Virus genome (UHGV): UHGV-0195737
DNA: 58,116 bases
DNA from: a virus
Reading direction: 5' to 3' (one strand)
Part shown: in pieces, positions 1 through 58,116 of the stretch
How the letters are laid out: every line of letters starts with the position of its first letter
Position numbering within the stretch: the first letter of the stretch is position 1
Program-made: the position numbers and the translations under genes
The notes under the pieces: generated by a model
Told to the model about the DNA's origin: nothing
The model's database searches: none
Seen by the model: only the letters and a program-made list of their open reading frames with translations

Positions 1-61
1 AGATAAAATATATTGAGATAAAACATGATGTTACGAATGATTTTTCACCTTTAATCTTTGA

Positions 62-83
62 TTTGGTCACAATTTGGTACACA
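62..83. repeat. Left copy of imperfect 22-bp direct repeat (putative att-associated)
   Basis: TTTGGTCACAATTTGGTACACA matches 56196-56217 at 20/22 positions. Confidence 0.3.
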
Positions 84-110
84 AAAAGAAACGAGGCGTT
101 AGCCTCGTTT
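81..110 (-). terminator. Rho-independent terminator after tail-fibre gene
   Basis: 9-bp GC-rich stem AAACGAGGC/GCCTCGTTT followed on minus strand by CTTTTTGT. Confidence 0.5.
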
Positions 111-140
111 CGCGCGGCGATGTTCTTCGCACATCACCTC

Positions 141-1643
141 TTATTCTTCGCTTCCGGTTAACTGCTTAACAAGCGCAACCAGTTCGCTAACCTGATTTTC
201 AAGATTGGTGATGCGTTCATCCATGACAGCCGCGCTAGCGCGTAAGTTGGCGTTTTCTTCCTCCAGTGCGGTAACGCGATCATCTGTTTCGCGTGCCACC
301 TGGACAAGCAGACCAGTTACTGCGGCATAGTCTACGTTAAGGTAGCGTGTTTCTTCTCGCAGTTCATGACCGCTTTGTGTCGGGCCTGCCAGTTCTTCAC
401 CGTACTGAATAAACGATCCTACCGCTTCCGGGATGGCCTCCATACATTCCTGAGCGATAACACCAGCGTAAGGCAGGCCGTTTTCTTTCAGGGTGTAGGT
501 GTAACCATTCATTTTGCGGATCGCTGCGGTGGCGTCGCTAATGACCTGGATGTTATCTTTCAAGTCGCGGTCTGAGGATTGAGATAGCGAAGTGCAAGCA
601 ACGCTACCGTTAACATTAAGGGTCTGCGATGTGTCGCTTTGACGTTGAGCGTAAAACAGATAGCCTGTTGAAAGTTTTACCTCAAAGACGCTATAGCGAT
701 CCGAACCTTCGTAACCATCACCCCAGCATTGTACATACATGTCATGGTAAGCGTTACCGCTATTCTGGAGAACAAAAGATTTACCGGACATTCCACTAGG
801 TTGCACCAAATGCAAATCACAGGTAGATGTTAAGCCGCTATCACTAAGCGTTAAAGTCTGCGATGTGCCAGTTTGCCCGCCACTGTAAAGCTGTACAGAT
901 CCGTCGTCGCCATTCAGCATTACACCTTCGCTACCTAAATAATCTTCAAACCATACCTTATACGTCTGGCTCTTATATGTGCCAAGATACCAGCCCATGT
1001 TTTTTCCGGTGGAGTCGTAACCAGTAAGGCCGCAATTCATCGCACTGCGTTTCGACGTGTCGCCGATGATATGCAAATCGCCACCACCAGATCTAACCGC
1101 TGATGTGGTAGTCAGGCTGTTGACTGTTAAGTCAGTGGATGTGCTTAGGTCGTCTGTGGTTAATAAACGCTTCCAGCCATTATCCGTGCCAGCCTCAAAA
1201 GTCCTGGCCCAAAATTGGGATAAGCGCCCGGCAAACTGAACAGCATAGTTACCGCTGAATTGAACATGAAAACCACCGAACACGGTCGGATCTGATGGCC
1301 CATTAGTGCTGCCAGCCATAGGCTTAAATTTGTTTACGTTATCGGATATTTGCCCGCTCCAATCCGCGCCAGTGTGGGTAACGTGACCGCCAGGCGAGTG
1401 AAACGTGCCGTCTTTGTTAAAGTTAAAGAATTTATGTGCGGCGGCGGTTGTGAGATCGCGAACAATTACTTGGCCCTGGTTTTCTCCTGATCTGAATTCA
1501 GCCTGGCCGATTACTGCGCCAGTCGAATCTTTGAGCTTGGAATAAAATGTATTATTAACAACATCAACCCCTTGCGCCGTGAATGAATAACCGGAAAAAA
1601 CACCCTTTTCGGCGGTCACTTTACCTTCTGTTGTAATGCTCAT
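141..1643 (-). CDS. Tail fibre protein with C-terminal intramolecular chaperone (peptidase S74-like) domain
   Basis: 500 aa; SDRDLKDNI autoproteolysis-type motif and C-terminal coiled coil; strong SD AGGGGG upstream. Confidence 0.65.
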   Translation of the reverse strand: MSITTEGKVTAEKGVFSGYSFTAQGVDVVNNTFYSKLKDSTGAVIGQAEFRSGENQGQVIVRDLTTAAAHKFFNFNKDGTFHSPGGHVTHTGADWSGQISDNVNKFKPMAGSTNGPSDPTVFGGFHVQFSGNYAVQFAGRLSQFWARTFEAGTDNGWKRLLTTDDLSTSTDLTVNSLTTTSAVRSGGGDLHIIGDTSKRSAMNCGLTGYDSTGKNMGWYLGTYKSQTYKVWFEDYLGSEGVMLNGDDGSVQLYSGGQTGTSQTLTLSDSGLTSTCDLHLVQPSGMSGKSFVLQNSGNAYHDMYVQCWGDGYEGSDRYSVFEVKLSTGYLFYAQRQSDTSQTLNVNGSVACTSLSQSSDRDLKDNIQVISDATAAIRKMNGYTYTLKENGLPYAGVIAQECMEAIPEAVGSFIQYGEELAGPTQSGHELREETRYLNVDYAAVTGLLVQVARETDDRVTALEEENANLRASAAVMDERITNLENQVSELVALVKQLTGSEE

Positions 1644-1655
1644 TACTACCCCCTA

Positions 1656-1922
1656 TTAAGCCCATGCGCGGACGCCCGGATCTGGAACAATAAAGTCTTC
1701 CAGCGGGGCAATATCAATGTTGTCACTGGTTATGCGCATGTTGACGTAATACCCTTTGCGCTCGATTAAAACCGGGTTTTCACTTTCTGGATCGTCGAAT
1801 ACCAAAACAAAACCAATATCATCAATAAATACGGTTGACGGCTGGGCGTCCAGCCAGCCGCTATTAATCACAATGTCGTTATATTGTTGTTTATCAGTAA
1901 ACTGTAAGCTAATATCTCGCAT
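1656..1922 (-). CDS. Hypothetical protein between fibre genes
   Basis: 88-aa ORF with SD AAGGTGA, ATG start, packed between two fibre genes. Confidence 0.4.
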   Translation of the reverse strand: MRDISLQFTDKQQYNDIVINSGWLDAQPSTVFIDDIGFVLVFDDPESENPVLIERKGYYVNMRITSDNIDIAPLEDFIVPDPGVRAWA

Positions 1923-1931
1923 GTTATCACC

Positions 1932-4900
1932 TTAAACCTTTTCGAATAATTGCCCGTCGGTTAGCGCTTTGTGCCAGATACGGAAATTGCGGATGTGTCC
2001 GAATAAGTGGCGCTCACCTGTTGATGTTTGACCGCCGAATCTGATGTTTTTGTCCTGAGTTACTCCACCGTAAGAACATGTTGCATCTGCAACGGCTACA
2101 CCATTCATGATTACATGGAAAGTATCATCATCTTTAACTACCGCACCAATAATGGCCTTATTTGGCAATACGGAAGCGGCGGCGGAATTGATATAAGCTC
2201 CGTCACTTTTGGATAGAGACATGTAATACTTATCGCTACCACGGTTAACCGCAGCGATAACGCCCTGCCCCGTATTAGCGTTGGCAATATCAAAAACACG
2301 CGGCGCGGCGTTTGGCGCTCTGAACCAGTCCTTGTGAAGCTCGATCAGGAAACTGAACGGAGGACGCGCAAGGTTGTTTTTAGTCGTAATGCTTACTAGA
2401 TCGCTCGCACGGGTAGAAGGAGTTGAACCTGAGCAAATATACGATGATGCATTCGGGCCAAGCTCGACTTGAGGTGTCGCTAGTTCCATGTAGTCGCCGG
2501 ACACGAACGCGCTAACCGGAGCAAGCTGAATTTGTGCAGTAACCAGCGTTACGGTTGATTTATACGTCACCACTGCGCGATTCCATCCGGTGATGTTGTC
2601 TGTTGTTACACTAACAGTGATATTGTCTGCACCGCCGCCTGCTTTCGTTACAGTCATGTCGCTTAGTTTGATATACGCATCACACAGGAATGCCAGGCTG
2701 GAAGTATCTTCACCACCAGCAAAACGGATACGCAACCGGACGTCGCTTGACGAACGAAAACGACAAGAAACCGTGACGTACTGTTCATCGTGCTGAGTAG
2801 TGTCGATAACGTTAGCAGTGATCACTGATGCCATGTTGCAAGCACCAGTACCGCCAACTGCACTGTCGTCGATCACGAATTTTCCGTACAGGAAACCGTA
2901 GCTGTCAGTTTCTGCTGTAGCGGTGATATTAGTTGATCGGCCCCAACTTGCAGGAACGCTACCGTTAATAAAGAAGTTTGTGCGAGTACCTTCAATTAAT
3001 AATCCCTCGCGTTCGAAACGTGGCTCATCAATATCAGCAATGGTTAAAACACCGGATTTATTAATATAAGTCGCAGTGCTGGCGCGGGCGAAGCCCACCA
3101 CTTTATCCGACGGGATGGATGTGGTTTCGTCGTTAACCGTTACTTTCTTATAGCCAGGAGCGAAGCCTGCCAGCATATCAAGTGAATCGTTAAACGGTAT
3201 CCATACGTCAGGAAATGGTGCTTCTTCATGAATAAGTGGATCGGATTCGAATTTAGCCCAATCCGTCCAGGTTTCCAAATTGGCGTAATAGGTGCGCATG
3301 TAATACAAACCCGTCGAATTGTACGGGTAATATAATTGCGTGGCCCCGTTTGTATAGTTGCCGTTTTTCAGTACAACCAGTGCACCACCATATTTGCATG
3401 GGTAATGCAGTTCGGTTGTTGCTTTTGATGATGCGCCCTGCCAGTAAACACCGGAATAAGCGGCGGTAAGCGTATCCAGATCGGTGTCAGCTAGTGAGCT
3501 TTTTTGTTCGTGCATAGCGGCAAGGTTGGTGCGGGCCGTGGCTGCATCGTTTGCACCTGTACCACCATGTGATAAATCAAGCGGAATCCATTTTGATTGA
3601 GTGTCGCTATAACAGCCCCACGATGTTCCAGTAAGCCCTAAACGCATAGATGAATCTGCGTTATATACCCAGGTTTCACTACCCCATTGAGCAAGGCGAT
3701 CTACTTTTAAGTTTTCTCTTGCTTCGTCGACTGTTACAGCCCCTGTGCCGCCCTGTTCAATAGCTAACGCCTTCCAGCAATTATCAACCGGACTGTAATA
3801 ACCCCAGCGGCCCGTCGCGTCGAGCTGAAGATAGCACCCTGCTGTCGAGTCGTCCATAGAATAAACTACTGTCCGATTGCTGCCGCTTTGATTAAATCGA
3901 CTAACCTCATTTTTTCTTGCGTGTCGCGTCCATTGTGGGCCAGTGCTTTCACTCCAACGATAAGTATAAAGCGAGCGTGTCCCCCACCCCTGGAAAATGC
4001 CTGTATATGATGGCGAACCATCGTTTACGCTAATGAAGCCTGTTAGATATGCTTCACCGTCCGCGACGTCTTCGGGCCATCCGGTGACGCCTTCGCGAAT
4101 ACGAATAAAGCCAATGTAAGCGGCGGGATTGCCGGAAATATCGGCGCAATCGCGCGGGGCGTTAGTTAGACCAATGTCACCCAATAACACACCAGAACTA
4201 AGAAAACGCGCCCATTCTGACCATGTGAAAGTTGCCGCATCAAAACTACGAAGATAAAACGAAGCATTATAGTTATAAGGGTAATAAATTTGCGTGCATC
4301 CAGAATCAGTATTAGCACTATTCCCAATCACAACAAGCGCACCCGCATTATTGCACGGATAATGGCGATCAGTAGTAGCTTGCGCGTTGAGTTTTTGGCG
4401 ATAAAAACCGGAATACTCGCCCGTGAGCGTATCCAGATCCGTGTCAGCAAGATCGGTTTTTTGCTCGTACATTACTTGTAAATTTGTGCGGGCTTGTCCG
4501 GCGTTACCGCCGCCCGTACCACCATAATTGATGCCTAACTTAATTGCCCCATCAACTGAATAAGCACCCCACCCCGTATTATTCACGAAGATGTAATTTT
4601 GGCCCACGCCGTCCCATAACTGCGTTTCGCCTGTTGAGTTACTCGTCTGCAATAAGCGGCTTACTTCATCCTTCCGGGCGTGACGTGTCCAGCCGTAAGT
4701 CCCATCGGCATTGTTATACATGTATGTATAAAGTGAGCGCGTGTTAGTTCCCACAAAACAGCCGTTAATGATCAGGCCGTCACCGCGTGCCAGCCAGCCT
4801 ACCAAGTAGACTTCACCGGAAGCGATAGACGGGAAACCCGTTGCGGTCGCCTCTTCCAGACGAACAAAGCCAATATAGGCTGATGGGTTAACTGTGCAAT

Positions 4901-5909
4901 CAGGCCAATCACGGCGATCAGCACCCAGGCCAATAAGAGATAGTGAATCTTCTGATAGTGATTTTGCTTGCTCCATGTAGGTTTTGGCGTTCGCTTCCGA
5001 AAGTGCGGCGGCGGTGGCTGATTCTGCGGCGGCGGCGGCATTAGCTGCAATTTCTTGTTCGTCTTCTGCAACATTGGCGGCGCTTGTTTCGGCAGCAGTG
5101 GCGGCTTCTGTAGCGATGGTGGCTTGTTCGGTTGCTGTGGTCGCTGATTCTGCGGCGTTATTCATCCAGATGTACGCCGTGCCGCGATGATCTTTTGCCT
5201 CTGCGGCGGCGGCCGCGGCGGCGGTGGCTTGTTCGGTCGCTACGGCTGCCTGTTCAGTTGCGACGGTTGCTTGCGCGGCGGCTTCGTCACGGGCCGTTTC
5301 GGTAGCGGTCTGCGCGGTCTGCGCGGCGCTGGCGGCATTAGTGGCGATGGTGGCTTGTTCGGTTGCCGTGGTCGCCTGCGTGGTGGCGGTGGCGGCATGT
5401 TTCCCAGCCAGTACGCTGTAATCTTCTGCGGCATTTTTCGCGGTAATAGCTTCATCCCGCGCGGCGGCGGTTGTTTCAACGTCTGCGGCGGTCGCGGCGG
5501 CGTTGGCGTTTGATTGCGCTGTTTCTGCCTGAATAGCGGCTAACAGTGCTTCAACCTGCGCGGCATCACCATAATTTTTCCAGTATTCGACGGCAGCATA
5601 GATCTCTGATTCTTGTCCGGTGAAATAGCGCAATGCCTCCGCTACGTCCTGGGCCAGCCCGTCAACCGAGATCGAATCGCACAGCAAAATACTGTAAGCA
5701 GTACCCGCCGGAATATCCGGTGATGCTGCCGGGGTTACAGACAATTCCGTTTCACTGACAATTTCAGTGATAGAAAAGATCTGAATGGGGTTACTTTTTA
5801 CGATAACAGTACACCCCACGCGGATCATGGATAGCGGCGCTTTAAAATTCGTACCCGTCCCGGTCAGCGTGTTACCGGATACGGCAATGCTTCCAATGGT
5901 GTAGATCAT
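1932..5909 (-). CDS. Long tail fibre protein, repeat-rich
   Basis: 1325 aa; Ala/Thr/Gln-rich low-complexity segment; two tandem copies of a ~250-aa module (TRHARK-EVSR, HYPC-GALVV-YYPYN). Confidence 0.65.
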   Translation of the reverse strand: MIYTIGSIAVSGNTLTGTGTNFKAPLSMIRVGCTVIVKSNPIQIFSITEIVSETELSVTPAASPDIPAGTAYSILLCDSISVDGLAQDVAEALRYFTGQESEIYAAVEYWKNYGDAAQVEALLAAIQAETAQSNANAAATAADVETTAAARDEAITAKNAAEDYSVLAGKHAATATTQATTATEQATIATNAASAAQTAQTATETARDEAAAQATVATEQAAVATEQATAAAAAAAEAKDHRGTAYIWMNNAAESATTATEQATIATEAATAAETSAANVAEDEQEIAANAAAAAESATAAALSEANAKTYMEQAKSLSEDSLSLIGLGADRRDWPDCTVNPSAYIGFVRLEEATATGFPSIASGEVYLVGWLARGDGLIINGCFVGTNTRSLYTYMYNNADGTYGWTRHARKDEVSRLLQTSNSTGETQLWDGVGQNYIFVNNTGWGAYSVDGAIKLGINYGGTGGGNAGQARTNLQVMYEQKTDLADTDLDTLTGEYSGFYRQKLNAQATTDRHYPCNNAGALVVIGNSANTDSGCTQIYYPYNYNASFYLRSFDAATFTWSEWARFLSSGVLLGDIGLTNAPRDCADISGNPAAYIGFIRIREGVTGWPEDVADGEAYLTGFISVNDGSPSYTGIFQGWGTRSLYTYRWSESTGPQWTRHARKNEVSRFNQSGSNRTVVYSMDDSTAGCYLQLDATGRWGYYSPVDNCWKALAIEQGGTGAVTVDEARENLKVDRLAQWGSETWVYNADSSMRLGLTGTSWGCYSDTQSKWIPLDLSHGGTGANDAATARTNLAAMHEQKSSLADTDLDTLTAAYSGVYWQGASSKATTELHYPCKYGGALVVLKNGNYTNGATQLYYPYNSTGLYYMRTYYANLETWTDWAKFESDPLIHEEAPFPDVWIPFNDSLDMLAGFAPGYKKVTVNDETTSIPSDKVVGFARASTATYINKSGVLTIADIDEPRFEREGLLIEGTRTNFFINGSVPASWGRSTNITATAETDSYGFLYGKFVIDDSAVGGTGACNMASVITANVIDTTQHDEQYVTVSCRFRSSSDVRLRIRFAGGEDTSSLAFLCDAYIKLSDMTVTKAGGGADNITVSVTTDNITGWNRAVVTYKSTVTLVTAQIQLAPVSAFVSGDYMELATPQVELGPNASSYICSGSTPSTRASDLVSITTKNNLARPPFSFLIELHKDWFRAPNAAPRVFDIANANTGQGVIAAVNRGSDKYYMSLSKSDGAYINSAAASVLPNKAIIGAVVKDDDTFHVIMNGVAVADATCSYGGVTQDKNIRFGGQTSTGERHLFGHIRNFRIWHKALTDGQLFEKV
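4990..5520. repeat. GC-rich tandem coding repeats inside fibre gene
   Basis: Repeated GGTGGCTTGTTCGGT-type units encoding AT(E/A)QAT-like repeats. Confidence 0.5.
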
Positions 5910-5952
5910 TGCAATGACTCCATTATGTTAATTAACGGAATAATTCTACCAT

Positions 5953-5968
5953 TTTGTGATCTATGTTA
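5953..5968. promoter_or_regulatory. CRP-like palindrome upstream of lipoprotein gene
   Basis: TGTGA-N6-TTACA about 100 bp upstream of the 6069 start, next to CCATTTTGT/ACAAAATG inverted repeat. Confidence 0.25.
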
Positions 5969-6068
5969 CATTTCTGGTTTATACAAAATGTGTTTGTTGA
6001 TTTACATCAATGTTGTAAAAATGCGGTTTATGGATACTACAACCAACGAAACAACGGAGGGTAAGACA

Positions 6069-6308
6069 ATGAAAGGTTTAAAAAATATCGCTATCGCTGC
6101 AATGGTTGCTGGTCTGGTTGGTTGTGCTGATATGCCAAAACGTGAATGTACAGCAATCTATCAAACTGGCGGTAATGAATATGCGGTTGCAGTCTTTGGC
6201 GTTGCAGATGTTGGCGGTCACAAAATGGTTAAGGCCGGGTATCCGTTCAATTTCCAATGGGTGAGCGTTGACCACTTCAAGAAAACGGATTGCCCGGAAC
6301 TGAATTAA
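6069..6308 (+). CDS. Small lipoprotein (moron; possible superinfection-exclusion lipoprotein)
   Basis: Start moved to internal ATG with SD GGAGGG; signal peptide with lipobox LVGC; opposite strand to flanking tail genes. Confidence 0.5.
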   Translation: MKGLKNIAIAAMVAGLVGCADMPKRECTAIYQTGGNEYAVAVFGVADVGGHKMVKAGYPFNFQWVSVDHFKKTDCPELN

Positions 6309-6904
6309 TCATAGGCGTCGGTTTTAATGGCGGTGATAGCGTTCCCGTGGTTAATGTAGCTGTAAGCCTGCTGCAAGCTACCAACCTGTTTTCCGCGAAT
6401 TCGTGTAGTGCTGCCGTTGTAGTATGCCTCTGTATATATTGTTGCAGAACCCATACCTACAACGGCCCCTAATATCTGAGGCACTACCGCATAAGATCCT
6501 GATAATGTTTGATCGATATAAATCCCCCCGCTCGATCCCGCCGTGCCTACTGTAACAAGGTCGGTTAATATTTTTGATTCATTGGTCAGTACCAATTCCC
6601 CGGAAGCGTTCCAGATAGCCATCCCCCATCTCGGCAGCGATGGCGGGAAGATGCTGAATATATACGCATACCCGTTACCAGGCGGGATCACTACCGTAGA
6701 TGATGATGCGCGATAAGCAAGCCCCGTGGCGGTGTCGTCGGTGTTTTTGATGAATACCATTACAGGCTTGCCGTCGGGTACAGCGATCGTTTGTTGCTGG
6801 CTGGAATTTAAGGCCACCCGCGAATATAAACACATCGGGGTAGAATCCGGCGTCACAAAAATATTGCCATTATCCAGGCGTAAATAAGCGCCAAAAGTAG
6901 CCAT
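6305..6904 (-). CDS. Hypothetical tail-associated protein (MATFG family)
   Basis: 199 aa; shares N-terminal MATFG with the next gene; SD ACGGAG. Confidence 0.4.
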   Translation of the reverse strand: MATFGAYLRLDNGNIFVTPDSTPMCLYSRVALNSSQQQTIAVPDGKPVMVFIKNTDDTATGLAYRASSSTVVIPPGNGYAYIFSIFPPSLPRWGMAIWNASGELVLTNESKILTDLVTVGTAGSSGGIYIDQTLSGSYAVVPQILGAVVGMGSATIYTEAYYNGSTTRIRGKQVGSLQQAYSYINHGNAITAIKTDAYD

Positions 6905-7215
6905 TATGCAATCTCCGTAAAAATAATCAGGTCACATTGTGATGCGGGCCATATATCAGCCCCTACCGTATCCCCTGCTGAGGAAATGGAAACAGTGCCG
7001 CCGGAAATACTAATCTTTCTGCGCGTTGACGATGTTGTACCATAATCAAGCGCCACGCCATAAGATAATTTGCACCCGGTTGGAACGGTAAAAGAATATG
7101 TGCCGGATACTTGCCCGGAAGACAAGGAAATATAGCCAACCACGACGGAAGGTTTGATTCCATAGTTATTAGGATTGCCGTTGGCGTCCCAGGTCGCTAT
7201 GCCGAAAGTAGCCAT
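6904..7215 (-). CDS. Hypothetical tail-associated protein (MATFG family)
   Basis: 103 aa; strong SD AAGGAGGTGA; paralogous N-terminus to 6305-6904. Confidence 0.4.
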   Translation of the reverse strand: MATFGIATWDANGNPNNYGIKPSVVVGYISLSSGQVSGTYSFTVPTGCKLSYGVALDYGTTSSTRRKISISGGTVSISSAGDTVGADIWPASQCDLIIFTEIA

Positions 7216-7265
7216 AATTTCACCTCCTTAATAAAACTGAGGCCGAACAAGTCGGCCCCTTGATT

Positions 7266-10200
7266 TTACCATGATCCGGTAATTCGCCCAATCTGGACGC
7301 GTAACACGCTATTTCCATCTCTGACAGAGATTGTTGTGTTCGTCCATTTCATCGCTCCTTCACCGCTTACTGATCCGTAGTTTTCGAATGTACCGGATTT
7401 ATCCAGCTTCCAGCCAGTACTACCGGAAACATAGTTATTTGACTGGATGTAAGATCCAATTTTCGCGTTAGTGATTGAGGCGTCTTTAATAAACGCTTCG
7501 CGCACATACATTGCACCATTTGTGACATAGAAAGGCGTTGTATATGTGCCGTTTGCCGCTGTCATTAATACAAAGCGGTCAGCAAGGAAAATACATTGCG
7601 ATTGCGTACTCGTACCGCTGCCAGTCAAGCCAAGCGAGATCCCGGAAAAATATTTCATGCCGTTGTTGTCTGCGGCGATCTTAACGCTCCACGTTGCCGA
7701 CATGTCGGTTTCAAGGCCAGCGATGGCGGTTTTATTTTCCTCAATTGATACCGATTGCCCCTCGATTGACGCCGTAATACTTTCAATCTGCGTGGCGGTC
7801 GATTCCTTATAGGTTGTAAACGCTTCGCTCCACTCCGTGATCGACGCCTCGTTTGCTTCCAGCGATGCGCTAATTTCCGCAAACTGAGTAGCATTAGCTT
7901 GTTCATGGGTGGCAAGCGCGGATTGCATTTCGGTAATAGCTGCCGCCACATCGTCGTCTATTTGCGCCTGTAGTTGCTCCAGCTTCTGCGCGGTTGCTTG
8001 TTCATTGGTTGCGATCGTCTGATTAGTTTCAGTGATTGCAGCCTCATTCTCATCAATCTGACTTTGCAGGCTATTAAACTGCGTAGCGTTGGCTTTTTCG
8101 TGGGTAGCGAGTGCTTGCTCCATGTTGCTTATTGCTGACGATATATCACCATCTACTTTAGCCTCAAGGTTGCTAATAGATTCAGATGTGGATGATTCCA
8201 GATCGGTGATCGTCTGGTTAATCTCCGTTATGCTTGCCTGAATATCTTCGTTGACCTGGCTTTCTAATTTTTCGATCGACTGGCTTGTCGAACTTTCAAG
8301 CGTTGCAATGGTTTGTTGCAGTTCGGTTACGTTGGCGCTGATTTCGTCATTGACCTTGCTTTCGAGTGTCGTAAGCGCCTGCGCGGTCGCTTCTTTCTCT
8401 GTAGCGATCACAGTGTCGATGCGCTCAATCTCCGCCTTCGTTTCTGCTTTCTGGTTTTTATACTGTGCCGTCAACGTGGTGCGCGTGCTGGTGTTAGCCA
8501 GTGAGTTATTCATAAGCGCAATAGCTGCGTTTTGCAGGCTGGCGCGTGTCTGGATTAGTTCATTTTCCTGTTCAGTTAACTCGACGCTGATTTCGTTGAT
8601 CTGGCTTTCATGTTCTCCAATTCCATCCTCATTGTTTTTCACGCGTTCTTCCAGGTCTGCGGTCGATTCTTTCAGATCGGTAACAGCCTGGTCAATATCT
8701 ACCGTGGTTTGTTTCAGTTCTTCCACATCGCCCATCAAGCCGCCTGTTACCTCGTCGATGGTTTCTTTAATCATGTCCTGAAATTGCTCACCCTCCATAA
8801 CTTCATTCAGCACGGCATCCGTGATTTCTTCGAAGTTTTCGGACGGCTTACCACTGGCTTCGATAAAGTCAGATACGCCGAAAGCGTTTTTTGTGCGCAC
8901 GTAAACGTAATACGTGTGGCCCGTTGCCATCCCGCCAAAAGTCCACTGATAGCCGCGCCCGGAAAATTGCGCTGATGTTGTTACCAGTGAGAAGTCAGTA
9001 ATCTGGTTTTCTCCAGCGTAATAGAATTCGTAAGTAGTATCAGTCGTTAGCGTGCTGTTGCTGATCGGGTAAACAGTCGCCTGAAAAACACCTGGCACCC
9101 AATTAACACCAGTCGGCGCGGCAGGCGCACCAACAATAAGATCTACCAGTGTTTCCGCTCCCTTCATCCCGGTGTCATTGCGCCCACGAATACCAAGCGA
9201 ATAATTACCGCACTCAAGGCCGAAAAAGTCATACCGGTAATTTTGCGTTTCGTAGCTCGCCACCACGCGCCCGTCGGTGTCATAAATGCGGATCTCAAAG
9301 GTTAATGCGCGGGTAGTGGTTTGAGTTTCCCAGGTGGCGCGGCATTGAACTGTTTCCGATCCAATGTTTATCACTTTCAGGTTTTCGATGTTCGGTACAC
9401 GGAAGTGATTCAGCGTGTCGCTGTTAACCTCAAAGATTGCGCCCTCATCGACAACCGCTTGCTTGTTCGGATCGTGCTGCGCGGCCTCAATGGTGTATAC
9501 GCTGTTATTTTCGGTTTCGGCTACGCTAGTGATTCGACATAAAACGGGTTTTGCCGCTTCGGTTGATACAGCAAATACAGTACCGTTCCGAATCCATGCC
9601 GGGGCCGCCGCTAAGGTGATCTCGTTTCCATTCACTCCGGTGATCTGGTGTTTTTTAAATTTACCATCGCTATCGAGCAAGCTGATGGTGTCGCCTGCCG
9701 TAATGTACTCGCTATCAACCTTATCAACCGTTATCACGTTCCCGTTATTCGCCACGATACGACCGCCTAAACGCGCGCCAGCACGGTTATTATCGAGAAT
9801 CTCGATAATATCCCCTGGTGTAAAGTGAATCGCGTCACGGGCCATTTTAAACGTGAATTTCGACGGCTCGCGTTTTGCTGTTTCTATCAGCCATTTGCCC
9901 GCGCGGTACGCTTGCCCGCGTGATGTACAGCCGAACGCCTCCAGTGTGGTTTCATTGTAACCATCGCGGGCGATTAGCTCATCATCCGCTACATACTCTT
10001 TTGATTGCTCCCAGCCGTTTTCCGGATCAGTCCAGGATACAATCACGGCGTTGTAACATTCCGCACGCGCAATGCTTGAACGGGTGAATGCACCATCAAC
10101 GACGTTTGCGTTTGTGATGGTTGCAATCGGATCTTGCGGTGCATCGAGCATTACAGTAAGTGTTTGACCGTCCCATAACGCAATCCCCCGGAACATTCCG

Positions 10201-11243
10201 GCAATGTTGTCCAGTAAGTCGCGGGCGCTCATTTGCTCCGTAATGTATGCATTAAGCGTCACGCGCGGCTCAAGGCCGCCATAACCATCGTCAACCAACT
10301 GATCGCAGTATTGGGAAAGCGTGTATAATGCGCCGTCGTCAACGTCAATATAACCAGCATGGCGGGCAAGGCCAAAACGCTCGTTTTTAACCAGATACCG
10401 GAAGATCCACGCTGGGTTATTGGTGTACACCTGTTTCATCCCGCCCAGCCATAAACCGGAATAAGTGCGCGTTTCCGGATCGTAGTTATCCGGTACATCA
10501 ACAATCAGGCCACGCATGTGATAAGTGCGTGTCGGCGTGTCGGTATACTGGTCATGATCAATCACCGCGCCCGCTACAGCGGTGTGAGGATAAGACAAGT
10601 TATCGTCGATAATTTCACTGTAGCTATTCCAGCGGGTATCATTCTGCAATAGATCGCCCGTGCTGTCAGGTGTTATGCGGCGAACGCGAATATCGAACGG
10701 TTTTTCGTCCGGCGCATCAATGATGTGTGATTCCAGATATTCACCGCTAATCTTACCCGGACCGATTTGCACGGCCTTAATCGCCGACCAGATTGATGAT
10801 GATGATGGTTTTACATCAATCGCCATAAAAACTGATGTTTCATGCTGGTTTGATTCGCTGTCACTTTCCACCAGTGAATCCACGCCAATATTCAACCGGA
10901 CGCGCGTCACGTTCGGATCTGATACCGTCCTTACCAGTGGCGTGTCATATTTCACCTGCGCGTTAACCATTACCGTAGATTCAATGGCGTTGAAGCCGTT
11001 GATCGGTGACTGGTCGGCAGTACCCGGACGCCAGGCGACGCTAACGCCTGGGATACTGGTATTACCCACGGCATCCGTAACAGGTGTGTCATTAAGCATT
11101 ACGCAGTTTAACGGGGCAGCGGTATTGACCGGACCGTAAATCGGCCCTTCACTCAATATATCCAGAACCCGGTAAAATTGCTTATGAAATAAATTGTCGT
11201 TTATTAATGTTGGTGTTTTTGCTTTACCACCGCCGCCGCCCAT
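7266..11243 (-). CDS. J: Host specificity / tail tip protein J-like
   Basis: N-terminus matches lambda J as recalled (DxxSEGPIxGPV, NDTPV); long central coiled-coil repeat region; position after I. Confidence 0.8.
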   Translation of the reverse strand: MGGGGGKAKTPTLINDNLFHKQFYRVLDILSEGPIYGPVNTAAPLNCVMLNDTPVTDAVGNTSIPGVSVAWRPGTADQSPINGFNAIESTVMVNAQVKYDTPLVRTVSDPNVTRVRLNIGVDSLVESDSESNQHETSVFMAIDVKPSSSSIWSAIKAVQIGPGKISGEYLESHIIDAPDEKPFDIRVRRITPDSTGDLLQNDTRWNSYSEIIDDNLSYPHTAVAGAVIDHDQYTDTPTRTYHMRGLIVDVPDNYDPETRTYSGLWLGGMKQVYTNNPAWIFRYLVKNERFGLARHAGYIDVDDGALYTLSQYCDQLVDDGYGGLEPRVTLNAYITEQMSARDLLDNIAGMFRGIALWDGQTLTVMLDAPQDPIATITNANVVDGAFTRSSIARAECYNAVIVSWTDPENGWEQSKEYVADDELIARDGYNETTLEAFGCTSRGQAYRAGKWLIETAKREPSKFTFKMARDAIHFTPGDIIEILDNNRAGARLGGRIVANNGNVITVDKVDSEYITAGDTISLLDSDGKFKKHQITGVNGNEITLAAAPAWIRNGTVFAVSTEAAKPVLCRITSVAETENNSVYTIEAAQHDPNKQAVVDEGAIFEVNSDTLNHFRVPNIENLKVINIGSETVQCRATWETQTTTRALTFEIRIYDTDGRVVASYETQNYRYDFFGLECGNYSLGIRGRNDTGMKGAETLVDLIVGAPAAPTGVNWVPGVFQATVYPISNSTLTTDTTYEFYYAGENQITDFSLVTTSAQFSGRGYQWTFGGMATGHTYYVYVRTKNAFGVSDFIEASGKPSENFEEITDAVLNEVMEGEQFQDMIKETIDEVTGGLMGDVEELKQTTVDIDQAVTDLKESTADLEERVKNNEDGIGEHESQINEISVELTEQENELIQTRASLQNAAIALMNNSLANTSTRTTLTAQYKNQKAETKAEIERIDTVIATEKEATAQALTTLESKVNDEISANVTELQQTIATLESSTSQSIEKLESQVNEDIQASITEINQTITDLESSTSESISNLEAKVDGDISSAISNMEQALATHEKANATQFNSLQSQIDENEAAITETNQTIATNEQATAQKLEQLQAQIDDDVAAAITEMQSALATHEQANATQFAEISASLEANEASITEWSEAFTTYKESTATQIESITASIEGQSVSIEENKTAIAGLETDMSATWSVKIAADNNGMKYFSGISLGLTGSGTSTQSQCIFLADRFVLMTAANGTYTTPFYVTNGAMYVREAFIKDASITNAKIGSYIQSNNYVSGSTGWKLDKSGTFENYGSVSGEGAMKWTNTTISVRDGNSVLRVQIGRITGSW

Positions 11244-11255
11244 AATAACCCCCTA

Positions 11256-11786
11256 TTAACTTACAACGTCTAAGGCGTCTTTATTGTTGGTTGTATCAAT
11301 ACCCAACGATCCAACGTTCGACCCGATTTTCATTTCGCCAAGTAAAATTGGTACGGGTCGGCCTTGCCCTACTCTGTTTTCTACACTGGTGTAACTGTTG
11401 TTTGTAATGCTGTTATCCTGCGCACTTTCTGCTGATGTTTTCACTTTCATGTTTCGGGCCATAAAAATTGAAAACGCAATACTCGCAACGGAAAGGCCAA
11501 TTAACAGCCAGCCAACCACCCCAATCCCTGCAATACCACCTTCTACCACTGGCGCAACAATAATTGTTGTTCCGTCGGGATATTCATTATTAACGGCGGC
11601 TGGCGCGGTTTTCGCGTCGTAATCCTTTCCGGCAATCCGTAACCGTAATGGCGTACTTAAAAACGCCCGTTTAAATTCCTGATTCTGCGCGGTCAATAAG
11701 CGAAGCCCCTGCGCAGGTGTATTGACGTTTAAACACACCTTGCTGAAATATCTTCGAAGATTGCCCGTAAATCTAAATTTGAGCAT
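11256..11786 (-). CDS. I: Tail assembly protein I
   Basis: 176 aa, hydrophobic glycine-rich centre, overlaps K 3' end as in lambda; position between K and J. Confidence 0.55.
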   Translation of the reverse strand: MLKFRFTGNLRRYFSKVCLNVNTPAQGLRLLTAQNQEFKRAFLSTPLRLRIAGKDYDAKTAPAAVNNEYPDGTTIIVAPVVEGGIAGIGVVGWLLIGLSVASIAFSIFMARNMKVKTSAESAQDNSITNNSYTSVENRVGQGRPVPILLGEMKIGSNVGSLGIDTTNNKDALDVVS

Positions 11787-12460
11787 TTATCAGATCTCCA
11801 TATTGAATGCGTTTGTCGAACATATGCGGGCCGCATTTGCTCGCGGCGGCTCAATAGTCCGGCATGGTCATGATGCAAAACCGTGTTATCACCCAGGTAA
11901 ACCATCGCGTGACATGGGTCCGCGCCTTTAAATGGTTGCCTGATAATCACATCACCCGGCTGGATGTTTTGCGCGTCAACCTGGAAAAACCCGTTTAGCG
12001 GCAAGTTTTTTAAATACAGGTTTTCACCGCGCAACCACCAGCCATCAAGGCGCTCGAAGTCCGGTAGATCCACACCACAAAGGTGATAGGCATCCCGGAA
12101 AAGCGTGTAACAATCCGTTACGCCGTGCACAAACTTACGGCCTAACAGGTGCGCCACCGGGCGAAATCTTTTAATCCTGCCGCCGGAACACAAAAACCAG
12201 GGTAGCCCGGAAATAACTTGCTGTTGTCGATCCCGTGCCGACAATACCGGAATATCATCAACGTGGGAGTGGAAAACGGCGGTTATAACGCCCAATTCGT
12301 CCGCTTTGATGTAATCGTCCGGCGAAATCTTAAAGCTGTTGTACGGCGTTTCAGACACGTTAGCGCACGAAAAAAAATATTCATCATCTATCACCAGTCC
12401 GCATACTTCCTCAAGCGGGTGTGCGGCGGCATAACGCAACATTTTGTCTTCCATCGCCAT
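11729..12460 (-). CDS. K: Tail assembly protein K (MPN/JAMM plus NlpC/P60-like)
   Basis: HSHV JAMM-like motif and DCYTL cysteine motif; position between L and I. Confidence 0.7.
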   Translation of the reverse strand: MAMEDKMLRYAAAHPLEEVCGLVIDDEYFFSCANVSETPYNSFKISPDDYIKADELGVITAVFHSHVDDIPVLSARDRQQQVISGLPWFLCSGGRIKRFRPVAHLLGRKFVHGVTDCYTLFRDAYHLCGVDLPDFERLDGWWLRGENLYLKNLPLNGFFQVDAQNIQPGDVIIRQPFKGADPCHAMVYLGDNTVLHHDHAGLLSRREQMRPAYVRQTHSIWRSDKCSNLDLRAIFEDISARCV

Positions 12461-12462
12461 GA

Positions 12463-13167
12463 TTAACCTACCTTACTGGACCCCGGAAAACAGGAGATTG
12501 GCAGTGCCGCCGGGCGCGGGAAACGTAAACGGCAACCGCTCAAGCGGTGGCTGCACCGATCTAATGTTGGATCATTAGTCGGAACGTCTTTGTCTGTTGC
12601 AACTGGCCCGCCAGCGTAACCACATCCATCACCTTTGTATTGCCACTGGCAAACGTCCGCAAGAATGGTGCGGCCAGGGATAATGGCTTTATCTTCATCA
12701 ATTGGCGTTGCCAGTTCATATTGCACCTGGTCGGCGGTTTCTTCGCTCATAGCTTCAATGACGTAAACCGATACCGCTTCAATAGATGGATCTGCATCGG
12801 GATTGCCATTAGGGAAGTTAATGGCATCCAGATATTTTACCTCCACCTGGCGGCGCGTTACCTTCATCCCCCGAAGGTCGTTGTAATCGGTGTTCATTCC
12901 GGTAATAAGCCCTTCAATGTTGGCTACAGCCATTTGGGGCCGTGAATAAACACCCTCGTTTTTCATTTCGAAGCCTGTCGCCTCGATCGGGTAGCTGTTG
13001 TAAGCTACGCCCTTCCAGATAACCGGGCCGTAATAGCCGTTCGCGCCGGAATGGAAGCGGATAACCTCGCCTCCCAGGGGCGTAAGGTCCAGTTCGAACA
13101 AGTCAATGATTGCGCCGACTCCCGCATCGACGGAATCAATAATCATCTCTGTAGGTATATTGCGCAT
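12463..13167 (-). CDS. L: Minor tail protein L
   Basis: Matches lambda L as recalled (IDLTxxGGE, GDxCGYxG, RCSxxLSGCxxR); start set at ATG with SD instead of track TTG. Confidence 0.75.
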   Translation of the reverse strand: MRNIPTEMIIDSVDAGVGAIIDLFELDLTPLGGEVIRFHSGANGYYGPVIWKGVAYNSYPIEATGFEMKNEGVYSRPQMAVANIEGLITGMNTDYNDLRGMKVTRRQVEVKYLDAINFPNGNPDADPSIEAVSVYVIEAMSEETADQVQYELATPIDEDKAIIPGRTILADVCQWQYKGDGCGYAGGPVATDKDVPTNDPTLDRCSHRLSGCRLRFPRPAALPISCFPGSSKVG

Positions 13168-13299
13168 TTTCTCACCTTTCGATTTTGTGATCTGCGTCAC
13201 GCTAAATCGCGCCAAAATGGATTGATCGCGATTTTTACAATATGTATATTTTACTCAAACGAAGGGGAAGTTAACAAAACGGCATAAAAGGGGTACGGG

Positions 13300-13467
13300 A
13301 TGAACGATAAGCTATGGCGGCTAACCTTGTTTATGAGTAGCGGGCGTGATGTTGAGGCTGAATTCGATAATCCCAGCGACGCATTGGAAACAGCTCTCGA
13401 CCTGTCAGAAAAAGATGATCGCGTCCTGGGCTACCGGATTAAACCGATTAAAAACGGGGATCAGTAG
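13300..13467 (+). CDS. Hypothetical small protein (moron cassette b)
   Basis: 55-aa ORF, not in ORF track; SD AAAGGGG; first gene of plus-strand cassette. Confidence 0.4.
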   Translation: MNDKLWRLTLFMSSGRDVEAEFDNPSDALETALDLSEKDDRVLGYRIKPIKNGDQ

Positions 13468-13468
13468 G

Positions 13469-13819
13469 ATGCAAAAATATAAGCTCGAAGTGTTTACGGA
13501 TCGGTGCAATTGGGAATGTATAGGTTTATATGACACAGACGTTAAAGCACATACGGAAGGGCGAGAACTGCTGCGATGTTGGTCTAATGCCCGCGACTAT
13601 GTGGTCACTCCAGTACAAATAGCGGAAAAGGTGGAAGATATGAAATACGATATTGATAACAATGCTTGTTTTAAAGAAAACCTTGCGGATTCTATGGATC
13701 AATCTTGCCCGGAAATACACGCGCACGGTTTCCCGGCAGACGACCCGAAAGCAAAACAGGAATACGAAAAAGCGGCAAAAGATTTCTGCATCGATAACCT
13801 GGGCGCTTTCAATAAATAA
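13469..13819 (+). CDS. Hypothetical protein (moron cassette b)
   Basis: 116 aa from internal ATG of track ORF 13346-13819; coupled to upstream ORF. Confidence 0.5.
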   Translation: MQKYKLEVFTDRCNWECIGLYDTDVKAHTEGRELLRCWSNARDYVVTPVQIAEKVEDMKYDIDNNACFKENLADSMDQSCPEIHAHGFPADDPKAKQEYEKAAKDFCIDNLGAFNK

Positions 13820-13828
13820 GGTGGCAGT

Positions 13829-14077
13829 ATGGCGCGGCGTAATCACGGAGACTATGTATACACGTTGAAACAAGCCGCCCGCCTTATCGGTTATCATGAG
13901 CACGAATTTATTGATTTGCTGATTGAGCGCGGGATTTTGTACCAGGTCTGTTTAACGCTGTACCCGAAAGCGAAATATTTGCAGGAAAAGTTATTCATCA
14001 TCATGACGGATGAAAACCAGGTTAATCATTCATTCGTCACTGACAAGGGCGTTAATTATCTGCGTGATAACCTGTAG
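13829..14077 (+). CDS. Putative small DNA-binding protein (excisionase/HTH_17-like)
   Basis: 82 aa; YTLKQAARLIGYHEHEFIDLLIERGIL resembles Xis/AlpA-type HTH. Confidence 0.4.
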   Translation: MARRNHGDYVYTLKQAARLIGYHEHEFIDLLIERGILYQVCLTLYPKAKYLQEKLFIIMTDENQVNHSFVTDKGVNYLRDNL

Positions 14078-14085
14078 GACCGCAT

Positions 14086-14289
14086 ATGTTAAAGTACGAC
14101 GGGCAAGAAACAGTCAGGTTTACTGGTTTTACTAAGGGGAACAATAAGGAGCTAACAGAATATTTTAGCTTAGATATTGGCGATGTTTACCGAGTAGAAA
14201 AATACTTACCCTCAATTAATTCTTTCATAATCATTAACAAAGAAAATCAAGGGGTGCTTGTTACATTCAACGAAGTGGAGTTGCCTTAA
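14086..14289 (+). CDS. Hypothetical protein (moron cassette b)
   Basis: 67-aa ORF in operon-like spacing. Confidence 0.4.
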   Translation: MLKYDGQETVRFTGFTKGNNKELTEYFSLDIGDVYRVEKYLPSINSFIIINKENQGVLVTFNEVELP

Positions 14290-14370
14290 ATGAATAGAGT
14301 GGACGAAGTAATTGAAAATGTTCTGGTAGTGGCTGGCGCAATCGCCATTGTTTATGCCTTTCTGAATTAA
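14290..14370 (+). CDS. Putative hydrophobic microprotein (26 aa)
   Basis: ATG overlaps upstream stop (TAAATG); single predicted TM helix. Confidence 0.25.
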   Translation: MNRVDEVIENVLVVAGAIAIVYAFLN

Positions 14371-14381
14371 CGGAGTGAATC

Positions 14382-14519
14382 ATGAAAATCGAAGTTTTAG
14401 CACTAATAGCAATGGGATTGATAGTATTTGGCGTACACGCTGCGGATTTGGACTGGTGCGCAATAGCTGAGAATATGGCACACGCTCACCCAATGGGATT
14501 GATGCACATGAACTTCTAA
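14382..14519 (+). CDS. Putative secreted peptide (45 aa)
   Basis: SD GGAG; N-terminal signal peptide ending VHA-AD; His-rich C-terminus. Confidence 0.35.
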   Translation: MKIEVLALIAMGLIVFGVHAADLDWCAIAENMAHAHPMGLMHMNF

Positions 14520-14528
14520 CACGAAAAA

Positions 14529-14557
14529 CCCCGCTCCGGCGGGGTGTTATTTTATTT
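14529..14557 (+). terminator. Rho-independent terminator of cassette b
   Basis: CCCCGC-TCCG-GCGGGG stem-loop followed by TGTTATTTTATTT. Confidence 0.6.
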
Positions 14558-14639
14558 GTCGTTCCGGCTATCGATTTCGTAAAAAATAGCCATACCTACC
14601 GCGATAATGAATACCATTACTAAACCATCAATCAGCATA

Positions 14640-14825
14640 TTAAACGCCCTCAATCAGAAATAAATACTCCTTCCCTTCGTATGATCTGCATCCCACATAC
14701 CCGTCGCCGTAGTCATGCAGATACCAGGTGTCGCCCTTGTCACTCACTACCGTGAGGTTATCGATCTGATAGTCTTCGAATAGCGTAAATGATTCATCGC
14801 CCGTCTTAACGCACATCCCGTACAT
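14640..14825 (-). CDS. Hypothetical small protein
   Basis: 61-aa ORF immediately downstream of M. Confidence 0.35.
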   Translation of the reverse strand: MYGMCVKTGDESFTLFEDYQIDNLTVVSDKGDTWYLHDYGDGYVGCRSYEGKEYLFLIEGV

Positions 14826-14834
14826 GTTGCCCCC

Positions 14835-15188
14835 TTAATTGATAACTTGTTCAAATGTCGCGGTTAGCGTGTATACAGGGCCGTCTTTCGTCATGTTCCA
14901 TTTTCGGCAGACAAAAAGCCTTTGCTCCCCATCCATTGATGGTGTCCAGTAAAACGCCTCGACCGCGCCGCGCGCCCGTAAAAACGCCTCTGCCTGGACC
15001 GCTGGATTGCCAGCGTCACCACATCCGGCGCTCGAACCTTTAAAAACCACGCTGTAGTCGTCGAGCAAGGGATTAATCCCCTTAACCTGGCGTTGCTCAT
15101 AACCATCACCCAGCTTGACGACCGATACGTTTGGCTCCCTGGTTACGCTGTAGCTTCGCTGCGGCGTCCAGGTAAACACTTCCGGCAT
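14835..15188 (-). CDS. M: Minor tail protein M
   Basis: Matches lambda M as recalled (GDGYxQR, YSV, C-terminal FEQVIN); SD GGGGGAAG. Confidence 0.8.
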   Translation of the reverse strand: MPEVFTWTPQRSYSVTREPNVSVVKLGDGYEQRQVKGINPLLDDYSVVFKGSSAGCGDAGNPAVQAEAFLRARGAVEAFYWTPSMDGEQRLFVCRKWNMTKDGPVYTLTATFEQVIN

Positions 15189-15216
15189 ACTTCCCCCTAT
15201 AAGTTACATTTTGTGT

Positions 15217-15245
15217 ACATCTTTACGCGTTGCTACGCGAAAAAT
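15217..15245. repeat. 29-bp conserved hairpin element, copy 1
   Basis: ACATCTTTACGCGTTGCTACGCGAAAAAT; 28/29 identical to 27307-27335; upstream of M. Confidence 0.5.
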
Positions 15246-15356
15246 GAGATATTCATCACAAGAATTATAACCAGTTTACAAAATGGCTTCACACAGGACG
15301 CAACAAGATGTATATAGAAAGCAAGAAGAAAGCAGTACCAACAAAGGAGGCCCAAG

Positions 15357-15524
15357 ATGAAAGGCAACGATAAACACTACGCAGTCGTAATGCTTAACGA
15401 CGCATTCGAACAAGTAGAAGTAGCGATTGTTAAAGGCTTCGATGATGCGTTCAAAATGGGCCAGTTCTACATGAACGTGAAAGCAAACGAATATCGGGAT
15501 TTCTACCTGAAAGCGGTCAACTAA
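15357..15524 (+). CDS. Hypothetical small protein (moron cassette c)
   Basis: 55-aa ORF with strong SD AAGGAGG; not in ORF track. Confidence 0.45.
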   Translation: MKGNDKHYAVVMLNDAFEQVEVAIVKGFDDAFKMGQFYMNVKANEYRDFYLKAVN

Positions 15525-15542
15525 GGATGATGGGGGTGGGCT

Positions 15543-15797
15543 ATGAAACTGGTAGCGATTGATAAAAACCTGAAAGCACAGAAAAACGCACAGGACCGGA
15601 TCATCAAAAAAGGTAAGGCTTTATTAAACGCTTTCCTGAGAAAAGAAGCCTACCCCAAAAAATTACGCGATGGATACGGCTACAAAATGGATATTAACCC
15701 CGACTGGCGGCTTTACAGTCAGGACTTAAAGGTTTGGTTAATTGTTGAACACCACAAATACAATGAATTATGCGGCGTGCGCGGTTGCCATAAGTGA
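15543..15797 (+). CDS. Hypothetical basic protein (moron cassette c)
   Basis: 84 aa, Lys-rich, C-terminal HHKYNELCGVRGCHK; SD GGGGGTGGG. Confidence 0.45.
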   Translation: MKLVAIDKNLKAQKNAQDRIIKKGKALLNAFLRKEAYPKKLRDGYGYKMDINPDWRLYSQDLKVWLIVEHHKYNELCGVRGCHK

Positions 15798-15805
15798 GGT
15801 GGGAT

Positions 15806-15898
15806 ATGGAAGATGATAAATTTACATGGCGGGAGATCTGGAATATTTGGCAGGTGATTTTCGGAAGGGGATATGTCGCGCGGAATGGTCGATTATAG
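15806..15898 (+). CDS. Putative microprotein (30 aa)
   Basis: SD GAGGTGGG then ATG; Trp-rich. Confidence 0.25.
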   Translation: MEDDKFTWREIWNIWQVIFGRGYVARNGRL

Positions 15899-15904
15899 GG
15901 GTAA

Positions 15905-16087
15905 ATGATGATTATTAATGAAACGGAAGAATGTAGGCGAATCACTCTTAGCATTGAGTATGACGAAAGATTATGGCTTGAAAGCGACTGCGAACTTATC
16001 GTAATAGACAAAAAGCAAGCCGCCGAACTAATAAAAGCATTACAGCTTTATGTAAACAACGAATTTAAAAACGACGAAGTTGAATAA
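15905..16087 (+). CDS. Hypothetical acidic protein (moron cassette c)
   Basis: 60-aa ORF, AT-rich codon usage unlike flanking tail genes. Confidence 0.4.
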   Translation: MMIINETEECRRITLSIEYDERLWLESDCELIVIDKKQAAELIKALQLYVNNEFKNDEVE

Positions 16088-16094
16088 AAGATAA

Positions 16095-16125
16095 CCCCGG
16101 CATTGTACCGGGGTTTTGTTTATTT
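16095..16125 (+). terminator. Bidirectional rho-independent terminator (cassette c / H)
   Basis: CCCCGG-CATTGTA-CCGGGG followed by TTTTGTTTATTT; T-rich on the other strand as well. Confidence 0.6.
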
Positions 16126-18462
16126 GCGGCGTGGTTGCAATATGCCGCCAGGACGCGTGCTTTGTTCTCTGACTACACTCATAGCTACGCGCTTCATTGT
16201 GTCTTCAAGTCTGCGGCTATCATCATCACTAAAACCGTTTGTCGTTTGAACTGTGATACTGACAGGCATGTTGATGCCACCGCTGCCGCCCAGGTCGCGG
16301 CCTGGTGTAACACGCCCACCTTCACCGGGGATCATGTACTGTTTCCCGCCAGTGGTAGTAAACAGTTCTGGTATACCGTGCTCACCAACCCTGTAAAGAT
16401 TGCCACCGTTAACCGCGCCGCCGTTGTAGCGCCCGCCGCCGAAAATCGACGTCGCCAGTGACATGATCGCGGATAGTGCCGCCGCGCCAGCCGCCGCCCA
16501 GCTACCGCCAGTTGACGCCGCTGTCGCCGCTGCCGCCGGGGCCGCTGCCGCTGCAATCTGACCTTGCGCCGCTACCGCGCCAGCCGTGGTGCTGGCTTGC
16601 GTTGCCTTACTCTGACTTTCCATCATGATTTGATCGGCTATCCAGTTCCCGGCAATGTCGGCAAGCCTGTTACCCACCGTACCGAGTATATTGCTTCCCA
16701 GGTTAGCAAACATCTCACTGAGGGATTGCGTACCGTTCAATAATCCGGTGATAGCGTTGCTCATGCCGCCTTTTAAGCCGCTGACGCAATCGCCTATTAG
16801 GGCGTTAGTATCGCTTTGCGCCTGCCATTGTTCCCACTTCAGGTTGGCGATGGTTTGCTCATGCTGGAGTTGTTCAGCCCGGATTTGTGCCTCTGAGGCG
16901 TTCAGATCTAACAACATTTGCTTACGGATGGCCCATTCATTTTGCGCCTGCTGAATGGGATCTACTTGCCCTTTGAGTTTATCCATAGGATTAATCATGT
17001 TATCCCATTTATCTTGCAAGGCTTCGGCTTCAAGTCCAGCCAGCGTGCGATCCCTTTCTTCTCTTATGCCCTTCATAGCGCCTTTGTATTCAAGGAGCGT
17101 GATTTTGCCCTGGGCGAAGGCAGCATCAATGGCCATGCCGCTCTTTAATGCTTTGCGCATGGCGGCGGCGTCTTTGTTGTACTGGTCGGAAACACTGATA
17201 CCCTGATCGCCTAAGCGGTCATAGTCTGATTTTTTCGCTTTCTTCTGTTTTTTCGGCTTGCCAACTGGTTTGTCAAATCCGGTGATACTGCCATCATTAT
17301 TTGAGGCTTGTTCTTCCTTCTGCGCTTCTTCTGTGCGTTTAAGCATTCCTTGATGGTCTTCCCATGCTAACATCGCCCAACCTAAGCGTTTACCGTATTT
17401 CTTGAACGGATCGCTGTTATATTCATCCTTGCTTTTTCCGACCAATTCCTTCGCCCACTTATAAGCATCCATCATTGCCTTAATTGGCGTCACCATTTCG
17501 ATGATCTTGTCGGCAACCTCCTTAGCCTTAACCGCAACATCATCAAACATGTCGATAAACTCACCTCCAGCGCGCTTCAATGTATTAAAGCAGTTAGCTG
17601 CAAAACTCACTTTTTCGCCCAGCCATCGTCCACCAGTGGCAGTATTATCCAGGATAGTGACCACTCTGTCTGACACGCCTAATAGATCATCGAGTTTTTC
17701 AACCAGTCCCATGACTTCGATTTTTAGCGAATTGAACGCAACGCCGGACGTGCGCGGGAGTTGTTCAAATTGCTCGTTTGTTTCTTTCGTTGCCGCCTGG
17801 ATAGCGTTGACCATTCTTTCAGCGGTGATCTTACCTTCCAGCATTTCGGCGCGGAACTGGCCCATTGATAACCCCATTTGTTTTGCCATTGTTTGTACGA
17901 TGGTTGGGGTGTTTTCCAGTAAACTGTTAAATTCTTCCGCACGCAGTACGCCGCCGTCAACCGCCTGCCGGAATTGGCGCATGGAGTTAGACATTTGTTC
18001 GGCTGATGCCCCGCCTAACGCCCCCATTTTTTGAAGCGTGCCTACCAGATTAAGGATCTGCCCTTCGGTGGCAGATGTATTTTTTAATGAGATGGCTAAA
18101 CCTTGCCATAGGTCGGTTGTATCTTTAATACTTTGCCCGGTCTGGTGAGCGATAGATTTAAGGCCATCAAAAACCCGGTTTGCGCTTTCTGCGTCACCTG
18201 TCAGCATTTTGATTTTTATGCGTAGCTGTTTTGCCTGCTCTGCCATGTCAATAAACTGGCGCACGGCCTCCGCTGCGACTAACAGGTGGATAACCCTGGT
18301 CAGTGCTTTGATTGATGTTTTCAGTGTATTAACCTGGCGGTCAGCACGTTTTGCGCCGCGCTCGATACTGTCGAATGTCTGATCGGCCTGTCGCTGTACG
18401 ACAAGGAGTTGCCCTGTTTTGGCGTCGATCTCGTAATAAATTGTACCTAAACTGGTAGCCAT
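16120..18462 (-). CDS. H: Tail tape measure protein
   Basis: 780 aa, long alpha-helical protein with Ala/Gly-rich C-terminal segment; sits between chaperone and M. Confidence 0.85.
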   Translation of the reverse strand: MATSLGTIYYEIDAKTGQLLVVQRQADQTFDSIERGAKRADRQVNTLKTSIKALTRVIHLLVAAEAVRQFIDMAEQAKQLRIKIKMLTGDAESANRVFDGLKSIAHQTGQSIKDTTDLWQGLAISLKNTSATEGQILNLVGTLQKMGALGGASAEQMSNSMRQFRQAVDGGVLRAEEFNSLLENTPTIVQTMAKQMGLSMGQFRAEMLEGKITAERMVNAIQAATKETNEQFEQLPRTSGVAFNSLKIEVMGLVEKLDDLLGVSDRVVTILDNTATGGRWLGEKVSFAANCFNTLKRAGGEFIDMFDDVAVKAKEVADKIIEMVTPIKAMMDAYKWAKELVGKSKDEYNSDPFKKYGKRLGWAMLAWEDHQGMLKRTEEAQKEEQASNNDGSITGFDKPVGKPKKQKKAKKSDYDRLGDQGISVSDQYNKDAAAMRKALKSGMAIDAAFAQGKITLLEYKGAMKGIREERDRTLAGLEAEALQDKWDNMINPMDKLKGQVDPIQQAQNEWAIRKQMLLDLNASEAQIRAEQLQHEQTIANLKWEQWQAQSDTNALIGDCVSGLKGGMSNAITGLLNGTQSLSEMFANLGSNILGTVGNRLADIAGNWIADQIMMESQSKATQASTTAGAVAAQGQIAAAAAPAAAATAASTGGSWAAAGAAALSAIMSLATSIFGGGRYNGGAVNGGNLYRVGEHGIPELFTTTGGKQYMIPGEGGRVTPGRDLGGSGGINMPVSITVQTTNGFSDDDSRRLEDTMKRVAMSVVREQSTRPGGILQPRRK

Positions 18463-18500
18463 GATTTAACCTCATACAAAATGTGATCTGTGCCTCTATT

Positions 18501-18542
18501 TTATACAAAATGGCTTTACTTTACCGACTCCATTTTGTATAA
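18501..18542. promoter_or_regulatory. Perfect 13-bp inverted repeat (putative regulator binding site)
   Basis: TTATACAAAATGG-N16-CCATTTTGTATAA upstream of plus-strand cassette d. Confidence 0.4.
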
Positions 18543-18593
18543 GGAAGTCAAAGGAAAAGATAGTTAAACAAAACAATTAAGTGGGGGTGTTTT

Positions 18594-18818
18594 ATGAAAC
18601 GTTATGATGGTATCTATGAAAAAATTGGTGGCTTCCACAAAGGCGAACAATTTAAAATCATCGACGGCGAAGTGTACGCCGGGAGAAACAATAACAAGGA
18701 ATGGGAGCACATTGATCACCCAGCACAAAAGGAAGCCTGGTTGAGATTAGTTAAAGGGTTTCAAGTCGGCAATAGAATCATTAAAGACAAAAACATTGTA
18801 AAAATTGCTGATATTTAA
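18594..18818 (+). CDS. Hypothetical protein (moron cassette d)
   Basis: 74-aa ORF with SD GTGGGGG. Confidence 0.45.
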   Translation: MKRYDGIYEKIGGFHKGEQFKIIDGEVYAGRNNNKEWEHIDHPAQKEAWLRLVKGFQVGNRIIKDKNIVKIADI

Positions 18819-18829
18819 CGGGGTGTTTT

Positions 18830-19183
18830 ATGAAACGGTTAGCGAAAGTAGTAATGATGGTGGCGCTGGTTGGTTTTGCATTTAACGCCCACGCCGACGA
18901 TAAAATGGATAAGGCTATTTATGAATGCGCTCACGCCGCGCACCTGTACGACATAAGACACGGTGACGGTACGGGGTATAAAGAAATTATTTTTGACATG
19001 GCGTGTAAACAAAAAGCCTTAATACCATTTCTTGACAAGGAAATAGTTAAAGCAAGAAAAATACACGAAAAATACGAAGCATTGAAAGCGGAAAATAAAG
19101 ATCCCGAAGTCGCGGAAGTGTTCAGACATGGAGAAATAAAGGGGCACGCAATCCATAACAGAATCAACGCTGGCGCGGCCTAA
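18830..19183 (+). CDS. Secreted/periplasmic protein of unknown function
   Basis: 117 aa; signal peptide ending AFNAHA-DD; conserved Cys pair. Confidence 0.5.
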   Translation: MKRLAKVVMMVALVGFAFNAHADDKMDKAIYECAHAAHLYDIRHGDGTGYKEIIFDMACKQKALIPFLDKEIVKARKIHEKYEALKAENKDPEVAEVFRHGEIKGHAIHNRINAGAA

Positions 19184-19193
19184 TAAACAAAAC

Positions 19194-19216
19194 GCCCGGA
19201 TCTACCGGGCTTTTTT
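19194..19216 (+). terminator. Bidirectional rho-independent terminator
   Basis: GCCCGGA-TCTA-CCGGGC followed by TTTTTT; T-tract on the other strand too. Confidence 0.6.
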
Positions 19217-19879
19217 CTGCCTGCGATTTTTCATTCTTTCCAGTGCCTTTCTAGCGGCCTCCATTCGCTCGTCATAAACCTGTTTATTTATCTGAACGTT
19301 TGGTTTAGCTTTCTCGTTTTTCGCGTCTGGCGGCATTTTAGCGCGTACAGCGGCCCTATATCCGGTCATGGTCATGGCCCATGCTTCCGATTCAGATAAT
19401 CCCAGGTGAGCAACGGCAGAATAAACGAATTCCAGCACGTTAAAGGCTGGCTTATATTCCCCTTCCGGGATCTCTCCGGCGTCTTCTTCCGGCCCGTCAC
19501 CGATTAGACCGTGGTACATGCAATGCTGTGCCAGCGTGATAATATCTTCGGTTGGCATTAATCCGGGTTTCTGTCGTAGCTTGCCCGCAGGAGTAAATCG
19601 ACATTCGCCCACCAGGTCTGTTATATCGTCGTCAGAGCAACATTTCAGGATATGGATGGACGATTGCACTATCTCACCATAACACCGCGCCAGAATGCGA
19701 TTACGGAGGTCTGGATCGTTAGGCAGGCGGGAGGGATACTTGCTACCGTGAATGGTTGCGAATAACTGGACAAGCTCACGATCGCCGCCAATTTTCGCCA
19801 TTGCAGCGAAGCAGGGGTTAAACACGTAGCGTTTATTATCCACCACCGCCGCAAATTGTCCGGTACGAACATGAATCAT
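19202..19879 (-). CDS. Putative tail assembly chaperone
   Basis: Position between major tail gene and tape measure; start set at ATG with SD GGTGA; no frameshift partner seen. Confidence 0.4.
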   Translation of the reverse strand: MIHVRTGQFAAVVDNKRYVFNPCFAAMAKIGGDRELVQLFATIHGSKYPSRLPNDPDLRNRILARCYGEIVQSSIHILKCCSDDDITDLVGECRFTPAGKLRQKPGLMPTEDIITLAQHCMYHGLIGDGPEEDAGEIPEGEYKPAFNVLEFVYSAVAHLGLSESEAWAMTMTGYRAAVRAKMPPDAKNEKAKPNVQINKQVYDERMEAARKALERMKNRRQKKAR

Positions 19880-19890
19880 AATTATCACCC

Positions 19891-19915
19891 TAAAAGAAAG
19901 GGGCCGGATGGCCCC
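19891..19915 (-). terminator. Terminator/attenuator after major tail gene
   Basis: GGGGCC-GGAT-GGCCCC stem followed by TTTCTTTTA on minus strand. Confidence 0.55.
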
Positions 19916-19923
19916 ATCAAATG

Positions 19924-20436
19924 TTATTCGGTTTGCTGTTCTTCTTCTGTTCCGGCGTCTTCTTCTACCGGAAGATCATCAACGCCTACTTGTCCGGCGC
20001 TTGAACATTCAATAGACCAGGTAGAAACATCATCGTGAGGATTTTCCTCTTCAAAGCTGGTGCAAAGAAATGGGCCTTCGGTCACATCAAGCGGGGAAAC
20101 AATTTTCAACCACACATACGGCTGATTACCAGTGGCCTCGCCTGGCGTCATTACGTGACGTTTTAGTGCCTTCTGGTTATGGATTTCTTCGGTACGGGAT
20201 ACGCCATCACCGGAGAAGGTAACAGATTTGTAAGTTACCATTGATTCCTTTGTGTAATCTGCTGATTTATCAGCGGTGGCGTCGGCAGTTTCCCATTCAA
20301 CGGAAAGCGTTTTACCGCGCATCATGCCTAATGCCTGGTATTCCTCATCGGCTGGCTTCGCATTCGGGCAAGCAATAGCGAAGAATACCGCGACGTCGCG
20401 GCCTGTAAATGTGCCTTTTTCGCAAGTTTGAGACAT
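19924..20436 (-). CDS. Putative major tail tube protein
   Basis: 170 aa with acidic C-terminal tail; strong SD AGAGG; followed by terminator, position upstream of chaperone. Confidence 0.5.
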   Translation of the reverse strand: MSQTCEKGTFTGRDVAVFFAIACPNAKPADEEYQALGMMRGKTLSVEWETADATADKSADYTKESMVTYKSVTFSGDGVSRTEEIHNQKALKRHVMTPGEATGNQPYVWLKIVSPLDVTEGPFLCTSFEEENPHDDVSTWSIECSSAGQVGVDDLPVEEDAGTEEEQQTE

Positions 20437-20449
20437 GTTATTTTACCTC

Positions 20450-20836
20450 TTATCTAGATATGATGGTCTGAAAAGCTACTGTGAAAATAAAGCGCCCTTC
20501 CCTTGTCTGCATCACCGGAATAGCGCCTGTTGGCTTCATGAGTGTAATTTTATCAGTTTTAAATTCACTTAACATACTTTGCCGGATGGCGTCCGCCAGG
20601 TCTTCCACTTCACTGATATTTGCGTCATTACGCGCAGAAATAACCAGTATGCGAAAATAGTCGCGGGTAATGGCTTCCTCTCCCGGTGCGCCGCCGTTCT
20701 GTTGGATTACGATGTATCTGTCATTATTCGAATTACTTCGCTCATTCCAGAAACGGGCCTGCAAAATATAGCCCTCATCGTATCCGTGGGATTGTATCCA
20801 ATCCCTTACATTGTCGTAGACTTCGCTGCGCTTCAT
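20450..20836 (-). CDS. Putative tail completion / tail terminator protein
   Basis: 128 aa; position in head-tail joining block. Confidence 0.4.
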   Translation of the reverse strand: MKRSEVYDNVRDWIQSHGYDEGYILQARFWNERSNSNNDRYIVIQQNGGAPGEEAITRDYFRILVISARNDANISEVEDLADAIRQSMLSEFKTDKITLMKPTGAIPVMQTREGRFIFTVAFQTIISR

Positions 20837-21297
20837 ACTTTGTAACCTTCTACAATCTCTTTATAAATATCATCAGCGTGGTTAGGATCTTCGAATGCCT
20901 TACGCAAAAATCCAGGCTCCGCGTTTGGGTCCCAATATTTATCCTTGCCAGTACCGCCGCCGAAACTAATTACCTGTTTCGGTCCGAAATCTGAAAGGTT
21001 ATTTGTTTTACCGAAATCTTCGCGCGGCTGGCCTTTTAATGTGCCCGGCATATCATGCACCCATTCGGCGTAGCGGGCCGTATACCCCAGGCGCAATTGC
21101 AAGCCTTCCGCCGTCTTGCCTATATATTGGAACTGGCTGTTGATTAAAAAACCCGTATCGACTGGCGTCATATTCGCAGCAAAGCCACCAGCCAGCATAC
21201 CGACACGCCATAAAACCTCATGCGTCTTCTTGTCGGTTATTTCCTTTAATTCCTGCTTCAATCGCTCCCTTACGCGCTTCACTCCCTTAATCGGCAT
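20833..21297 (-). CDS. Head-tail joining protein (HK97 gp10-like)
   Basis: 154 aa; resembles HK97 gp10 family by position and size. Confidence 0.5.
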   Translation of the reverse strand: MPIKGVKRVRERLKQELKEITDKKTHEVLWRVGMLAGGFAANMTPVDTGFLINSQFQYIGKTAEGLQLRLGYTARYAEWVHDMPGTLKGQPREDFGKTNNLSDFGPKQVISFGGGTGKDKYWDPNAEPGFLRKAFEDPNHADDIYKEIVEGYKV

Positions 21298-21299
21298 AA

Positions 21300-21674
21300 T
21301 TAACCCCCTGTCACAATTTTATAATCCGGTGTGTCGTTAAACATGCTCATGTCCCATTCAACAATTCCGGTAATAATATTGGCCCCAGCCGCCAGCGGAT
21401 CGAGAATATCAGTAGTGTCGCCAGTGGCAATCATCCAGCCTTTTTCCGGGCGCTGTACTGGCTGCATATTGTAAAGCAGTTCGGTAAACACGGTTATCGT
21501 ATTGCTAACCTCGTTGCCGTTTGAGTCAGTCGCTGTGCCGTCGGTGCGCTCCCATGCACAGTTAACCAGGTACGGCTCACCGTATACATCGGAGTTTGTC
21601 CAGTCGTCATGCGTCACGGGGTAAATGGTGGCTAATGCCTTGTAGCTGAATCGCGCGATCTTACTCATAACCAT
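21300..21674 (-). CDS. Putative head closure / head-tail connector protein
   Basis: Start set at first ATG (track start is TTG); position after capsid genes. Confidence 0.4.
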   Translation of the reverse strand: MVMSKIARFSYKALATIYPVTHDDWTNSDVYGEPYLVNCAWERTDGTATDSNGNEVSNTITVFTELLYNMQPVQRPEKGWMIATGDTTDILDPLAAGANIITGIVEWDMSMFNDTPDYKIVTGG

Positions 21675-21846
21675 AGCTCCACTTAACAATTTTTGGATGG
21701 GTTTTCGCCACGCGCGGGCAAAGAATTACCCACTGACCAGCATCATTGAGGTAGGCCGCCACCTGTCGCCCGGTGTCAGTCTTCACCCATACGCGGGTAA
21801 ACAGCTTCGGTAATACCGGATTCGGTAACGTTAGGTCATTCCACAT
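21661..21846 (-). CDS. Hypothetical small protein
   Basis: 61-aa ORF in head-tail block. Confidence 0.35.
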   Translation of the reverse strand: MWNDLTLPNPVLPKLFTRVWVKTDTGRQVAAYLNDAGQWVILCPRVAKTHPKIVKWSYGYE

Positions 21847-21848
21847 GG

Positions 21849-22235
21849 TTACATCCTCCCGCTTTTACCAATCCATAGTCCGGCGTGCGCGGTAGCTTCG
21901 GGATCTGCCGGGATTAGTTCGGCTGTGCAATTATGTTTGTCAATTGAGCGAAGCAACGAGCAAGCTGCCTTCCATTTTTTATTGAAATCAACGTAGCGGT
22001 AAGACTGGCTTGCGCCGTTCGGGCCTGTGTGTGAGGAAACGTATTTATTCGCCTGCGTGAGTCCTAACAGGCCAATCAGGTAAAGTTGGATCAATGTTGC
22101 AGTGGAGGCCGGATAATTGGCATCAAGGCATTCATTAACGCTGTTAGCCTGCTCCACCATCAAAGACAAGATAATGTCTGGCAGGTCAATACCCTGGCTT
22201 TCAAGATATTCCCGCGCCTGTTCTGTAGTGACCAT
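21849..22235 (-). CDS. Putative head-tail connector (gp6-like)
   Basis: Start set to ATG with SD GGAG; track start lies inside the upstream terminator hairpin. Confidence 0.45.
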   Translation of the reverse strand: MVTTEQAREYLESQGIDLPDIILSLMVEQANSVNECLDANYPASTATLIQLYLIGLLGLTQANKYVSSHTGPNGASQSYRYVDFNKKWKAACSLLRSIDKHNCTAELIPADPEATAHAGLWIGKSGRM

Positions 22236-22252
22236 TTTGTTTGCTCCACATA

Positions 22253-22281
22253 CAAAAAAAATCCCCGGCATCGCGCCGGGG
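22253..22281 (-). terminator. Terminator after major capsid gene
   Basis: CCCCGG-loop-CCGGGG stem followed by ATTTTTTTTG on minus strand. Confidence 0.55.
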
Positions 22282-22301
22282 AGTTACAGGAAACAGATAG
22301 A

Positions 22302-23351
22302 TTATTCGTGACCGTAAACGACACCGGAACGGCCCAGCATGTCGGAAGTGATTTGTAAACCTTCTGCTGACATGATGCGGAAGTTATAGTTGTCGGTCGG
22401 CATCATACGCGGCAGCGGTACTACACCAGTAGTCATACCGATCAGTGGGGTAACTACATCTTTACGGCGTTGATAGCCGAGAATTTCGTTGCCTTTCAGG
22501 GCGAAGGTCTGAGTAATTTCACCAACCGGGGCAAACGGTTTGATAATATCCAGAACACTACCAACGATAGCACCGTTAACGATGTGCGGACGTGCCAGGT
22601 TAGCCATGATTTCCGGGGATACCCACAGACGATCGTATTTAGCAACGAAGTTGTTGCGGGCCAGTACACCGAATTCACCAACGGTGAAGAAATCGATAAT
22701 CTCTTCAAAGCCTGCGGTAGTCAGGTCAATGGTCAAAGTAAGCTGTTGAGTGTTTTTGTGGTTTTTCAGGCCCATTGCTTTATGACCATCAACAACCATG
22801 CGTTCATTGCCGTTCAGATAAAAATCGACGCGTGCTTTGTTGAATTTTTTCAGTTTCAGGCGCTGGCTATCCAGTGCAAGGTCAATGCCTACGGTATTCA
22901 GGCCAGCGGCATGACGCCAGTTAACACCGTAACCCGCTGCGAACATCGGGATCGGGTCGCCATCGCTACCGTATTCGGTGTGGTCGAAGCCATGCGGAAC
23001 TTGACCGTCCATAGACATTACGACCTCATCGTTAATATCGCCAGCCACGCTGTACATTTTCAGCGTTTTACCGATAGGCAGTACGGTTTGTACAGCCATC
23101 AGGTCGTTGACGATCTCGATACCGATTTCTTCGGTGTTCAGTTCGATGATCTGGTTATCGATTTCTTTCCAGAATTCTTTCTCGAAGCCGCCGACGGCGT
23201 TACATGCCAACATTTCAGTGGTCATGTTTGCTTTGTTAGCTGCAATCATGGCGTTATGCTGAACGTTGAAGATATTACGTTGCGCCCACAGTTCAGCCCA
23301 ATGCGCTTGAAGGCGGCTATTAGCGGCTAAATTTTCTTTAGTAAAGTACAT
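22302..23351 (-). CDS. Major capsid protein
   Basis: 349 aa; follows decoration gene, followed by terminator; SD AAAGGGG. Confidence 0.75.
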   Translation of the reverse strand: MYFTKENLAANSRLQAHWAELWAQRNIFNVQHNAMIAANKANMTTEMLACNAVGGFEKEFWKEIDNQIIELNTEEIGIEIVNDLMAVQTVLPIGKTLKMYSVAGDINDEVVMSMDGQVPHGFDHTEYGSDGDPIPMFAAGYGVNWRHAAGLNTVGIDLALDSQRLKLKKFNKARVDFYLNGNERMVVDGHKAMGLKNHKNTQQLTLTIDLTTAGFEEIIDFFTVGEFGVLARNNFVAKYDRLWVSPEIMANLARPHIVNGAIVGSVLDIIKPFAPVGEITQTFALKGNEILGYQRRKDVVTPLIGMTTGVVPLPRMMPTDNYNFRIMSAEGLQITSDMLGRSGVVYGHE

Positions 23352-23368
23352 GTTTTTCCCCTTTTAAA

Positions 23369-23740
23369 TTAAGCAATGCGGACGCGGACGAAATCAACGT
23401 CTTCTAAGGTGACGTTTTCCTGGCAGAAAGCAACGGTTACTTCACCCAGCTTGATAGCCTGGTCTTTCACGTATTCACCAGCATCAAGGCGCATAGCGAA
23501 CTCGCGACCTTCTTCCACGTAATCAGCTACAACCGTTTCACCTGCTGCGATGGCGTCACCAATACCTTTTCCTTCATGGTATGCAGGGTTAACGATATAC
23601 AGGCGGCCCGTTGCGTCAGTAGCGTTTACGAACACACCATCAACCAGGGCAACCAGTTTTCCCGGCAATACTTCTTCGCCTGCTGCGTAGGTTTCGGTAA
23701 TGGATTTACCATCAATATTTACACGACGAAAACGAAACAT
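23369..23740 (-). CDS. Head decoration protein (D-like)
   Basis: 123 aa immediately upstream of capsid gene. Confidence 0.5.
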   Translation of the reverse strand: MFRFRRVNIDGKSITETYAAGEEVLPGKLVALVDGVFVNATDATGRLYIVNPAYHEGKGIGDAIAAGETVVADYVEEGREFAMRLDAGEYVKDQAIKLGEVTVAFCQENVTLEDVDFVRVRIA

Positions 23741-23756
23741 TGTGATCCCCTCTTAA

Positions 23757-25040
23757 TTAGAAATAAGTGTTAAAGTCTGGTACTTCGCCTTTTTTGCCTT
23801 CATCAGCGGCATTGGTTGCCAGCGGCGCGGCTTTGCCCAGGTTTTTAAACATTTCCTCTAACGCTTCACCACTCAAAGCGTTAGCAACAATTTCGCCGTG
23901 AACTTTTGCTACTGCGGCGCGTTTTTCTTCGACTTCTTTATTTGCGTTGGCTGCAATTTCTTCTTTAATTGCTTTCTGATTGGTCTGTAATTCTTCTACG
24001 CTTGCCTGTACTGGTTTTAATGCTTCTGCTACTGCATTAGCGATATTAGCGGCTAAACCTTCGTTAATTTCTTTTACCAGTTCGGCGCGTTCTTCTTTGG
24101 TCAAAGGCATGTCGAGATCCTCTTTTTTGTTGGCCTGGATTTTTTCTTTCAGGATGAATAAATCAGATAGGTGTTCAGCGAATTGAGTAAACCAGGATTT
24201 CGATTCCTCGTTAGTTTGCAGTTCGCCATCATTGAGAATTATTTTATCAGCCTGTTTTTCGTAGTTGTATCTTTCCGCACAGTTTTCATTGGTGGCGATT
24301 GTCACCTCTTTATCAGTGAAGTCCACCACGTATACGTAATCAGCATCAGGGAACATTTCCCGCGCGGCGGCGGTTAACTGTTTTTCAAGCGTGCGATAGC
24401 TGTTTTCTTTCATTGCCACTGCCATTAATGGTGTAGCTTGTTCAGTATTAACCATCAGGCCGACACCTTGTTCCGGCGATGCGGCTGGCGGCTCATGCAG
24501 TAAAATAGCGTCATGGTCGATCGACATGATTTTCACTACATGGTCAGCACCCTGGGCTTTCATTTCTTCGGTAGCTGGCATACGTTGACGATATACAGCA
24601 ACGGAGGACCAGATCGGATCTTTGCTTTCTCCTTTCTCCAGTGCTTCCAGTCGGGTTAATAATTCGCGGCCCTGTTCTGAATGGCTGGCGGTTTCTACGT
24701 CCACCCATTTTTCCACATAAACACGGTTGCCGCGTAATTCCACATTTCTATTCCACGCCCCACAAAAACCCGTGTTTAATCCTTCCGGGCTAAATGCGGA
24801 AACGAATTTACCATCAACGGTGGGATGGCCCAGCGGGGCAAGTGTTCCCTCCAGTGACTGATAGTTAGCGATAATTTCAGTTTCCGGGTAATACTCCCGA
24901 TTCATAACGATATTGAATGGCAACGTGTAGGACGGAACGACAATATGTTCGCGCCCGTTATACGTTTCCCGGCGAATGGTATTAGCGGTTAATTTGGTGT
25001 TAACCTGAATCAATTCTTTTTCCACGGTTATTACTCCCAA
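23757..25040 (-). CDS. Putative prohead scaffolding/protease protein
   Basis: 427 aa; C-terminal third is Ala/Glu/Lys-rich coiled coil typical of scaffolds; track start is TTG, a GTG with SD GGGAG lies 15 nt downstream. Confidence 0.45.
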   Translation of the reverse strand: MGVITVEKELIQVNTKLTANTIRRETYNGREHIVVPSYTLPFNIVMNREYYPETEIIANYQSLEGTLAPLGHPTVDGKFVSAFSPEGLNTGFCGAWNRNVELRGNRVYVEKWVDVETASHSEQGRELLTRLEALEKGESKDPIWSSVAVYRQRMPATEEMKAQGADHVVKIMSIDHDAILLHEPPAASPEQGVGLMVNTEQATPLMAVAMKENSYRTLEKQLTAAAREMFPDADYVYVVDFTDKEVTIATNENCAERYNYEKQADKIILNDGELQTNEESKSWFTQFAEHLSDLFILKEKIQANKKEDLDMPLTKEERAELVKEINEGLAANIANAVAEALKPVQASVEELQTNQKAIKEEIAANANKEVEEKRAAVAKVHGEIVANALSGEALEEMFKNLGKAAPLATNAADEGKKGEVPDFNTYF

Positions 25041-25978
25041 TCATTACCATATTTAGCGTGCGCTACCTTATAGTTTTCTTGCGCCCGTTCTAAAATTCGT
25101 TTGTTTAATATATTACCGTCTTCATCCACCAATACGGTAATCGTGCTGCATTTACAGTTAATTGAGTTAGGAGATCTGCTCCACCATTCGCGCTGCTCAT
25201 CTATGGTGTATGTCTTTCCGTGCCGCTGTGCGTGTGATAGCCTGGTTGTCGGTGATAATGCCGAGATATGCATTTGCTTAGTGCGGAGGTTGAATTCTTC
25301 CGTCGCCGCTTCAGCCTCATCCATACGCGCTGTGCGTAACGCTGTGCATATTTCCGTTCGGGCAATACGTTTGCACCTGTACAGGGGCAATTGCGTTTCC
25401 TGCTGCAATGTGCGCGCTATTTCTAGTGGATTTAAGCCACGGGCCATCCCTTCCGTTAGCCGTCGGGCCATATCCTTTTTGATCTGTGCGGTCAGCCCGC
25501 GCATTTCCTCAAATACACGTGTCCGGACCAGGGCAAGGCGTATGCGATAAGGTGTACTGGATAACACCGCCGACACTTCCGGGTAAGCCCTGGCGTATGT
25601 AACCGACTGGTTGGCAAGGTTGGCATATTCCTGTGCCGTGCCGCGCTGATAGGCGACCTTCACGTAATCCTGCCAAAACCAGAATGAATCAGGATCTGAC
25701 AGTTCGAATATCTCGTCAATCATTCGACCAGCATCATCCAGGAGATCATGCAGTTCATCCATGTAAATCTGGAATGAGTATTTCTTATTCACCGAAAGGC
25801 TGTGCGGTATCTTGTCCAGTATATCGACATAAGGTTGGGCCACCTTCTTTAAGCACGCCTTAAATCGCTTGTTAGCGCCCGACCGTAACTTACCTGTCAT
25901 GGTCGGGTCTTCGGTGTTATTTGGCATTATTGCGGACGGCGGAATCTTTTTGATTATTCTCTTTACCTTCATCTTCAT
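25031..25978 (-). CDS. Head morphogenesis protein (SPP1 gp7 / Mu F-like)
   Basis: 315 aa; position after portal, overlaps portal 3' end. Confidence 0.55.
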   Translation of the reverse strand: MKMKVKRIIKKIPPSAIMPNNTEDPTMTGKLRSGANKRFKACLKKVAQPYVDILDKIPHSLSVNKKYSFQIYMDELHDLLDDAGRMIDEIFELSDPDSFWFWQDYVKVAYQRGTAQEYANLANQSVTYARAYPEVSAVLSSTPYRIRLALVRTRVFEEMRGLTAQIKKDMARRLTEGMARGLNPLEIARTLQQETQLPLYRCKRIARTEICTALRTARMDEAEAATEEFNLRTKQMHISALSPTTRLSHAQRHGKTYTIDEQREWWSRSPNSINCKCSTITVLVDEDGNILNKRILERAQENYKVAHAKYGNDWE

Positions 25979-27290
25979 CGTCCTCGTCTTCCAGTTCTAC
26001 TTCCTGCGTCGGGCCTTCGTATCCGGCAGCTTCGCGGATTTCTTCACCGTCGAATATTTGCTCCCCGGTGGCTAAACATGCCTGGTTAATCTGTGCCATC
26101 TTATGTGCCGCTTCCAACATTTCGGCTTTCGTCATGGCGTTAAGATCATCCCATATCACTGATATATCGATCGGCATTGCAATCAGACGAAGATCAGCCA
26201 GCTTACGGAACAGAATTTCAATCTCCCCGCCGATTTCCTCGCGTCTGGTCATACAGCGGTTATTGAAGTAGCGGAGGTCTTCGGTTGATGCGCGTTCACC
26301 CTGTTGATTCCCAACAAGAATACGCGTTGGAATGTCAATCCCGGCGGCGGCGGTTTGCAGGTTGACGTCATAGGTTGCCGATGGATCGGCTACGGTAGTG
26401 ACCAGTGGGTTAACGGTAGCGCCTTGTAACGCCATCATCACGTCATTACCCCTGTTCATTTCAGCGGTGGCCTCGTTGAATTTCTCGCGTAGCTCTGTAA
26501 CATCGCAATCATACGTCGCGGCCAAGGAACGGAAATCAATTTCCTTATCGAATGAGATAGCCAGTTGGCGTGCTGCGTTTTTCAGGAAAGATTCACCGCT
26601 ACCGCCTTCCACTTTCTCCAGTGAAACAAAGGCGTTATAGGACGGCTCAAGGAATGCAATGGCGTCTTCGGAATAGTCACCGAAGATGAAAATACGGTCA
26701 GCGTGGATCTTCCGGTTTATGGTTTTCCCGTTGATACGCTCCTTGTACTCCCACCAGGTAGGCAGGCCATAGGTTTCGCTATCCGGGTTTTCATCGAAGT
26801 CTTTCGGTGTCAGTGCGCCCGCCCATACAGGTGAAAACTTCTCGATCGCCGTTCCCTTAGTCACTGGTTTTTCCCACGGCTGATTATCTTTGACGTGGAT
26901 TAACAGGCCAGCATAACGACCAATCAGGCGGCGGCGGTCGCATTCTGAGATAGTGCGCCAGAAACGATTGTCAAATTGCTTTTTAATTGCCCTTTCCCAT
27001 GCCGTTTCCTTTTCAGCACGCTCGTCTTCTGTACCCTCGATAATAACCGGGGGAGTGCGCCAGCAAGTACCTACTATCTTCTCGATGGCCCCGTGAGCGA
27101 TACCACCGCGACGATACAGCTTATATAAATCGCTGTAGGTAATTTCTTCTTTAAATCCGTATTCACTCCATGCTGCGTGGCGTTTTGCATCAATACCCAT
27201 TGAGAATGGATGTGCGGCAGCGTAGCGGGTCATTGCTGCGTGGCGTTGTTCCATTGCAGCATTAACCGCCAATTCTAAATTGGATGGCAT
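25917..27290 (-). CDS. Portal protein
   Basis: Position directly after terminase large subunit; start set to second ATG with SD AGGAG. Confidence 0.7.
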   Translation of the reverse strand: MPSNLELAVNAAMEQRHAAMTRYAAAHPFSMGIDAKRHAAWSEYGFKEEITYSDLYKLYRRGGIAHGAIEKIVGTCWRTPPVIIEGTEDERAEKETAWERAIKKQFDNRFWRTISECDRRRLIGRYAGLLIHVKDNQPWEKPVTKGTAIEKFSPVWAGALTPKDFDENPDSETYGLPTWWEYKERINGKTINRKIHADRIFIFGDYSEDAIAFLEPSYNAFVSLEKVEGGSGESFLKNAARQLAISFDKEIDFRSLAATYDCDVTELREKFNEATAEMNRGNDVMMALQGATVNPLVTTVADPSATYDVNLQTAAAGIDIPTRILVGNQQGERASTEDLRYFNNRCMTRREEIGGEIEILFRKLADLRLIAMPIDISVIWDDLNAMTKAEMLEAAHKMAQINQACLATGEQIFDGEEIREAAGYEGPTQEVELEDEDDEDEGKENNQKDSAVRNNAK

Positions 27291-27306
27291 AATGTTTACT
27301 CCTGAA

Positions 27307-27335
27307 TACATGTTTACGCGTTGCTACGCGAAAAA
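27307..27335. repeat. 29-bp conserved hairpin element, copy 2
   Basis: ACATGTTTACGCGTTGCTACGCGAAAAAT between terminase and portal genes. Confidence 0.5.
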
Positions 27336-27368
27336 TAGAAAAATTTGTGGGGGATTGTGAGGCAGATT

Positions 27369-28853
27369 TTAAAATCCACGCAGGCGCTTAGGTAACATAA
27401 GGCCCATAGCCTGTGGCTGGCTTAATTCAGTGATACCCCATACCATTGCGTCGAGTCGGTCCGGGGATTTTTTAGCGGTAGCTGGCACGTATTCCATCAT
27501 TTGGTTTTCCAGCGTGTACAGTTCGCCAGTGTGAGCGACCTTACCTTGCGCATACAGTGCTGATATTGGCTCTGCACGGGCGAATTTACCCTTACTGGCG
27601 TGCACCTTAACGATGCGACCATCGAAGCGGGCGTTGCGTAAGGTTGCCTCCGCCATCTCCCCGCCCTGGTTGGTTTCGATAACTATCGCATCAGCTTCGT
27701 GGATCTTGTAAGCGCGTATTGCAGTTTGTGCCCAATCGTTAGGCGACATGCGGCCTGAGTAGTCACCATCGACCGAGTACTGCGCATACTTCCCGCCACC
27801 ATAAGCGGAACACGCCACAATTCCGGTTTCGTCCGATTCTTCCGATGATGTTGTCGCCGGGTCGATAGCAATTACCGTGCGGATCTTGTCCTGCGTTATC
27901 TGCATCCGGTGCGCAGCGGTTATCATCGCTTCCGTCCATAATGCGCCTTCCTCGTCGAATTTACGCGGGCGCTGCATATATTGGGCTTCGAATGATCTGC
28001 GGTGCGCTCTTAGTCCGGCTTCATGGCTATCATTGTGCTTCTTAGGCCATAGCCAGCCATCCGGCAGGTTGTGAGCAATAGGAATGGCGAATTCGTTTTC
28101 AGGGTACAGATCCCAATAACCCAGGCTGTTGTCAATCTTCACGGGCAGATTAAGGTGATGCCACTTCTCACCACTCCCGCCGCGTAGCAGGTAGCCGGAT
28201 AAATCATCGTAATGGATACGCTGCATAATGACGATAACGGGCGTCGCTTGCACTGCCAGACGTGATGCCAGTGTGTCGTTGTAGTTGGTGTTAACCTGCG
28301 TCCTGACCACATCAGAGTAAGCGTCAGCGGGTTTTAATGGGTCGTCAATGATTAACGCACCGTTAAAGCCGGACTCCATATATCCGGCCCTGAATCCTGT
28401 CACCTGCCCTAACGAAGACGTTGCATATACACCGCCGCCGTGTTCCGTCCACCACATCGATTTGGAATTGGCATCATTGCGGATCTTCATAGGCCACATC
28501 GCCTGATATTCCGGCGTACAAATCATACTTCTGACTGTCGATGAATTGAGTAATGCCAGGTTGTTGGAATAGGAAACATGAAGGAAGCGTGTGCGGGGAT
28601 TTATTGCGAGGGAACGCGCCATCATATTGATGGTCGCAATCATGGTTTTACCGTACCCTGGGGGAATGTTAACGATAAGCCGGGTAATCTCACCGTTAAT
28701 AACGCGTTGCAGTGCATCACGGATAGCTAAATGATGGCCTGCGATAAACATCTTCGTTCCGTTGGCCTGCTTATAGAAATAGCGGTTGAAGAACAGGCCG
28801 TCGTTTTCACATTTGGATTGGATAACCCTTTCTTTAATCGTCAACACAATCAC
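27369..28853 (-). CDS. Terminase large subunit
   Basis: 494 aa; Walker A-like PPGYGKT; GTG start overlapping small-subunit stop. Confidence 0.8.
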   Translation of the reverse strand: MIVLTIKERVIQSKCENDGLFFNRYFYKQANGTKMFIAGHHLAIRDALQRVINGEITRLIVNIPPGYGKTMIATINMMARSLAINPRTRFLHVSYSNNLALLNSSTVRSMICTPEYQAMWPMKIRNDANSKSMWWTEHGGGVYATSSLGQVTGFRAGYMESGFNGALIIDDPLKPADAYSDVVRTQVNTNYNDTLASRLAVQATPVIVIMQRIHYDDLSGYLLRGGSGEKWHHLNLPVKIDNSLGYWDLYPENEFAIPIAHNLPDGWLWPKKHNDSHEAGLRAHRRSFEAQYMQRPRKFDEEGALWTEAMITAAHRMQITQDKIRTVIAIDPATTSSEESDETGIVACSAYGGGKYAQYSVDGDYSGRMSPNDWAQTAIRAYKIHEADAIVIETNQGGEMAEATLRNARFDGRIVKVHASKGKFARAEPISALYAQGKVAHTGELYTLENQMMEYVPATAKKSPDRLDAMVWGITELSQPQAMGLMLPKRLRGF

Positions 28854-29335
28854 ACCTCGTCTTCCACTTCCTGGACGATGCGGGCGATCTCTTCTTTCGA
28901 TACCTCCGCTACCTGAACGGGCGCTTCTTCCTTGTTGCCGACGATCTCCTGTGTGACGCGTTCACCGTATTTGCGCGGCTGGAGTTTTGCCAGTAGCCAC
29001 TTGCGGGTATCAATCATCAGTTGATGGCGGCGCAATTCCTCCGCTTTGATGTTTTCTGCGGCGTCAGAAAGATCGATAATTTCATCAGCCAATACCTCAA
29101 AGCCGATCTCCTTCGCGTGCGCGTACATGACCGAGAATTCTGGTATATCTCTAAACCATTTCAAGATTGTGGAACGGGTAGGCATACCGGGCATTTTCGA
29201 AATTTTATTAATGCTCTGACCGTCCGCCACCAGTTCGCAGATCTCTAACGCTTTTTCTTCGGTATAACCATGCGGACGGCCCACCTTTTTAACGGCAGGC
29301 TCTTTATCAACCTTTGCCTTTTTAGTGCGGGCCAT
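28850..29335 (-). CDS. Terminase small subunit
   Basis: 161 aa; N-terminal HTH, acidic C-terminus; SD GAGAGGTGA. Confidence 0.7.
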   Translation of the reverse strand: MARTKKAKVDKEPAVKKVGRPHGYTEEKALEICELVADGQSINKISKMPGMPTRSTILKWFRDIPEFSVMYAHAKEIGFEVLADEIIDLSDAAENIKAEELRRHQLMIDTRKWLLAKLQPRKYGERVTQEIVGNKEEAPVQVAEVSKEEIARIVQEVEDEV

Positions 29336-29345
29336 ATTTCACCTC

Positions 29346-30108
29346 TCAATATTTATTGATGATATATACGCAAGCAACAAAACTTGCACAGTATGTAAAC
29401 ACTTCCAACCAGTCGAATAATTCTTTCATTGTTTACCCTTAAATCTCTGTTTTACTTCTTTGTGAATGAGCGCACCAATCATTACAATCACGTATGCGCA
29501 TAACATTATCGCGACAATAAGCAGACCAGAACAAAGCAAGAACATAAGCAGATCAAGAAACTCGAACATGATATTCCCCTACTGGCTATTTAATATCGTT
29601 AATTCTTGGAAGCGCATAAAATGCGCGTCCGGGCTAAATGGCGAAAGCCAGGGCGATAATGACAATAGCTAAAACCATGCACCAAAAATCTGATTCTTTC
29701 ATTCTTTAAGCTCCCGGTAAACATCCACAGCAATAACCACAACGACTGCCACCAGTAATAACATTTCATATGCGTTCATGCTTTCACCTATACGACGTTT
29801 TTCCACCAGAAATACAGGACACAGGCAAAGGCCACACACGCTATAATTTCGTGAAGCTCCATTGCGTCACCATAATCTATAAATATTCACGCCAATACCC
29901 ACGATAAGCACCAACAACCAGATGAGATCGTAGGCGTTCATAATTTACCTCGTTATAACATCGAACAATGCAAGGCCAACAAACAACAAAACTATCAGTA
30001 ACAGGAAGTCGCCCATAATTACCTCTGCATAGACATGACTACCAGAAACAGGCAAAGAATAAATCCAGCCGCCATACCGCCAATGAATGTTAATATCGAT
30101 GCAACCAT
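29346..30108 (-). other. Tandem array of 8 small hydrophobic ORFs (22-47 aa)
   Basis: Starts near 30108, 30016, 29941, 29862, 29779, 29702, 29569, 29429; each one predicted TM helix; several ATGA overlaps or AGAGGTAA-nn-ATG junctions; two begin MNAY. Confidence 0.35.
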
Positions 30109-30110
30109 AA

Positions 30111-30665
30111 TCAGCCTCGTTTAAAGCTCATAACGCGCGGTACAAGCGCTTCTTTTGCTTTTGCCTTACGTTTCCCTTTCTTCGTGGGTTTTTCTTCTTC
30201 CTGCGGTTGTTCTGCCTGTTCTAACGCCTGTTCTAACGCTTGCTCCACCACTTCTGCTGCCTGTTGTGCTGCAATTTCCGCTTCGTTTGATTCAGCCAGG
30301 ATAGGGAAGAAAGTGTCAAACATGCGCCCGATCATGTAGGCGTAAGTTTCATTCGCCGGATGTTCTGGACTGGTAGTTGCCAACACACCGACGTCACTTA
30401 GGCAATGGAATGTCGCATGAGCAATTTCATGGACCAGCGTACCCATCTCATGATCGAATACAGCTACAACATAGAAGTTGCCGCCGTTCTCACCAGTACA
30501 GGTTAACGTCAGGCCGCCAGCCAGTTCGAAATCAGGCTCGATTGGAATATGTGCACGCTCGCAGAAGTCATAAAAGATTTCGCGGGTCGGGCAAAAGAAA
30601 ACGGTTGTATGCTCAAAGAGCGGGATCTTGAAGTGAGGCAATTTTAAGCCTTTACCCTTAGCCAT
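30111..30665 (-). CDS. Putative zinc metallopeptidase-like protein (HExxH)
   Basis: 184 aa; LVHEIAHATFH motif; Gln/Glu/Ala-rich and Lys-rich C-terminus; SD AGGAG. Confidence 0.45.
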   Translation of the reverse strand: MAKGKGLKLPHFKIPLFEHTTVFFCPTREIFYDFCERAHIPIEPDFELAGGLTLTCTGENGGNFYVVAVFDHEMGTLVHEIAHATFHCLSDVGVLATTSPEHPANETYAYMIGRMFDTFFPILAESNEAEIAAQQAAEVVEQALEQALEQAEQPQEEEKPTKKGKRKAKAKEALVPRVMSFKRG

Positions 30666-30941
30666 CAGAATATTCTCCTACGTTGGAAAATATAACCCCC
30701 GTAAATTTTGATACCATCGGGGAGTAAAACAGATATAAAACACTGAAAACGGCGCTTATCAGTACCGTTTCCAGAATTTTATAAATTGGTGGATGGCGCT
30801 TTCTTCTACCCAGGTAGCGCCGACCTGTTAATGGGATGGATGATCCGGTATTACGTGTTTTTGACTATTCCGCCGTCGCTCGCGGGAAGGATTGGCCCGG
30901 TTATGGCTGGCTGGCGGAAACGGCGACACGTCCACGCGCTG

Positions 30942-31424
30942 TTATTCTTTGCGTAAGCACTGCGTATTAATGTAGTCCTGCAATCCGGTGATCTTCGCGT
31001 CTTTCTCTTTTAGCTGCTCTCTGAGGGATAGATAAGCCGATTCAGCGTCGGGAGTGAGTCTACAGGCGGTTCCATCAATGGTGCTGGCGGTGGCGGTGGC
31101 GTCGGACACTCGCACGGGTATTGCGTTGACGTGCAACCGGATAGCACCGCTATTAATACCGCTACGCAGATCGGCAATGTCAGACCTGATAGCTTTAATT
31201 TCATCGTGATACCTCTTATCAAGTTTTGACAGTTCGGCGTTTCGCTCCTTCATTTGCTGTATGGTGTTACTTGCGGTTTTTAAAGCGCCTTGCGTTGTCG
31301 TTAGTTCAGTCTGTAACGTGTTTACAGTTGACTGGTAGTGACAAAGCGCGGCGGTGAGTCCGGCAACAATGCAAACAACCACGGCGATGATTAACGCCTT
31401 TATCTTGTCCACGTTTCCCCCCAT
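30942..31424 (-). CDS. Rz: Rz-like i-spanin
   Basis: N-terminal TM helix then coiled coil; directly after endolysin. Confidence 0.65.
31010..31204 (-). CDS. Rz1: Rz1-like o-spanin (embedded, +1 frame)
   Basis: Embedded in Rz; lipobox LSGC; proline-rich mature region. Confidence 0.55.
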   Translation of the reverse strand: MKLKLSGLTLPICVAVLIAVLSGCTSTQYPCECPTPPPPPAPLMEPPVDSLPTLNRLIYPSESS

Positions 31425-31891
31425 TCGCAGACGGCATATTCAACATCACGGCGGTTAATTAAACCTTGCCATTTCTGACCACCAGCATATATCCAGCGTT
31501 TAAGCTGGGCGCACGCCTCTGATTTCTTGCCGTCATTGAGTAGTTTTAGTAAGGTTGATGTTTTGAAGTTGGTAGCGCCTACGTTATAGGCGAATGAGTA
31601 AAGCGCGGCGCGGGTAAAGTCGGAGATCTCGACCTTGATATATGGGTCAATAGCTTTCGCCACTTTGTGAAGATCTTTATTGAGTAATGCCTCGCATTCC
31701 GCAGGGGTGTAAGCCTTACCCAACATAATGTCTTTTCCGGTGTGACCATAACAAACGGTCCAGACACCGATAACATCACGATAGGGATCGTACTCCACGC
31801 CCTCCAGCGGTTTAATCATCACGGCAGCAATTGCTATTGCCCCACCCGCCGCTGCCGCCAGAATCTGGCGCTTTAGCGTTTTGCTGATCAT
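31400..31891 (-). CDS. SAR endolysin (T4-lysozyme-like, GH24)
   Basis: N-terminal Ala/Gly-rich SAR helix; lysozyme-type EG...D...T...GHT signature. Confidence 0.8.
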
Positions 31892-32100
31892 AATTTTTTC
31901 ATCTCCAGGTTGTGCCTTTCCTGCTCCCGCTTATTCTCCTGTCGCTTGTAATACCAGTTAACCGCGAAAGTGCCTATCGTGCACCCGATACCAACTATCA
32001 CGGCTATGTCATTCAGGGATAAACCGCCAATTATGGTTGTCAGAATACCAGCTACATAGCTTGCGGCCTCCCTTGTTCGCGTAATTAACGTGGCGATCAT
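31888..32100 (-). CDS. Holin (pinholin-like, class II)
   Basis: 70 aa, two TM helices, charged C-terminus; overlaps endolysin start. Confidence 0.65.
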
Positions 32101-32110
32101 TTATTCCCCC

Positions 32111-32140
32111 AACAAAGCAAAAACCCGGCGCGGGGCCGGG
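32111..32140 (-). terminator. Late-leader terminator (tR'-like)
   Basis: CCCGGCCCCGCGCCGGG stem followed by TTTTTGCTTTGTT, just upstream of holin. Confidence 0.55.
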
Positions 32141-32379
32141 TGAATACAATTTCGCATTGTTAGGAAATATTTTAATCCGTTTGTTTAACCTATACAAACA
32201 CGGCTTATAGCTACAAATCACCAACCTTGCGCCAGGTCCGCTTCGATGCCTTTGATGGTGTTTACATATTCGCGTTTCATTTTCTTATCTCCCCTTCCGT
32301 CTTTCCTTGACTTATATATAACAAAACGGCACTGCCGGAACAATGCCATTTTGTAAACTTTGCGGGGTAGATCACGCTT
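32141..32379 (-). promoter_or_regulatory. Putative late promoter / Q-utilisation region
   Basis: Only sizeable non-coding gap between Q and holin; contains CCATTTTGT motif and a 20-aa SD-preceded mini-ORF. Confidence 0.3.
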
Positions 32380-32604
32380 TTATTCATCCTGCTTAAAGGC
32401 CACTACAACCGCGCGATCGTCATTCTGAATCAGCCACCAGCCACGCGCCTTGCTGGGCGCTGCATACCATAAGTGACCGTAAGCATCTGTGACGACTAAA
32501 AACGGATTTTTCGGTAATCCGCCTGGCTTTTCCGCTTCGTACTGGCAACCGTCCTCGAAACAATCAAGATCAGATCCGTGACACGTTAAAATAGTCATTA
32601 TCAT
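32380..32604 (-). CDS. Small protein, paralogue family member 1
   Basis: PKNPFLVVTDAYGHLWYA matches family motif; start at internal ATG. Confidence 0.4.
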   Translation of the reverse strand: MIMTILTCHGSDLDCFEDGCQYEAEKPGGLPKNPFLVVTDAYGHLWYAAPSKARGWWLIQNDDRAVVVAFKQDE

Positions 32605-32849
32605 ACCCCCACATACGAAAATGCAGCAAAAGCGCCGCCACCAGTACGCGCATAAACAAGCGCCGTGCCACACCCCATCTTATAAAAGCGCCATAGCTGG
32701 CCCTGGTCGTCAGTAATGGCGTGGATATATTCCTGATCCTTCGCGTCAACCAATGCCGCGCTGACTTCGTAGATCTTGCCATTCTTAAAAAACGCGCTGC
32801 ATCGTGAATACGTGCATTGATACCTGTGATTCCGACTCATAACAACCAC
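32601..32849 (-). CDS. Small protein, paralogue family member 2
   Basis: FFKNGKIYEV...AITDDQGQLWRF. Confidence 0.45.
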   Translation of the reverse strand: MVVMSRNHRYQCTYSRCSAFFKNGKIYEVSAALVDAKDQEYIHAITDDQGQLWRFYKMGCGTALVYARTGGGAFAAFSYVGV

Positions 32850-33101
32850 CTATTCCGGTTTACTGCCTTCGCGGTCACAAAATACAGCTACGCCCTGGAA
32901 GTCATGCACGATGCGATAATAAACCTTGTCAGTGTGTGGAAAGCGTGTGACATAAGCAAAATAAACCTTATCATCATCGCCAGTTATCGCCATCGCCTCA
33001 CCGCCCGGTGCACCGTGGATTTGAACGCCGCAATAAATCTTTCCTTCTTCGAATATGTCGCGATCGCGCGTCTGTACTACCTCAAAATATAAATGTTTCA
33101 T
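32850..33101 (-). CDS. Small protein, paralogue family member 3
   Basis: FEEGKIYCGV...AITGDDDKVYFAY; SD AAAGGGG. Confidence 0.45.
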   Translation of the reverse strand: MKHLYFEVVQTRDRDIFEEGKIYCGVQIHGAPGGEAMAITGDDDKVYFAYVTRFPHTDKVYYRIVHDFQGVAVFCDREGSKPE

Positions 33102-33111
33102 GGTTACCCCT

Positions 33112-33324
33112 TTAATAACGTTCGAAGCTGGCAACAAAACCCACGCCGGATATTTCGCCGCCCTGATAGCTTGGCCTGAACATCCAGATCTCATCATGGT
33201 TATCAATTAAGGCGAGGCAGTTATTCATTGTGTGATTTTCATTGCCATAAACGATGTGAACGTCATAAATTCGCCCAATCGTGAAAACGCTGTCATTGCT
33301 TGAGTATGAACATTTAACCTGCAT
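33112..33324 (-). CDS. Small protein, paralogue family member 4
   Basis: FTIGRIYDV...ALIDNHDEIWMF. Confidence 0.45.
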   Translation of the reverse strand: MQVKCSYSSNDSVFTIGRIYDVHIVYGNENHTMNNCLALIDNHDEIWMFRPSYQGGEISGVGFVASFERY

Positions 33325-33598
33325 TATCAGCCACCTTTAAATAATTTTTTACATCAACATCAGCCGGGTATCTGGAAAATTGCGCTAACCATTGTCCGGT
33401 AATGTTTTTCACCAGTGCATAATCAAGATCGCCGCAGTAGAATACCTGATACATTACCCCTTCGTTATCACTCGCAACGAATACCATCGGGTCAGTAGTC
33501 GCATTGCGCAATCTGTGAATTGTGTACGCCTGCCCCGTGGTAAATTTATATTCGTTACAAGTTGTGCGGCAAAACATCCGATCAAAATAGCTTTCCAT
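33314..33598 (-). CDS. Small protein, paralogue family member 5
   Basis: FTTGQAYTI...VASDNEGVMYQVFY. Confidence 0.45.
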   Translation of the reverse strand: MESYFDRMFCRTTCNEYKFTTGQAYTIHRLRNATTDPMVFVASDNEGVMYQVFYCGDLDYALVKNITGQWLAQFSRYPADVDVKNYLKVADNAG

Positions 33599-33849
33599 CA
33601 GAATATTCCCTTATAATCGACCGTGTATTTTGCTATCAGATTCCAGTCGCAATAATTAAGCATGTCGCGCGGTTGCCAACCTTTCATCCCGACCGCGCCG
33701 CGCGCAGCGTGACGACGATAATCATCGTTATAGTCAGCCATGCACCACGGCTGGAGAACAAACATATAATTTGCTTCATTAACCAGGATAGCCACACGCT
33801 TTCCTGTTGCTTTATCTTTCGCTCTGAAATAATTCACTTTCATTTTCAT
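33598..33849 (-). CDS. Hypothetical small protein
   Basis: 83-aa ORF, start overlaps upstream stop. Confidence 0.4.
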   Translation of the reverse strand: MKMKVNYFRAKDKATGKRVAILVNEANYMFVLQPWCMADYNDDYRRHAARGAVGMKGWQPRDMLNYCDWNLIAKYTVDYKGIF

Positions 33850-34061
33850 TTCAATACCTCGTCGATCAACATTTCTTCTTCCAGGTTAGCCGGACGTTTA
33901 CGGAATATCCCGGCAAAAACCAGATCATCAAGTAGGTCTTTACGCTTGAATAACCACTCCTTCATTATCACCCCGTCGTCACTGCGGCATACGACGCCGT
34001 TTTTCAGAAAATAAAAGGTGTGGGTATTCGTCTGTAGGTATAAATCCTCGTAAACGTCCAT
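33846..34061 (-). CDS. Hypothetical small protein
   Basis: 71-aa ORF in compact same-strand array. Confidence 0.4.
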   Translation of the reverse strand: MDVYEDLYLQTNTHTFYFLKNGVVCRSDDGVIMKEWLFKRKDLLDDLVFAGIFRKRPANLEEEMLIDEVLK

Positions 34062-34065
34062 GATA

Positions 34066-34293
34066 TTAACCCTCGACTACTTGCAGGCCGCGCCCCTTAT
34101 CACCTACGAAATCCCCCAGGCTGAATGTATACGACCACGCCGGGTTAATGTAGTGATCATCAGCACCATGAGCGATGAGGTCTTTACCCATAATGACGCA
34201 GGTCACATCATCAGAATGAACTACGTCTACCACTTCCCCTACTACGCGTTTTAATGATGGGTATCCGTGGTCATGCAGGAATTTAACTTTCAT
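34066..34293 (-). CDS. Hypothetical small protein
   Basis: Start set at internal ATG (MKVKF). Confidence 0.4.
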   Translation of the reverse strand: MKVKFLHDHGYPSLKRVVGEVVDVVHSDDVTCVIMGKDLIAHGADDHYINPAWSYTFSLGDFVGDKGRGLQVVEG

Positions 34294-34576
34294 ATTTTTT
34301 ACCCTTATAAGTAACAGCATCAGCGATCAACAATACCGCCAACATTTCACCGTCATGTAACGGATCTGGAATAGCAAAAAATATGTCGCTGTTTTTGTCC
34401 GGCACTACGACACGCATATTTCCCTGTTTATCTTCATGAACAAACCACGGCTTTTCGTGTGGTTCAAACATACCAAAAAGCAATTTAAGATCTATTTCTT
34501 CACCCTTCGTGAATAACGATACATCCGTTGTGGCGATAACCAACGCTTTCTTATCTGCTGCTTTCTTCGTTTTCAT
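34283..34576 (-). CDS. Hypothetical small protein
   Basis: 97-aa ORF. Confidence 0.4.
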   Translation of the reverse strand: MKTKKAADKKALVIATTDVSLFTKGEEIDLKLLFGMFEPHEKPWFVHEDKQGNMRVVVPDKNSDIFFAIPDPLHDGEMLAVLLIADAVTYKGKKYES

Positions 34577-34806
34577 TCCTCTGCCTCCCAGCGGTCAATG
34601 CTGATTAAAAAATCACGGATAGCGTGGCGCTCGTCGTGCGTCGGTTTGCGCTTCCGGTAAATCTTGAAATCAAACCACTCCTTTTCTTGCTCGAAATCCA
34701 GGTCGTAAGCAAGCGCCTCAATATACCCGCAGTCGTGATACTGGTACGCCACGCCAGCACGAACAAAAAAGCGGGTTTTATCCCGCTTGTGCTCATAGAT
34801 ACGCAT
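34573..34806 (-). CDS. Hypothetical small protein
   Basis: ATG with SD GGGGTGA; track start is GTG. Confidence 0.4.
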   Translation of the reverse strand: MRIYEHKRDKTRFFVRAGVAYQYHDCGYIEALAYDLDFEQEKEWFDFKIYRKRKPTHDERHAIRDFLISIDRWEAEE

Positions 34807-34816
34807 ATTCACCCCG

Positions 34817-35047
34817 CTATGCAGTTGTGTAGCTGTCGGTTAATATTTCATCTTTCATTCTGGCAAGCTGGGCGATGTTCATCGTGTAGCCATCGTCAGA
34901 GAAAAGCCACTCCGCAGCTTTGCGACGAAAAACAATATCATCATGGTTATGCGTCCATGTAGCGATCACTACGCGCTTTCCATCAGTGGCAAACATACTT
35001 AACTCATTGTCAACTACGTCGATAGCACGCCAGATCTTTAGCTCCAT
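34817..35047 (-). CDS. Hypothetical small protein
   Basis: 76-aa ORF with SD GGAGG. Confidence 0.4.
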   Translation of the reverse strand: MELKIWRAIDVVDNELSMFATDGKRVVIATWTHNHDDIVFRRKAAEWLFSDDGYTMNIAQLARMKDEILTDSYTTA

Positions 35048-35403
35048 GATTTACCTCCGTAAATTTTAAATAATTCCCGTGCTTCCTGGTCTTCAAAGAG
35101 ATTCATATGCAGGTTATGCAGGCGGCGCATTGTGCGGAAGCGTGGTCGGAATTCTTGACCCCTTTTAATGTATTTATCGCCAATTGAATAAATATGACCG
35201 TATGCATACCATCTATTCCCGACCCAAATTAGATAAATTTCACCCTCATAATTAAATTTGATTGTAAGCTCGTCAACCTCCATTATTAATCCTTTATCGA
35301 GAATATCGTTTAGCATCGAATCCCATTCTTTAAGAAATGGTTGTTGATAAAAGCCAAAAATTGTATTGAATACATGGCAAAGGTAATCAATGATTATTTG
35401 CAT
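35038..35403 (-). CDS. Hypothetical protein
   Basis: 121-aa ORF. Confidence 0.4.
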   Translation of the reverse strand: MQIIIDYLCHVFNTIFGFYQQPFLKEWDSMLNDILDKGLIMEVDELTIKFNYEGEIYLIWVGNRWYAYGHIYSIGDKYIKRGQEFRPRFRTMRRLHNLHMNLFEDQEARELFKIYGGKSWS

Positions 35404-35407
35404 ATTA

Positions 35408-35620
35408 TCACCACATCATATAGTAAATGTTATCATCAGCTAATGCGTCGGCGTCTTCCTGCGTCATATGCCGCGCTTCCAGGAAGAAATCATCATCATG
35501 CCATTCACTAACAAAAAATCGCGCCCACTTGCGGCGCTGGCGCTTATTGTGTCGCAGATCATCAAAAGCCTTTAACGCTTTGTCATACGCCCTTACCAGG
35601 CGTTTACGGTTACTTTTCAT
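35408..35620 (-). CDS. Hypothetical basic small protein
   Basis: 70 aa, Arg/Lys-rich N-terminus. Confidence 0.4.
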   Translation of the reverse strand: MKSNRKRLVRAYDKALKAFDDLRHNKRQRRKWARFFVSEWHDDDFFLEARHMTQEDADALADDNIYYMMW

Positions 35621-35924
35621 CGCTCCCCCACCTTAACATCCAATTCACATCACATTTAATTGCGAATACTTTCACCGGATCAGGGCCGAATAATGGATGT
35701 GTGATAATTTTCACTTCATACCCAAAATAAGGAAGGTTTATGATCCGGTGCGCTTCGTGGCTGGCTGGATACCCCAGCTTAATAATCAGGCGTTCATATT
35801 CCCGCCCCTCCAGGCGCTTGCGCCAATAGTCATTATAAAGCCGGTATTCCTCCACCTTCTTTCCCGCCCGGATGGCGTAAAAGTATTCTCCTTTCAGGTT
35901 TAAATGTAGATCTTTACTTGCCAT
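35610..35924 (-). CDS. ASCH/PUA-like domain protein
   Basis: LKGEYFYAIRAGKKVEEYR pattern typical of ASCH-like folds; first ATG (track start is TTG). Confidence 0.4.
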   Translation of the reverse strand: MASKDLHLNLKGEYFYAIRAGKKVEEYRLYNDYWRKRLEGREYERLIIKLGYPASHEAHRIINLPYFGYEVKIITHPLFGPDPVKVFAIKCDVNWMLRWGSDEK

Positions 35925-36186
35925 CGCTATGATCCTGTAAACAGTCGTTATAGCCTTCAATATATCCGGTTAATCCGGTATTACTTACTGACCATTCAGC
36001 AGTCCGGCGCTTGATGGCCTTGTCCATCGTCATTTCGTCACCCGGCCCGCCAGGCTCAATATATTTTTTCAAATCCCTTGCTATCCACGCCCGTAATTGT
36101 TGTGTATCACCACACAACCGCGCTGATAACGTCAGGTCATTAACAAGTTTTGCAAAAAGATGTTCTTTTAATTTAGGCTTCATCAT
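35914..36186 (-). CDS. Hypothetical protein
   Basis: ATG with SD GGGGTGA; track start is GTG. Confidence 0.4.
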   Translation of the reverse strand: MMKPKLKEHLFAKLVNDLTLSARLCGDTQQLRAWIARDLKKYIEPGGPGDEMTMDKAIKRRTAEWSVSNTGLTGYIEGYNDCLQDHSDGK

Positions 36187-36373
36187 CGTCACCCCGTTTG
36201 TAAATATGGACTGGCTTAACAGGGATGGCAGGTAACTCGCCGTCGTGTAACGCGCTTGCTATTTTCAAAATTAAATGCGCTTCTGTACCAGTGACTTTCT
36301 TACACCATGCGCCGCCTGTTTTATCTTCGAACAAGATAACAGCGAACTGATCGTTTATTTCCAGCTTATCCAT
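36173..36373 (-). CDS. Hypothetical small protein
   Basis: 66 aa; start overlaps Q stop. Confidence 0.4.
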   Translation of the reverse strand: MDKLEINDQFAVILFEDKTGGAWCKKVTGTEAHLILKIASALHDGELPAIPVKPVHIYKRGDDDEA

Positions 36374-37095
36374 TATTCACCCCGTGTCACTCGCTTGATT
36401 TCGCTTTCCGCGCGGGCTTCCTCTTTGAATAGCTCCGCTATGGCGTCCTCATAGAAAACCCGATATTTTTTCCACCACGTTGATCGGCTTACCGGAAAAA
36501 CAAGCTGATTAACCGCCTGCCGAACAAGATCTACCGGGAAACGTGAGTACCCACGCCCGCCGCAGTGCTGGCACGTTTTGAAAACTGGCATTTCCGCCGC
36601 GTTGCTGGCTGCTTTATCCGGTATCTCGCCGCGCCCTTTGCATTGTTTACAATGGTTGCGAACTTTCCCATGCCCCTTGCATTTTTTGCAAAGGTGTTTT
36701 TCCCCGTAGTCGTCAAACGTAAATTTATATCCGCCGCACTCCATACAAGTTTTTTCCGTAGCGGCGCTTTGGCAATAATCCCTAAACGCGAAAACGGCAA
36801 CAAGAATAATAAGTCCATTGCGCTGATCCTCGTTTAACTCCATGACGTATTCGTAATCTTTTGCCATAGCCCTTAAACGCTCTGTAAGCAATACTACGGC
36901 CTTGTGTTTTTCGGCTTGCGATAGTTCCATCTTCCCTAAAAAAGCGCTATAGCCAAGCTCTACGCGCGATTGCGCCATACCAGCGGCGGTAAGTGCATCC
37001 GTCGTATTAAGCGCATCCGGGGATGTTCCCCGGCTTTCGTCTGACAATCGCGGTGATTTAGGAAAGTGGAATTTTAGAATGGATTCTAAATTCAT
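36373..37095 (-). CDS. Q: Late-gene antiterminator Q
   Basis: N-terminus close to lambda Q as recalled (LESxxKFHxPKSPxxSD, AxGMAQS); CxxCxGxG zinc-finger repeats. Confidence 0.75.
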   Translation of the reverse strand: MNLESILKFHFPKSPRLSDESRGTSPDALNTTDALTAAGMAQSRVELGYSAFLGKMELSQAEKHKAVVLLTERLRAMAKDYEYVMELNEDQRNGLIILVAVFAFRDYCQSAATEKTCMECGGYKFTFDDYGEKHLCKKCKGHGKVRNHCKQCKGRGEIPDKAASNAAEMPVFKTCQHCGGRGYSRFPVDLVRQAVNQLVFPVSRSTWWKKYRVFYEDAIAELFKEEARAESEIKRVTRGE

Positions 37096-37277
37096 TATTT
37101 ACCCCCGTAACGCGCCGCCAGGTGTTTACGGTCAGAAATGGATTGCACCATCTTTCGCTCAAGCTCTTTTAGCGCAAGCAATTCGCGCATATGAAAAGCC
37201 TGGATTTGTCGGATTGTTTCTAAATCATGTTCCTCACGCTGAATATCTATTTGCAGATCTTTAATTTCGTTTTTCAT
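37095..37277 (-). CDS. Hypothetical coiled-coil small protein
   Basis: 60 aa; overlaps Q start. Confidence 0.35.
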   Translation of the reverse strand: MKNEIKDLQIDIQREEHDLETIRQIQAFHMRELLALKELERKMVQSISDRKHLAARYGGK

Positions 37278-37681
37278 TGCTCACCCCACATATTAGTCGC
37301 GTATTCGTCAATATCCGGTAGCAGGTCGCCGCGTTCGCGTACCTTAATAAACAATCGCCCGCCTTTTACCTTCCGGCAGCGTACAATTTTTATTGCGTCG
37401 ATTTGTCCATCATCTTTCCAGAATCCGGCATAAGTAAGGCTATCAAAAAGGCATTTAGGGAGATTATCGAGATCCCTGGTCCGGTTATCCGGCGGCGCGG
37501 CATAAATGGCGATTGCCAGTCGGCAAGATAGGTTAATATTTAAATTCAATAGCTCGATAATGTCTTTTACTTGCTCCCGGTACTCCTTCCCCACTTTGCT
37601 GATATAGTGAAAACCGCGCGAATGCCTGTAATAGCGGTTATTGGATGGCGGGTAAGGCAGGCTAAAAGTATATTCATTCAT
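37274..37681 (-). CDS. rusA: Holliday junction resolvase RusA
   Basis: LPYPPSNNRYYRHSRG and RDLDNL motifs. Confidence 0.8.
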   Translation of the reverse strand: MNEYTFSLPYPPSNNRYYRHSRGFHYISKVGKEYREQVKDIIELLNLNINLSCRLAIAIYAAPPDNRTRDLDNLPKCLFDSLTYAGFWKDDGQIDAIKIVRCRKVKGGRLFIKVRERGDLLPDIDEYATNMWGEQ

Positions 37682-38283
37682 GCTGCCTTTCTCCTTAAGG
37701 CGTCCAATTTCGCCTGATAGATGTTTATTAACTCCTTACATTCTGCGATCGTCCATTTATGCGTATCGTTGTTGTTCTCCAGTGCTACCACCCTAGCGAG
37801 GCCAATTTTTCGAATCAGTGCCGGGCGATACCCTCCTATGTTTCCGTCTAATGTCTGGTTGCAGTGCCTGCATTGTTTATGGCAATTATCCTCGTTAAAG
37901 CGAAGGTGTCCGGCGGCGGCAACCGTTCTGTAGTGGCCTGCATCCCACCCGCATTGCTCACCGTAGTAAGTCCCGCAGGATATACACGGCAACCGCGCAT
38001 CACGTTCGCGGATATAGGCATTGAATACATTTTGAACTTGTTTGATCCAATAACTACGCGGATTTAACTGTTTACGCTTCCGGTTGCGTTCTTCCCGCTG
38101 GCTATCACGGCGTTTCTTCCGTTCCATAGCCTTCATAGCCTTCTCACGGTCGCGGCATAGCTGGTCAAATTTCAATTCTTCCAGGCATTCGTCACTGCAC
38201 CACGTCTGGTTGTGATATTTAGGCTCAAAAAAAACGCCGCAGCACTTGCAACGGCGTCTTATGGGTTTTTTAGGGTTTTGCAT
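37678..38283 (-). CDS. ninG: NinG/Rap-like recombination protein
   Basis: RRRCKCCGxxF start and CISCG, NEDNCHKQCRHCN Cys motifs; start at internal ATG with SD GGGGTGGA. Confidence 0.7.
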   Translation of the reverse strand: MQNPKKPIRRRCKCCGVFFEPKYHNQTWCSDECLEELKFDQLCRDREKAMKAMERKKRRDSQREERNRKRKQLNPRSYWIKQVQNVFNAYIRERDARLPCISCGTYYGEQCGWDAGHYRTVAAAGHLRFNEDNCHKQCRHCNQTLDGNIGGYRPALIRKIGLARVVALENNNDTHKWTIAECKELINIYQAKLDALRRKAA

Positions 38284-38297
38284 AAAGTCCACCCCAA

Positions 38298-38474
38298 TTA
38301 TTTTCGATATTCGATTTCGTTCGGCTTTGCGGCGGCTCCGGCCCTTAGCCAATGATCTACGCATTTGTTGCACTCGTTACAATCTCCTTTGTCGGGGTTA
38401 CATAAATTGCACATTGCCCGCATTACGCATTCGCGCTCGTAGTCGTCATGCCACGCGTACCTATCATCGTTCAT
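38298..38474 (-). CDS. Small Cys-rich protein (putative zinc-binding)
   Basis: 58 aa, not in track; strong SD AAGGAG; CxxC-type cysteines. Confidence 0.4.
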   Translation of the reverse strand: MNDDRYAWHDDYERECVMRAMCNLCNPDKGDCNECNKCVDHWLRAGAAAKPNEIEYRK

Positions 38475-38556
38475 GATTTATTCTCCTTCTGTCAGGTGAT
38501 ATATTTCCGCATTTCAGCGGGGCCAGGTTTTTAAAGAGCATTTCGTTTGATTGCAG

Positions 38557-38635
38557 TATACAAAATGGATACGCCCGGACAAGATGAAAAGCGCCATTAT
38601 GTGACGCTCATCACACAATGACGCCATTTTGTAAA
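38557..38635. promoter_or_regulatory. Intergenic element A with CRP-consensus palindrome
   Basis: TACAAAATGG...TGTGACGCTCATCACA...CCATTTTGTA; ~80% identical to element at 42417-42475. Confidence 0.4.
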
Positions 38636-38637
38636 CA

Positions 38638-39402
38638 TCAATCCGGTAAAACACGGTTAAGCGTAGTGCGAGTGATTGCCCGGTCGTTAGCCAGGAATAC
38701 AGCACGGGCAAAGCCGCGCGGCGTTAGTGAGCGGATCATCTTAGTGCGCTTCGACTTTCCGCCCAACTTCGCGTGCTGCTTACTATCTTCCCATTCATCC
38801 GGCATCGGTACAGGCCGGAATAGCGGCTGTTTAAATCCATTCCCACACCAGATACATGTTTTCTTCGTGTAGGCGTCGCGGTCGGCGATGTATTCCGGGA
38901 AAGCAGGATGTTTATCATCTTCCGGCAGGTAGCCACCGTAAGCGCACGGATTAAAGATAAAATCCGGTTTACGCCATAACGTTGACAGTGCGCCTACCGG
39001 ATTTTCCACCATCCACGGGACGTTATACATACTCGCCAGCATTTCTACTAACTTTGCGTTGTACGCTGCTTTCTGCTGAAAGTAAGGATCTTTCTTCCGC
39101 TTATCAGCAAACCAGCGAGCGCCGGATACCGCGAGATCGTCGCACGGAGGAAAGCCCAGGATAATGTCAGGATCTGGATAAACAGACAATTCAGGGGAGA
39201 ACATTACCAGGAAATGGCTGTCAATCCATACGTTAACGTATTCGATATTCGGATGAATGATTTTTACGCCTTCGTAATCGCCGTGATTAGCGCCGTCATA
39301 GTTGAAGCAATAGCACTTATATCCAGCTTCCGCCCAATCCTTAACGGCGTACCCGCTGCCGTCGTACAGCGACCACACAACCCAATTTCTAAGCCCTTTC
39401 AT
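38638..39402 (-). CDS. Atypical C5-cytosine methyltransferase-like protein
   Basis: C5-MTase-like motifs in order: LYDGSGY (I), GFPPCDD (IV-like, PCD not PCQ), ENPVG (VI-like); only 254 aa, no obvious target-recognition domain. Confidence 0.45.
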   Translation of the reverse strand: MKGLRNWVVWSLYDGSGYAVKDWAEAGYKCYCFNYDGANHGDYEGVKIIHPNIEYVNVWIDSHFLVMFSPELSVYPDPDIILGFPPCDDLAVSGARWFADKRKKDPYFQQKAAYNAKLVEMLASMYNVPWMVENPVGALSTLWRKPDFIFNPCAYGGYLPEDDKHPAFPEYIADRDAYTKKTCIWCGNGFKQPLFRPVPMPDEWEDSKQHAKLGGKSKRTKMIRSLTPRGFARAVFLANDRAITRTTLNRVLPD

Positions 39403-39902
39403 TTCCTGCCCTCAAACGTAAAATAGCGGCGCATGATGATAGTAATCACCGTTACCGCTGCCATTTTTGAGATGAATTGCATAGCTGATATTTCCGGCAT
39501 AAATGCCACAAACGATAGCGTAGGAAAAATTAACGCATCACCAATGGCGGACGCTATATTTGCAGGCCAGCGTTTAGAATCGAAATCACCAGGTAAAACC
39601 CGGTAAACGCCGCCAGAAATAAGCGCACCGGAAACAACCGCGACAAACGACGCGATCGCCACCATTCCGGCGTCGTAATTTATCAGCACCGTGATCGCGC
39701 CAGCTATAGCGCATGTTGTAGCCGACCATTTCAGGCCGCCGTCATATAACAGGAAGTCACGGATCATCATATTGACACACACAGCGGCTACCGTGGTGAC
39801 TGGAATTACCCACGGGCCGCAATGGTTAACAATAAGATTGATGATCACAAAAACGGCGACATAAACGCAGGCTAATAACCTGTCAATTGTCACCCTTTTC
39901 AT
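39399..39902 (-). CDS. Multi-pass inner membrane protein
   Basis: 4-5 predicted TM helices; start at internal ATG with SD GAAGGA. Confidence 0.45.
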   Translation of the reverse strand: MKRVTIDRLLACVYVAVFVIINLIVNHCGPWVIPVTTVAAVCVNMMIRDFLLYDGGLKWSATTCAIAGAITVLINYDAGMVAIASFVAVVSGALISGGVYRVLPGDFDSKRWPANIASAIGDALIFPTLSFVAFMPEISAMQFISKMAAVTVITIIMRRYFTFEGRK

Positions 39903-40374
39903 TTTTATGATCCTTCGGTGAATACAATAAAGCCTCTTTATTAAACCGCCAGCCGTTACCAAGCTGGAGGCTACCATTCATTATTACTTCGCCACTAGCG
40001 ATCAGGTCGCCTGGTATCGAGGTTTTTTTACAGCCGCAATTTAACGGCATATCAAAAACAGCCTGTTTCTTACTTTGTTCTTCCTCCCGATCCGTTAATA
40101 TTTGCTCTGCTTTTAGCGCGTTATAGCTAATCAAATCAATCAACGTGTCTGTCGGATCTGTTCCGTTGCTTAAAATGGCCCCTAAACGCGCTTCTTTGAG
40201 GCAAATCAGTAGATCCCATACATCAAGCGGGGTTAAATCGGCTCCCTTCTTAGCGTTGTAAATAGTGGCTATTTTTGGCGCTGATTTTTCCTCTTTTTTG
40301 TCGTAGCCGTTTTGCTTACCTCTTTGCTCTATGGTTTCCGCTGCGAGTCTTAATAAATCTGCTGCCTTAGTCAT
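39883..40374 (-). CDS. Hypothetical protein
   Basis: 163-aa ORF between membrane protein and Dam genes. Confidence 0.4.
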   Translation of the reverse strand: MTKAADLLRLAAETIEQRGKQNGYDKKEEKSAPKIATIYNAKKGADLTPLDVWDLLICLKEARLGAILSNGTDPTDTLIDLISYNALKAEQILTDREEEQSKKQAVFDMPLNCGCKKTSIPGDLIASGEVIMNGSLQLGNGWRFNKEALLYSPKDHKNEKGDN

Positions 40375-40907
40375 TATTCTGCACCTCTTGCATATAGCTC
40401 TTTACGTGTTATCTGCGTGAAAATACATTCATGCCTGCATCGTGGATGCCAGATCAAGAACAAGCTACCCTTATTGTTCCCGCTCGCTGGCTTACCAGTC
40501 GCAGCATTAATAAACGCCAGCCGCCCGCGCGTGATCAAGCGACATTCGTTTGCCGTTTCCAGGCCGTTCATAAACCAGTTAACAGAAATATCAGCGGGCA
40601 ATAACATTACACATCCGATATGATTTTGATGGTGCTCAAGTGCCGCCTTATCAACGAATGGCCCCGGATTAGAATATGGTGGATTCATCCAGACATACTC
40701 ACCAGGCATCGCCACCGCTCCCCACGGATAATGTAGTGTGTTCATTTCTTCGGTTATATATCGCGGAACTAATGCGTTTGCCTTGTTTGCCGCCACATCG
40801 GCGACGAATTCGAATTCCCGATCCATTCCTCTAAATACGGGCTTCGGCGTTTGCCAGAGATCCTTAATTTCCTTCGGCGTGTGGCTGCCGCCGTAATCAT
40901 TTTTCAT
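40374..40907 (-). CDS. DNA N6-adenine methyltransferase (phage Dam-type)
   Basis: 177 aa; NPPY catalytic motif; size typical of small phage Dam family. Confidence 0.7.
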   Translation of the reverse strand: MKNDYGGSHTPKEIKDLWQTPKPVFRGMDREFEFVADVAANKANALVPRYITEEMNTLHYPWGAVAMPGEYVWMNPPYSNPGPFVDKAALEHHQNHIGCVMLLPADISVNWFMNGLETANECRLITRGRLAFINAATGKPASGNNKGSLFLIWHPRCRHECIFTQITRKELYARGAE

Positions 40908-40916
40908 TATACCCCC

Positions 40917-41150
40917 TTAAAAATAATCCTGTTCCGTCCCCCAGCGGTTGTTTAAATACCCCACCAACCACACAAACCGCTCAATACTGATTAGCGGGGC
41001 GACCTTGCGATAATGCCTATCGAGTATCAGCCGCGTGGCTTTATCGCTATAGCCGTTTCTTTCTACCTCCGCTTTGCAGGCAGAAAGCGCCGCGCGGGCA
41101 GCAGTTTTAACGGCGTTAAATTGCGGCTCTGACAGGTTGAATAAAGCCAT
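40917..41150 (-). CDS. Hypothetical protein
   Basis: Start set at internal ATG with SD GGTGA. Confidence 0.35.
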   Translation of the reverse strand: MALFNLSEPQFNAVKTAARAALSACKAEVERNGYSDKATRLILDRHYRKVAPLISIERFVWLVGYLNNRWGTEQDYF

Positions 41151-41154
41151 ATAA

Positions 41155-41391
41155 TCACCACGGATCATCCCAATCAGGTGCGGCAGCCCAACAAAAACCC
41201 ATGAAAACACTAAAAGCGATTAGCACGCGTACACCAAAAAACAATTCCGCCCACGGTCGAATATCAGGAAGCGACCATGTGATAAACATTGCACCGACAA
41301 TCAAAACAGCAATAATGACAGTGCACCCCAGGAAAACAAAAAGCGCGGCTAAAAGCCACGCCCCCAAGAAATGAAACAGTTCTCTTAACAT
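41155..41391 (-). CDS. Small membrane protein (2 TM)
   Basis: 78 aa, two hydrophobic helices. Confidence 0.4.
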   Translation of the reverse strand: MLRELFHFLGAWLLAALFVFLGCTVIIAVLIVGAMFITWSLPDIRPWAELFFGVRVLIAFSVFMGFCWAAAPDWDDPW

Positions 41392-41595
41392 TTAAACGTC
41401 CTCAATCACCCCGCCTTTCACGCGCTCTTTAATATCCCACACATGAGGCATACACATTTCCTGATAATAGTGATCCGGCCTGCTGCCGAAATACCATTTG
41501 CCATCCATGTAAAAATAAACGCCCGAAAAATTACCAGGTGCGGCCTTTGTTGCTGCTTCTGGAATTTTCCATTCTCTGTAATGTTTAAACCGCAT
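41392..41595 (-). CDS. Hypothetical small protein
   Basis: 67-aa ORF. Confidence 0.4.
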   Translation of the reverse strand: MRFKHYREWKIPEAATKAAPGNFSGVYFYMDGKWYFGSRPDHYYQEMCMPHVWDIKERVKGGVIEDV

Positions 41596-41779
41596 GTAAC
41601 GATACCTCCCGGATAAGTTTGCTCAATTCAACATCTGGTAGCCTGCGAAAATGCTGTACACCATCGACAAAGCGCACGCAATAAACATCGCCTATATTGT
41701 TGTAGTAATAACAGCCACTAAAACCAATCCCGGCTAATTTGGCGTTGTCCGGTAATGTATAGCCACCAACCTTTTTCAT
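41585..41779 (-). CDS. Hypothetical small protein
   Basis: ATG start (track start is GTG). Confidence 0.4.
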   Translation of the reverse strand: MKKVGGYTLPDNAKLAGIGFSGCYYYNNIGDVYCVRFVDGVQHFRRLPDVELSKLIREVSLHAV

Positions 41780-41797
41780 ATTCAGCCTCACAAATAT

Positions 41798-41965
41798 TTT
41801 TCAATCACCCAGCGGAGAAACAAACCGACCATTACGATCCCCCAGCAACAAGCCATAAACATCAATTCAGCGTCCATTGTGTTTTCCTTCTTCCCAGGCG
41901 AAATAACAAACAAAGCCAACCAGGGCGAACAACCAACAACCCAGGATTAAATCAATCAGCCACAT
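41798..41965 (-). other. Two coupled hydrophobic microprotein ORFs (about 29 and 32 aa)
   Basis: MWLIDLILGCWLFALVGFVCYFAW with SD GGAGG; overlapping start of MDAELMFMACCWGIVMVGLFLRW. Confidence 0.3.
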
Positions 41966-41967
41966 AA

Positions 41968-42186
41968 TCACGCCTCCAGTAAGCCATAATCGAATTTTCC
42001 AAGATATTGCTCGATACCAATCATCTCGACACCCTGGACTTCCGCGCCCCATACAGTTACGTGATAAGCGTCCTCCCGCCATTGTTCGTGGCTTAACACT
42101 TCGTTTGCCGGATATTTCCGCCCGGCGACGTAAGCGCCCGGACCTACGCCACCCTCTACGCAATGCAGCATGATTTGGTTTTCCAT
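41968..42186 (-). CDS. Hypothetical protein
   Basis: ATG with SD GGGGTGGA; the overlapping Arg-rich track ORF 41867-42163 is judged spurious. Confidence 0.4.
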   Translation of the reverse strand: MENQIMLHCVEGGVGPGAYVAGRKYPANEVLSHEQWREDAYHVTVWGAEVQGVEMIGIEQYLGKFDYGLLEA

Positions 42187-42196
42187 ATCCACCCCG

Positions 42197-42379
42197 CTAA
42201 TAGCAAACCGCGTACATACAGATCCCGTTGTTGAAGGCTTTGATAATCAGGTCAATGATCATGTAAACGAGCATTACAGCCGCCGCCGGGACCAGAATCG
42301 CGAATAGTCCGCCTAACGTGCGCTCAATGATGAAGTGCGGGTTTAGTTTGCTTTTGTGGTTACGTTCAAAGTTTGTCAT
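42197..42379 (-). CDS. Small membrane protein
   Basis: About 60 aa from internal ATG; one TM helix. Confidence 0.35.
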   Translation of the reverse strand: MTNFERNHKSKLNPHFIIERTLGGLFAILVPAAAVMLVYMIIDLIIKAFNNGICMYAVCY

Positions 42380-42416
42380 TTTCCCGCCCTCCGTTCTGTA
42401 TACCTTTCGATTTAAG

Positions 42417-42475
42417 TTTACAAAACGGATACAGCAGGACAAGACAAAATGTATATTTATGTGATCGCAATCACG
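42417..42475. promoter_or_regulatory. Intergenic element B (homologue of element A)
   Basis: TACAAAACGGATAC...TGTGATCGCAATCACG; near-CRP palindrome. Confidence 0.4.
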
Positions 42476-42478
42476 CTG

Positions 42479-43099
42479 TTAATGAAGTACGCGTTTTTCC
42501 GGCTCATGAATAGGCTGTGCGTTTTTCCGTGCATCATTAAGCACAGCGATAGCCGCCTGTACGCCTAATTCATTAGCTCGCATATCATCGCCAACGAAAT
42601 TTCCGTAAAGCACCGGAATAAACGCCTTAACGTTCACTTCTTCGTGTCCTTCCTCAACAAATTTCTGTAACATCTTAACCTCAAAGATGCCTTTCATCAG
42701 TTCGCGCATACAATGCAGTGAAGCACTACCGAACTGATCCTTACTTAACGGGAAAATAACAGCACTTCCGAACGCGAGCGGATCAACTTCCTCCGGTACT
42801 GGTACGCGTCCGAATTCTTCCTCCATGCGTTTTACAAAAGAAAGGCAGAACACATAACGCGCAATATCTGTTTTTTCTTCCAGGCTTAAATCAACGTAAT
42901 CGCGGATTGATGCATCCATCATAATATCAACAATCTGTAGCGCCAGGTTTAAATCGGCGTCATACGCGCCAGCGTTCATATCTTTTAATACTTCGTGATA
43001 ATCCTTCGTTTCCACTTCATGAAAACTTGCGTCCTCCGCGTAGCGAGTGATTAACATGCCGTCGCTGCCGAGTGAATAAGCTGTTTTGATATTGTTCAT
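42479..43099 (-). CDS. Hypothetical protein (early operon)
   Basis: 206 aa from ATG with SD AAGGA. Confidence 0.45.
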   Translation of the reverse strand: MNNIKTAYSLGSDGMLITRYAEDASFHEVETKDYHEVLKDMNAGAYDADLNLALQIVDIMMDASIRDYVDLSLEEKTDIARYVFCLSFVKRMEEEFGRVPVPEEVDPLAFGSAVIFPLSKDQFGSASLHCMRELMKGIFEVKMLQKFVEEGHEEVNVKAFIPVLYGNFVGDDMRANELGVQAAIAVLNDARKNAQPIHEPEKRVLH

Positions 43100-43110
43100 A
43101 ATATTTATCC

Positions 43111-43443
43111 TTATAGTGGATGATGCCATTTCATTTCAGTTTCTGGATTGAACGGGTTTCCTTCGCTTGAAAGGAATAAATCACGCTCCCGTTTCAGTTC
43201 TTCCGGGCTTATTTCCATTTCGTCAATCTGACCGAACGATCCCGGCATCATTCGTTTTAAATCAGATAGCGGACGCATAAGGCCACAGCCACGTAACAGC
43301 ATATCTACCGCAAATTGTCGCCGCCCGCCAGCATCATTGAAGCGACGCGCCCACGGCACACACACGATCCGGCGTTCGAATTCAATGAATAGAGATAGCT
43401 TGTTTGTGTTAGCGTCATACGCTTTGTGGAATTTAATTTTCAT
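43111..43443 (-). CDS. Hypothetical protein
   Basis: 110-aa ORF. Confidence 0.4.
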   Translation of the reverse strand: MKIKFHKAYDANTNKLSLFIEFERRIVCVPWARRFNDAGGRRQFAVDMLLRGCGLMRPLSDLKRMMPGSFGQIDEMEISPEELKRERDLFLSSEGNPFNPETEMKWHHPL

Positions 43444-43626
43444 TTATAACACCTCGACATATTGTTCAAGATGCCATTGGCCTACCTCGTCGTAATCTTC
43501 ATCGAATATTGTTACCTGACCCCCTGGCCCGAAATAAAAGGCAGTAGCAATAAATTCATATCCCCACCACGCGCGGATCTTCTCACCGCCTTTCAGGTCT
43601 TTAACCTTCACCAATTTTATAGCCAT
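43444..43626 (-). CDS. Hypothetical small protein
   Basis: 60-aa ORF. Confidence 0.35.
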   Translation of the reverse strand: MAIKLVKVKDLKGGEKIRAWWGYEFIATAFYFGPGGQVTIFDEDYDEVGQWHLEQYVEVL

Positions 43627-43889
43627 ACGCCGAACATCCCATTTAGACCAGCGAACAACCGCCGCCAGTGGTTTTCAACATAAGCCCGGAACGGCTTAAC
43701 ACGAACATTGCGGGCCGTTAGTACGATACTATCGAAGTAGCGCGGCTCGATCAGCGTGCCATCTAAATATTGAACAAGTAACGGTCGTTCAAGATCGCTA
43801 CATGTTTTATTCAGCACGACCAGGCCAGGATCACTACGATATGCAGGCAAAACAACGAGATCACCCGCCTTTGCATCCCAAATCATCAT
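43617..43889 (-). CDS. Hypothetical protein
   Basis: First ATG (track start is GTG). Confidence 0.4.
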   Translation of the reverse strand: MMIWDAKAGDLVVLPAYRSDPGLVVLNKTCSDLERPLLVQYLDGTLIEPRYFDSIVLTARNVRVKPFRAYVENHWRRLFAGLNGMFGVWL

Positions 43890-44130
43890 CACATTAACCC
43901 CTTACCAATAAAGCTAATCACCGCCGCCAGTGCGCCGCAAAACACAACCGTAAACAGGAAGCAAATAACGCAAAACGCAACCCTTACAATATCCTTACCG
44001 ACTTTCATAATTGGCCTCACATATTAGTAATCAGTTTGATGATCGCCACCGTGATATAAAGCGAAACACTGAGATACAGCACCGCCACTGCTACCGCCGC
44101 GAGCAATGCGGCAATTTTTGCGAGATTCAT
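43889..44130 (-). other. Two coupled hydrophobic microprotein ORFs (about 37 and 39 aa)
   Basis: MNLAKIAALLAAVAVAVLYLSVSLYITVAIIKLITNM and MKVGKDIVRVAFCVICFLFTVVFCGALAAVISFIGKGLM; ATGA overlap with upstream gene. Confidence 0.3.
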
Positions 44131-44393
44131 TTGCCACCCTCCGCAATGAATTTATCAAGCCATTTATTATTCGCCAGACGTTCGGCGTCTTCGCCAAATG
44201 ATTTACGGTTACTTAATTCCTGGCGAGTAGGGAAAGGCCATTTATCCACCCACCCCGCAGACGTTTCGAATTCATAGTTACCGCCGCCGAAATCAATAAA
44301 GACGTCACTATCATCAAGACTTTCCGCAGTCCTCTGAAAACCTCTGCCGTTATTTTCGCTTAATGTTGTAGCTGTCATGATTCGATACCTCAT
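44127..44393 (-). CDS. Hypothetical protein
   Basis: 88-aa ORF. Confidence 0.4.
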   Translation of the reverse strand: MRYRIMTATTLSENNGRGFQRTAESLDDSDVFIDFGGGNYEFETSAGWVDKWPFPTRQELSNRKSFGEDAERLANNKWLDKFIAEGGK

Positions 44394-44671
44394 TAATCGT
44401 TAATAACCTGGCCCATACGCCCGCGATATTTGCGCATACGTGGATCGACATATTCAGGCCACTGCATATCCGGTTTTCTTTGCAGCGGGTAAAAACTCGC
44501 TTGCCAGTTGTCAAACCAGATTTGCTTTGCGTACAGGTCACTAAATCTTTTCGCCATTCGTTCCGCTGCCGTGCCACATAAAAAAAGCCCCCGATCGATT
44601 TGATCGCGGGCTTCTTTTAATACTTGCTCTTTTGTTCGTGGCGGCGGTGGCGGTTTTAAATAATCACCCAT
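44393..44671 (-). CDS. Hypothetical protein
   Basis: 92-aa ORF; Pro-rich N-terminus. Confidence 0.4.
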   Translation of the reverse strand: MGDYLKPPPPPRTKEQVLKEARDQIDRGLFLCGTAAERMAKRFSDLYAKQIWFDNWQASFYPLQRKPDMQWPEYVDPRMRKYRGRMGQVIND

Positions 44672-44687
44672 CGCTAACCTATTGATT

Positions 44688-45107
44688 CTAAAAAGGAATA
44701 TCGTCGTCGAAGTCCATCGGCGGAGGATTGTTCCCGTTATTATTCTGCTGCTGCGGCGGCGCTTTCTGCTGCTGGCCTTGCTGCTGGCCCTGCTGGTTAA
44801 CGTTCATGAATTCGAATTCACTGACCGCTACTTCTACAGCCGTTCCCTTCGTGCCGTCGTTCCGGTCATATTGCCGAACATCCAGGCGACCGCTTACCAC
44901 TATCTTTCCGCCCTTGCGGATATGCGGCGCTAATTTTTCCGCACGCTCACCAAATACCAGGCAAGTGATCCACATTGTCCGCTTATTATCGCCGTAGCCA
45001 TTCGTTACAGCTAACGAGAAACTACCAATCGCTTTTCCGTTTTGCGTGTAGCGAATTTCCATGTCGTTTCCGATATTTCCGCCCAGCGTGATTGAATTTA
45101 AACTCAT
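44688..45107 (-). CDS. ssb: Single-stranded DNA-binding protein
   Basis: OB-fold-sized N-terminus, Gln/Gly-rich linker, canonical acidic tail DFDDDIPF. Confidence 0.85.
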   Translation of the reverse strand: MSLNSITLGGNIGNDMEIRYTQNGKAIGSFSLAVTNGYGDNKRTMWITCLVFGERAEKLAPHIRKGGKIVVSGRLDVRQYDRNDGTKGTAVEVAVSEFEFMNVNQQGQQQGQQQKAPPQQQNNNGNNPPPMDFDDDIPF

Positions 45108-45748
45108 TAATTAATCTCCCCGTTAAGCTCTTTTAAGCGAATGTCATAAACGTCTTTCGCTTTTTGTTGTTGTTCTGAATCTTTAGGCAGTAGCTTCCAG
45201 CACTTGCCGAAGATCTCGCGCAATTTGTTCGCGTCCGGCGCTTTCGCTGCCGCATCACAGAAACGTGCTAACACTTCATCAGGATTTGGTGGCGCTTTCT
45301 GCTGCTGCGGTTGTTGTTTTGGCGGGTTTTTCTGCTGGCGTGGCTGTTGATTTGTCTGTTTAGCATAAGCATCAGTATCAGCGTCTTTCGCGTCGTCTAT
45401 GCAGAATAAACCGTTCAAGGCATATTTCCGCGCGTAACTTGATGTTGCTCCTGTTAGCTGGCTTGCATCCATACCGCGCTTGTTTTCTTCCTCCCTTGCG
45501 TAAGCAGTTACCGCTATTGCGTCCTCGCCGTCGCTTAATGTCGCAGTGGCTTTAACGTAATAACGCTCACCAATCAGGATAATTTCATCATTCAGCGTTA
45601 GTGTGACATTTTGAAGTAGCGGTTTAACCGCTTCCAGAATATCCTCCGCTGAACGATAGCTATAACCCCCGAAGTTATTACGCTGATTCTTAGGCGCGTT
45701 AAGCGTCTGCTGAATCGTCCACAGTTTCTTGTGTAGCTCTGTTTTCAC
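45107..45748 (-). CDS. erf: Erf-family single-strand annealing protein
   Basis: GGYSYRSAEDI-type ERF signature; Gln/Pro-rich linker; GTG start with SD AAGGAG. Confidence 0.65.
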   Translation of the reverse strand: MKTELHKKLWTIQQTLNAPKNQRNNFGGYSYRSAEDILEAVKPLLQNVTLTLNDEIILIGERYYVKATATLSDGEDAIAVTAYAREEENKRGMDASQLTGATSSYARKYALNGLFCIDDAKDADTDAYAKQTNQQPRQQKNPPKQQPQQQKAPPNPDEVLARFCDAAAKAPDANKLREIFGKCWKLLPKDSEQQQKAKDVYDIRLKELNGEIN

Positions 45749-45858
45749 CCTTTAATCTCCTTCGCTGTTAATACCACATACAAGGCTTTATTCGCGGCGC
45801 TCCACATTTCGGCATCGTGAAGCATTTCCGCTACCGCCAGTTTGAATTGAAGCGCCTG
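45736..45858 (-). CDS. Hypothetical small protein (40 aa)
   Basis: Strong SD AGGAGGTGA; not in track. Confidence 0.35.
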
Positions 45859-45897
45859 GATAACCATAATGTCACCTCCTGTTGTTTACGTTATGTA

Positions 45898-46188
45898 TTA
45901 ATGGTATCGGACTTTATCGAGGGGTTTTTCCCCAAGCTGGCGCGGCTGCGTTGCGTGAAAGTAGTTGCCGCTTTCATTTTCCTGATACCATTTTGTTGCT
46001 CCCTTGCGACGTCCTTTAACGCTATTTGGTTCGCATTTTTCCTCATTTGCAAAGCGAATAGCTTTTTCCACTCTATCAACCTTCTGTATGTGCGGGCCTT
46101 CATCTTGCTCTGCTGCCCGTTTCATCCGTCGGCGGGCGCGGGCGTTAAGTTTGCTCTCACAGTTACCGTAAGTAATTTTCGCATTCAT
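45898..46188 (-). CDS. N: N-like transcription antiterminator
   Basis: Arg-rich motif ARARRRMKRAAEQ near N-terminus; resembles P22 gp24 as recalled; nut-like site upstream. Confidence 0.5.
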   Translation of the reverse strand: MNAKITYGNCESKLNARARRRMKRAAEQDEGPHIQKVDRVEKAIRFANEEKCEPNSVKGRRKGATKWYQENESGNYFHATQPRQLGEKPLDKVRYH

Positions 46189-46218
46189 AATCTTATTTCC
46201 TTAGTTGAAATTTATGTC

Positions 46219-46252
46219 TGCACATTTCAGTGCAACCGGATTGTTAAAGAGC
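46219..46252 (-). promoter_or_regulatory. nutL-like site (boxA + boxB hairpin)
   Basis: Minus strand reads GCTCTTTAACAAT (rrn/lambda boxA-like), then hairpin TGCAC-TGAAAT-GTGCA, about 30 nt before N start. Confidence 0.45.
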
Positions 46253-46417
46253 ATTTTCAAACTTCCTTTTTTCTACTGCCTTCCCTCCTTTGACTCGCAA
46301 TATACGCCCCGTGATATGTTGAGTCAATCCATTTTGTATACTTTTTTAAAATATTTTCTATCTCATTGATATTCAAACAATAAAAACTGTTTTCGGTTTA
46401 CGTTTTGGTGCTTTCCG

Positions 46418-46444
46418 GGCAAAGAAAAGCCGCCATCCGGCGGC
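46418..46444 (-). terminator. Terminator after repressor gene
   Basis: GCCGCC-GGAT-GGCGGC stem followed by TTTTCTTT on minus strand. Confidence 0.55.
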
Positions 46445-46450
46445 TAATGT

Positions 46451-47098
46451 TTATGGCAGGTTTACGATCTTTGCATCCACCACCACGCCAATAATTTTTG
46501 ATTCAGGGTTTAGCGGGATTGGTGGGTACAGCGGATTAAGCGAACGTAAAAGCCTTTGACCTCCATCAATGATTAACTGTTTAAACGTCGGCGTTTGCCC
46601 TTCCTCCAGTTGGGCTATAACCAGTTTGCCGTCAATAGCTGGCGCGTGCGGATCGACAAGTATCATCGTCCCTGCCGGGATACTTAATCCCTGCGGTGCG
46701 TTCATTGACTCACCTTTTGCGACCAGCCAATAACTATCATCCGAACAAATCACGCTCGTGTTAACGTGTGGTAGTAATGCGCGTTTTGCTTCTTCCATGT
46801 AGTTTCCTGCGTCTTTCCAGTCAATAACCGGATAACGTCCCACGTCGAGCGGCGGCGCTCCCGGCAACGTATTTGAAACTGAATCATCGATAACCATCCC
46901 GTCATGAGTGACCGTAAACTGCCGACGACCAAGCGCCCGCATAATCCGCGCAATATCTTCAAGATTTGGCTCGCGGCGACCATTCAGCCAGTGAGATAAG
47001 CCGCCTTTTGTGATCCCCATGAGATCCGCCAATGAATCCTGGCTCATGCCTTGCGCCCGCATGAGTTGTTTTGCTAAGTCATACCATTTTGTTTTCAT
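46451..47098 (-). CDS. CI-like repressor (HTH plus LexA-type S24 peptidase domain)
   Basis: N-terminal HTH (QDSLADLMGITKGGLSHWLNG); C-terminal AKGESM serine motif and downstream Lys. Confidence 0.75.
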   Translation of the reverse strand: MKTKWYDLAKQLMRAQGMSQDSLADLMGITKGGLSHWLNGRREPNLEDIARIMRALGRRQFTVTHDGMVIDDSVSNTLPGAPPLDVGRYPVIDWKDAGNYMEEAKRALLPHVNTSVICSDDSYWLVAKGESMNAPQGLSIPAGTMILVDPHAPAIDGKLVIAQLEEGQTPTFKQLIIDGGQRLLRSLNPLYPPIPLNPESKIIGVVVDAKIVNLP

Positions 47099-47126
47099 AT
47101 CGCTACCCTATCGCCCTAAAAAGTTT

Positions 47127-47222
47127 GATGCAAGTCACAAAATGTATTTTTCAAGCCTTGACCGAAAAACACCATTCTGTAAACTTGCAGACAAGGTAAA
47201 GCCGGACTTGCAAAGACGCAAG
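47127..47222. promoter_or_regulatory. Operator/divergent promoter region
   Basis: Inverted repeats TCAAGcCTTGA, CTTGcagaCAAG, CTTGCaaagacGCAAG, plus TGCAAGTCA/GACTTGCA pair. Confidence 0.4.
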
Positions 47223-47265
47223 AAAAAAGATGAGGGAATAGCACAAAAAGGCGCATACCTTAAAA

Positions 47266-47298
47266 GCTCTTTAAAAACCTGGTGTCGCTGCGAAGCGA
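47266..47298 (+). promoter_or_regulatory. nutR-like site (boxA + boxB hairpin)
   Basis: GCTCTTTAA then 10 nt then TCGCT-GCGA-AGCGA hairpin, upstream of the first plus-strand gene. Confidence 0.4.
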
Positions 47299-47405
47299 AA
47301 AACAAATATCACGCAACGGCGGGATCTGTTGAGCGGTCAATCACTGCTACCTAATGCTAATGGGATACCCGCCCGCGCGTTCATTTTAACCATAGGAGAA
47401 ACACA

Positions 47406-47660
47406 ATGAGTATGCACATGATGAATGAGGCTTGGAAAGTGGAACTTAACAGCCCGATTCAAAAACTTGTCTTAATGGCTCTGGCTGAAAAGGCAGATAA
47501 TCGCCGCCACGCCAGGGTATCACACCAAGAAATCGCAAAAATGTGTGAAATTCCTGTAAGTACGGTGATACTTGCTATCAACGGATTAACACACAAAGGA
47601 TTTATTTGTAACCCTTACCCGGTAAATGACGTTTACCTGGTAATGCTGCCGGAGGAATAG
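47406..47660 (+). CDS. Winged-helix regulatory protein (Cro/CII position)
   Basis: 84 aa; HTH-like segment SHQEIAKMCEIPVSTVILAINGL; first gene of rightward operon. Confidence 0.45.
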   Translation: MSMHMMNEAWKVELNSPIQKLVLMALAEKADNRRHARVSHQEIAKMCEIPVSTVILAINGLTHKGFICNPYPVNDVYLVMLPEE

Positions 47661-47662
47661 AA

Positions 47663-48775
47663 ATGAAGTGGTTTAAGCATGATAGCGATGCGAACCGCGA
47701 TGAAAAACTTCAAAACGTTTTGCTTGATTATGGCCTGGAAGGATACGGGCTTTATTGGTATTGCATCGAGTTAATAGCCTACGAAGTAGATCAACATAAT
47801 CTGACATTCGAACTAAAACACGATGCAAGAATCATTGCCCGGAACGTAGGATCAAGTCCGAAACGTGTAGAAGAAATGATGAGATACTTCATCGAAGTTG
47901 GCTTGTTCGACTGCTCACATGGCGTTGTAAGATGCCTGTCGTTAGCAAAAAGACTTGATCAATCAATGGCTTCGTCAAAAAGCGAATTTAGAGAGGCAAT
48001 TAAAAGGCTAAACGTCAAAAAAAATAAAAAGTTAGATAATCCTTTAGTGGAAGTAAATAATTCACCAGATACAGAAAAAGAAAAACCATGGCACAACCAT
48101 GATGCAGCCATGGCACAACCATGGCACAACCATGGATTAGAAGTAGAAGTAGAAGAAGAAATAGAAACAGAAGAAGAAAAGAAAAATATAAAAAGAAAAG
48201 AAGTCAATCAGGACGGTGACTTTCAGATAAGCGAATCTGCATTGCGTTGCCTGGCTTTCTACAACGAAAAGGCAGGATGCAAATGTCGTGATACTAAGCC
48301 ATTCATCGAACTACTGACAGAAACAAAAACACGTAAGGCATACACGGAGGATGAGATCACATTAGTAATTGAGTGGGCTTTGACGCAATGGCGTAGCCGT
48401 GGTGGAGTGCCTAAGCCTGTTAACATTTGCCGGGTAACTAAGTTTGATGGGTATCTGGCTGATGCTGAACAATGGCGCAAGCTGTCAGCTACTGTAAACG
48501 CTGCCGACGTGGTGGAAGCATTTAACAGCACGTTTGACGGCCTGTTACCACCTGCCGAACTGGATCGGGATATTGAACGTAAGATCCATTCGCTATCTGA
48601 CTACCTGAAAGACAAAAGCGTTGACAGCTTTATTGCTTACTTCCAGAAATTTAAAGCTGATGCGCCGAACTTCTATTTCGGTGAGAATGAAAGCGGCTGG
48701 CTGGCTGATATAGATTTTCTGTTGAAGCCGGAAACGCTCCGCAAGACGCGTAACTTCCAACATATACCATCATGA
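47663..48775 (+). CDS. Replication initiation protein (replisome organiser-like)
   Basis: 370 aa; N-terminal phage replisome-organiser-like region; iterons plus AT-rich tract inside the gene; upstream of DnaB. Confidence 0.6.
   Translation: MKWFKHDSDANRDEKLQNVLLDYGLEGYGLYWYCIELIAYEVDQHNLTFELKHDARIIARNVGSSPKRVEEMMRYFIEVGLFDCSHGVVRCLSLAKRLDQSMASSKSEFREAIKRLNVKKNKKLDNPLVEVNNSPDTEKEKPWHNHDAAMAQPWHNHGLEVEVEEEIETEEEKKNIKRKEVNQDGDFQISESALRCLAFYNEKAGCKCRDTKPFIELLTETKTRKAYTEDEITLVIEWALTQWRSRGGVPKPVNICRVTKFDGYLADAEQWRKLSATVNAADVVEAFNSTFDGLLPPAELDRDIERKIHSLSDYLKDKSVDSFIAYFQKFKADAPNFYFGENESGWLADIDFLLKPETLRKTRNFQHIPS
48086..48200. repeat. Putative origin: iterons plus AT/purine-rich tract
   Basis: CCATGGCACAA x3 plus degenerate copy, then GAAGTAGAAG...AAAAATATAAAAAG. 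Confidence 0.45.
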
Positions 48776-48899
48776 ATTACCAAAAATCCAAAATTACCCA
48801 CAAAACAAGCTCACCAGCGAGCTAAATCGCATTGGGTGCTACACTTGCTTACCTTTTTGCGATTAGCTCGTCAGAGAGCGTTACAGAGAGGATTTTAAA

Positions 48900-49001
48900 A
48901 TGGACGGTAAACACGTTTTCGCCCTGGCTTTTGCCATCGCTGCGGCAATCGCTGTTAACGTCGCCTTGTTCGGCGGTTTGTTCCTTCTAGTCAATCCATA
49001 A
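48900..49001 (+). CDS. Putative hydrophobic microprotein (33 aa)
   Basis: MDGKHVFALAFAIAAAIAVNVALFGGLFLLVNP; SD GAGAGG. Confidence 0.3.
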   Translation: MDGKHVFALAFAIAAAIAVNVALFGGLFLLVNP

Positions 49002-49133
49002 CCTACCTACCAGTCTGTAAATCGAAAATTAGCCACCTGATAGCGTTTCTGACGCAATAAGACACTGCAACCTGTGCAAACGGGTTACGCGGTGGGATTT
49101 TTGCGTTGTAGCGCGTTTTACGGAGAAATTACA

Positions 49134-49904
49134 ATGTCTGAATTAATGGTTTTTGATAACGTTAAAATGAATAGTATTGAAATTTCAGAGTTGGTTGGTA
49201 AGCGTCATGATAACGTAAAACGCACTATCGAGACGCTTGCTAATAATGGGATTATCCGACTTCCTCAAATTGAGGTTTTCGGAAAAATCAATAACTTAGG
49301 ATTGATTCGTGGCGTGGACGCTTACGTTTTTGAAGGGGAGGAAGGCAAGCGAGATAGTATTATTGTGGTCGCACAGCTTTGCCCTGAACTTACGGCGCGG
49401 ATCGTTGACCGCTGGCAGGAACTTGAAAACGCAGTCCGGCAAAATGCTGTTCCAAATTACGGTAACACACAGATCAGTAATGTTCTTGCTTTTGCTGAAA
49501 CGGCGGGCCGAATGCTGAATATGAGTAATTCAGGTAAGTTAGGTATGCTACAGAAGATTGAGAAGGAATATAATATTCCTCCTATCCTTCCGCATTACGC
49601 TATTGACGCTCCTTCTGATGCTGTGGACGGATCAAGCCGCGTGACCAAATCACTGACAGCATTGTTAGAAGAAAATAACGTTGGCATGACTGCGCGTGAA
49701 GTTTACCCAATCCTTGAACGCAAAGGCATTGTCGATCGCAAGTATCGTAAAGCAAAATGCGGAGAAAAAAGATTCTGGAATGTAACTGTGTATGGTCTGC
49801 GATACGGAAAAAATATAACCAACCCATCTAATCAGAGAGAAACACAGCCGCATTTTTATGAATCAAGATTTAAAGAGTTATTGAATATTATTTTTTCTGA
49901 ATGA
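49134..49904 (+). CDS. Rha-family phage regulatory protein
   Basis: N-terminal SELVGKRHDNVKRTIETL matches Rha family signature; SD GGAGAA. Confidence 0.6.
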   Translation: MSELMVFDNVKMNSIEISELVGKRHDNVKRTIETLANNGIIRLPQIEVFGKINNLGLIRGVDAYVFEGEEGKRDSIIVVAQLCPELTARIVDRWQELENAVRQNAVPNYGNTQISNVLAFAETAGRMLNMSNSGKLGMLQKIEKEYNIPPILPHYAIDAPSDAVDGSSRVTKSLTALLEENNVGMTAREVYPILERKGIVDRKYRKAKCGEKRFWNVTVYGLRYGKNITNPSNQRETQPHFYESRFKELLNIIFSE

Positions 49905-49937
49905 GTATACATTCCGTAAACCGGAGGAAATAACGTT

Positions 49938-51056
49938 ATGTCACAGAGAAAGATCAGCGATGAGCAACTGATCGCTGAGTACAACAAGGGGAAGACTTAC
50001 AAGCAAATAGCCGAAGAATATGGAATGGCAAAACGCAACGTCGAACGCCTGGGCGCACGGCTGGCTAAGCGCGGTTTAATATCCACGCGCCGCGCTCCTG
50101 GCTTCGGTGTTAACGGTGAATCATTGCTCGTTGATAAGGATGGCAATGTAATCATGCGCTGGATTAAAACGGCCCGTGACCGTGAGGAAATGGAAAGGCT
50201 AACGCAAGCGGCTTGCGACGCATTCACGGAAGAAATACCACGCGCGGAGGTAGTGCCAGTGCCGGAAATTGATTTCCAAAAAAGCCTGGCCCTTTATCCG
50301 GTATTCGATCTGCATATCGGGGCGCTTGCACATAAAGCTGAATGCGGAGAAAGCTACGACACCGGGATCGCCGAACGCGTGCTAAATGACTTCTTCGACT
50401 ACGCGGTAGGCGCTGCACCAACGTCTGAGAAGGCTGTTTTGCTTCTCGGAGGCGATCTACTTCACTCTGACGGGATGATCCCGGTTACACCGACAAGCGG
50501 GCATATTCTTGATCAGGATAGCCGCTACGCAAAACTTGTTTATGTGGCGATCCGGTCGGTCCGGCGTGCGGTGGGGAAAATGTTGTTAAACCATAAGGAC
50601 GTCGAGATACAAGTGTTATCCGGCAATCACGATCAGTCGGGGATGATCTGGCTACGTGCGGCGCTGGCGGCTTTTTACGAGGATGAACCGCGCGTAACGG
50701 TTGATGTATCACCTGCTATCGTCCACCACACGCAGTACGGTAAAACATTCCTTGCTTATCATCACGGGCACACCATCAAAAAACCCGAAAATTTGTTAGC
50801 TGCCTGTGTTTCTGACTGGCGGGAGGACTTCGGCAAGTCGGCGGCGGTTTACGCTCACACGGGGCATCTGCATCATCAATCTGTCGTAGAAACATCATTA
50901 GGGATCGTTGAGCACCACGGCACGTTAGCGGGTAAAGACGCTTATTCAACGAATGGCGGTTGGCGGTCGCGGCGGCTGGCGGCGGTGATAATTTACAGCC
51001 CGGATTATGGGGAAATCGGGCGCTTTGTTTATTACCCTGAATATTCCATTTTGTAA
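49938..51056 (+). CDS. HTH - metallophosphoesterase fusion protein
   Basis: N-terminal HTH (YKQIAEEYGMAKRNVERL); calcineurin-like phosphoesterase motifs DLH, GGDLLH, GNHD, HHGH, GHLHH. Confidence 0.55.
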   Translation: MSQRKISDEQLIAEYNKGKTYKQIAEEYGMAKRNVERLGARLAKRGLISTRRAPGFGVNGESLLVDKDGNVIMRWIKTARDREEMERLTQAACDAFTEEIPRAEVVPVPEIDFQKSLALYPVFDLHIGALAHKAECGESYDTGIAERVLNDFFDYAVGAAPTSEKAVLLLGGDLLHSDGMIPVTPTSGHILDQDSRYAKLVYVAIRSVRRAVGKMLLNHKDVEIQVLSGNHDQSGMIWLRAALAAFYEDEPRVTVDVSPAIVHHTQYGKTFLAYHHGHTIKKPENLLAACVSDWREDFGKSAAVYAHTGHLHHQSVVETSLGIVEHHGTLAGKDAYSTNGGWRSRRLAAVIIYSPDYGEIGRFVYYPEYSIL

Positions 51057-51074
51057 ACCGGAGGCGACGCCATA

Positions 51075-52496
51075 ATGATAACTGAGCAAGTAAACTCATT
51101 GCGGCAAGAAAGGGAATCGGCGGTTATTGGTGGACTTCTGTTAGGCGGGCTTACCCCTAACGCGCAAGATGTTCTTGCTACACTCGATCCAGAAGTTTTC
51201 ACTATTCCGCTATACAGACGGGCGTTCGAAATTATCCGGGCGCAAGCCAGAAACAGAAATCTCATCGATGCGTTATTGGTTGGCGATGAAATCGGTAACG
51301 AAAACTTCATACCGCTGATGCAAACGGCGCGATCGTGTCCTTCGGCTGCCAACCTGAAAGGGTATGCCGAATTATTGCAGGAAGAACACCAGCGGCGGCA
51401 AATGTTGGACCTGATAGAAGATATTCGCTACAAACTGGAAACGGGTACGCTTGAAGTTGTCAGGGAAACGATGAAAGATTTTGATTCCCGGTATTCAAAA
51501 TTAAAAGTAACGAAAGGCGAAATCCTCCCGGTGCTGTTGCGCGACGCGGTGCAGGAATACACGGAAGTGCTAAGTAAGCGCATGGAATGCGGCGTAAACT
51601 CCGACAACATCAAAACAGGGATTGACCCACTCGACGAAATGTTAGGCGGCATTAACGCCACTGATTTAGTGCTCATCGCCGGACGTCCGGGATCTGGTAA
51701 ATCGGCGTTAGCGTTGGCAATTGCCCGCGCGGCGGCTGAGAGACCTTACCCTGGCGGCGAAGGAAATCGTGTCGGTGTTTTGCTCTTTACGCTTGAAATG
51801 TCGCTCGATCAAATAACTGAGCGGGCCATCGCTGGTGCGGGGAATTTATCAACGGATTGTTTGCGTAATCCGGTAAAACTTGACGATGAGGGGTGGGCGC
51901 ACGTCGCCCAGGGTATGAGCGCCCTCGCCGATCTCGACGTATGGATTGTTGACGCATCGCAGTTAACGGTCGAGGAAATACGCGCCACCACCGAACGTAT
52001 GAAACAGGACCATCCCAACCTGGGAATGGTAATGATTGACTACATCGGGTTAATGAAGCTGGCTAAGGCCGAACGTCATGATCTTGCCGTAGGGCAATTG
52101 TCGCGGTCATTGAAAATGATGGCGAAGGAATTGCGCGTACCAGTGGCGGCGCTGGCGCAATTATCCCGCCGCGTTGAGGAACGACCGAACAAGCGCCCGA
52201 ACAATTCTGATCTGCGTGATTCCGGTAATCTGGAGCAAGATGCGGACCGGATCATCATGGTCTACCGTGATGGCTACTACAACGAACAATCTGTTGCCCG
52301 CGAATATATGGAGATCATCGTTTCAAAAAACCGTCACGGGAAAACGGGCACTGTTTACCAGCGGTTTGACGACAACGGCAATATCTTACCATGTGACCAG
52401 GCCCGCGCGGCGTCCGCTTGCATCCAGTCAATGCAACAACGTCCGGCGGCAAGCCGATTCTCCCCACGAAACAACCAGAATAACTCATCCTTTTAA
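51075..52496 (+). CDS. dnaB: Replicative DNA helicase (DnaB family)
   Basis: Walker A GRPGSGKS, Walker B LGMVMIDY; 473 aa. Confidence 0.85.
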   Translation: MITEQVNSLRQERESAVIGGLLLGGLTPNAQDVLATLDPEVFTIPLYRRAFEIIRAQARNRNLIDALLVGDEIGNENFIPLMQTARSCPSAANLKGYAELLQEEHQRRQMLDLIEDIRYKLETGTLEVVRETMKDFDSRYSKLKVTKGEILPVLLRDAVQEYTEVLSKRMECGVNSDNIKTGIDPLDEMLGGINATDLVLIAGRPGSGKSALALAIARAAAERPYPGGEGNRVGVLLFTLEMSLDQITERAIAGAGNLSTDCLRNPVKLDDEGWAHVAQGMSALADLDVWIVDASQLTVEEIRATTERMKQDHPNLGMVMIDYIGLMKLAKAERHDLAVGQLSRSLKMMAKELRVPVAALAQLSRRVEERPNKRPNNSDLRDSGNLEQDADRIIMVYRDGYYNEQSVAREYMEIIVSKNRHGKTGTVYQRFDDNGNILPCDQARAASACIQSMQQRPAASRFSPRNNQNNSSF

Positions 52497-52575
52497 TTAA
52501 CTTGAGTAAACGGCTTACCGGAAAGCTGACCGCTTTCTGGTGGCTGTTTTCGCGCTTAAATCGAGGCTAAAAACA

Positions 52576-53103
52576 ATGAAAACCACTTATAAAACACAAA
52601 TAGCGAATTTTTTACAGGATGCTACTGTCGCGGGTGAAGCAACAATCATTAAATCTATTCCAGGTCCTGAAATCGAGATTGTTAACAGTTTGCGTGATAT
52701 GGTTTCTGACGGCGCTATTATTCCTGTGGAAATGGGAGGACCACGGTTATCATATTGCTTGAAGTCAGTGCGCGAAATGGCAATAAAAAAAATCATGCCT
52801 TTATTTCTGAATAGTAGCGATTATTTTTCTGCTGAGGATGTTAAGAAGAAATTAAAACTCGAAATAAAACAGAGAAAAATCTGTCGGGTTTTAAAGATGT
52901 TAGGTAGTGAAAATTTATTAACTGTCAATAAATTTGACGGGAAATATTTTTTTAGATCAGCTCGCTTCTATGGTTGTTCAAGTCCTATCGTATTTGAATT
53001 TAACAGCCGCCTGAACGAATACCGGAAAAATAACGGCTTGTTACCGGATAAACCAGCATTTGAAATCGAAAAACTTAACGGTGAAACGGGGTTAGAATTA
53101 TGA
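52576..53103 (+). CDS. Hypothetical protein (AT-rich accessory gene)
   Basis: 176 aa from first ATG; markedly AT-rich relative to flanking replication genes. Confidence 0.4.
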   Translation: MKTTYKTQIANFLQDATVAGEATIIKSIPGPEIEIVNSLRDMVSDGAIIPVEMGGPRLSYCLKSVREMAIKKIMPLFLNSSDYFSAEDVKKKLKLEIKQRKICRVLKMLGSENLLTVNKFDGKYFFRSARFYGCSSPIVFEFNSRLNEYRKNNGLLPDKPAFEIEKLNGETGLEL

Positions 53104-53306
53104 GACGGGTAATCTTTTATTCAGTTGAAACATTCATTGATGAATCACATTTCCGTTTTCCATGCAATTCTTGTGGCGCAATGGTTTATACACCTCCGCT
53201 AATGCGCAAATACAGACACGTAAGATTTAGCTGGGCTTTCGTTCCAATTCGTGAGGCGTTGCGGGCGCTGCGTGGGGAATTAAGAAACACAATGCGGATT
53301 GTGTAA
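53100..53306 (+). CDS. Hypothetical small protein
   Basis: 68 aa; start overlaps upstream stop. Confidence 0.35.
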   Translation: MRRVIFYSVETFIDESHFRFPCNSCGAMVYTPPLMRKYRHVRFSWAFVPIREALRALRGELRNTMRIV

Positions 53307-53315
53307 GGGGGAGTT

Positions 53316-53513
53316 ATGAACAAGGATTTAGAATTGACCGTGGAGGATTTAAGCACTATTGCGGAATACAAGCGCCGCGGTGATCCTGATATGCCTGTTA
53401 CGGTTGATATGGAATATTTAAAAGGCGCTTTTATGACAAGCTCGCGGCTAATTTCTTTGCAGGCGATTATGTACGCGCGCGCACAATGGAAAAATAGCAA
53501 CGGTGTATTATGA
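53316..53513 (+). CDS. Hypothetical small protein
   Basis: 65 aa; SD GGGGAG. Confidence 0.4.
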   Translation: MNKDLELTVEDLSTIAEYKRRGDPDMPVTVDMEYLKGAFMTSSRLISLQAIMYARAQWKNSNGVL

Positions 53514-53941
53514 GGCAAATTAGATTTGAGATAGTTAACGACGCCGTGAAAGAAAATGCTATCAGGCAGATAAGGGAGATCCAGCCTGATAGCAAAAGCC
53601 CGCTGATAATTACCATTCAGGAGAAAACCCGCTCACTGAGTCAAAATGCGTTGTTATGGGCGCTACTAACCGATGTTAGCGATCAGGTTAACTGGTACGG
53701 CAAGAAGCTGTCGCCGGAAGACTGGAAAGCAGTATTTACTGCCGGGCTTAAGAAATATGGCGTCGTCCCCAATCTGGATAAATCCGGCTTCGTTGTATTG
53801 GGAACATCCACCAGTCGAATGAGTAAATCAGAATTCAGCGAACTAATCGAATTGATTTATTCGTTCGGCGCGGAGCATGGCGTTCAGTGGTCAGGTGATA
53901 CGAAATTAAACGAGGAATTTATAAAACGCTGGGGGCAATAA
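53510..53941 (+). CDS. ninB: NinB/Orf-family recombination mediator
   Basis: RSLSQNALLWALLTDVSDQ and SPEDWK motifs typical of NinB. Confidence 0.65.
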   Translation: MRQIRFEIVNDAVKENAIRQIREIQPDSKSPLIITIQEKTRSLSQNALLWALLTDVSDQVNWYGKKLSPEDWKAVFTAGLKKYGVVPNLDKSGFVVLGTSTSRMSKSEFSELIELIYSFGAEHGVQWSGDTKLNEEFIKRWGQ

Positions 53942-54117
53942 TGGTTAGTTATTACAAAGCTAAGGTTACTGGTATCCTGTACAAAATAGAAAACCATACA
54001 GTTTATTATTTTAGTAGACCAGCAAATGAATGGCGTGAATGTTTTTCTAAGTTTAAATCTGAAATAGAAAACAACCCTGAATATTATATCAAGGTTGACA
54101 ATGTAACCGTGGCGTGA
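53941..54117 (+). CDS. Hypothetical small protein (58 aa)
   Basis: ATG overlaps NinB stop; not in track. Confidence 0.3.
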   Translation: MVSYYKAKVTGILYKIENHTVYYFSRPANEWRECFSKFKSEIENNPEYYIKVDNVTVA

Positions 54118-54131
54118 CTGAGGATAAGCAA

Positions 54132-54788
54132 ATGAATAAATCAAAAGTAATCGGTATAATTAGCCATCGCACTAACCCTGAATGCTACCCATCGTTCGAA
54201 GTATCGACATGCAGGGAAGAATATAATTTTGGATCATGCTATTTAGTTGGTGTCCGCGCTGATACTCGCGGCACTTATTCTGTTATGGCGGCAAGCTGGA
54301 AGTTTGATAAATATGCCAATTTATCTAATAAAGATGATGATGGCATGAATAAAGAAAGTGAAATCATTGACGAATTAATCGAAGATGAGCGGCATGATTG
54401 CGATACGCCAGAAGTTACGGAATGGATGGCAGGAGAAAAGCCGCCATGCGGAGTATGGCTTGAGCTTCTAGATCCTGTCGATGGTCGGAAATATGTTATT
54501 CTGAAATACAAGTATATAAGTGATCGCCTTGCTCTTTTTGTAGAAATGGATGCGCCTGATTTTGAACAAGCCGGGGAATGGAAGCCTTTCGCTCATAAGT
54601 TGTATGTAGATCCGAAAGAAAAAATACTGGCTGAAATTGCGTTTGCACTTGCCACTAAGGTTATCGGTGAAGACGCAGCAAAAGAAATTAATTTTAACCG
54701 CGACAATGAGTTTTCACACGATTATCGCAACATGGCGCAAGCTATTATTGATGGATGTATCGGACACGTCGAATACACGGGGAAATGA
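54132..54788 (+). CDS. Hypothetical protein near int
   Basis: 218 aa from ATG with SD GAGGA; acidic. Confidence 0.4.
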   Translation: MNKSKVIGIISHRTNPECYPSFEVSTCREEYNFGSCYLVGVRADTRGTYSVMAASWKFDKYANLSNKDDDGMNKESEIIDELIEDERHDCDTPEVTEWMAGEKPPCGVWLELLDPVDGRKYVILKYKYISDRLALFVEMDAPDFEQAGEWKPFAHKLYVDPKEKILAEIAFALATKVIGEDAAKEINFNRDNEFSHDYRNMAQAIIDGCIGHVEYTGK

Positions 54789-55027
54789 ATATGATCAGCG
54801 ATAAGGAAACGACGATACTAATCACGACGGAAAATATCTGTAAGATGTTAGGTGGCATTAGCCGGGGAACGTTTTACAAGTGGCGTAAAGCGTGGAAGAA
54901 CAGCGGAACACCATTCCCCGCGCCCGCTGCTCTCCCCTTCCCCGGATGTAACCACCTTTACCGCTATCAGGACGTTATGCGGTTTTTTCATGAGCGCGGC
55001 TTAATCTCAACCAGGGATAAAACATAA
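54785..55027 (+). CDS. xis: Excisionase / AlpA-like DNA-binding protein
   Basis: ICKMLGGISRGTFYKWRK HTH typical of Xis/AlpA; convergent overlap with int. Confidence 0.6.
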   Translation: MNMISDKETTILITTENICKMLGGISRGTFYKWRKAWKNSGTPFPAPAALPFPGCNHLYRYQDVMRFFHERGLISTRDKT

Positions 55028-56181
55028 TCAGCCCACTTATTCATCGCTTCTTTTTGCTCATCAATGTAGTCATATTTATCATAAACGGCTAACACGCCTG
55101 ATAGGGCGTGGCCTAATACTTTCTCCGCTATGTGCGGTGCTACTCCTATAGCTGCTAAATGAGTGCGGCATGTCCGGCGCAAGTCATGACATGACCATGC
55201 CTCACAATTCATTATGCTGTAAACGGATAGCGCCGCTTTCTTGATTACGGTTTTACACGCTGGCTTATCTTCCTGTGATCTCGCAGGGGGTAACAGGTGC
55301 TCTTTATCATGCGCCGCCATAATTTCACGCAATAAAGAGACGGCGTAATCAGATAATCCCCTTCTAATCAGTCGCCGGGTTTTTGATATTTCAGCCGGGA
55401 CCGTCCACACACCATTGTCTAAATCAAAATGCGATCTCTTTGCATCCCTCAATTCAATGACACGGCAACCAGTAAGTAACAGCAATTTAAGCGCGTACTT
55501 ATGCAGGCTGTAGATCCTCGACCTTTCCACGGCACGCCAGAACTCCACAATTTCATCCGTTGATAAATACCGCTCACCGACGCCGGGCGTGTTTCCAATA
55601 TCAATAACGCGAACATTTTTTATTGACTGGCTTGTAACCATATCTCGCCTGATGGCGTTATCAATTACGATCTTCATTCGCTTTAACACTATTCCGGCCT
55701 GTACGGGGTAGCCCGCCTCCGTTATCTTCGAAAATATATCCATCCATTGACGCGTCGTTATATCGTCAACGATATAAAAACCGTAGTCTTTCACTACATA
55801 GCGTTGTAGAAAACTTTTAATATCCCTGTAGTTAACAAGTTTTTTGACGTTGGTCATTGAGAGATAATCATCAATCACATCACTGATCGTCTTCTTCTCC
55901 TTCTCCCCTTCTATCCGCTGCTTCAATACTGTTGCCGGATTCTTCCCCTCCGCGAGTATCTCCTTGCATTCTGCCACCGCCGCGCGGGCTTCTTTTAGCG
56001 ACATGATGCCATAGTCGCCCAGCTTCAAGCGCACTGGTTTACCATTGAAACGATAGCGGTACTGGAATGTAATTTTCCCCTTCGCACTTACCCTGGCTGA
56101 TAGTCCGCCAGCGTCCGCCAGTTCATCCGGCCCGGTGTACGCCTTCCCGGCGATGGCTCGTAATTTCGTATCAGACAACAT
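54988..56181 (-). CDS. int: Tyrosine integrase (phage integrase family, arm-binding N-domain)
   Basis: C-terminal HDLRRT, LGH and Tyr motif; N-terminal arm-binding-like domain. Confidence 0.85.
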   Translation of the reverse strand: MLSDTKLRAIAGKAYTGPDELADAGGLSARVSAKGKITFQYRYRFNGKPVRLKLGDYGIMSLKEARAAVAECKEILAEGKNPATVLKQRIEGEKEKKTISDVIDDYLSMTNVKKLVNYRDIKSFLQRYVVKDYGFYIVDDITTRQWMDIFSKITEAGYPVQAGIVLKRMKIVIDNAIRRDMVTSQSIKNVRVIDIGNTPGVGERYLSTDEIVEFWRAVERSRIYSLHKYALKLLLLTGCRVIELRDAKRSHFDLDNGVWTVPAEISKTRRLIRRGLSDYAVSLLREIMAAHDKEHLLPPARSQEDKPACKTVIKKAALSVYSIMNCEAWSCHDLRRTCRTHLAAIGVAPHIAEKVLGHALSGVLAVYDKYDYIDEQKEAMNKWADYVLSLVEIKPRS

Positions 56182-56195
56182 GTTTCCCCCTTCGT

Positions 56196-56217
56196 TTTGG
56201 TCACGTTTTGGTACACA
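56196..56217. repeat. Right copy of imperfect 22-bp direct repeat (putative att-associated)
   Basis: TTTGGTCACGTTTTGGTACACA, 15 bp from int start. Confidence 0.3.
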
Positions 56218-56329
56218 CTTTTCGTTAAACGGATATTAACAGCAATGTACGTAAGAAGACACACTACGGCTAAAAAATAATCTAAGCTGTTGTTTTTGAT
56301 AGGGATTAGTGAACAGGGATGAACGCGAA

Positions 56330-56503
56330 TGAACGCGAATAAACAAGGCGAGATCCTTTTTGGCGAAGTGGTATCAGCAGCGGCAGACGCACGGGTATTT
56401 GTCGAAGGCCGCTGGCAGTTTGATGATGATAAGCTCAATACGTTGCATCATTTAGGTGCTGGCACGTTTGTTACCAGTGGTAAGCGAGTTACCGCGGGCT
56501 AAA
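56330..56503 (+). CDS. Hypothetical small protein (flank)
   Basis: 57-aa ORF MNANKQGEILFGEVV...; outside prophage. Confidence 0.25.
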
Positions 56504-56567
56504 GAATCATATGCAGCAACCAAGTTGTTTAAGCAATGTTTCCATATGAGTTAAAGCATATTTTATC

Positions 56568-57034
56568 TCACGATTGCATATTTTTAGTGAAGATTAATTT
56601 ATCCTCACCAACATCATAGTAATTGCGTATTATCGCCTCATTGATAAAGCCCTGTTTTGTATAAAATGCGCGGGCGGCACTAAAATCGATATGGCTGGCG
56701 GTCTCTACTAATAGTAGTCTTGCCTGTTTAATTGTGAGCTCTTTTCTATTTCGTTAATCAGCAGATGTCTCACTCCCTGGCGCTGATGGGAAGGACTGAT
56801 CCAGAGCATTAATAAATTTCAGACATCATTTGTCATCATTTCAGAAGCACAGTAGGCAATCCCTGCCAGTCCCAAGTGTTCTGCACTAAACCATAAATCG
56901 GCAGATTGACCTGAGAAATAATGTGTTAGTGTTTTTTGTACATGATGAAGGCCATCTTGATCAAATTGATCCCTGTCAAGCAGCATATCCATTAATGGTT
57001 CAACATCTGAAGGTTTGACTGGTCGTATAAACAT
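56568..57034 (-). pseudogene. GNAT-family acetyltransferase, frameshifted
   Basis: N-terminal fragment (track ORF 56819-57034) and C-terminal fragment with ARAFYTKQGF motif in a different frame. Confidence 0.45.
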
Positions 57035-57111
57035 GGAACTCCTTATTTATTGATGAATATTTGAAAATTGTTTGCATGGAACGCGGTTAATCTGAATTTT
57101 CAGCGGAAGTT

Positions 57112-57255
57112 TCACTCAAAGGCTTTATTAATCCGCTCCTTATGTCCTTTTACAGCAAATAAATAATTACCTCCCTGTTTTTGTATCTTCTCTGCAATAT
57201 CTTTCTGGCAACCCATCGCATCAGTTGTGATAATTTCACCTTTAATATCCAACAT
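57112..57255 (-). pseudogene. ISAs1-family (H-repeat-associated) transposase remnant
   Basis: 48-aa fragment [27 protein letters not shown] matches conserved ISAs1 transposase core. Confidence 0.5.
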
Positions 57256-57493
57256 GTTAGTATCAATTATTGAACATAAAATGTAAATTATTTAGTGCAA
57301 AAAATCGGCGCACCGTGTTCTTTCCCATATTCCTAATATGGCAACTTTAAGTTATCGCCGTCTATACTTATAGAAATTTCATCAGGGGTGACGTAAATAG
57401 AATTTTTTTCATCCTCAATTGCCCATAACTGATTAATAAAAAAGTGTTTTTTCATCTAATAACAAATTATTACATGTAGTAAAATTATTAATA

Positions 57494-57961
57494 TCAAAAA
57501 AAATCATCAGCACAATTAATTTTTAAATTTAAAAAATAAAGAAAAATATTATTGATTGATTTGAGTGTAAACCACTTGTCATTAACAAATTTATAGCCAG
57601 ATGGTTTTATAAAATAATAATTATCTCCTGGTATAAAGGCATACATATCATTTAAGGTTATACTCAACAAAAAACTACGACCTGGTTTAATAGTATTCCA
57701 CCGTTCAGGATTCGTATTAATTTCAAAAGGACATGAACCACCTAAGTAGTCCAACGTGATATTCCCAGAGTTGATTCTGAATGGTTTTTTGCATATCGCA
57801 TCATATTCATCTCCTTTTCCATCTTTTACTTTCATAGGTAGATAATATTTAGAAAAAAAATACGTGGTAGAGCTATTGTTAGTAAAGGTTATGTTAGCAA
57901 AAATCCTGTTATTTTTTTTACTCATAGCTAATTGAGCATTGACATCCGCTATATAATTCAT
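57494..57961 (-). CDS. Hypothetical protein in AT-rich flank
   Basis: 155-aa ORF, very AT-rich, Asn/Lys/Phe-rich. Confidence 0.35.
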   Translation of the reverse strand: MNYIADVNAQLAMSKKNNRIFANITFTNNSSTTYFFSKYYLPMKVKDGKGDEYDAICKKPFRINSGNITLDYLGGSCPFEINTNPERWNTIKPGRSFLLSITLNDMYAFIPGDNYYFIKPSGYKFVNDKWFTLKSINNIFLYFLNLKINCADDFF

Positions 57962-58116
57962 ATGATTGTATTTTTTCTTACACTCATCATAATTTTCGAT
58001 AGGATAAATTAATGGCCTTCCTTTGATATCTCTCTCAAGCCCAAACCCGTATTTTTTATTAAAACCATTTCATCCGCAGTCGATTGAAAGGAATAGAAAA
58101 ATATAATATTTACGAT

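Follow-up and report, generated by a model that had tools for sequence, protein, structure and literature searches.

A probable bidirectional N-type antitermination module with three boxA-boxB nut sites in an mEp021-like temperate coliphage

Do the divergent early operons of the phage genome UHGV-0195737 carry RNA sites through which an N-like protein could act on transcription in both directions? The whole stretch of 58,116 nucleotides that was analysed is referred to here as the window. A sequence-only reading of it had described a boxA followed by a short hairpin in the leader of each operon and an arginine-rich motif (ARM) in the N-like protein, and had proposed N-type antitermination in both directions, with the reservation that the two boxB loops differ. 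The coordinates of the features are collected in Table 1.

Table 1. Nut sites, genes and predicted transcription signals of the region, in window coordinates
Feature	Position	Strand	Description
Nut site 1	46219-46252	-	boxA, spacer and boxB; position of mEp021 nutR1
Nut site 2	47266-47298	+	boxA, spacer and boxB in the replication-operon leader; position of mEp021 nutL
Nut site 3	38507-38539	-	boxA, spacer and boxB; position of mEp021 nutR2
N-like antiterminator gene, 96 aa	45898-46188	-	ARM and orthology to mEp021 Gp17
CI/LexA-type repressor gene	46451-47098	-	HTH_3 and Peptidase_S24; between the early promoters
Repressor gene terminator	46428-46445		terminator of the CI/LexA-type gene
Dcm-like methyltransferase gene	38638-39402	-	leftward operon
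Q-like late antiterminator gene	36373-37095	-	PHROG 127, E 1.7e-77
Leftward early promoter-like site	46299-46327	-	TTGACT-17-TATATT, 10/12, best of the region
Rightward early promoter-like site	47158-47185	+	TTGACC-16-TAAACT
Promoter-like site before site 3	38555-38582	-	TTGTCC-16-TATACT, 16 nt upstream of boxA
Strong terminator-like hairpin, 16 pairs	38590-38625	-	after the Dcm-like gene, before site 3
Terminator-like hairpin with U8	38235-38253	-	within the ninG-like gene, between site 3 and the Q-like gene
Terminator-like hairpin, 12 pairs	41339-41365	-	leftward operon, between sites 1 and 3
Candidate terminator-like hairpin, 12 pairs	52515-52543	+	rightward operon, gap after the helicase gene
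Weaker candidate terminator-like hairpin	48960-48977	+	rightward operon

When the interval 45800-47700 was searched by megablast, the sole phage matches were the mEpimmI coliphages (mEp013, mEp554, mEp515, mEp021, mEp044 and mEp010) and MagusPhagus, at 84-88% DNA identity, and 35 E. coli chromosomes also matched, as prophages with the same gene order. An IMG/VR contig, IMGVR_UViG_3300045988_076772, was 100% identical to positions 35901-54578 of the window (18.7 kb). The gene order of the window was that of the mEpimmI phage records, and in mEp021 the repressor, ERF, SSB, Dcm, NinG, RusA, Q and Lin1244-type replication genes follow one another in the same order. Judged by DNA homology and synteny, the window belongs to the mEpimmI group of mEp021-like temperate coliphages, and it very probably carries an early processive-antitermination module. 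The group has been reported to consist of Nus-dependent, non-lambdoid temperate phages (PMC11893012).

Site 1, in the leftward leader, began with the boxA GCTCTTTAA (RNA GCUCUUUAA; 46252..46244, minus strand), which with its flanks reads UGCUCUUUAACAA, and continued through a 9-nt spacer (CAATCCGGT; RNA CAAUCCGGU) to the boxB hairpin UGCAC-UGAAAU-GUGCA (46234..46219, minus strand), the end of which lies 30 nt from the ATG of the N-like gene (46188). In the rightward leader, site 2 had the boxA GCTCTTTAA (47266-47274, plus strand), a 10-nt spacer (AAACCTGGTG; RNA AAACCUGGUG) and the boxB hairpin UCGCU-GCGA-AGCGA, or UCGC-U-GCGA-A-GCGA (47285-47298, plus strand), and 107 nt separated the hairpin from the first rightward ORF (ATG at 47406). 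The boxA and hairpin that the sequence-only reading had placed on each strand could be read directly at exactly the positions it gave, with spacers of 9 and 10 nt. Both of its sites stood, but its count was incomplete. A third site, 7.7 kb further down the leftward operon, was located between the Dcm-like (cytosine methyltransferase) and ninF-like genes, with the ninG, rusA and Q-like genes further downstream, and was made up of the boxA GCTCTTTAA (38539..38531, minus strand), the spacer AAACCTGGCC (RNA AAACCUGGCC) and the boxB hairpin CCGC-UGAAAU-GCGG (38520..38507, minus strand).

All three sites had the boxA-boxB layout of lambdoid phages, with 9-10 nt between boxA and a stem of 4-5 bp that carried a U-GNRA-W loop. 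The sequence AAYCYGG was kept in every spacer, the stems differed from one another, and the invariant core of boxB was C-U-G-N-R-A-W-G, in which a GNRA tetraloop has U on one side and U/A on the other and is set on a C-G pair. The loops of sites 1 and 2 do differ in sequence, as had been pointed out, but the difference is no objection to a common function, because both UGAAAU and UGCGAA follow a single U-GNRA-U/A design.

The same arrangement has been described in mEp021, where the N-like protein Gp17 was reported to have been shown experimentally to be responsible for early antitermination (PMC11893012, citing Valencia-Toxqui et al. 2023). According to the same account (Negrete-Mendez et al. 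2025, PMC11893012, which cites Valencia-Toxqui et al. 2023, Arch Virol 168:92), Gp17 is required for antitermination in mEp021, antitermination in the mEp group is Nus-dependent, and the targets of Gp17 are three nut sites: nutR1 upstream of gp17, nutL adjoining the repressor gene and nutR2 on the downstream side of the cytosine methyltransferase gene. The three sites, Gp17 and four of its arginines (R17, R19, R20 and R24) were described there as conserved in 48 genomes, with nutR1 the most variable of the three sites (PMC11893012). In the mEp021 record (MH706966), three-part sites were found with boxA at 12225-12233 (upstream of gp17), at 11001..10993 on the complement (the gap between gp14 and the repressor gene) and at 20172-20180 (the Dcm/NinF gap), and sites occupied these three positions in the window and in 47 other loci as well. 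By the positions described in PMC11893012, sites 1, 2 and 3 of the window would correspond to nutR1, nutL and nutR2, respectively, the leftward site being nutR1 and the rightward site nutL in the published orientation.

Because the system had already been published for mEp021 and its relatives, the finding is correct but not new, and the window is a further member of a known family, with a minority allele. Like mEp021, it encodes an orthologous N-like protein of the same length with the same conserved arginines and has three nut sites at the same positions, and the two phages have nearly the same sequence at both site 2 and site 3. Unlike mEp021, it has the minority ARM RRRMKRAAEQDE rather than RRRIKRENERKS, and its N-proximal boxB is UGCAC-UGAAAU-GUGCA rather than GCCGC-UGGAAGU-GCGGC. 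An insert of about 210 nt between the promoter and the nut site (gp16 in mEp021), present in mEp021 and most relatives, is absent from the window.

The RNA elements were compared over 49 loci (the window, 43 IMG/VR contigs, four phage records and two prophages); one more contig, L052, escaped the search pattern. The loss of boxA from related phages would have spoken against the proposal, and the opposite was found: all three sites were present in all of the related loci wherever the flank extended to them, and boxA was the most conserved part of all of them. Site 1 occurred with three versions of its stem (UGCAC/GUGCA, GCUAC/GUAGC and GCCGC/GCGGC), and the outer pair of site 3 was C-G, G.U or A-U. 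Site 2 was nearly invariant, with the loops GCGA, GUGA and GCAA and, in mEp515, a change of the closing U-A to U.U. Across the sites the natural loop variants were all GNRA (GAAA, GCGA, GUGA and GCAA), closed by U.U or U-A. In an alignment of 13 distinct variants, the rows of which were chosen by hand and also served to derive the structure, the 5-pair boxB helix was 98.2% paired as compared with 81% in shuffles, none of 500 shuffles equalled it, and sliding the register brought the pairing down to 14-65%. Compensatory changes on both sides were seen in three of the five pairs. The compensatory changes in the stems, together with loop variation that preserved GNRA, argue for selection on the RNA structure.

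Folding, which had been suggested as a check of sites 1 and 2, gave a mixed answer. Their hairpins were the minimum free energy or centroid structure in short contexts, and the hairpin of site 3 was likewise predicted there, but the stability was ordinary, with z-scores of -1 to -2 in short contexts and about 0 in 75-nt contexts, and for site 2 the minimum free energy structure of the 75-nt context took another pairing. Since the stability is not exceptional, the structure is supported by comparison and not by thermodynamics; thermodynamic z-scores are uninformative for hairpins so short. A search of Rfam in evalue mode over positions 36000-50000 returned no nut, put or other family apart from a single chance match to Thr_leader (E 0.77).

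The folding result bears on a narrower explanation, that the leftward operon alone is under N control and the rightward hairpin, with its GCGA loop and U-A closing pair, is no boxB and has another role or none. In its favour, besides the alternative pairing of site 2, are the departure of that loop from the UGAAAU of sites 1 and 3 and the outcome of a consensus scan, which placed no strong intrinsic terminator close downstream. Site 2 nevertheless has the same boxA, AAYCYGG spacer and C-U-G-N-R-A-W-G core as the two leftward sites, its variants in relatives (GUGA, GCAA and U-GCGA-U) keep the GNRA design, and a functional nutL is listed at its position (PMC11893012); the explanation is judged very unlikely.

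The promoters and terminators discussed here are pattern matches from consensus scans rather than mapped ends, and the rightward terminators are candidates at the consensus level. With that reading, each nut site had a promoter-like site upstream and a terminator-like hairpin downstream, and sites 1 and 2 were located in the leaders of the divergent early operons, each preceded by one of the region's best sigma-70-like promoters. On the leftward side, 47 nt separated the -10 hexamer from boxA, which would place boxA at about +40, and the promoter-like site was contained in a 38-bp imperfect palindrome (46290-46327). On the rightward side, the distance from the -10 hexamer to boxA was 81 nt, and boxA would be at about +74.

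The leftward operon began with the N-like gene, a Kil-like mini-ORF, ERF and SSB and, after further genes, reached the Dcm-like gene, which was followed by the 16-pair hairpin, a promoter-like site, site 3, the ninF-like gene, the ninG-like gene with its internal hairpin and U8 tract, rusA and the Q-like gene. Read-through from sites 1 and 3 should be needed for the distal Q-like gene to be expressed. The 16-pair hairpin had the location of TERM_4 in the mEp021 record, and ARNold terminators are annotated at the equivalent of the ninG-internal hairpin in mEp013, mEp554 and mEp515. The 12-pair hairpin between sites 1 and 3 was located inside a small ORF, and its function as a terminator is uncertain. 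The rightward operon ran from a gene for an HTH_36 protein through the Lin1244-type replication protein gene and further genes to the helicase gene and the 12-pair hairpin beyond it, which is a candidate target of antitermination from site 2.

In the sequence before site 3, TTGTY and GTATCCATTTTGTATACT are conserved among the relatives, whereas both the intervening 9-10 nt and the loop of the terminator are free to vary, and for this reason the sequence suggests that a promoter with an added conserved element precedes the site. The promoter-like element also carried a 12-nt motif with 11 copies in the genome; the copies of CCRTTYTGTAWA may be either an operator for the CI/LexA-type repressor or just a promoter element. 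A palindrome, TGTGA-N6-TCACA, in the same interval coincided with the apex of the 16-pair hairpin and varied at its centre among relatives; it may act either as a CRP site or as part of the terminator-like hairpin.

The N-like gene was the first after the leftward promoter-like site and encoded a small basic protein with an N-terminal ARM, as in lambdoid phages. The ARM that had been noted was present as KLNARARRRMKRAAEQ (N15 A16 R17 A18 R19 R20 R21 M22 K23 R24, residues 15-24). The protein shared 72% identity with mEp021 Gp17 (96/96 aa aligned, E 7e-54) and 91% with its orthologues from the prophages of E. coli STEC308 and RM9245. The alignment of orthologues left 66 of the 96 positions invariant, arginines included, and R17, R19, R20, R21 and R24 were invariant in the seven aligned orthologues; the protein is an orthologue of Gp17 with the ARM arginines conserved. 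It matched PHROG 271, 'anti-termination protein N-like' (E 3.8e-9), a cluster looser than the Pfam N families. Its score against Pfam N_peptide (PF25694) was 17.1 bits, below the cutoff of 27.9, and membership of that family was not assigned; the same model, which is of the P22 type, gave 152 bits for P22 gp24 and 16.4 bits for lambda N. Pfam N36 (PF11438) did not match the protein, and nothing was retrieved from PDB sequences with a profile of the N-like proteins even at E 10. A scan of the GTDB species-representative genomes found no relative of the N-like protein, an outcome that is probably due to the use of exact-word patterns and of one genome per species and is not evidence of absence.

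The flanked boxA of site 1, UGCUCUUUAACAA, is a 13-mer that equals the full rrn boxA core. That identity and the conservation of boxA above all other parts of the sites would fit rrn-type antitermination, in which boxA recruits NusB/NusE (with NusG and SuhB), neither a phage protein nor a GNRA boxB read by an ARM is needed, and the hairpins and the basic protein would be dispensable. The compensatory changes and GNRA-preserving variation of the hairpins argue against this, as do the invariant arginines and the general conservation of the ARM protein, and in mEp021 Gp17 is reported as required (PMC11893012). Even less probability is given to this explanation than to control of the leftward operon alone.

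The motifs are short, and their frequency in the window was compared with chance. The exact 9-mer GCTCTTTAA occurred five times against 0.57 expected, a number reached in none of 100 shuffles, but with one mismatch allowed there were 22 occurrences against 14.9 expected; boxA alone is weak evidence because the one-mismatch form is not enriched. The composite GCTCTTTAA-N12-17-CTGNRAWG occurred three times against 0.00 expected, each time co-oriented with transcription and in an intergenic leader; the third occurrence, at 38510-38539 (minus strand), belongs to site 3. The two remaining exact copies of GCTCTTTAA (17140 and 41424, both on the plus strand) were rejected as nut sites: no CUGNRAWG hairpin follows either, and the copy at 41424 is also antisense to its surrounding operon. 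That the pairs of motif and hairpin arose by chance, or serve RNase III, translational control of the N-like gene (the site 1 hairpin lies close enough to its start codon to affect translation) or DNA operators, is scarcely credible given the composite counts, the orientation and leader positions of the sites and their three syntenic places in 49 loci.

Covariation, synteny and the experiments reported on mEp021 together make these three explanations unlikely. N-type antitermination in both directions, as the sequence-only reading proposed, is instead supported by the orthology to Gp17, by the placement of the sites relative to promoters and operons and by the conserved, covarying sites, and the window very probably carries an N-type early antitermination module that acts in both directions.

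Comparison with P22 showed how close the RNA sites are to those of a lambdoid phage. In the P22 phage record, nutL reads CGCUCUUUAA-N10-GCGC-U-GACAA-A-GCGC and nutR reads CGCUCUUUAC-CAAUCUGAA-CCGC-C-GACAA-C-GCGG. The boxA GCUCUUUAA is identical, the spacer of 9-10 nt includes CAAUCUG, and the stems are alike, the boxB of P22 nutR resembling that of site 3 (CCGC-U-GAAA-U-GCGG); in both phages the closing pair is Watson-Crick at one site and a pyrimidine mismatch at another. Unlike P22, the window has a 4-nt GNRA loop with U/U or U/A flanks, one base shorter than GACAA, and three sites, the rightward one before the first gene and not after cro, in a non-lambdoid genome. In published structures the pentaloop of P22 adopts a GNRA tetraloop fold from which the third base is extruded, and if that fold holds, the loops of the window would by analogy be the P22 fold minus the extra base.

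An alignment of the ARM to N proteins had been recommended. The N-terminal 50 residues could be aligned weakly to P22 N (BLASTP E 2e-4; hhalign E 3e-4, with a probability of only 38%), and P22 gp24 and the N-like protein share the N-terminal pattern ITYG...NA+xRR...ID+V.KAI. Beyond the ARM, no sequence similarity to lambda N was detectable, its central and C-terminal parts included. The general design is still that of lambda, with a small basic protein carrying an N-terminal ARM and, in both early operons, a boxA and a boxB hairpin of 5 bp whose loop is A-rich and GNRA-like, but the lambda boxA is CGCUCUUA and its stems are identical at both sites, with the pentaloops GAAGA and GAAAA (GCCCU-GAAGA/GAAAA-AGGGC).

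The ARM RRRMKRAAEQDE was found in 6 of 50 loci, the window included, and RRRIKRENERKS in the other 44. RRRMKRAAEQDE always accompanied the site 1 loop UGAAAU, and RRRIKRENERKS always accompanied UGGAAGU or UGGAAGC. Since sites 2 and 3 are alike in both allele groups, this linkage may reflect a shared recombination module rather than a changed specificity.

These observations can be drawn into one reading, in which 1) boxB is a GNRA tetraloop closed by U.U or U-A, that is, the P22 boxB minus its extruded base, read by an ARM distantly like that of P22 N, 2) the ARM allele and the N-proximal loop were switched together (RRRMKRAAEQDE with UGAAAU, RRRIKRENERKS with UGGAAGU) and 3) site 3 is owed to its own conserved promoter, so that a second class of transcripts, which lead to the Q-like gene, would receive N independently. 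This joint reading is put forward tentatively, as possible rather than probable.

As to the mechanism of the module, the two divergent early promoters, as judged from their consensus sequences, would direct RNA polymerase through a nut site within about 40-120 nt. If the N proteins of lambda and P22 are a guide, the boxA of each nut RNA would be the binding element for NusB/NusE(S10), and boxB, with its 4-5 bp stem and U-GNRA-U/A hexaloop, would be bound by the N-terminal ARM of the 96-aa protein. The complex of N, Nus factors and RNA would then make the polymerase resistant to downstream terminators, as has been reported for Gp17 of mEp021, rather than for the phage of the window (PMC11893012). 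Site 3 may load or reload N on polymerase bound through the ninG-internal terminator to the Q-like regulator, since both a strong terminator and a promoter-like element that is conserved precede the site. If the promoter before site 3 fires, its transcripts, beginning about 10 nt ahead of boxA, would pass the ninG-internal terminator and reach Q only with a nut site of their own; alternatively, N would be reloaded there on polymerase coming from site 1.

This mechanism is taken over from the published mEp021 system, and ultimately from lambda and P22, and the general picture of N-type antitermination is unchanged. The N/nut module of a non-lambdoid phage could be recovered by reading the sequence alone, and an uncultivated IMG/VR phage is now assigned to the mEpimmI group. 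The additions are small, namely the U-GNRA-W loop rule with its natural variants, the near-identity to the P22 boxB stems, the linkage of ARM allele and loop and the probable promoter at site 3, and they supply concrete RNA-peptide pairs for the question of how an ARM peptide reads tetraloops as opposed to pentaloops.

In the leftward early operon, the -10 hexamer and boxA were 46 nt apart in the window; the corresponding distance was 42 nt in mEp013 and 255-258 nt in mEp021, mEp515 and two E. coli prophages, as determined by comparing the leader at 46253-46298 with those of four related loci, designated L003, L004, L005 and L008. The additional promoter-to-boxA DNA of mEp021 contained a small ORF, gp16. 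The 40-aa ORF directly 3' of the N-like gene resembled Lambda_Kil below the family threshold, scoring 21.1 bits (E 2.2e-4) against a cutoff of 27.6 bits. On the rightward side (47099-47660), no cro-like gene was found between the promoter and the nut site and the operon began with an HTH_36 gene, so that the rightward nut site was located in the 5' leader, whereas in lambda and P22 it follows cro.

The last 18.7 kb of the IMG/VR contig IMGVR_UViG_3300045988_076772 (54578 bp) were 100% identical to 35901-54578 of the window. Among the complete E. coli genomes of the collection searched, none matched 45800-47700 above the 90-95% identity band, the top value among the matches listed being 92.5%.

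An asymmetric 12-nt motif, CCRTTYTGTAWA, occurred 11 times in the window, compared with 0.085 expected, and a search for the 16-mer ATCCATTTTGTATACT that tolerated as many as 3 mismatches found 9 sites, compared with 0.73 expected. The copies were located within or close to intergenic gaps, usually with a co-oriented start codon 25-80 nt downstream, and several formed inverted pairs. The 3' part of the motif constituted the -10 hexamer of both the rightward early promoter and the promoter-like site preceding the nut site at 38507-38539. A 13-mer form was conserved at two positions in nearly all relatives. The motif may act as a promoter element specific to this phage family, or as an operator bound by the repressor or by a different regulator; the operator sequences of the repressor were not identified in PMC11893012.

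Coordinates of the 12-nt motif copies and of other features of the window
Feature	Position	Strand
CCRTTYTGTAWA copies	15286, 18513, 38568, 42428	-
CCRTTYTGTAWA copies	18530, 32346, 38624, 42391, 46329, 47172, 51046	+
Terminator-like hairpin	38590-38625	-
40-aa ORF	45745-45867	-
Imperfect palindrome (38 bp)	46290-46327	
TGCAAGTC/GACTTGCA inverted repeats	47129 and 47205	
84-aa HTH_36 protein gene	47406-47660	+
Lin1244-type replication gene	47663-48775	
CCATGGCACAA, three copies	48085-48133	+
GAAGA/GTAGAA repeat tract	48139-48177	

The leftward early promoter was enclosed by an imperfect palindrome, TTGACTCGCAATAT / ATATGTTGAGTCAA, with 14-nt arms that were 79% complementary, a possible operator. 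Separate inverted repeats were present in the rightward promoter region. Upstream of the nut site at 38507-38539, the apex of a 16-pair hairpin carried TGTGA-N6-TCACA, a sequence that also corresponds to the CRP half-site consensus. Among relatives, its arms were conserved and the central 6 nt were variable; either a terminator-like hairpin or a CRP site fits this element.

Within the Lin1244-type replication gene, the three CCATGGCACAA repeats were followed by a purine-rich repeat tract. These iteron-like repeats may mark a replication origin inside the initiator gene, an arrangement that would resemble that of lambda O.

Follow-up and report, generated by a model that had tools for sequence, protein, structure and literature searches.

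A gene in the early region of a temperate phage carries, in its interior, an array of short tandem repeats followed by a purine-rich tract, and the question raised by this locus is whether the element serves the phage as its replication origin, as a DNA site of another kind, or only as a stretch of coding sequence. The window, i.e. the whole stretch of 58,116 nucleotides of viral DNA that was analysed (UHGV virus genome UHGV-0195737), had been read in a first-pass annotation as holding an origin embedded in the initiator gene, in the manner of lambda. Based on the comparison of this locus with its relatives we propose that the region of about 47998-48205 is probably the replication origin of the phage, situated where the phage's own initiator gene encodes the linker between its domains.

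The putative initiator gene, its repeat array and flanking tracts

The putative replication initiator gene occupies 47663-48775 of the plus strand as an open reading frame of 370 aa, supported by matches in Pfam and PHROG. Its N-terminal part (47663-47962, plus strand) encodes a Lin1244_N domain (PF14297, formerly DUF4373), which is matched at aa 3-85 with a score of 43 bits (cutoff 25; E 8e-11) and which we take as the candidate iteron-binding module; relatives appear in RefSeq as 'Lin1244/Lin1753 domain-containing protein'. The AF2 model of this domain, of moderate quality (pLDDT 70) and generic in fold, is a winged helix resembling the origin-binding domains of ORC/Cdc6 and of plasmid RepA. 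The protein matches phrog_20981 (E 2e-116), and PHROG families named 'replication initiation protein' and 'replication initiation O-like' match aa 119-367. The C-terminal domain (48218-48772, plus strand; aa ~190-365), recognised by its conservation and by a 'replication initiation O-like' match on aa 173-364, would recruit the replication machinery; its match to Phg_2220_C is weak and sub-threshold. Searches of NCBIfam and of PDB sequences with the protein gave no match. The array and the tract lie in the linker between the Lin1244_N domain and the conserved C-domain, and in alignments this linker is the variable, indel-rich part of the protein.

The locus is the early-right replication operon of a temperate phage. 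A cI-type repressor gene lies divergently on its 5' side (46451-47098, minus strand), an 84-aa protein with a Pfam HTH_36 match is encoded immediately upstream of the initiator gene (47406-47660, plus strand), and downstream of the initiator gene follow a Rha-like regulator, a metallophosphatase-like protein and a phage-encoded replicative helicase of the DnaB family (51075-52496, plus strand), the latter identified in Pfam by DnaB_C (E 1e-76) and by the DnaB N-terminal domain. Judging by this context, the helicase is likely the machine loaded at the putative origin. The sequence just downstream of cI (46428-46445) contains a GC-rich hairpin (AGCCGCC-ATCC-GGCGGCT), and the T-runs that flank it on the two strands give it the look of a bidirectional terminator; in the related phage mEp515 a terminator is annotated at the corresponding position.

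The array spans 48086-48135 on the plus strand and reads CCATGGCACAA CCATGATGCAG CCATGGCACAA CCATGGCACAA CCATGG. It consists of five CATG-centred units, whose cores start at 48087, 48098, 48109, 48120 and 48131 with a step of exactly 11 bp, and the core CCATGG is a 6-bp palindrome. The sequence bears out the earlier count of three perfect 11-bp units (48086-96, 48108-18 and 48119-29) and one degenerate unit (48097-107), to which a partial fifth unit at 48130-35, uncounted at that time, is to be added. Tandem Repeats Finder (TRF) reports the array at 48084-48135 with a period of 11, 4.7 copies and a score of 76, which is the top tandem-repeat score of the 58-kb window, no other tandem array of comparable score being available there as a second origin candidate. 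The exact 11-mer has no copy outside the array in the 58 kb, and matches with up to two mismatches elsewhere in the window are at the level of chance (16 found, 18.7 expected). The unit of the window type, CCATGGCACAACCATG, was found arrayed in only two IMG/VR contigs, the remaining 11 matches being single. The first-pass annotation had also placed both the repeats and a purine/AT-rich tract within the open reading frame of 47663-48775, and both are indeed there; the translation runs ...KPWHNHDAAMAQPWHNHGLEVEVEEEIETEEEKK..., in which the peptide PWHNH recurs and is followed by a Glu-rich run.

The purine-/AT-rich tract, a candidate DNA-unwinding element by its composition, stability and conservation, occupies 48136-48205 of the plus strand. 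It is 86% purine on that strand, the unique maximum among all 70-nt windows, and its GC content of 24%, compared with 47% overall, places it in the lowest 0.5%. Its nearest-neighbour stability is -65.7 kcal/mol per 60 nt as against a mean of -83.4 (sd 5.7), i.e. about 3 sd less stable, and it has a sub-periodicity of ~6 bp (TAGAAG; TRF period 6/12/18). Nearly every relative has a homologous tract (GATAAGATTAGATTAGATAAGA / AGAAGAGAATAGAA) behind its array. The left flank of the array (47998-48085, plus strand) is A-rich as well, lies with a GC fraction of 0.29-0.31 among the lowest-GC 70-nt windows, and resembles the purine tract on the right at ~72% similarity (repeat D2); by alignment it is in part an insertion specific to the window-type gene.

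Relatives and the co-variation of repeats with the N-domain

MagusPhagus and mEp515, two Escherichia phages of the 'mEpimmI' group, for which mEp021 is typical, are the closest named relatives, and their proteins are 75% and 73% identical, respectively, to that of the window; of 5,426 complete E. coli genomes, 35 contain related prophages. Coliphages of this mEp021-like group are found in human faeces as frequently as lambdoid phages (PMC11893012). An equivalent element stands at the matching position in relatives and differs in sequence: in MagusPhagus and mEp515 an 11-bp array of four units GGTCATGAnnn occupies precisely the aligned position, and has in common with the array of the window only the yCATGr core and the 11-bp register.

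In mEp021 itself the gene has the same operon position as in the window and a near-identical C-domain, combined with an HTH_36-like N-domain. At the junction of the two domains, inside the replication gene, it carries four repeats of 22/23 bp (GGTAGTGGCACAAAGCAACCGGG / GGTAGTGGCAGAGAGCAACCAG) at 2806-2893 of the mEp021 locus (L003, MH706966.1), which form a perfect 45-bp duplication and are probably the origin of that phage. These repeats are neither annotated in MH706966.1 nor mentioned in the paper on the mEp021 group, which is silent on an origin or iterons (PMC11893012). The C-domain is nearly invariant (~87-91% nucleotide identity) in phages of the mEp021 group that have another N-domain and other iterons. 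As the C-domain is constant while the N-domain and the repeats differ, 'N-domain plus repeats' acts as an exchangeable module, and the window and mEp021 differ by a swap of this module; lambdoid O genes are likewise known for exchanging N-domain plus repeats on a constant C-domain. The heptamer GGCACAA is common to the unit of the window (48089-48095) and to the mEp021 repeat (2813-2819 of L003), where it is read in a different frame; a rough estimate puts the probability of such sharing by chance at ~0.02, and the heptamer shows no correlation with the type of HTH_36 protein.

To reach beyond the coliphages, IMG/VR and the GTDB species genomes were scanned with alignments of the N-domain, which yielded ~200 loci, of which ~150 distinct ones were compared; each scan of IMG/VR found 360-440 relatives. 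With a tandem array defined by TRF as a period of 8-25 and at least 2.8 copies within the 330 nt after the N-domain, arrays were present in 50 of 91 distinct loci, compared with 27 of 1,153 control windows drawn from the same loci, and a period of 11 was by far the commonest. CATG is ~4-fold denser in this target region, and the spacings from one CATG to the next are multiples of one helical turn (11 bp in 93 cases, 21 in 43, 22 in 19 and 10 in 6, out of 179), whereas those of the controls are flat.

Two repeat types prevail, (G/A)TCATGA(C/T) and type-B, (G/C/A)TCCCGA(C/G)A, the latter with inverted units (TCGGGA) also present, and both share a TCnnGA dyad frame, often GTCnnGAC. Rarer types (TCAGGAGTGAG, TCCGGGAA, ATAACAAAGTT, ATGGCAAA and (T/G)ATACAAA) mostly keep a period of ~11 bp. 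The repeat type follows the subfamily of the N-domain without exception among the 150 distinct loci: N-domains ending in ...RLDxSMT are followed by 73 CATG arrays and no TCCCGA, and those ending in ...R(T/A)DEYT by 53 TCCCGA/TCGGGA arrays and no CATG, counts which, the loci being phylogenetically related, represent two large clades and a few variants rather than independent events. The CCATGG variant is found with a single N-domain variant, 99-100% identical among its carriers, which are the window and three further loci (L004, L007 and L008).

In two loci (L059, 2501-3532, and L093, 2501-3625) the Lin1244_N domain and the element are separated by an inserted T5orf172 (GIY-YIG-like) domain, and array and tract are shifted together by ~300 bp downstream and are intact; the two move as a unit. 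A contig of a Geobacteraceae MAG (L105, ~2870-2990) has an array of unusual length, ~11 units of GTCCCGACA(A/G)(A/T)(C/G)T with an 11-bp period, inside its Lin1244_N gene. In three loci from Treponema and Lachnospiraceae MAGs (L111, L112 and L113) neither a repeat array nor a purine tract was found after the domain, and these copies may be domesticated or non-replicative, or may have their origin elsewhere. None of 50,697 phage records is a characterised phage with this N-domain. Enterococcus phage EF62phi (NC_017732.1) encodes at 7707-7976 a distant Lin1244_N-like 'replication initiation protein' that is 34% identical to the Clostridium-type domain; it is maintained as a linear extrachromosomal prophage and could be an experimentally tractable member of the Lin1244_N family.

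Constraint on the DNA of the element

The codons of the element indicate that it is selected as DNA and not as protein. Since its period of 11 bp is no multiple of 3, successive units are read in different frames, so that CATG yields His (CAT) in one frame and Met (ATG) in another, and is otherwise divided between the codons of Pro-Trp or Ser-x, and in relatives the peptides differ (PWHNHDAAMAQPWHNHG vs GHDRVMTGSGKGHE) while the DNA core persists. Codon use was compared in 37 distinct marine relatives, whose N-domains are 65-72% identical to that of the window and whose C-termini are unrelated, with the N-domain as the internal control for relatedness. Of 92 N-domain columns with a conserved residue, none was confined to one codon, and the top codon had a mean share of 0.585; in the element, 7 of 12 such columns used a single codon and the mean share was 0.925 (Fisher p = 4e-8). 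Val is encoded there by GTC in 39 of 40 cases (background 13%), Leu by TTA in 27/27 (17%), Arg by AGA in 35/35 (36%) and Pro by CCC in 11/11 (0%), and the same uniformity holds for His (CAT, 35/35), Gln (CAA, 33/33), Asp (GAT, 57/57) and Lys (AAG, 27/27). The second subfamily, i.e. the type-B relatives, shows the same trend, with a top-codon share of 0.62 in the N-domain vs 0.85 in the element.

The freezing of synonymous sites spans the repeats and the purine tract alike, giving the consensus ...rTCATGACnnArTCATGACTrAATCAGAwAAAsyCATGCAAGATAAGATTAGATTAGATAAGAATAGA. In TCATGA arrays the sole degenerate copy is the one whose frame would give a TCA|TGA stop; it appears as TCAGGA, TCAAGA, TCATGT or TCATGG, altered no more than the avoidance of the stop needs. 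The CCATGG of the window is open in all three frames, which may be why its array is nearly perfect.

The putative origin, its alternatives and its known counterparts

Everything expected of an iteron origin at the level of sequence was found at this locus: five units, an adjoining purine/AT tract, a winged-helix N-domain encoded by the same gene, and a repeat type that varies together with the subfamily of that domain. On this comparative basis the reading of the element as an origin inside the initiator gene gains support. We propose that the winged-helix N-domain (Lin1244_N/DUF4373) would bind the five CATG-centred units, and that the spacing of one unit to each turn of the helix (11 bp) would align the bound proteins on one face of the DNA, where they could build a nucleoprotein complex comparable to the O-some of lambda. 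The strain of this complex would be released by melting of the adjacent 70-bp purine/AT-rich tract, and the C-domain would then recruit, by direct contact or via a partner, the DnaB-type helicase that the phage itself encodes. From the anatomy of the element and from its conservation we infer that the protein binds the array, that the tract melts, that the helicase is recruited and that the element acts as an origin. For a winged-helix protein, a dyad core of 6 bp repeated at 11-bp intervals is an uncommon kind of target, and the literature that we searched contained nothing functional, i.e. no replication, binding or unwinding experiment, for any DUF4373/Lin1244_N protein.

It is unlikely, in our estimate, that the element is a cis-acting site with a role other than that of an origin, such as an operator at which the initiator itself (autoregulation), the HTH_36 protein or some host factor controls transcription through the replication operon, or a site at which the DNA undergoes another transaction. 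Selection at the nucleotide level and co-variation reveal, by themselves, a cis site linked to the N-domain and not what that site does, and the HTH_36 gene directly upstream would offer a candidate regulator. An operator has, however, no obvious use for the adjoining and equally conserved purine tract of low stability, and both the position of the element between the domains and its polarity match the origin of lambda, while mEp021 has classic 23-bp iterons at the very same junction.

The HTH_36 protein deserves a closer look in this respect, as its 84 aa resemble the N-domains of O-like initiators and are devoid of a C-domain. Its reading frame lies upstream of the initiator gene in all relatives of the E. 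coli type and in mEp021, and is undetectable in the marine loci that keep an array; the copy of the window is 93% identical to copies found beside TCATGA arrays and 64% identical to the L004 copy, which lies beside a CCATGG array. Because the protein is missing from marine array loci and its similarity does not follow the iteron type, we rejected it as a general partner of the array; it is probably not the array's binder, and could be a regulator or a replication cofactor.

Nor does another origin candidate stand out in the window. DnaA boxes with one mismatch (TTATCCACA) number 18 as against 15.2 expected, which is no enrichment, and 47900-48300 contains none, the nearest being at 48794; a DnaA-dependent origin was accordingly rejected. 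The block of 57200-58116 is very AT-rich and includes several of the least stable 60-mers of the window, has no repeats and holds a minus-strand ORF of 155 aa (57494-57961). Being coding-like DNA of the minus strand that lacks repeats, it was dismissed as a second origin and looks like a foreign accessory ('moron') gene. Promoter-like sites, considered as evidence of an internal promoter, were at chance level (5 found, 5.2 expected).

Much less probable still is that the tandem palindromes act as hairpins of single-stranded DNA or RNA, either as a priming or loading signal or as mRNA structure, instead of as duplex binding sites. As single-stranded DNA both strands do fold better than shuffled sequence, with z values of -3.9 and -4.2 in the window and -6.0 in MagusPhagus, and the minus strand has a weak terminator-like hairpin call at 48103-48085. 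Good folding is nevertheless automatic where neighbouring cores are palindromic, and this call, the sole terminator-like one over the array, is a by-product of the palindromes, so that a terminator was rejected. Most type-B arrays, composed of direct GTCCCGACA repeats, are non-palindromic and yet keep the 11-bp phasing and the position, and an RNA element was rejected as no Rfam match was obtained at E <= 1 on 47000-49200. Hairpins could, moreover, coexist with an origin instead of replacing it. Least probable of all is that the repeat is a feature of the protein, a His-rich or low-complexity repeat or a slippage-prone disordered linker, whose DNA has no function, for although PWHNH recurs ahead of the Glu-rich run and the alignment shows that linkers tolerate repeats and indels, the units are read in different frames, the DNA core outlives changes of the peptide, synonymous sites are frozen in the element and free in the adjacent N-domain, and one unit is degenerate only as far as the avoidance of a stop requires.

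Returning to the origin that we favour, the likeness to lambda drawn by the first-pass annotation holds for the layout and its polarity and fails for the homology of the proteins and the type of iteron. In lambda the origin is found midway along the initiator gene, with tandem initiator-binding repeats and, transcriptionally downstream of them, an A-rich, purine-biased tract that melts; in O of lambda and of Stx phages the N-terminal part together with the repeats is the specificity module, the C-terminal part recruits the helicase machinery, and the number of repeats varies among related origins (PMC7466680). The tract at 48136-48205 matches the A-rich tract of lambda in position and in strand polarity. 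Unlike these shared traits, the proteins show no sequence similarity (BLASTP E = 1.1), and lambda O matches Phage_rep_O (PF04492) while the protein of the window matches only Lin1244_N (PF14297). The iterons of lambda are inverted repeats of 18 bp set 20-24 bp apart from start to start, whereas the window has abutting units of 11 bp, each around a dyad core of 6 bp, with one unit to each helical turn. Since sequence similarity is lacking, the N-domain belongs to another family, and the units are of 11 bp and not 18-bp inverted repeats, the protein is no member of the lambda O family. The phage also has its own DnaB-type helicase, in contrast to lambda, which uses a P-type hijacker of the host DnaB.

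Phage P22 combines an O-like initiator that contains the origin (gene 18) with a phage-encoded DnaB-type helicase (gene 12), in a different protein family. The ori of satellite P4 has 8-bp iterons phased at about one helical turn, bound by its primase-helicase and located outside the gene of that protein. RepA_N initiators join a winged-helix NTD and short semi-palindromic repeats to a lineage-specific CTD (PMC7145576). Those of plasmids and satellites (pSK41, pTZ2162 and PLE RepA) are functional analogues whose resemblance to the protein of the window is limited to the generic fold, as the latter has no Pfam RepA_N (PF06970) match and the sequences and geometry of the repeats differ. The element would, then, be an iteron-type origin within an initiator gene, which is a known kind; it extends the lambda paradigm and introduces no new principle.

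Looking across the family, we lean, somewhat beyond even odds, toward a broader reading in which Lin1244_N/DUF4373 is a widespread class of origin-binding winged-helix domains, whose site always travels with it inside the gene, as a cassette that has been recombined onto many C-domains. Such a cassette would consist of 3 to ~11 units of a dyad-like TCnnGA core set 11 bp apart, with GTCATGAC, GTCCCGAC/GTCGGGAC or, in the window, CCATGG as cores, followed by a conserved purine 'AGAAGAGAATAGA' unwinding tract, and would be distributed among phages and prophages of Proteobacteria, Bacteroidota, Spirochaetota, Firmicutes and others. CCATGG would in that case represent a symmetric change of specificity, which would also abolish the in-frame stop problem of TCATGA and so make a perfect array possible.

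The compactness of these putative initiator-plus-origin cassettes is such that they could serve phage-derived replicons, and an 11-bp-phased array with a purine tract right after a Lin1244_N domain may be offered as a rule for annotation. The element is also a natural case of overlapping constraints, in which a DNA site is maintained in all three reading frames and a stop codon in frame is avoided as well. For the mEpimmI (mEp021-like) coliphages, for which no origin has been described before (PMC11893012), our analysis predicts one. For the hundreds of phage and prophage genes in which this uncharacterised domain is found, it suggests a function, namely the recognition of the origin.

Follow-up and report, generated by a model that had tools for sequence, protein, structure and literature searches.

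The gene at 49,938..51,056 on the (+) strand of the 58,116-nt viral sequence UHGV-0195737 (hereafter, the window, i.e., the whole stretch of DNA analyzed) starts with ATG and encodes a 372-aa protein in which an N-terminal HTH is fused to a metallophosphoesterase (MPP) domain. Judged by its sequence, this fusion belongs, as an unremarkable member, to PHROG 704, a very large family specific to phages, and represents no new architecture. As far as can be predicted, the protein looks like a phosphodiesterase of the calcineurin-like superfamily with a binuclear metal site that is competent for catalysis, and it may well serve phage DNA replication or recombination as a DNA-directed nuclease tethered by its HTH. 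The initial annotation had described the gene as a candidate nuclease or phosphatase, which is a fair description; the metal-ligand set is intact. The same annotation had not recognized the architecture, which proved to be already catalogued as PHROG 704 and present in approximately 2,000 sequenced phages.

With thousands of clusters, PHROG 704 is among the larger phage families that have a clear enzymatic signature; all T1-like loci that we examined contained a member, and the selection acting on the family matches in strength that on the replicative helicase. Since mEp phages as well as T1 and TLS grow on E. coli K-12, its function is directly testable. The weight of the finding lies in the size of the family and the tractability of E. 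coli phages, with little coming from the window locus alone.

Membership in PHROG 704 and domain layout

The protein matched phrog_704 (labeled "DNA repair exonuclease") with an E-value of 2.4e-140 and a score of 469 bits, with residues 4–368 aligned to positions 2–387 of the 390-position profile. The closest sequenced proteins in the homolog search were at 93% identity (coliphage mEp013 gp11), and orthologs of the gene have been deposited for mEp013, mEp021, MagusPhagus, and dozens of E. coli prophages. In addition, one IMG/VR contig (L094) encodes O-like, Rha, MPP, and DnaB proteins identical to those of the window. On a wider scale, tblastn detected a homolog in 2,042 out of 50,697 phage records (near full length in 1,957), mainly from phages of Escherichia, Klebsiella, Salmonella, and Vibrio; the phage groups with a homolog include T1-like Drexlerviridae, Jerseyvirus, Kagunavirus, and chi-like Casjensviridae. 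A HMMER search of 1.84 billion representatives retrieved 4,457 clusters (at 50% identity) with an E-value of ≤1e-3 and 969 with an E-value of ≤1e-30, and most proteins among the 150 matches listed were 370–440 aa in length. Specifically, mEp013 gp11, mEp021 gp11, TLS gp66, and the "putative phosphoesterase" proteins of T1-like and Jersey-like phages share the HTH + MPP architecture of the protein described here as well as its invariant residues, and they are of comparable length (~370–385 aa). Nothing essential differs between the window protein and other PHROG 704 members, and its pairing with DnaB is found only in the mEpimmI lineage. Thus, nothing is new in the architecture, and the window gene is, by its profile match, a further PHROG 704 member.

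Members of the family appear in databases under the names hypothetical protein, putative phosphoesterase, metallophosphoesterase, winged-HTH protein, oxidoreductase, Rrf2 regulator, transcriptional regulator, DNA polymerase II small subunit, and DNA repair exonuclease. The current PHROG 704 labels (including "DNA repair exonuclease," "proof-reading exonuclease," "oxidoreductase," and "transcriptional regulator") are transferred guesses. For example, the TLS genome paper named gp66, which is encoded directly upstream of the holin gp67, a "proof-reading exonuclease" (PMC11447400). Judged by gene order, TLS gp66 is a PHROG 704 member, as the family member of contig L035, presumably TLS itself, occupies this place upstream of the holin; the function given in the TLS paper is an annotation. 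Our literature search for PHROG 704 members returned genome descriptions and no functional paper.

In the AlphaFold2 model (mean pLDDT of 80, with >90 in the core), the protein begins with a predicted three-helix HTH at residues 8–44 (49,959..50,069 on the [+] strand; pLDDT of 85–90), which is followed by a β-hairpin (residues 60–77) and a linker helix (residues 79–97). The MPP catalytic domain occupies residues 114–365 (50,277..51,032 on the [+] strand) and hosts motifs I to V, namely, D124xH126, G172D173, G229N230H231D232, H276, and G309H310xH312. An HTH with a complete calcineurin-like motif set had been reported initially between Rha and DnaB, and we located all of the quoted motifs in this ORF: DLH corresponds to D124/H126, GGDLLH to G172, D173, and H176, GNHD to residues 229–232, HHGH to H275–H278, and GHLHH to residues 309–313. 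Alignment of 36 homologs (39–92% identity) revealed 50 invariant columns, which include all of the metal ligands; D124, H126, G172, D173, H176, G229, N230, H231, D232, H276, G309, H310, and H312 are all invariant. Hence, the loss of metal-ligand residues on careful alignment, a result that would have counted against the initial interpretation, was not seen. Moreover, each invariant MPP ligand position stands at the end of a predicted β-strand, which matches the expectation for an MPP active site, and the PHROG 704 protein displays the β-sandwich MPP fold in its model.

Curated domain models added little to this assignment. For the HTH, Pfam yielded sub-threshold matches to HTH_28, Sigma70_r4_2, and Rrf2 (E-values of 0.015–0.03), NCBIfam matches were similarly weak, and some homologs carry precomputed PF08281 or PF13384 HTH matches. 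No Metallophos model in Pfam or NCBIfam matched the 372-aa protein at an E-value of <0.1, and a precomputed PF12850 match was present in one homolog; the MPP assignment therefore rests on the motifs and the predicted fold. Searches of PDB sequences by phmmer and hmmsearch, for which the protein itself or the family profile served as the query, gave no MPP match, and the family profile returned only marginal HTH matches to the LuxR-type proteins DevR and ComA. We consider the MPP fold secure on the basis of the model. As for the class of the enzyme, i.e., a Mre11/SbcD-like nuclease versus a phosphatase, the MPP part of the assignment stood, while the nuclease subclass is favored only slightly within the superfamily and lacks links at the sequence level.

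Both the HTH-MPP gene and the dnaB gene are under strong purifying selection. Compared with 10 relatives (dS of ~0.65), the MPP gene showed a dN/dS of ~0.06, with the N-terminal and catalytic parts alike, which is similar to the value for DnaB (dN/dS of 0.04 at a dS of ~0.65).

The mEpimmI replication block and its leader motif

The region is 84–87% identical at the DNA level to mEp013, mEp010, mEp021, mEp044, mEp515, mEp554, and MagusPhagus, which identifies the window, by sequence similarity, as a prophage of the mEp021/mEpimmI group. Phages of the mEpimmI group are Nus-dependent non-lambdoid temperate coliphages (PMC11893012). The prophage carries a cI repressor and an integrase and is temperate, with the MPP gene lying in the early rightward operon. 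Matches to the query region 49,000–51,200 were found in 36 of the 5,426 complete E. coli genomes, and in 35 of these, the match had 84–89% DNA identity and extended into an annotated replicative DNA helicase gene. Two ORFs of exactly 1,325 aa each are unrelated to each other.

The gene order in mEp013 is cI, HTH, O-like, variable gene, HTH-MPP (gp11), DnaB, NinB, and integrase, and the stretch from the O-like gene through the variable gene and MPP to DnaB is identical in mEp013 and the window. The replication initiator pair (47,406..48,775 on the [+] strand) consists of an HTH_36 protein and a Lin1244_N/O-like protein identified by Pfam and PHROG, with the latter (47,663–48,775) showing Lin1244_N, O-like, and weak DnaD-like loader matches. 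The variable gene upstream of the MPP gene is of the Rha family (49,134..49,904 on the [+] strand). The ORF lister starts it at GTG 49,074, but homology begins at ATG 49,134, the likely true start, which gives a length of 256 aa as annotated in E. coli relatives. In relatives, the slot between the initiator and the MPP gene contains Rha, KilAC, BRO, zinc-ribbon, or DUF559 genes or is empty, indicating that this interval is a swappable moron site.

Downstream, the DnaB-family replicative helicase gene (51,075..52,496 on the [+] strand; DnaB_C E-value of 1e-76) is followed directly at its 3′ side by a 12-bp terminator-like hairpin (52,515..52,543 on the [+] strand). A scan of the (+) strand for promoters and terminators from the MPP gene to the end of dnaB detected no internal signals. 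The two genes share a GC content of 52% (GC3 of 55%), as compared to 42%, 41.5%, and 36.5% for the flanking O-like, Rha, and MarR-like genes, respectively. As 18 nt separate them and the ribosome-binding region of dnaB encompasses the stop codon of the MPP gene, the two genes are co-transcribed and probably linked in translation. The MPP gene was positioned upstream of DnaB in all close IMG/VR loci found with DnaB (43 out of 43), in the mEp013 and mEp021 isolates, and in the five E. coli prophages inspected; thus, in mEpimmI phages, the MPP-DnaB pair is a coherent, fixed two-gene block. In mEp021, an HNH gene is inserted between the two. We rejected the HNH endonuclease as an obligate partner of the MPP protein, because it occurs sporadically among phages (upstream, downstream, or elsewhere) and is therefore a mobile homing endonuclease.

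The two genes also share a leader motif. The initial annotation had noted a near-identical, Shine-Dalgarno (SD)-containing motif before both genes, and we found an exact 12-mer, GTAAACCGGAGG, at both places on the (+) strand: the first copy (49,916..49,927) contains the SD of the MPP gene, and the second (51,053..51,064) contains the MPP stop codon TAA (51,054–51,056) together with the dnaB SD. The 12-mer occurs exactly twice in the window (at 49,916 and 51,053), each time 10 nt before an ATG, while shuffled sequences with ≤1 mismatch allowed gave a mean of 0.19 matches, with 1 out of 100 shuffles reaching two. The likeness between the leaders spans ~40 nt (TGAAT..T.C.A...GTAAAC..GAGG, then 9–10 nt and ATG).

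Comparison of 27 genomes of the mEpimmI group revealed that the dnaB leader reads TTTTGTAAAC-(CG/AT/AG)-GAGG in 26 of them and differs by one base in the remaining relative, L060 (TTATGTAAACCGGAGG / TTATGTAAAC). Within this leader, TTG-TAA constitutes the end of the MPP coding sequence (final sense codon plus stop), and the distance from the motif to the ATG is variable. Among the same 27 relatives, at least 10 variants of the MPP leader were present, with GTAAACCGGAGG in seven and GTAAACATGAGG in six; the others include GTAAACCAGAGG, GTAAACATAAGG, GTGAACCGGAGG, GCGAACCGGGGG, GTATACCGGAGG, and GTTAACTGGAGG, and GTTATTCGTGAGG replaces GTAAAC-NN-GAGG in the MPP leaders of three relatives. The motif is not shared by T1-like homologs, and some Jersey-like and Kagunavirus-like homologs have a loosely similar leader, TAAACACGAGGAAGTAA. 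Neither leader matched an Rfam family at an E-value of ≤1, and both folded no better as RNA than their shuffles (z-scores of −0.57 and +0.97); on these grounds, a riboregulator or operator hairpin was rejected.

The proposal that the shared motif co-regulates the two genes is thus not borne out, given that its dnaB copy holds the MPP stop codon, its MPP copy varies, and neither an Rfam family nor structure was detected. We read the motif as a strong SD context and perhaps as a sequence that is conserved at gene junctions and serves modular recombination; dnaB is probably coupled in translation to the MPP gene. The presence of both genes in one operon with an 18-nt gap explains their co-expression, and no special operator is needed.

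Candidate functions of the HTH-MPP protein

We infer a nucleic acid substrate and a role in phage DNA replication or recombination for the PHROG 704 protein. In the proposed mechanism, the HTH would serve to place the protein on DNA, while cleavage of phosphodiester bonds at DNA ends or in structured DNA would fall to the MPP domain, in a mode like that of SbcD/Mre11 or the PolD-DP1 exonuclease and without a Rad50/SbcC partner; this activity would serve replication or recombination of the phage DNA. DNA-metabolism genes are neighbors in three separate lineages, i.e., mEpimmI (DnaB), ST44-like, and T1-like phages. Specifically, the gene order is DUF3987, hypothetical, MPP, primase, SNF2 helicase, DUF3799, and Erf in Salmonella phage ST44 (74% identity) and SNF2 helicase, VRR-NUC, Dam, small ORFs, MPP, holin, and endolysin in T1-like phages (54–68% identity), where SNF2 helicase, VRR-NUC, and Dam share an operon with the MPP gene. 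The window prophage has Erf, SSB, NinG, and RusA in the left operon and NinB in the right operon, and no recognized exonuclease was found among the ten left-operon proteins scanned. RecE-type exonucleases are already present in T1-like and ST44-like phages, so the MPP protein is not simply a partner of Erf. The MPP gene adjoins lysis genes in three lineages, which a role in DNA metabolism does not explain. At the sequence level, we found no link of the protein to any solved MPP, to SbcD, or to T5 A1, which speaks against a nuclease.

A less probable alternative is that the protein is a small-molecule phosphodiesterase or phosphatase acting on cyclic or linear nucleotides, with a role in metabolism or anti-defence; possible substrates are of the cAMP type or the Ap4A type or are the immune second messengers of CBASS, Pycsar, and type III CRISPR. 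The fold matches to MJ0936, YfcE, COG0622, Rv0805, and SapH (an Ap4A hydrolase) are about as strong as those to nucleases, the GNHD motif also occurs in class III cyclic-nucleotide phosphodiesterases, and conservation of the gene extends to many virulent phages. However, a conserved N-terminal HTH (dN/dS of 0.06) would be odd for a soluble nucleotide hydrolase, and the genomic neighbors are DNA-metabolism genes. Furthermore, the known anti-signaling enzymes Acb1 and Apyc1 have other folds, and we found no paper tying PHROG 704 to anti-defence. The role in defence that had been suggested for the gene was dropped, as none of the PADLOC defence models matched the protein (0 families at an E-value of ≤0.01).

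It is quite unlikely that the protein degrades the host chromosome in a manner analogous to T5 A1. This phage T5 protein, a predicted MPP, is required, and by itself suffices, for the degradation of host DNA (bioRxiv 10.64898/2026.04.02.716235), and several of its homologs have N-terminal HTH matches in Pfam, so that the architecture recurs; PHROG 704 is also core in virulent T1-like phages. In the window, however, the gene belongs to an early operon and the phage is temperate, so that early destruction of the host chromosome would not fit with lysogeny, and its homology to T5 A1 was not significant (confined to motif III; see below).

A DNA-binding transcription regulator, in which the MPP would be a sensor or accessory module, e.g., for late or lysis genes, appears about equally improbable. 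The HTH resembles the sigma-70 region 4, LuxR, and Rrf2 types, although every HTH match fell under the curated thresholds, and some database entries bear the name "transcriptional regulator." In T1-like phages, the gene directly precedes the holin-endolysin cassette, and in Vibrio and Rhodobacter phages it adjoins lysis genes, following them in the Rhodobacter chi-like phage. In mEpimmI phages, on the other hand, it forms part of the replication block, a long way from the lysis genes, and the invariant metal ligands argue for catalysis.

The initial annotation had assigned the gene to the position usually held by a helicase loader or primase, and a loader or accessory factor of DnaB, catalytic or not, is the most improbable of these alternatives. 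It would account for the strict adjacency of the MPP gene and dnaB throughout the mEpimmI group, for their common GC content that is distinct from the flanks, and for the short gap with the stop codon within the dnaB ribosome-binding site. Nevertheless, all DnaB-linked loci belong to one closely related lineage and therefore count as a single observation: DnaB adjoins the MPP gene only in loci with ≥88% identity, it was absent within 5 kb in all 58 IMG/VR loci at 40–68% identity, and it is not a neighbor in annotated T1-like, Jersey-like, Vibrio, Rhodobacter, or ST44-like phages, whose homologs are 40–74% identical. Homologs in chi-like phages likewise have no DnaB nearby, and in Jerseyvirus and Vibrio phages an HNH endonuclease gene comes after the MPP gene. 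The protein showed no Pfam, PHROG, or NCBIfam match to loader families (DnaC/IstB AAA+, lambda P, or DnaD/DnaB-Bsu type), so that clear homology to a characterized loader, which would have overturned the initial interpretation, was not encountered. In addition, the upstream initiator is already O-like with weak DnaD-like loader matches, the slot between it and the MPP gene is variable, and the HNH insertion between both genes leaves mEp021 unbroken. With no DnaB outside mEpimmI, no loader match, and a swappable slot, the argument from position is weak, and a function as helicase loader is unlikely.

A more specific version, which we consider similarly far-fetched, is that the HTH-MPP protein of mEpimmI phages is a dedicated DnaB partner, i.e., a site-directed nuclease or end-processing enzyme that aids helicase loading. 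If so, the enzyme would create or maintain a single-stranded entry site or restart collapsed forks for a helicase without a DnaC- or P-type loader, and this nuclease-assisted helicase loading would give the linkage, base composition, and stop/ribosome-binding site overlap the meaning of stoichiometric co-production.

Comparison with known metallophosphoesterase systems

As a candidate DNA-directed nuclease, the HTH-MPP protein differs from SbcD/Mre11 in several respects. While SbcD/Mre11 has a capping domain, the protein described here has none and ends at the MPP core; and whereas the SbcC/Rad50 ATPase is encoded adjacent to SbcD/Mre11, the neighbors here are Rha and DnaB. No SMC-like or SbcC/Rad50-type gene flanks the locus or was found in the annotated related loci inspected, and the N-terminal HTH would take the role that the capping domain and partner have in SbcD/Mre11. 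A permissive hhalign comparison of the family profile with E. coli SbcD placed motifs I, II, III, and V collinearly, yet with a probability of 0.8%, i.e., without significant homology. The PolD small subunit DP1, a 3′-5′ proofreading exonuclease, has an OB fold that the protein described here lacks, and the two share 11–14% identity; neither a PolD large subunit nor a phage polymerase was found among the genes examined around the locus. An MPP superfamily enzyme is also encoded in the lambdoid right operon, namely, the lambda Ser/Thr phosphatase NinI (PPP family).

Phage T5 A1, a pre-early predicted metallophosphatase, provides, by analogy, the best experimental precedent for a DNA-directed role. 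T5 A1 matched phrog_1745 only, and hhalign of the 36-sequence profile with a 27-sequence A1 profile aligned just 25 columns around motif III with a probability of 7%, leading us to reject homology. T5 A1 also differs in its length of 556 aa, its virulent phage, and its host-shutoff role. On these profile comparisons, it is an analog and no relative of the protein described here. Nonetheless, the two are alike in being phage MPPs without a Rad50 partner, and some A1 relatives have an N-terminal HTH, indicating that the HTH + MPP theme recurs independently in the relatives of T5 A1.

Composition and downstream end of the MPP-DnaB block

The HTH-metallophosphoesterase (MPP) gene and the adjoining DnaB-family helicase gene together (49938-52496) form a GC-rich island, with 52% GC and a GC3 of 55%, whereas GC content is lower in the flanking O-like initiator (42%), Rha (41.5%) and MarR-like (36.5%) genes. 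This difference suggests that the MPP-DnaB pair has a history of its own as one unit. The stop codon of dnaB is directly followed on the (+) strand by a 12-bp hairpin and then a T-rich tract (52515-52543); this element overlaps the GTG start called for the following ORF (52540). It could act as a partial terminator or attenuator where the replication block finishes.

Variation upstream of, within and downstream of the MPP gene

The slot between the O-like initiator and MPP genes (48776-49937; equivalents in related loci L001 and L006-L011) is replaceable, in that it holds Rha, a KilAC antirepressor, BRO, a zinc-ribbon protein or DUF559, or is empty, in otherwise collinear relatives. The variable part extends to about the upstream gene's stop codon and leaves ~30 nt up to the MPP ATG. 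For the Rha gene that occupies the slot here, the mechanical ORF call places the start at a GTG at 49074 and so includes 49074-49133; judging by homology and by the length given in annotations of relatives, the probable start is the ATG at 49134 (256 aa).

The MPP gene itself also appears to be mosaic. In P0090, the homologue from an E. coli prophage variant (L138-L140), the first 100 N-terminal residues are near-identical to those of the protein encoded at 49938-51056, but the catalytic domain is divergent and lowers overall identity to 60%, which implies recombination at the HTH/MPP domain boundary. The P0090 gene is followed by an HNH gene. More generally, some relatives (L006 [mEp021, at 5916-6453], L022, L025, L122, L126, L127 and L138-L140) have an HNH_3 endonuclease gene separating MPP from dnaB. 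The mEp021-type copies (L006 and L022) retain, directly before dnaB, a leftover of the original MPP 3′ end, ..TTTACCCTGAAT(T/A)TTCCATTTTGTAAACCGGAGG, and the inserted gene resembles a homing-endonuclease cassette. Jerseyvirus, Vibrio phages and TLS likewise have a related HNH gene beside MPP, although its position is not constant.

Nearest relatives and other regions of the window

The O-like, Rha, MPP and DnaB proteins are 100% identical to those of the metagenomic viral contig IMGVR_UViG_3300045988_076772 (54,578 bp); IMG/VR thus already contains what is essentially this phage. Among complete E. coli genomes, none matches 49000-51200 at >89% DNA identity; the host may thus belong to another strain or to a related species.

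The leftward early operon (36373-45748, [−] strand) encodes an Erf-type annealase, SSB, two DNA methyltransferases, NinG/Rap and RusA, together with two conserved proteins of unassigned function (phrog_34371 and phrog_1515); no recognisable exonuclease and no Gam/Abc-type RecBCD inhibitor were found among the ten proteins of this operon that were scanned. Two tail-region ORFs on the (−) strand (1932-5909 and 7266-11243), 1.3 kb apart and each exactly 1325 aa, were rejected as paralogues, their alignment being confined to low-complexity Ala/Thr-rich stretches.

HTH domains among T5 A1 relatives

For several homologues of the predicted metallophosphatase T5 A1 (P0463, P0465-P0467, P0469, P0493 and P0505), the precomputed Pfam hits include an N-terminal HTH (HTH_23, HTH_38, HTH_7 and HTH_31). 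The combination of HTH and MPP domains therefore appears to have two or more separate origins in phages.

Follow-up and report, generated by a model that had tools for sequence, protein, structure and literature searches.

Coliphages of the mEpimmI group, among them mEp021, have been described and were reported to be as common as lambdoid phages in human gut isolates; Gp17 antitermination and a nutL site were reported for the group in the same study (PMC11893012). In mEp021 (gp03-gp08) and in the other mEpimmI coliphages (MH706966, PP180001-PP180005, PP925836), the helicase gene is followed by genes for proteins of 175-185, 68 and 65 aa, a NinB gene, a small ORF, a gene for a protein of about 218 aa, an HTH gene and a convergent integrase gene. 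No mention of the genes of this block was found in the supplements of PMC11893012.

We have analysed the same block in a stretch of 58,116 nt (UHGV virus genome UHGV-0195737), referred to here as the window, which by sequence comparison is an mEp021-like temperate siphophage of the mEpimmI group integrated in E. coli near yddH. Nucleotide identity is 81-90% to mEp phages, MagusPhagus and 35 E. coli prophages, and E. coli chromosome sequence begins at about position 56356. The window differs from the mEpimmI coliphages in carrying the minority, AT-rich 175-aa allele of the first gene after the helicase gene (orf176), in the domain combination of its orf218 and in lacking the methyltransferase insertion of mEp021, and it adjoins yddH whereas the published integration sites are ydaM, abgT and mppA (PMC11893012). 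We consider it likely that positions 52576-54788 belong to the early, replication-side operon of this mEp021-like phage and form its distal portion.

Layout and conservation of the block

Table 1. Features between dnaB and the integrase gene, with window positions and supporting matches
Feature	Position	Strand	Evidence or remark
dnaB, replicative DnaB-type helicase	51075..52496	+	Pfam DnaB_C 1.2e-76, DnaB N-terminal domain 5.5e-12; upstream boundary of block
Stem-loop (18 bp) followed by UUUUCG	52508..52549	+	Terminator-like match; in the 79-nt dnaB-orf176 spacer
orf176 variable cassette, two predicted tandem winged-helix domains (aa 1-62, 74-128)	52576..52992	+	AF2 model, Foldseek; 35% GC
orf176 nearly invariant C-terminal tail	52993..53103	+	LNEYRKNNGLLPDKPxFEIEKLNGETGLEL; mosaic junction here
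orf68, small basic protein, pI 10.8	53100..53306	+	Start overlaps orf176 stop (ATGA)
orf65, small protein	53316..53513	+	phrog_21123 (unknown function) 1.3e-8
ninB, NinB/Orf recombination mediator, 143 aa	53510..53941	+	PF05772, phrog_72
orf58, small AT-rich gene, 32% GC	53941..54117	+	Start overlaps ninB stop
orf218, acidic three-module protein	54132..54788	+	AF2 model, pLDDT 75; alignment and entropy profile
xis, excisionase-like HTH gene, last of operon	54785..55027	+	HTH_23 4.7e-7; phrog_4745 1.9e-11; phrog_1553 (excisionase) 4.3e-6
int, tyrosine integrase, transcribed inward from prophage end	54988..56181	-	Phage_integrase 7e-19; Arm-DNA-bind_3 3.7e-18

The gene order dnaB, orf176, orf68, orf65, ninB, orf58, orf218, xis was kept in all 50 related loci, irrespective of the type of integrase and of where the phage is integrated; the window integrase itself shares no more than 63% identity with those of these relatives. 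In mEp021 the homologues of orf176 and orf218 are gp08 and gp03. Most of the loci (41 of 50) were fetched via orf218, so that the universal presence of this gene is partly by construction; it was also found in all nine of the loci retrieved by DNA similarity. Identity to the relatives is 90-97% for dnaB, 68-100% for orf68 (present in 50 of 50, with differences mostly at third codon positions) and 51-100% for orf58 (present in 50 of 50 and annotated as a CDS in RefSeq relatives), and orf65 is likewise present in every locus; profile searches gave no family match for orf68 or orf58. True insertions occur in only four of the 50 loci. The single recurrent site of the block lies between orf65 and ninB, with 588-740 bp inserted in loci L005, L006 and L019, the inserts being a DNA methyltransferase gene (mEp021), a BRO-N gene (strain MS 21-1) and about 730 bp (L019); the insertion in L040 sits between ninB and orf218. 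An antisense ORF of 110 aa at 53186-53518 is interrupted by stops in 17 of its 63 matches in relatives and is therefore not regarded as a gene, and there were no Rfam family matches anywhere in the window.

The gene products following orf176 had been described at first as small unknowns. Small genes are indeed present there, but the 143-aa product is identifiable from its sequence as NinB/Orf: it matches PF05772 at 159.6 bits (cutoff 23.8; E 4.5e-47) over profile positions 4-131 of 131 and phrog_72 at 1.3e-44, shares 54% of its residues with lambda NinB in an alignment of 142 aa (E 2e-56), and is 96-100% identical in 49 of the 50 relatives. In lambda, NinB/Orf helps to load the recombinase on SSB-coated single-stranded DNA.

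The genes of the block share the strand of the replication genes, and from one to the next the stop and start codons either overlap or are separated by 10-15 nt. The most likely start of xis, at 54785, is placed so that the xis start and the orf218 stop overlap as ATGA. The xis product scores 22.5 bits against NCBIfam Xis_Gifsy_1, under the 60-bit cutoff, and the convergent xis and int genes overlap by 40 bp at their 3' ends. A consensus scan gave 20 promoter-like sites in the region against 25.3 expected from shuffles, among them a weak site at 54059-54087 upstream of orf218, and no promoter/terminator pair bracketing any gene of the block. Because the genes overlap or nearly abut and lack evident transcription signals of their own, we read them as the tail of the early operon and not as cargo. 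To judge from the gene arrangement, the block would be transcribed from an early promoter during lytic growth or induction, with translation possibly coupled down to xis.

Such transcription would have to pass the stem-loop that follows dnaB. The predicted RNA fold has a free energy of -28.3 kcal/mol (z = -4.4), a stability reached by none of 200 shuffles; the U-run behind the stem-loop is of only 4 nt. The dnaB-orf176 spacer is 91% identical over 41 relatives (dS of flanking genes about 0.5), and in the alignment 96.5% of cells stay paired. No double compensatory changes were seen across relatives, the hairpin being too conserved to show covariation. The element is terminator-like, and the Nus-dependent, N-like antiterminator of the phage (Gp17 in mEp021) probably reads through it.

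Alleles of orf176 and orf218

The preliminary description had singled out the 176-aa gene as AT-rich compared with its neighbours, and this is borne out: GC is 36.0% and GC3 32.4% in orf176, against 51.5% and 55.5% in dnaB and 45.4% in ninB. At the 0.07th percentile, orf176 is the lowest of all 528-bp segments of the prophage (mean 47.3%, SD 3.8%), in which the only stretches below 37% GC are 52461-53259 and 53841-54429, the latter comprising orf58 (32.2%) and the start of orf218. Among the relatives, 175-aa alleles of orf176 have 32-36% GC and 185-aa alleles 43-46%; the AT-rich allele is in the minority (10 of 50) and the commoner class is not AT-rich. AT-richness is thus a property of one orf176 allele family, not of the gene slot, and low GC beside an integrase gene is not in itself proof of cargo: here it marks one allele of a gene that the lineage carries throughout. 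We also considered, and rejected, a replication origin within this AT-rich gene, comparable to that in lambda O, since the commoner allele is not AT-rich and a search of orf176 found no iteron family, just scattered two-copy repeats and one 12-nt palindrome.

The orf176 product is predicted to be a tandem winged-helix protein. Its AF2 model (pLDDT 81) retrieves tandem winged-helix proteins with Foldseek, namely ESCRT-II, SelB, RPC34 and ScpB, at E values of about 4e-4. Residues 4-154 match positions 2-153 of 162 of PHROG 1687 (E 2.2e-5), which is matched by 13 of 15 alleles (best E 2.7e-10) and whose label, 'MarR family transcription regulator', is an annotation; some alleles are named 'Lrp/AsnC family' by PGAP. 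There were no matches of orf176 in Pfam at E <= 0.01 or in NCBIfam at E <= 1, and across the alleles the search for curated MarR or Lrp/AsnC models gave only sub-threshold wHTH matches (FUR, HTH_24, O-methyltransferase dimerisation). A sequence search of solved structures returned nothing below E 0.07 for either orf176 or orf218.

The winged-helix part falls into three deeply diverged allele classes, with identities of 97-100%, about 70% and 40-48%, yet the 30-aa tail is near-identical across alleles that are just about 30% identical upstream of it, and over 36 codons 7-15 nucleotides but only 2-4 amino acids differ. In megablast, similarity to the mEp phages sets in at position 52993, the first of the tail. 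From this mosaic we conclude that the winged-helix cassette is exchanged among allele classes by recombination, with crossovers in the conserved spacer ahead of orf176 and in the nearly invariant tail that the gene itself encodes. The family is under purifying selection. No pair has a dN/dS above 1 in the winged-helix cassette, and the sole value above 1 (1.96) came from one pair in the 36-codon tail.

The product of orf218 is, as had been noted, an acidic protein next to xis: its pI is 4.77, with 41 Asp and Glu against 26 Lys and Arg, and its gene abuts xis. A variable beta domain (aa 8-60) is followed by an invariant acidic disordered linker (aa 64-93), a hypervariable beta domain (aa 109-157) and a conserved helical domain (aa 161-206), and the two variable domains are modelled as small beta barrels. 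Three N-terminal and seven middle domain types occur in differing combinations among strains, which by sequence have been reshuffled independently. Selection on orf218 is purifying, with dN/dS of 0.09-0.30 compared with 0.03 for ninB and 0.05 for dnaB. The dS of the middle domain, about 1.8, far exceeds the roughly 0.5 of flanking genes, and we therefore regard the domain types as old alleles in a young backbone. No pair had a dN/dS above 1 in either variable domain of orf218, so that positive selection in orf218 or orf176 is not demonstrated. Among the relatives, neither the orf218 nor the orf176 alleles were seen to vary together with the type of integrase.

A fold search of the PDB with the orf218 model gave nothing below 1e-3, only low-TM barrels of Tudor, SH3, KOW or WYL type, and the ten BFVD matches at E <= 1e-3, all with TM <= 0.3, bear uninformative names, being phage proteins that are unnamed or uncharacterised, together with a 'host shutoff protein' (TM 0.21). 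The motif W..GE.PP.GVWL is reminiscent of DUF551. Assignment of orf218 as Ea22/Ead or as DUF551-like was nevertheless rejected: neither it nor 34 family members matched any Pfam family, PF13935 included, at E <= 1, whereas lambda Ea22 itself scores 1.1e-28 on PF13935, and an hhalign comparison with lambda Ea22 was negative. Both families are confined to the mEp021-like phage lineage. The orf176 profile found 28 clusters in a set of 5.8 billion proteins, nearly all of them close family and all the named ones from E. coli; an orf218 HMM found nine matches among 1.84 billion cluster representatives, all in the same family; and no relative was detected among 185,579 species-representative genomes.

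Possible roles of the block genes

Our best guess is that orf176 and orf218 encode polymorphic partner-binding proteins of lytic growth. The orf176 product could act as an adaptor, its exchangeable winged-helix module recognising a nucleic-acid or protein target while the invariant tail docks on a conserved partner, and the orf218 product could serve as a scaffold, displaying a pair of binding domains that can be exchanged. That the allele classes have persisted so long suggests frequency-dependent selection exerted by variable factors of the host or of competitor phages, pointing to counter-defence or anti-exclusion and away from lysogenic conversion; alternatively, the deep alleles could derive from unsampled relatives. 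A more specific version, which we offer tentatively and hold to be doubtful, is that the two genes form a lineage-restricted cassette pair under long-term balancing selection, a counter-defence module of a new family in which orf176 would be Ren-like. The 30-aa tail of orf176 and the acidic linker and helical domain of orf218 would then provide invariant docking, homologous recombination within the invariant flanks would swap the recognition domains, and the population would maintain a reserve of different specificities with which to meet variable host defences or prophage exclusion factors. If the pattern of allele cassettes does reflect an arms race, orf176 and orf218 are reasonable candidates in searches for counter-defence proteins.

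It is unlikely that the genes are instead core replication or recombination factors, with orf176 loading or regulating the helicase, or binding the origin, and with its tail docking on the DnaB encoded next to it. The preliminary description, which favoured accessory genes, would have been overturned by a demonstration that these were conserved core replication accessory factors; conservation was seen in 50 of 50 loci, but a replication role is not thereby shown. Such a role would accord with the place of orf176 as first gene after dnaB in all relatives, with the nearly invariant tail next to a DnaB that is itself highly conserved, with the presence of a recombination protein, NinB, in the block, and with a tandem winged-helix architecture, which is of a kind found in ScpB and in plasmid Rep initiators. 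It is opposed by the lack of similarity between orf176 and DnaC, lambda P or other loaders, by the Lin1244/DnaD-type initiator that the phage already has upstream, and by the composition data, the AT-rich gene having no iteron-like repeats and the commoner alleles not being AT-rich. Moreover, three winged-helix classes alongside near-identical DnaB and replication genes would not be expected of a protein specific for the origin, unless the origin itself varied in step.

That orf176 is a functional analogue of Ren, the anti-exclusion protein of lambda, with an allelic diversity that tracks different exclusion systems, we regard as quite unlikely. The gene shares the map position of ren (dnaB-orf176-orf68-orf65-ninB compared with lambda O-P-ren-ninB), and phrog_142, 'Ren-like exclusion protein', is weakly matched (best E 3.5e-4) by 6 of 15 alleles, those of 185 aa. 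This weak match, however, is limited to the second of the winged-helix domains, whose fold is very common; the window's own allele has no phrog_142 match at E <= 0.1, and an hhalign profile comparison with lambda Ren gave a probability of 0.2%.

The reading to which the preliminary description points, that these are horizontally acquired morons, defence or lysogenic-conversion genes in an int-proximal hotspot and that the prophage expresses them to its host's benefit, is very unlikely: the low GC of orf176, orf58 and orf218, the restriction of the AT-rich orf176 allele to a fifth of the relatives, which is consistent with import, and the insertions accepted between orf65 and ninB speak for it, but every gene is present in all relatives independently of integrase type and site, the genes run in the direction of the early operon, with which they are probably coupled in translation, and none is bracketed by a promoter/terminator pair, possible donor homologues outside the phage lineage were not found, and PADLOC-DB v2 gave no match at E <= 1 for orf176, orf68, orf65, orf58 or orf218. 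What survives of that description is the deviant composition, the signature of horizontal exchange and the occasional insertions; the hotspot does not, the six genes being fixed, with no presence/absence polymorphism and no evident promoters of their own.

Comparison with known phage systems

In lambda, the positional counterparts of the block are the nin and ea regions. The nin region (ren, ninA-ninI, downstream of O and P) is likewise a run of small, packed genes after the replication genes and includes NinB/Orf; its genes are largely non-essential and are reached by N-type antitermination. In contrast to the nin region, the run in the window ends in xis and a convergent int and not in Q, and apart from NinB none of its genes is homologous to a nin gene. 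The likeness to the exo-xis ('ea') region of lambda and P22 lies in a diverse gene directly upstream of xis at the end of the early operon. That gene, orf218, is no member of Ea22/Ead (PF13935), with an hhalign probability of 0.3% against lambda Ea22, and its product is predicted to consist of two small beta barrels and a helical domain, and not of a coiled coil.

Outside phages of this kind, the two consecutive winged-helix domains predicted for orf176 are shared with ESCRT-II Vps22/25, the SelB C-terminus, RPC34 and ScpB, but with TM-scores of only 0.3-0.47 and identities of 10-14%, and neither these proteins nor MarR/Lrp-type families have a counterpart of the nearly invariant tail. The present annotation adds to the described block the identification of NinB, domain maps for two lineage-specific protein families and the pinning of the insertion site to orf65/ninB. 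With phage morons and int-proximal cargo the block has in common its deviant base composition (found for orf176 in the 175-aa classes only), its nearness to int and its horizontal exchange; it differs from them in that exchange is not by gain and loss of genes but allele for allele, in a fixed slot.

Composition and gene order downstream of dnaB

The region comes from a temperate siphophage, one of the mEp021-like 'mEpimmI' phages, which are a set of Nus-dependent, non-lambdoid coliphages (PMC11893012), and positions 52400-55100 share 81-90% nucleotide identity with seven mEpimmI phages. The preliminary description had placed AT-rich accessory genes, at an int-proximal cargo hotspot, between dnaB and the xis and int genes. 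The conspicuous AT-richness of orf176 proved correct and far beyond chance: in our composition check its GC content was 36.0% (GC3 32.4%), as against 51.5% for dnaB and a prophage mean of 47.3% (SD 3.8%; windows matched to the length of orf176), making it the lowest-GC window of its length in the prophage (0.07th percentile). GC dips a second time across orf58 (32.2% GC) and into the first part of orf218. The acidic 218-aa protein is likewise real (pI 4.77), and orf68, orf65 and orf58 are present as the small unknowns said to follow orf176, but the 143-aa gene is not an unknown: it is NinB/Orf (PF05772 match, E 4.5e-47; 54% identity to lambda NinB). The annotated ATG of orf176 is the credible start, since a GAGG motif precedes it by 8-9 nt and relatives begin the gene at the same codon; for xis, the most likely start overlaps the orf218 stop codon (ATGA).

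Features of the region (window coordinates; aa, residues of the protein)
Feature	Position or sequence	Strand	Description
Variable slot	49074-49904		between Lin1244-type initiator and 372-aa metallophosphoesterase
dnaB-orf176 spacer	52497-52575		79 nt
Stem-loop	52508-52549		in the spacer; 18 bp, then UUUUCG
orf176	52576-53103		annotated ATG at 52576
orf176 mosaic junction	52993		DNA level
Block genes			predicted order: orf176, orf68, orf65, 143-aa gene, orf58, orf218, HTH gene, convergent tyrosine integrase
orf218 N module	aa 8-60		variable beta domain
orf218 linker	DDDGMNKESEIIDELIEDERHDC		invariant, acidic, disordered
orf218 middle module	aa 109-157		hypervariable beta domain, 1.4-2.1 bits entropy per site
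orf218 C module	aa 161-206		conserved helical domain
xis-like gene	54785 (most likely start)	plus	
Tyrosine integrase (int)	from 54988	minus	convergent with preceding HTH (xis-like) gene
xis-like/int overlap	54988-55027		3' ends, 40 bp
Host flank ORF fragments	56819-57255		short

The window genes were placed by tblastn in each of 50 related loci, nine from GenBank/RefSeq and 41 from IMG/VR. The IMG/VR loci were retrieved via orf218, so its presence is tested independently only by the nine loci retrieved through DNA similarity, in all of which (9/9) it was found. The order dnaB-orf176-orf68-orf65-ninB-orf58-orf218 was kept in 50/50 loci, whatever the integrase type or integration site, and insertions occurred in only four: the orf65/ninB gap holds 588-740 bp extra in mEp021 (a DNA methyltransferase), strain MS 21-1 (a BRO-N gene) and locus L019, and locus L040 (IMGVR_UViG_2737471838_000004) has an insertion of ~480 bp between ninB and orf218. 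The NinB of L040 is divergent (55% identity versus 96-100% in all others), and this locus is a rare case of replacement inside an otherwise fixed block.

Because the order is fixed, the genes lie on the replication-gene strand with stop and start codons overlapping or 10-15 nt apart, promoter-like sites across the block show no excess (20 found versus 25 expected) and no block gene matched a PADLOC defence model, we read the block as the downstream end of the early operon on the replication side, not as a presence/absence cargo island. The rival reading as true cargo, which we consider unlikely, can point to the deviant GC content, the allele exchange and the few insertions, and the hotspot claim holds only in part; the invariant gene order argues against it. 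The slot between the initiator and metallophosphoesterase genes is genuinely variable in content, with a Rha-like 276-aa gene in the window, a zinc-ribbon protein, BRO-family protein or HNH endonuclease in relatives and no annotated gene in strain LSU61, and in this it resembles a cargo site more closely than the block does.

Allele exchange in orf176 and orf218

The AlphaFold2 model of orf176, built on 15 alleles, predicts two winged-helix domains in tandem (aa 1-62, aa 74-128; pLDDT 81) and then a helical tail of low confidence. Its Foldseek matches are generic tandem winged-helix proteins (ESCRT-II, SelB, RPC34, ScpB; E ~4e-4, TM 0.3-0.47); orf176 falls within PHROG 1687, which carries the label 'MarR family', and it reached none of the curated regulator models of Pfam or NCBIfam. 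Three allele classes are ~30% identical over the winged-helix part, and the final 30 residues (LNEYRKNNGLLPDKPxFEIEKLNGETGLEL) are nearly constant across them. Since the last 36 codons show 7-15 nucleotide but only 2-4 amino-acid differences, the tail is kept by purifying selection and not by recent shared ancestry alone. With mosaic junctions at 52993 and in the conserved dnaB-orf176 spacer, the winged-helix part behaves as a cassette. AT-richness in orf176 is confined to the 175-aa classes (32-36% GC), which were seen in 10/50 loci and include the allele of the window; GC in the 185-aa class is 43-46%.

In orf218, four modules were agreed by alignment, entropy profile and AlphaFold2 model (pLDDT 75). 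At a 60% identity threshold, 120 clusters yielded three N-domain and seven middle-domain types in many combinations, and thus the domains are shuffled by intragenic recombination. Values of dN/dS were 0.21 (N domain), 0.09 (linker), 0.30 (middle) and 0.17 (C domain), compared with 0.03 for ninB and 0.05 for dnaB, and no pair exceeded 1 in either variable domain; dS was ~1.8 in the middle domain versus ~0.5 in the backbone. Like orf176, orf218 is under purifying selection, and is a functional coding sequence whose alleles are much older than their surroundings. Its fold gave no significant PDB match, only low-TM Tudor/SH3/KOW/WYL-like barrels, and its BFVD matches are phage proteins with uninformative names. 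An Ea22/Ead identity was rejected by family-profile search and hhalign comparison.

Both families are confined to the mEpimmI lineage. That of orf176 comprises 28 clusters in 5.8 billion proteins, every source-named one from E. coli, and the seven mEpimmI phages are the sole carriers in a set of 50,697 phage records; the orf218 profile gave nine matches, all from its own family, among 1.84 billion cluster representatives, and none was found in 185,579 species-representative genomes.

Prophage end and integrase

Positions 51000-56300 match prophages in 35/5,426 complete E. coli genomes, and from ~56356 the sequence is E. coli chromosome adjoining yddH (99.5-99.8% identity); the prophage therefore ends just past the integrase. 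This flank is strongly AT-rich (27-37% GC from ~57000), and its short ORF fragments lie where E. coli genomes have an ISAs1-family transposase remnant annotated beside yddH. The window integrase shares no more than 63% identity with those of the 50 relatives. Since the published mEpimmI sites are ydaM (dgcM), abgT and mppA (PMC11893012), the integrase and its yddH site look like an additional type for the group. The convergent xis-like/int layout is likewise present in relatives, and readthrough from the early operon could exert antisense control of the integrase. An IMG/VR viral contig (L030, IMGVR_UViG_3300045988_076772; 54,578 bp) encodes proteins 100% identical to those of the window from metallophosphoesterase through orf218, and is therefore the same phage recovered from a metagenome as a viral genome.

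Proposed expression and roles, and known counterparts

The dnaB-orf176 spacer is 91% identical over 41 relatives, more conserved than the synonymous sites of its flanking genes (divergence ~0.5). Its stem-loop folds at -28.3 kcal/mol (z = -4.4) with pairing retained in 96.5% of cells; compensatory changes were not seen among relatives, the stem being too conserved to show any. Because antitermination in mEpimmI phages depends on an N-like protein, Gp17, together with nut sites, one of which, nutL, lies upstream of the repressor gene (PMC11893012), we infer that the predicted hairpin is a terminator or pause site gating the block, possibly one of several early-operon terminators overridden by the phage N-like protein. 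The block would then be expressed during lytic growth via antitermination. We hypothesize that orf176 is an adaptor whose recognition module is swappable and whose invariant tail serves for docking, that orf218 is a scaffold bearing two swappable binding domains, and that variable host or rival-phage factors uphold the allele repertoire.

Alternatively, though with lower probability, orf176 may be a replication-accessory factor; it follows dnaB directly on the same strand. A Ren-like anti-exclusion role is suggested by map position, which lambda Ren shares, and by weak phrog_142 matches in 6/15 alleles, but the window allele had no such match and hhalign against Ren gave a probability of 0.2%, so the similarity is not significant.

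Published phage genomes already contain the block (mEp021 gp03-gp08), its products listed as hypothetical proteins without names. The window adds another example, one that carries a minority set of alleles, and the allele-cassette architecture is a modest point. In map position the block resembles lambda's nin and ea regions.
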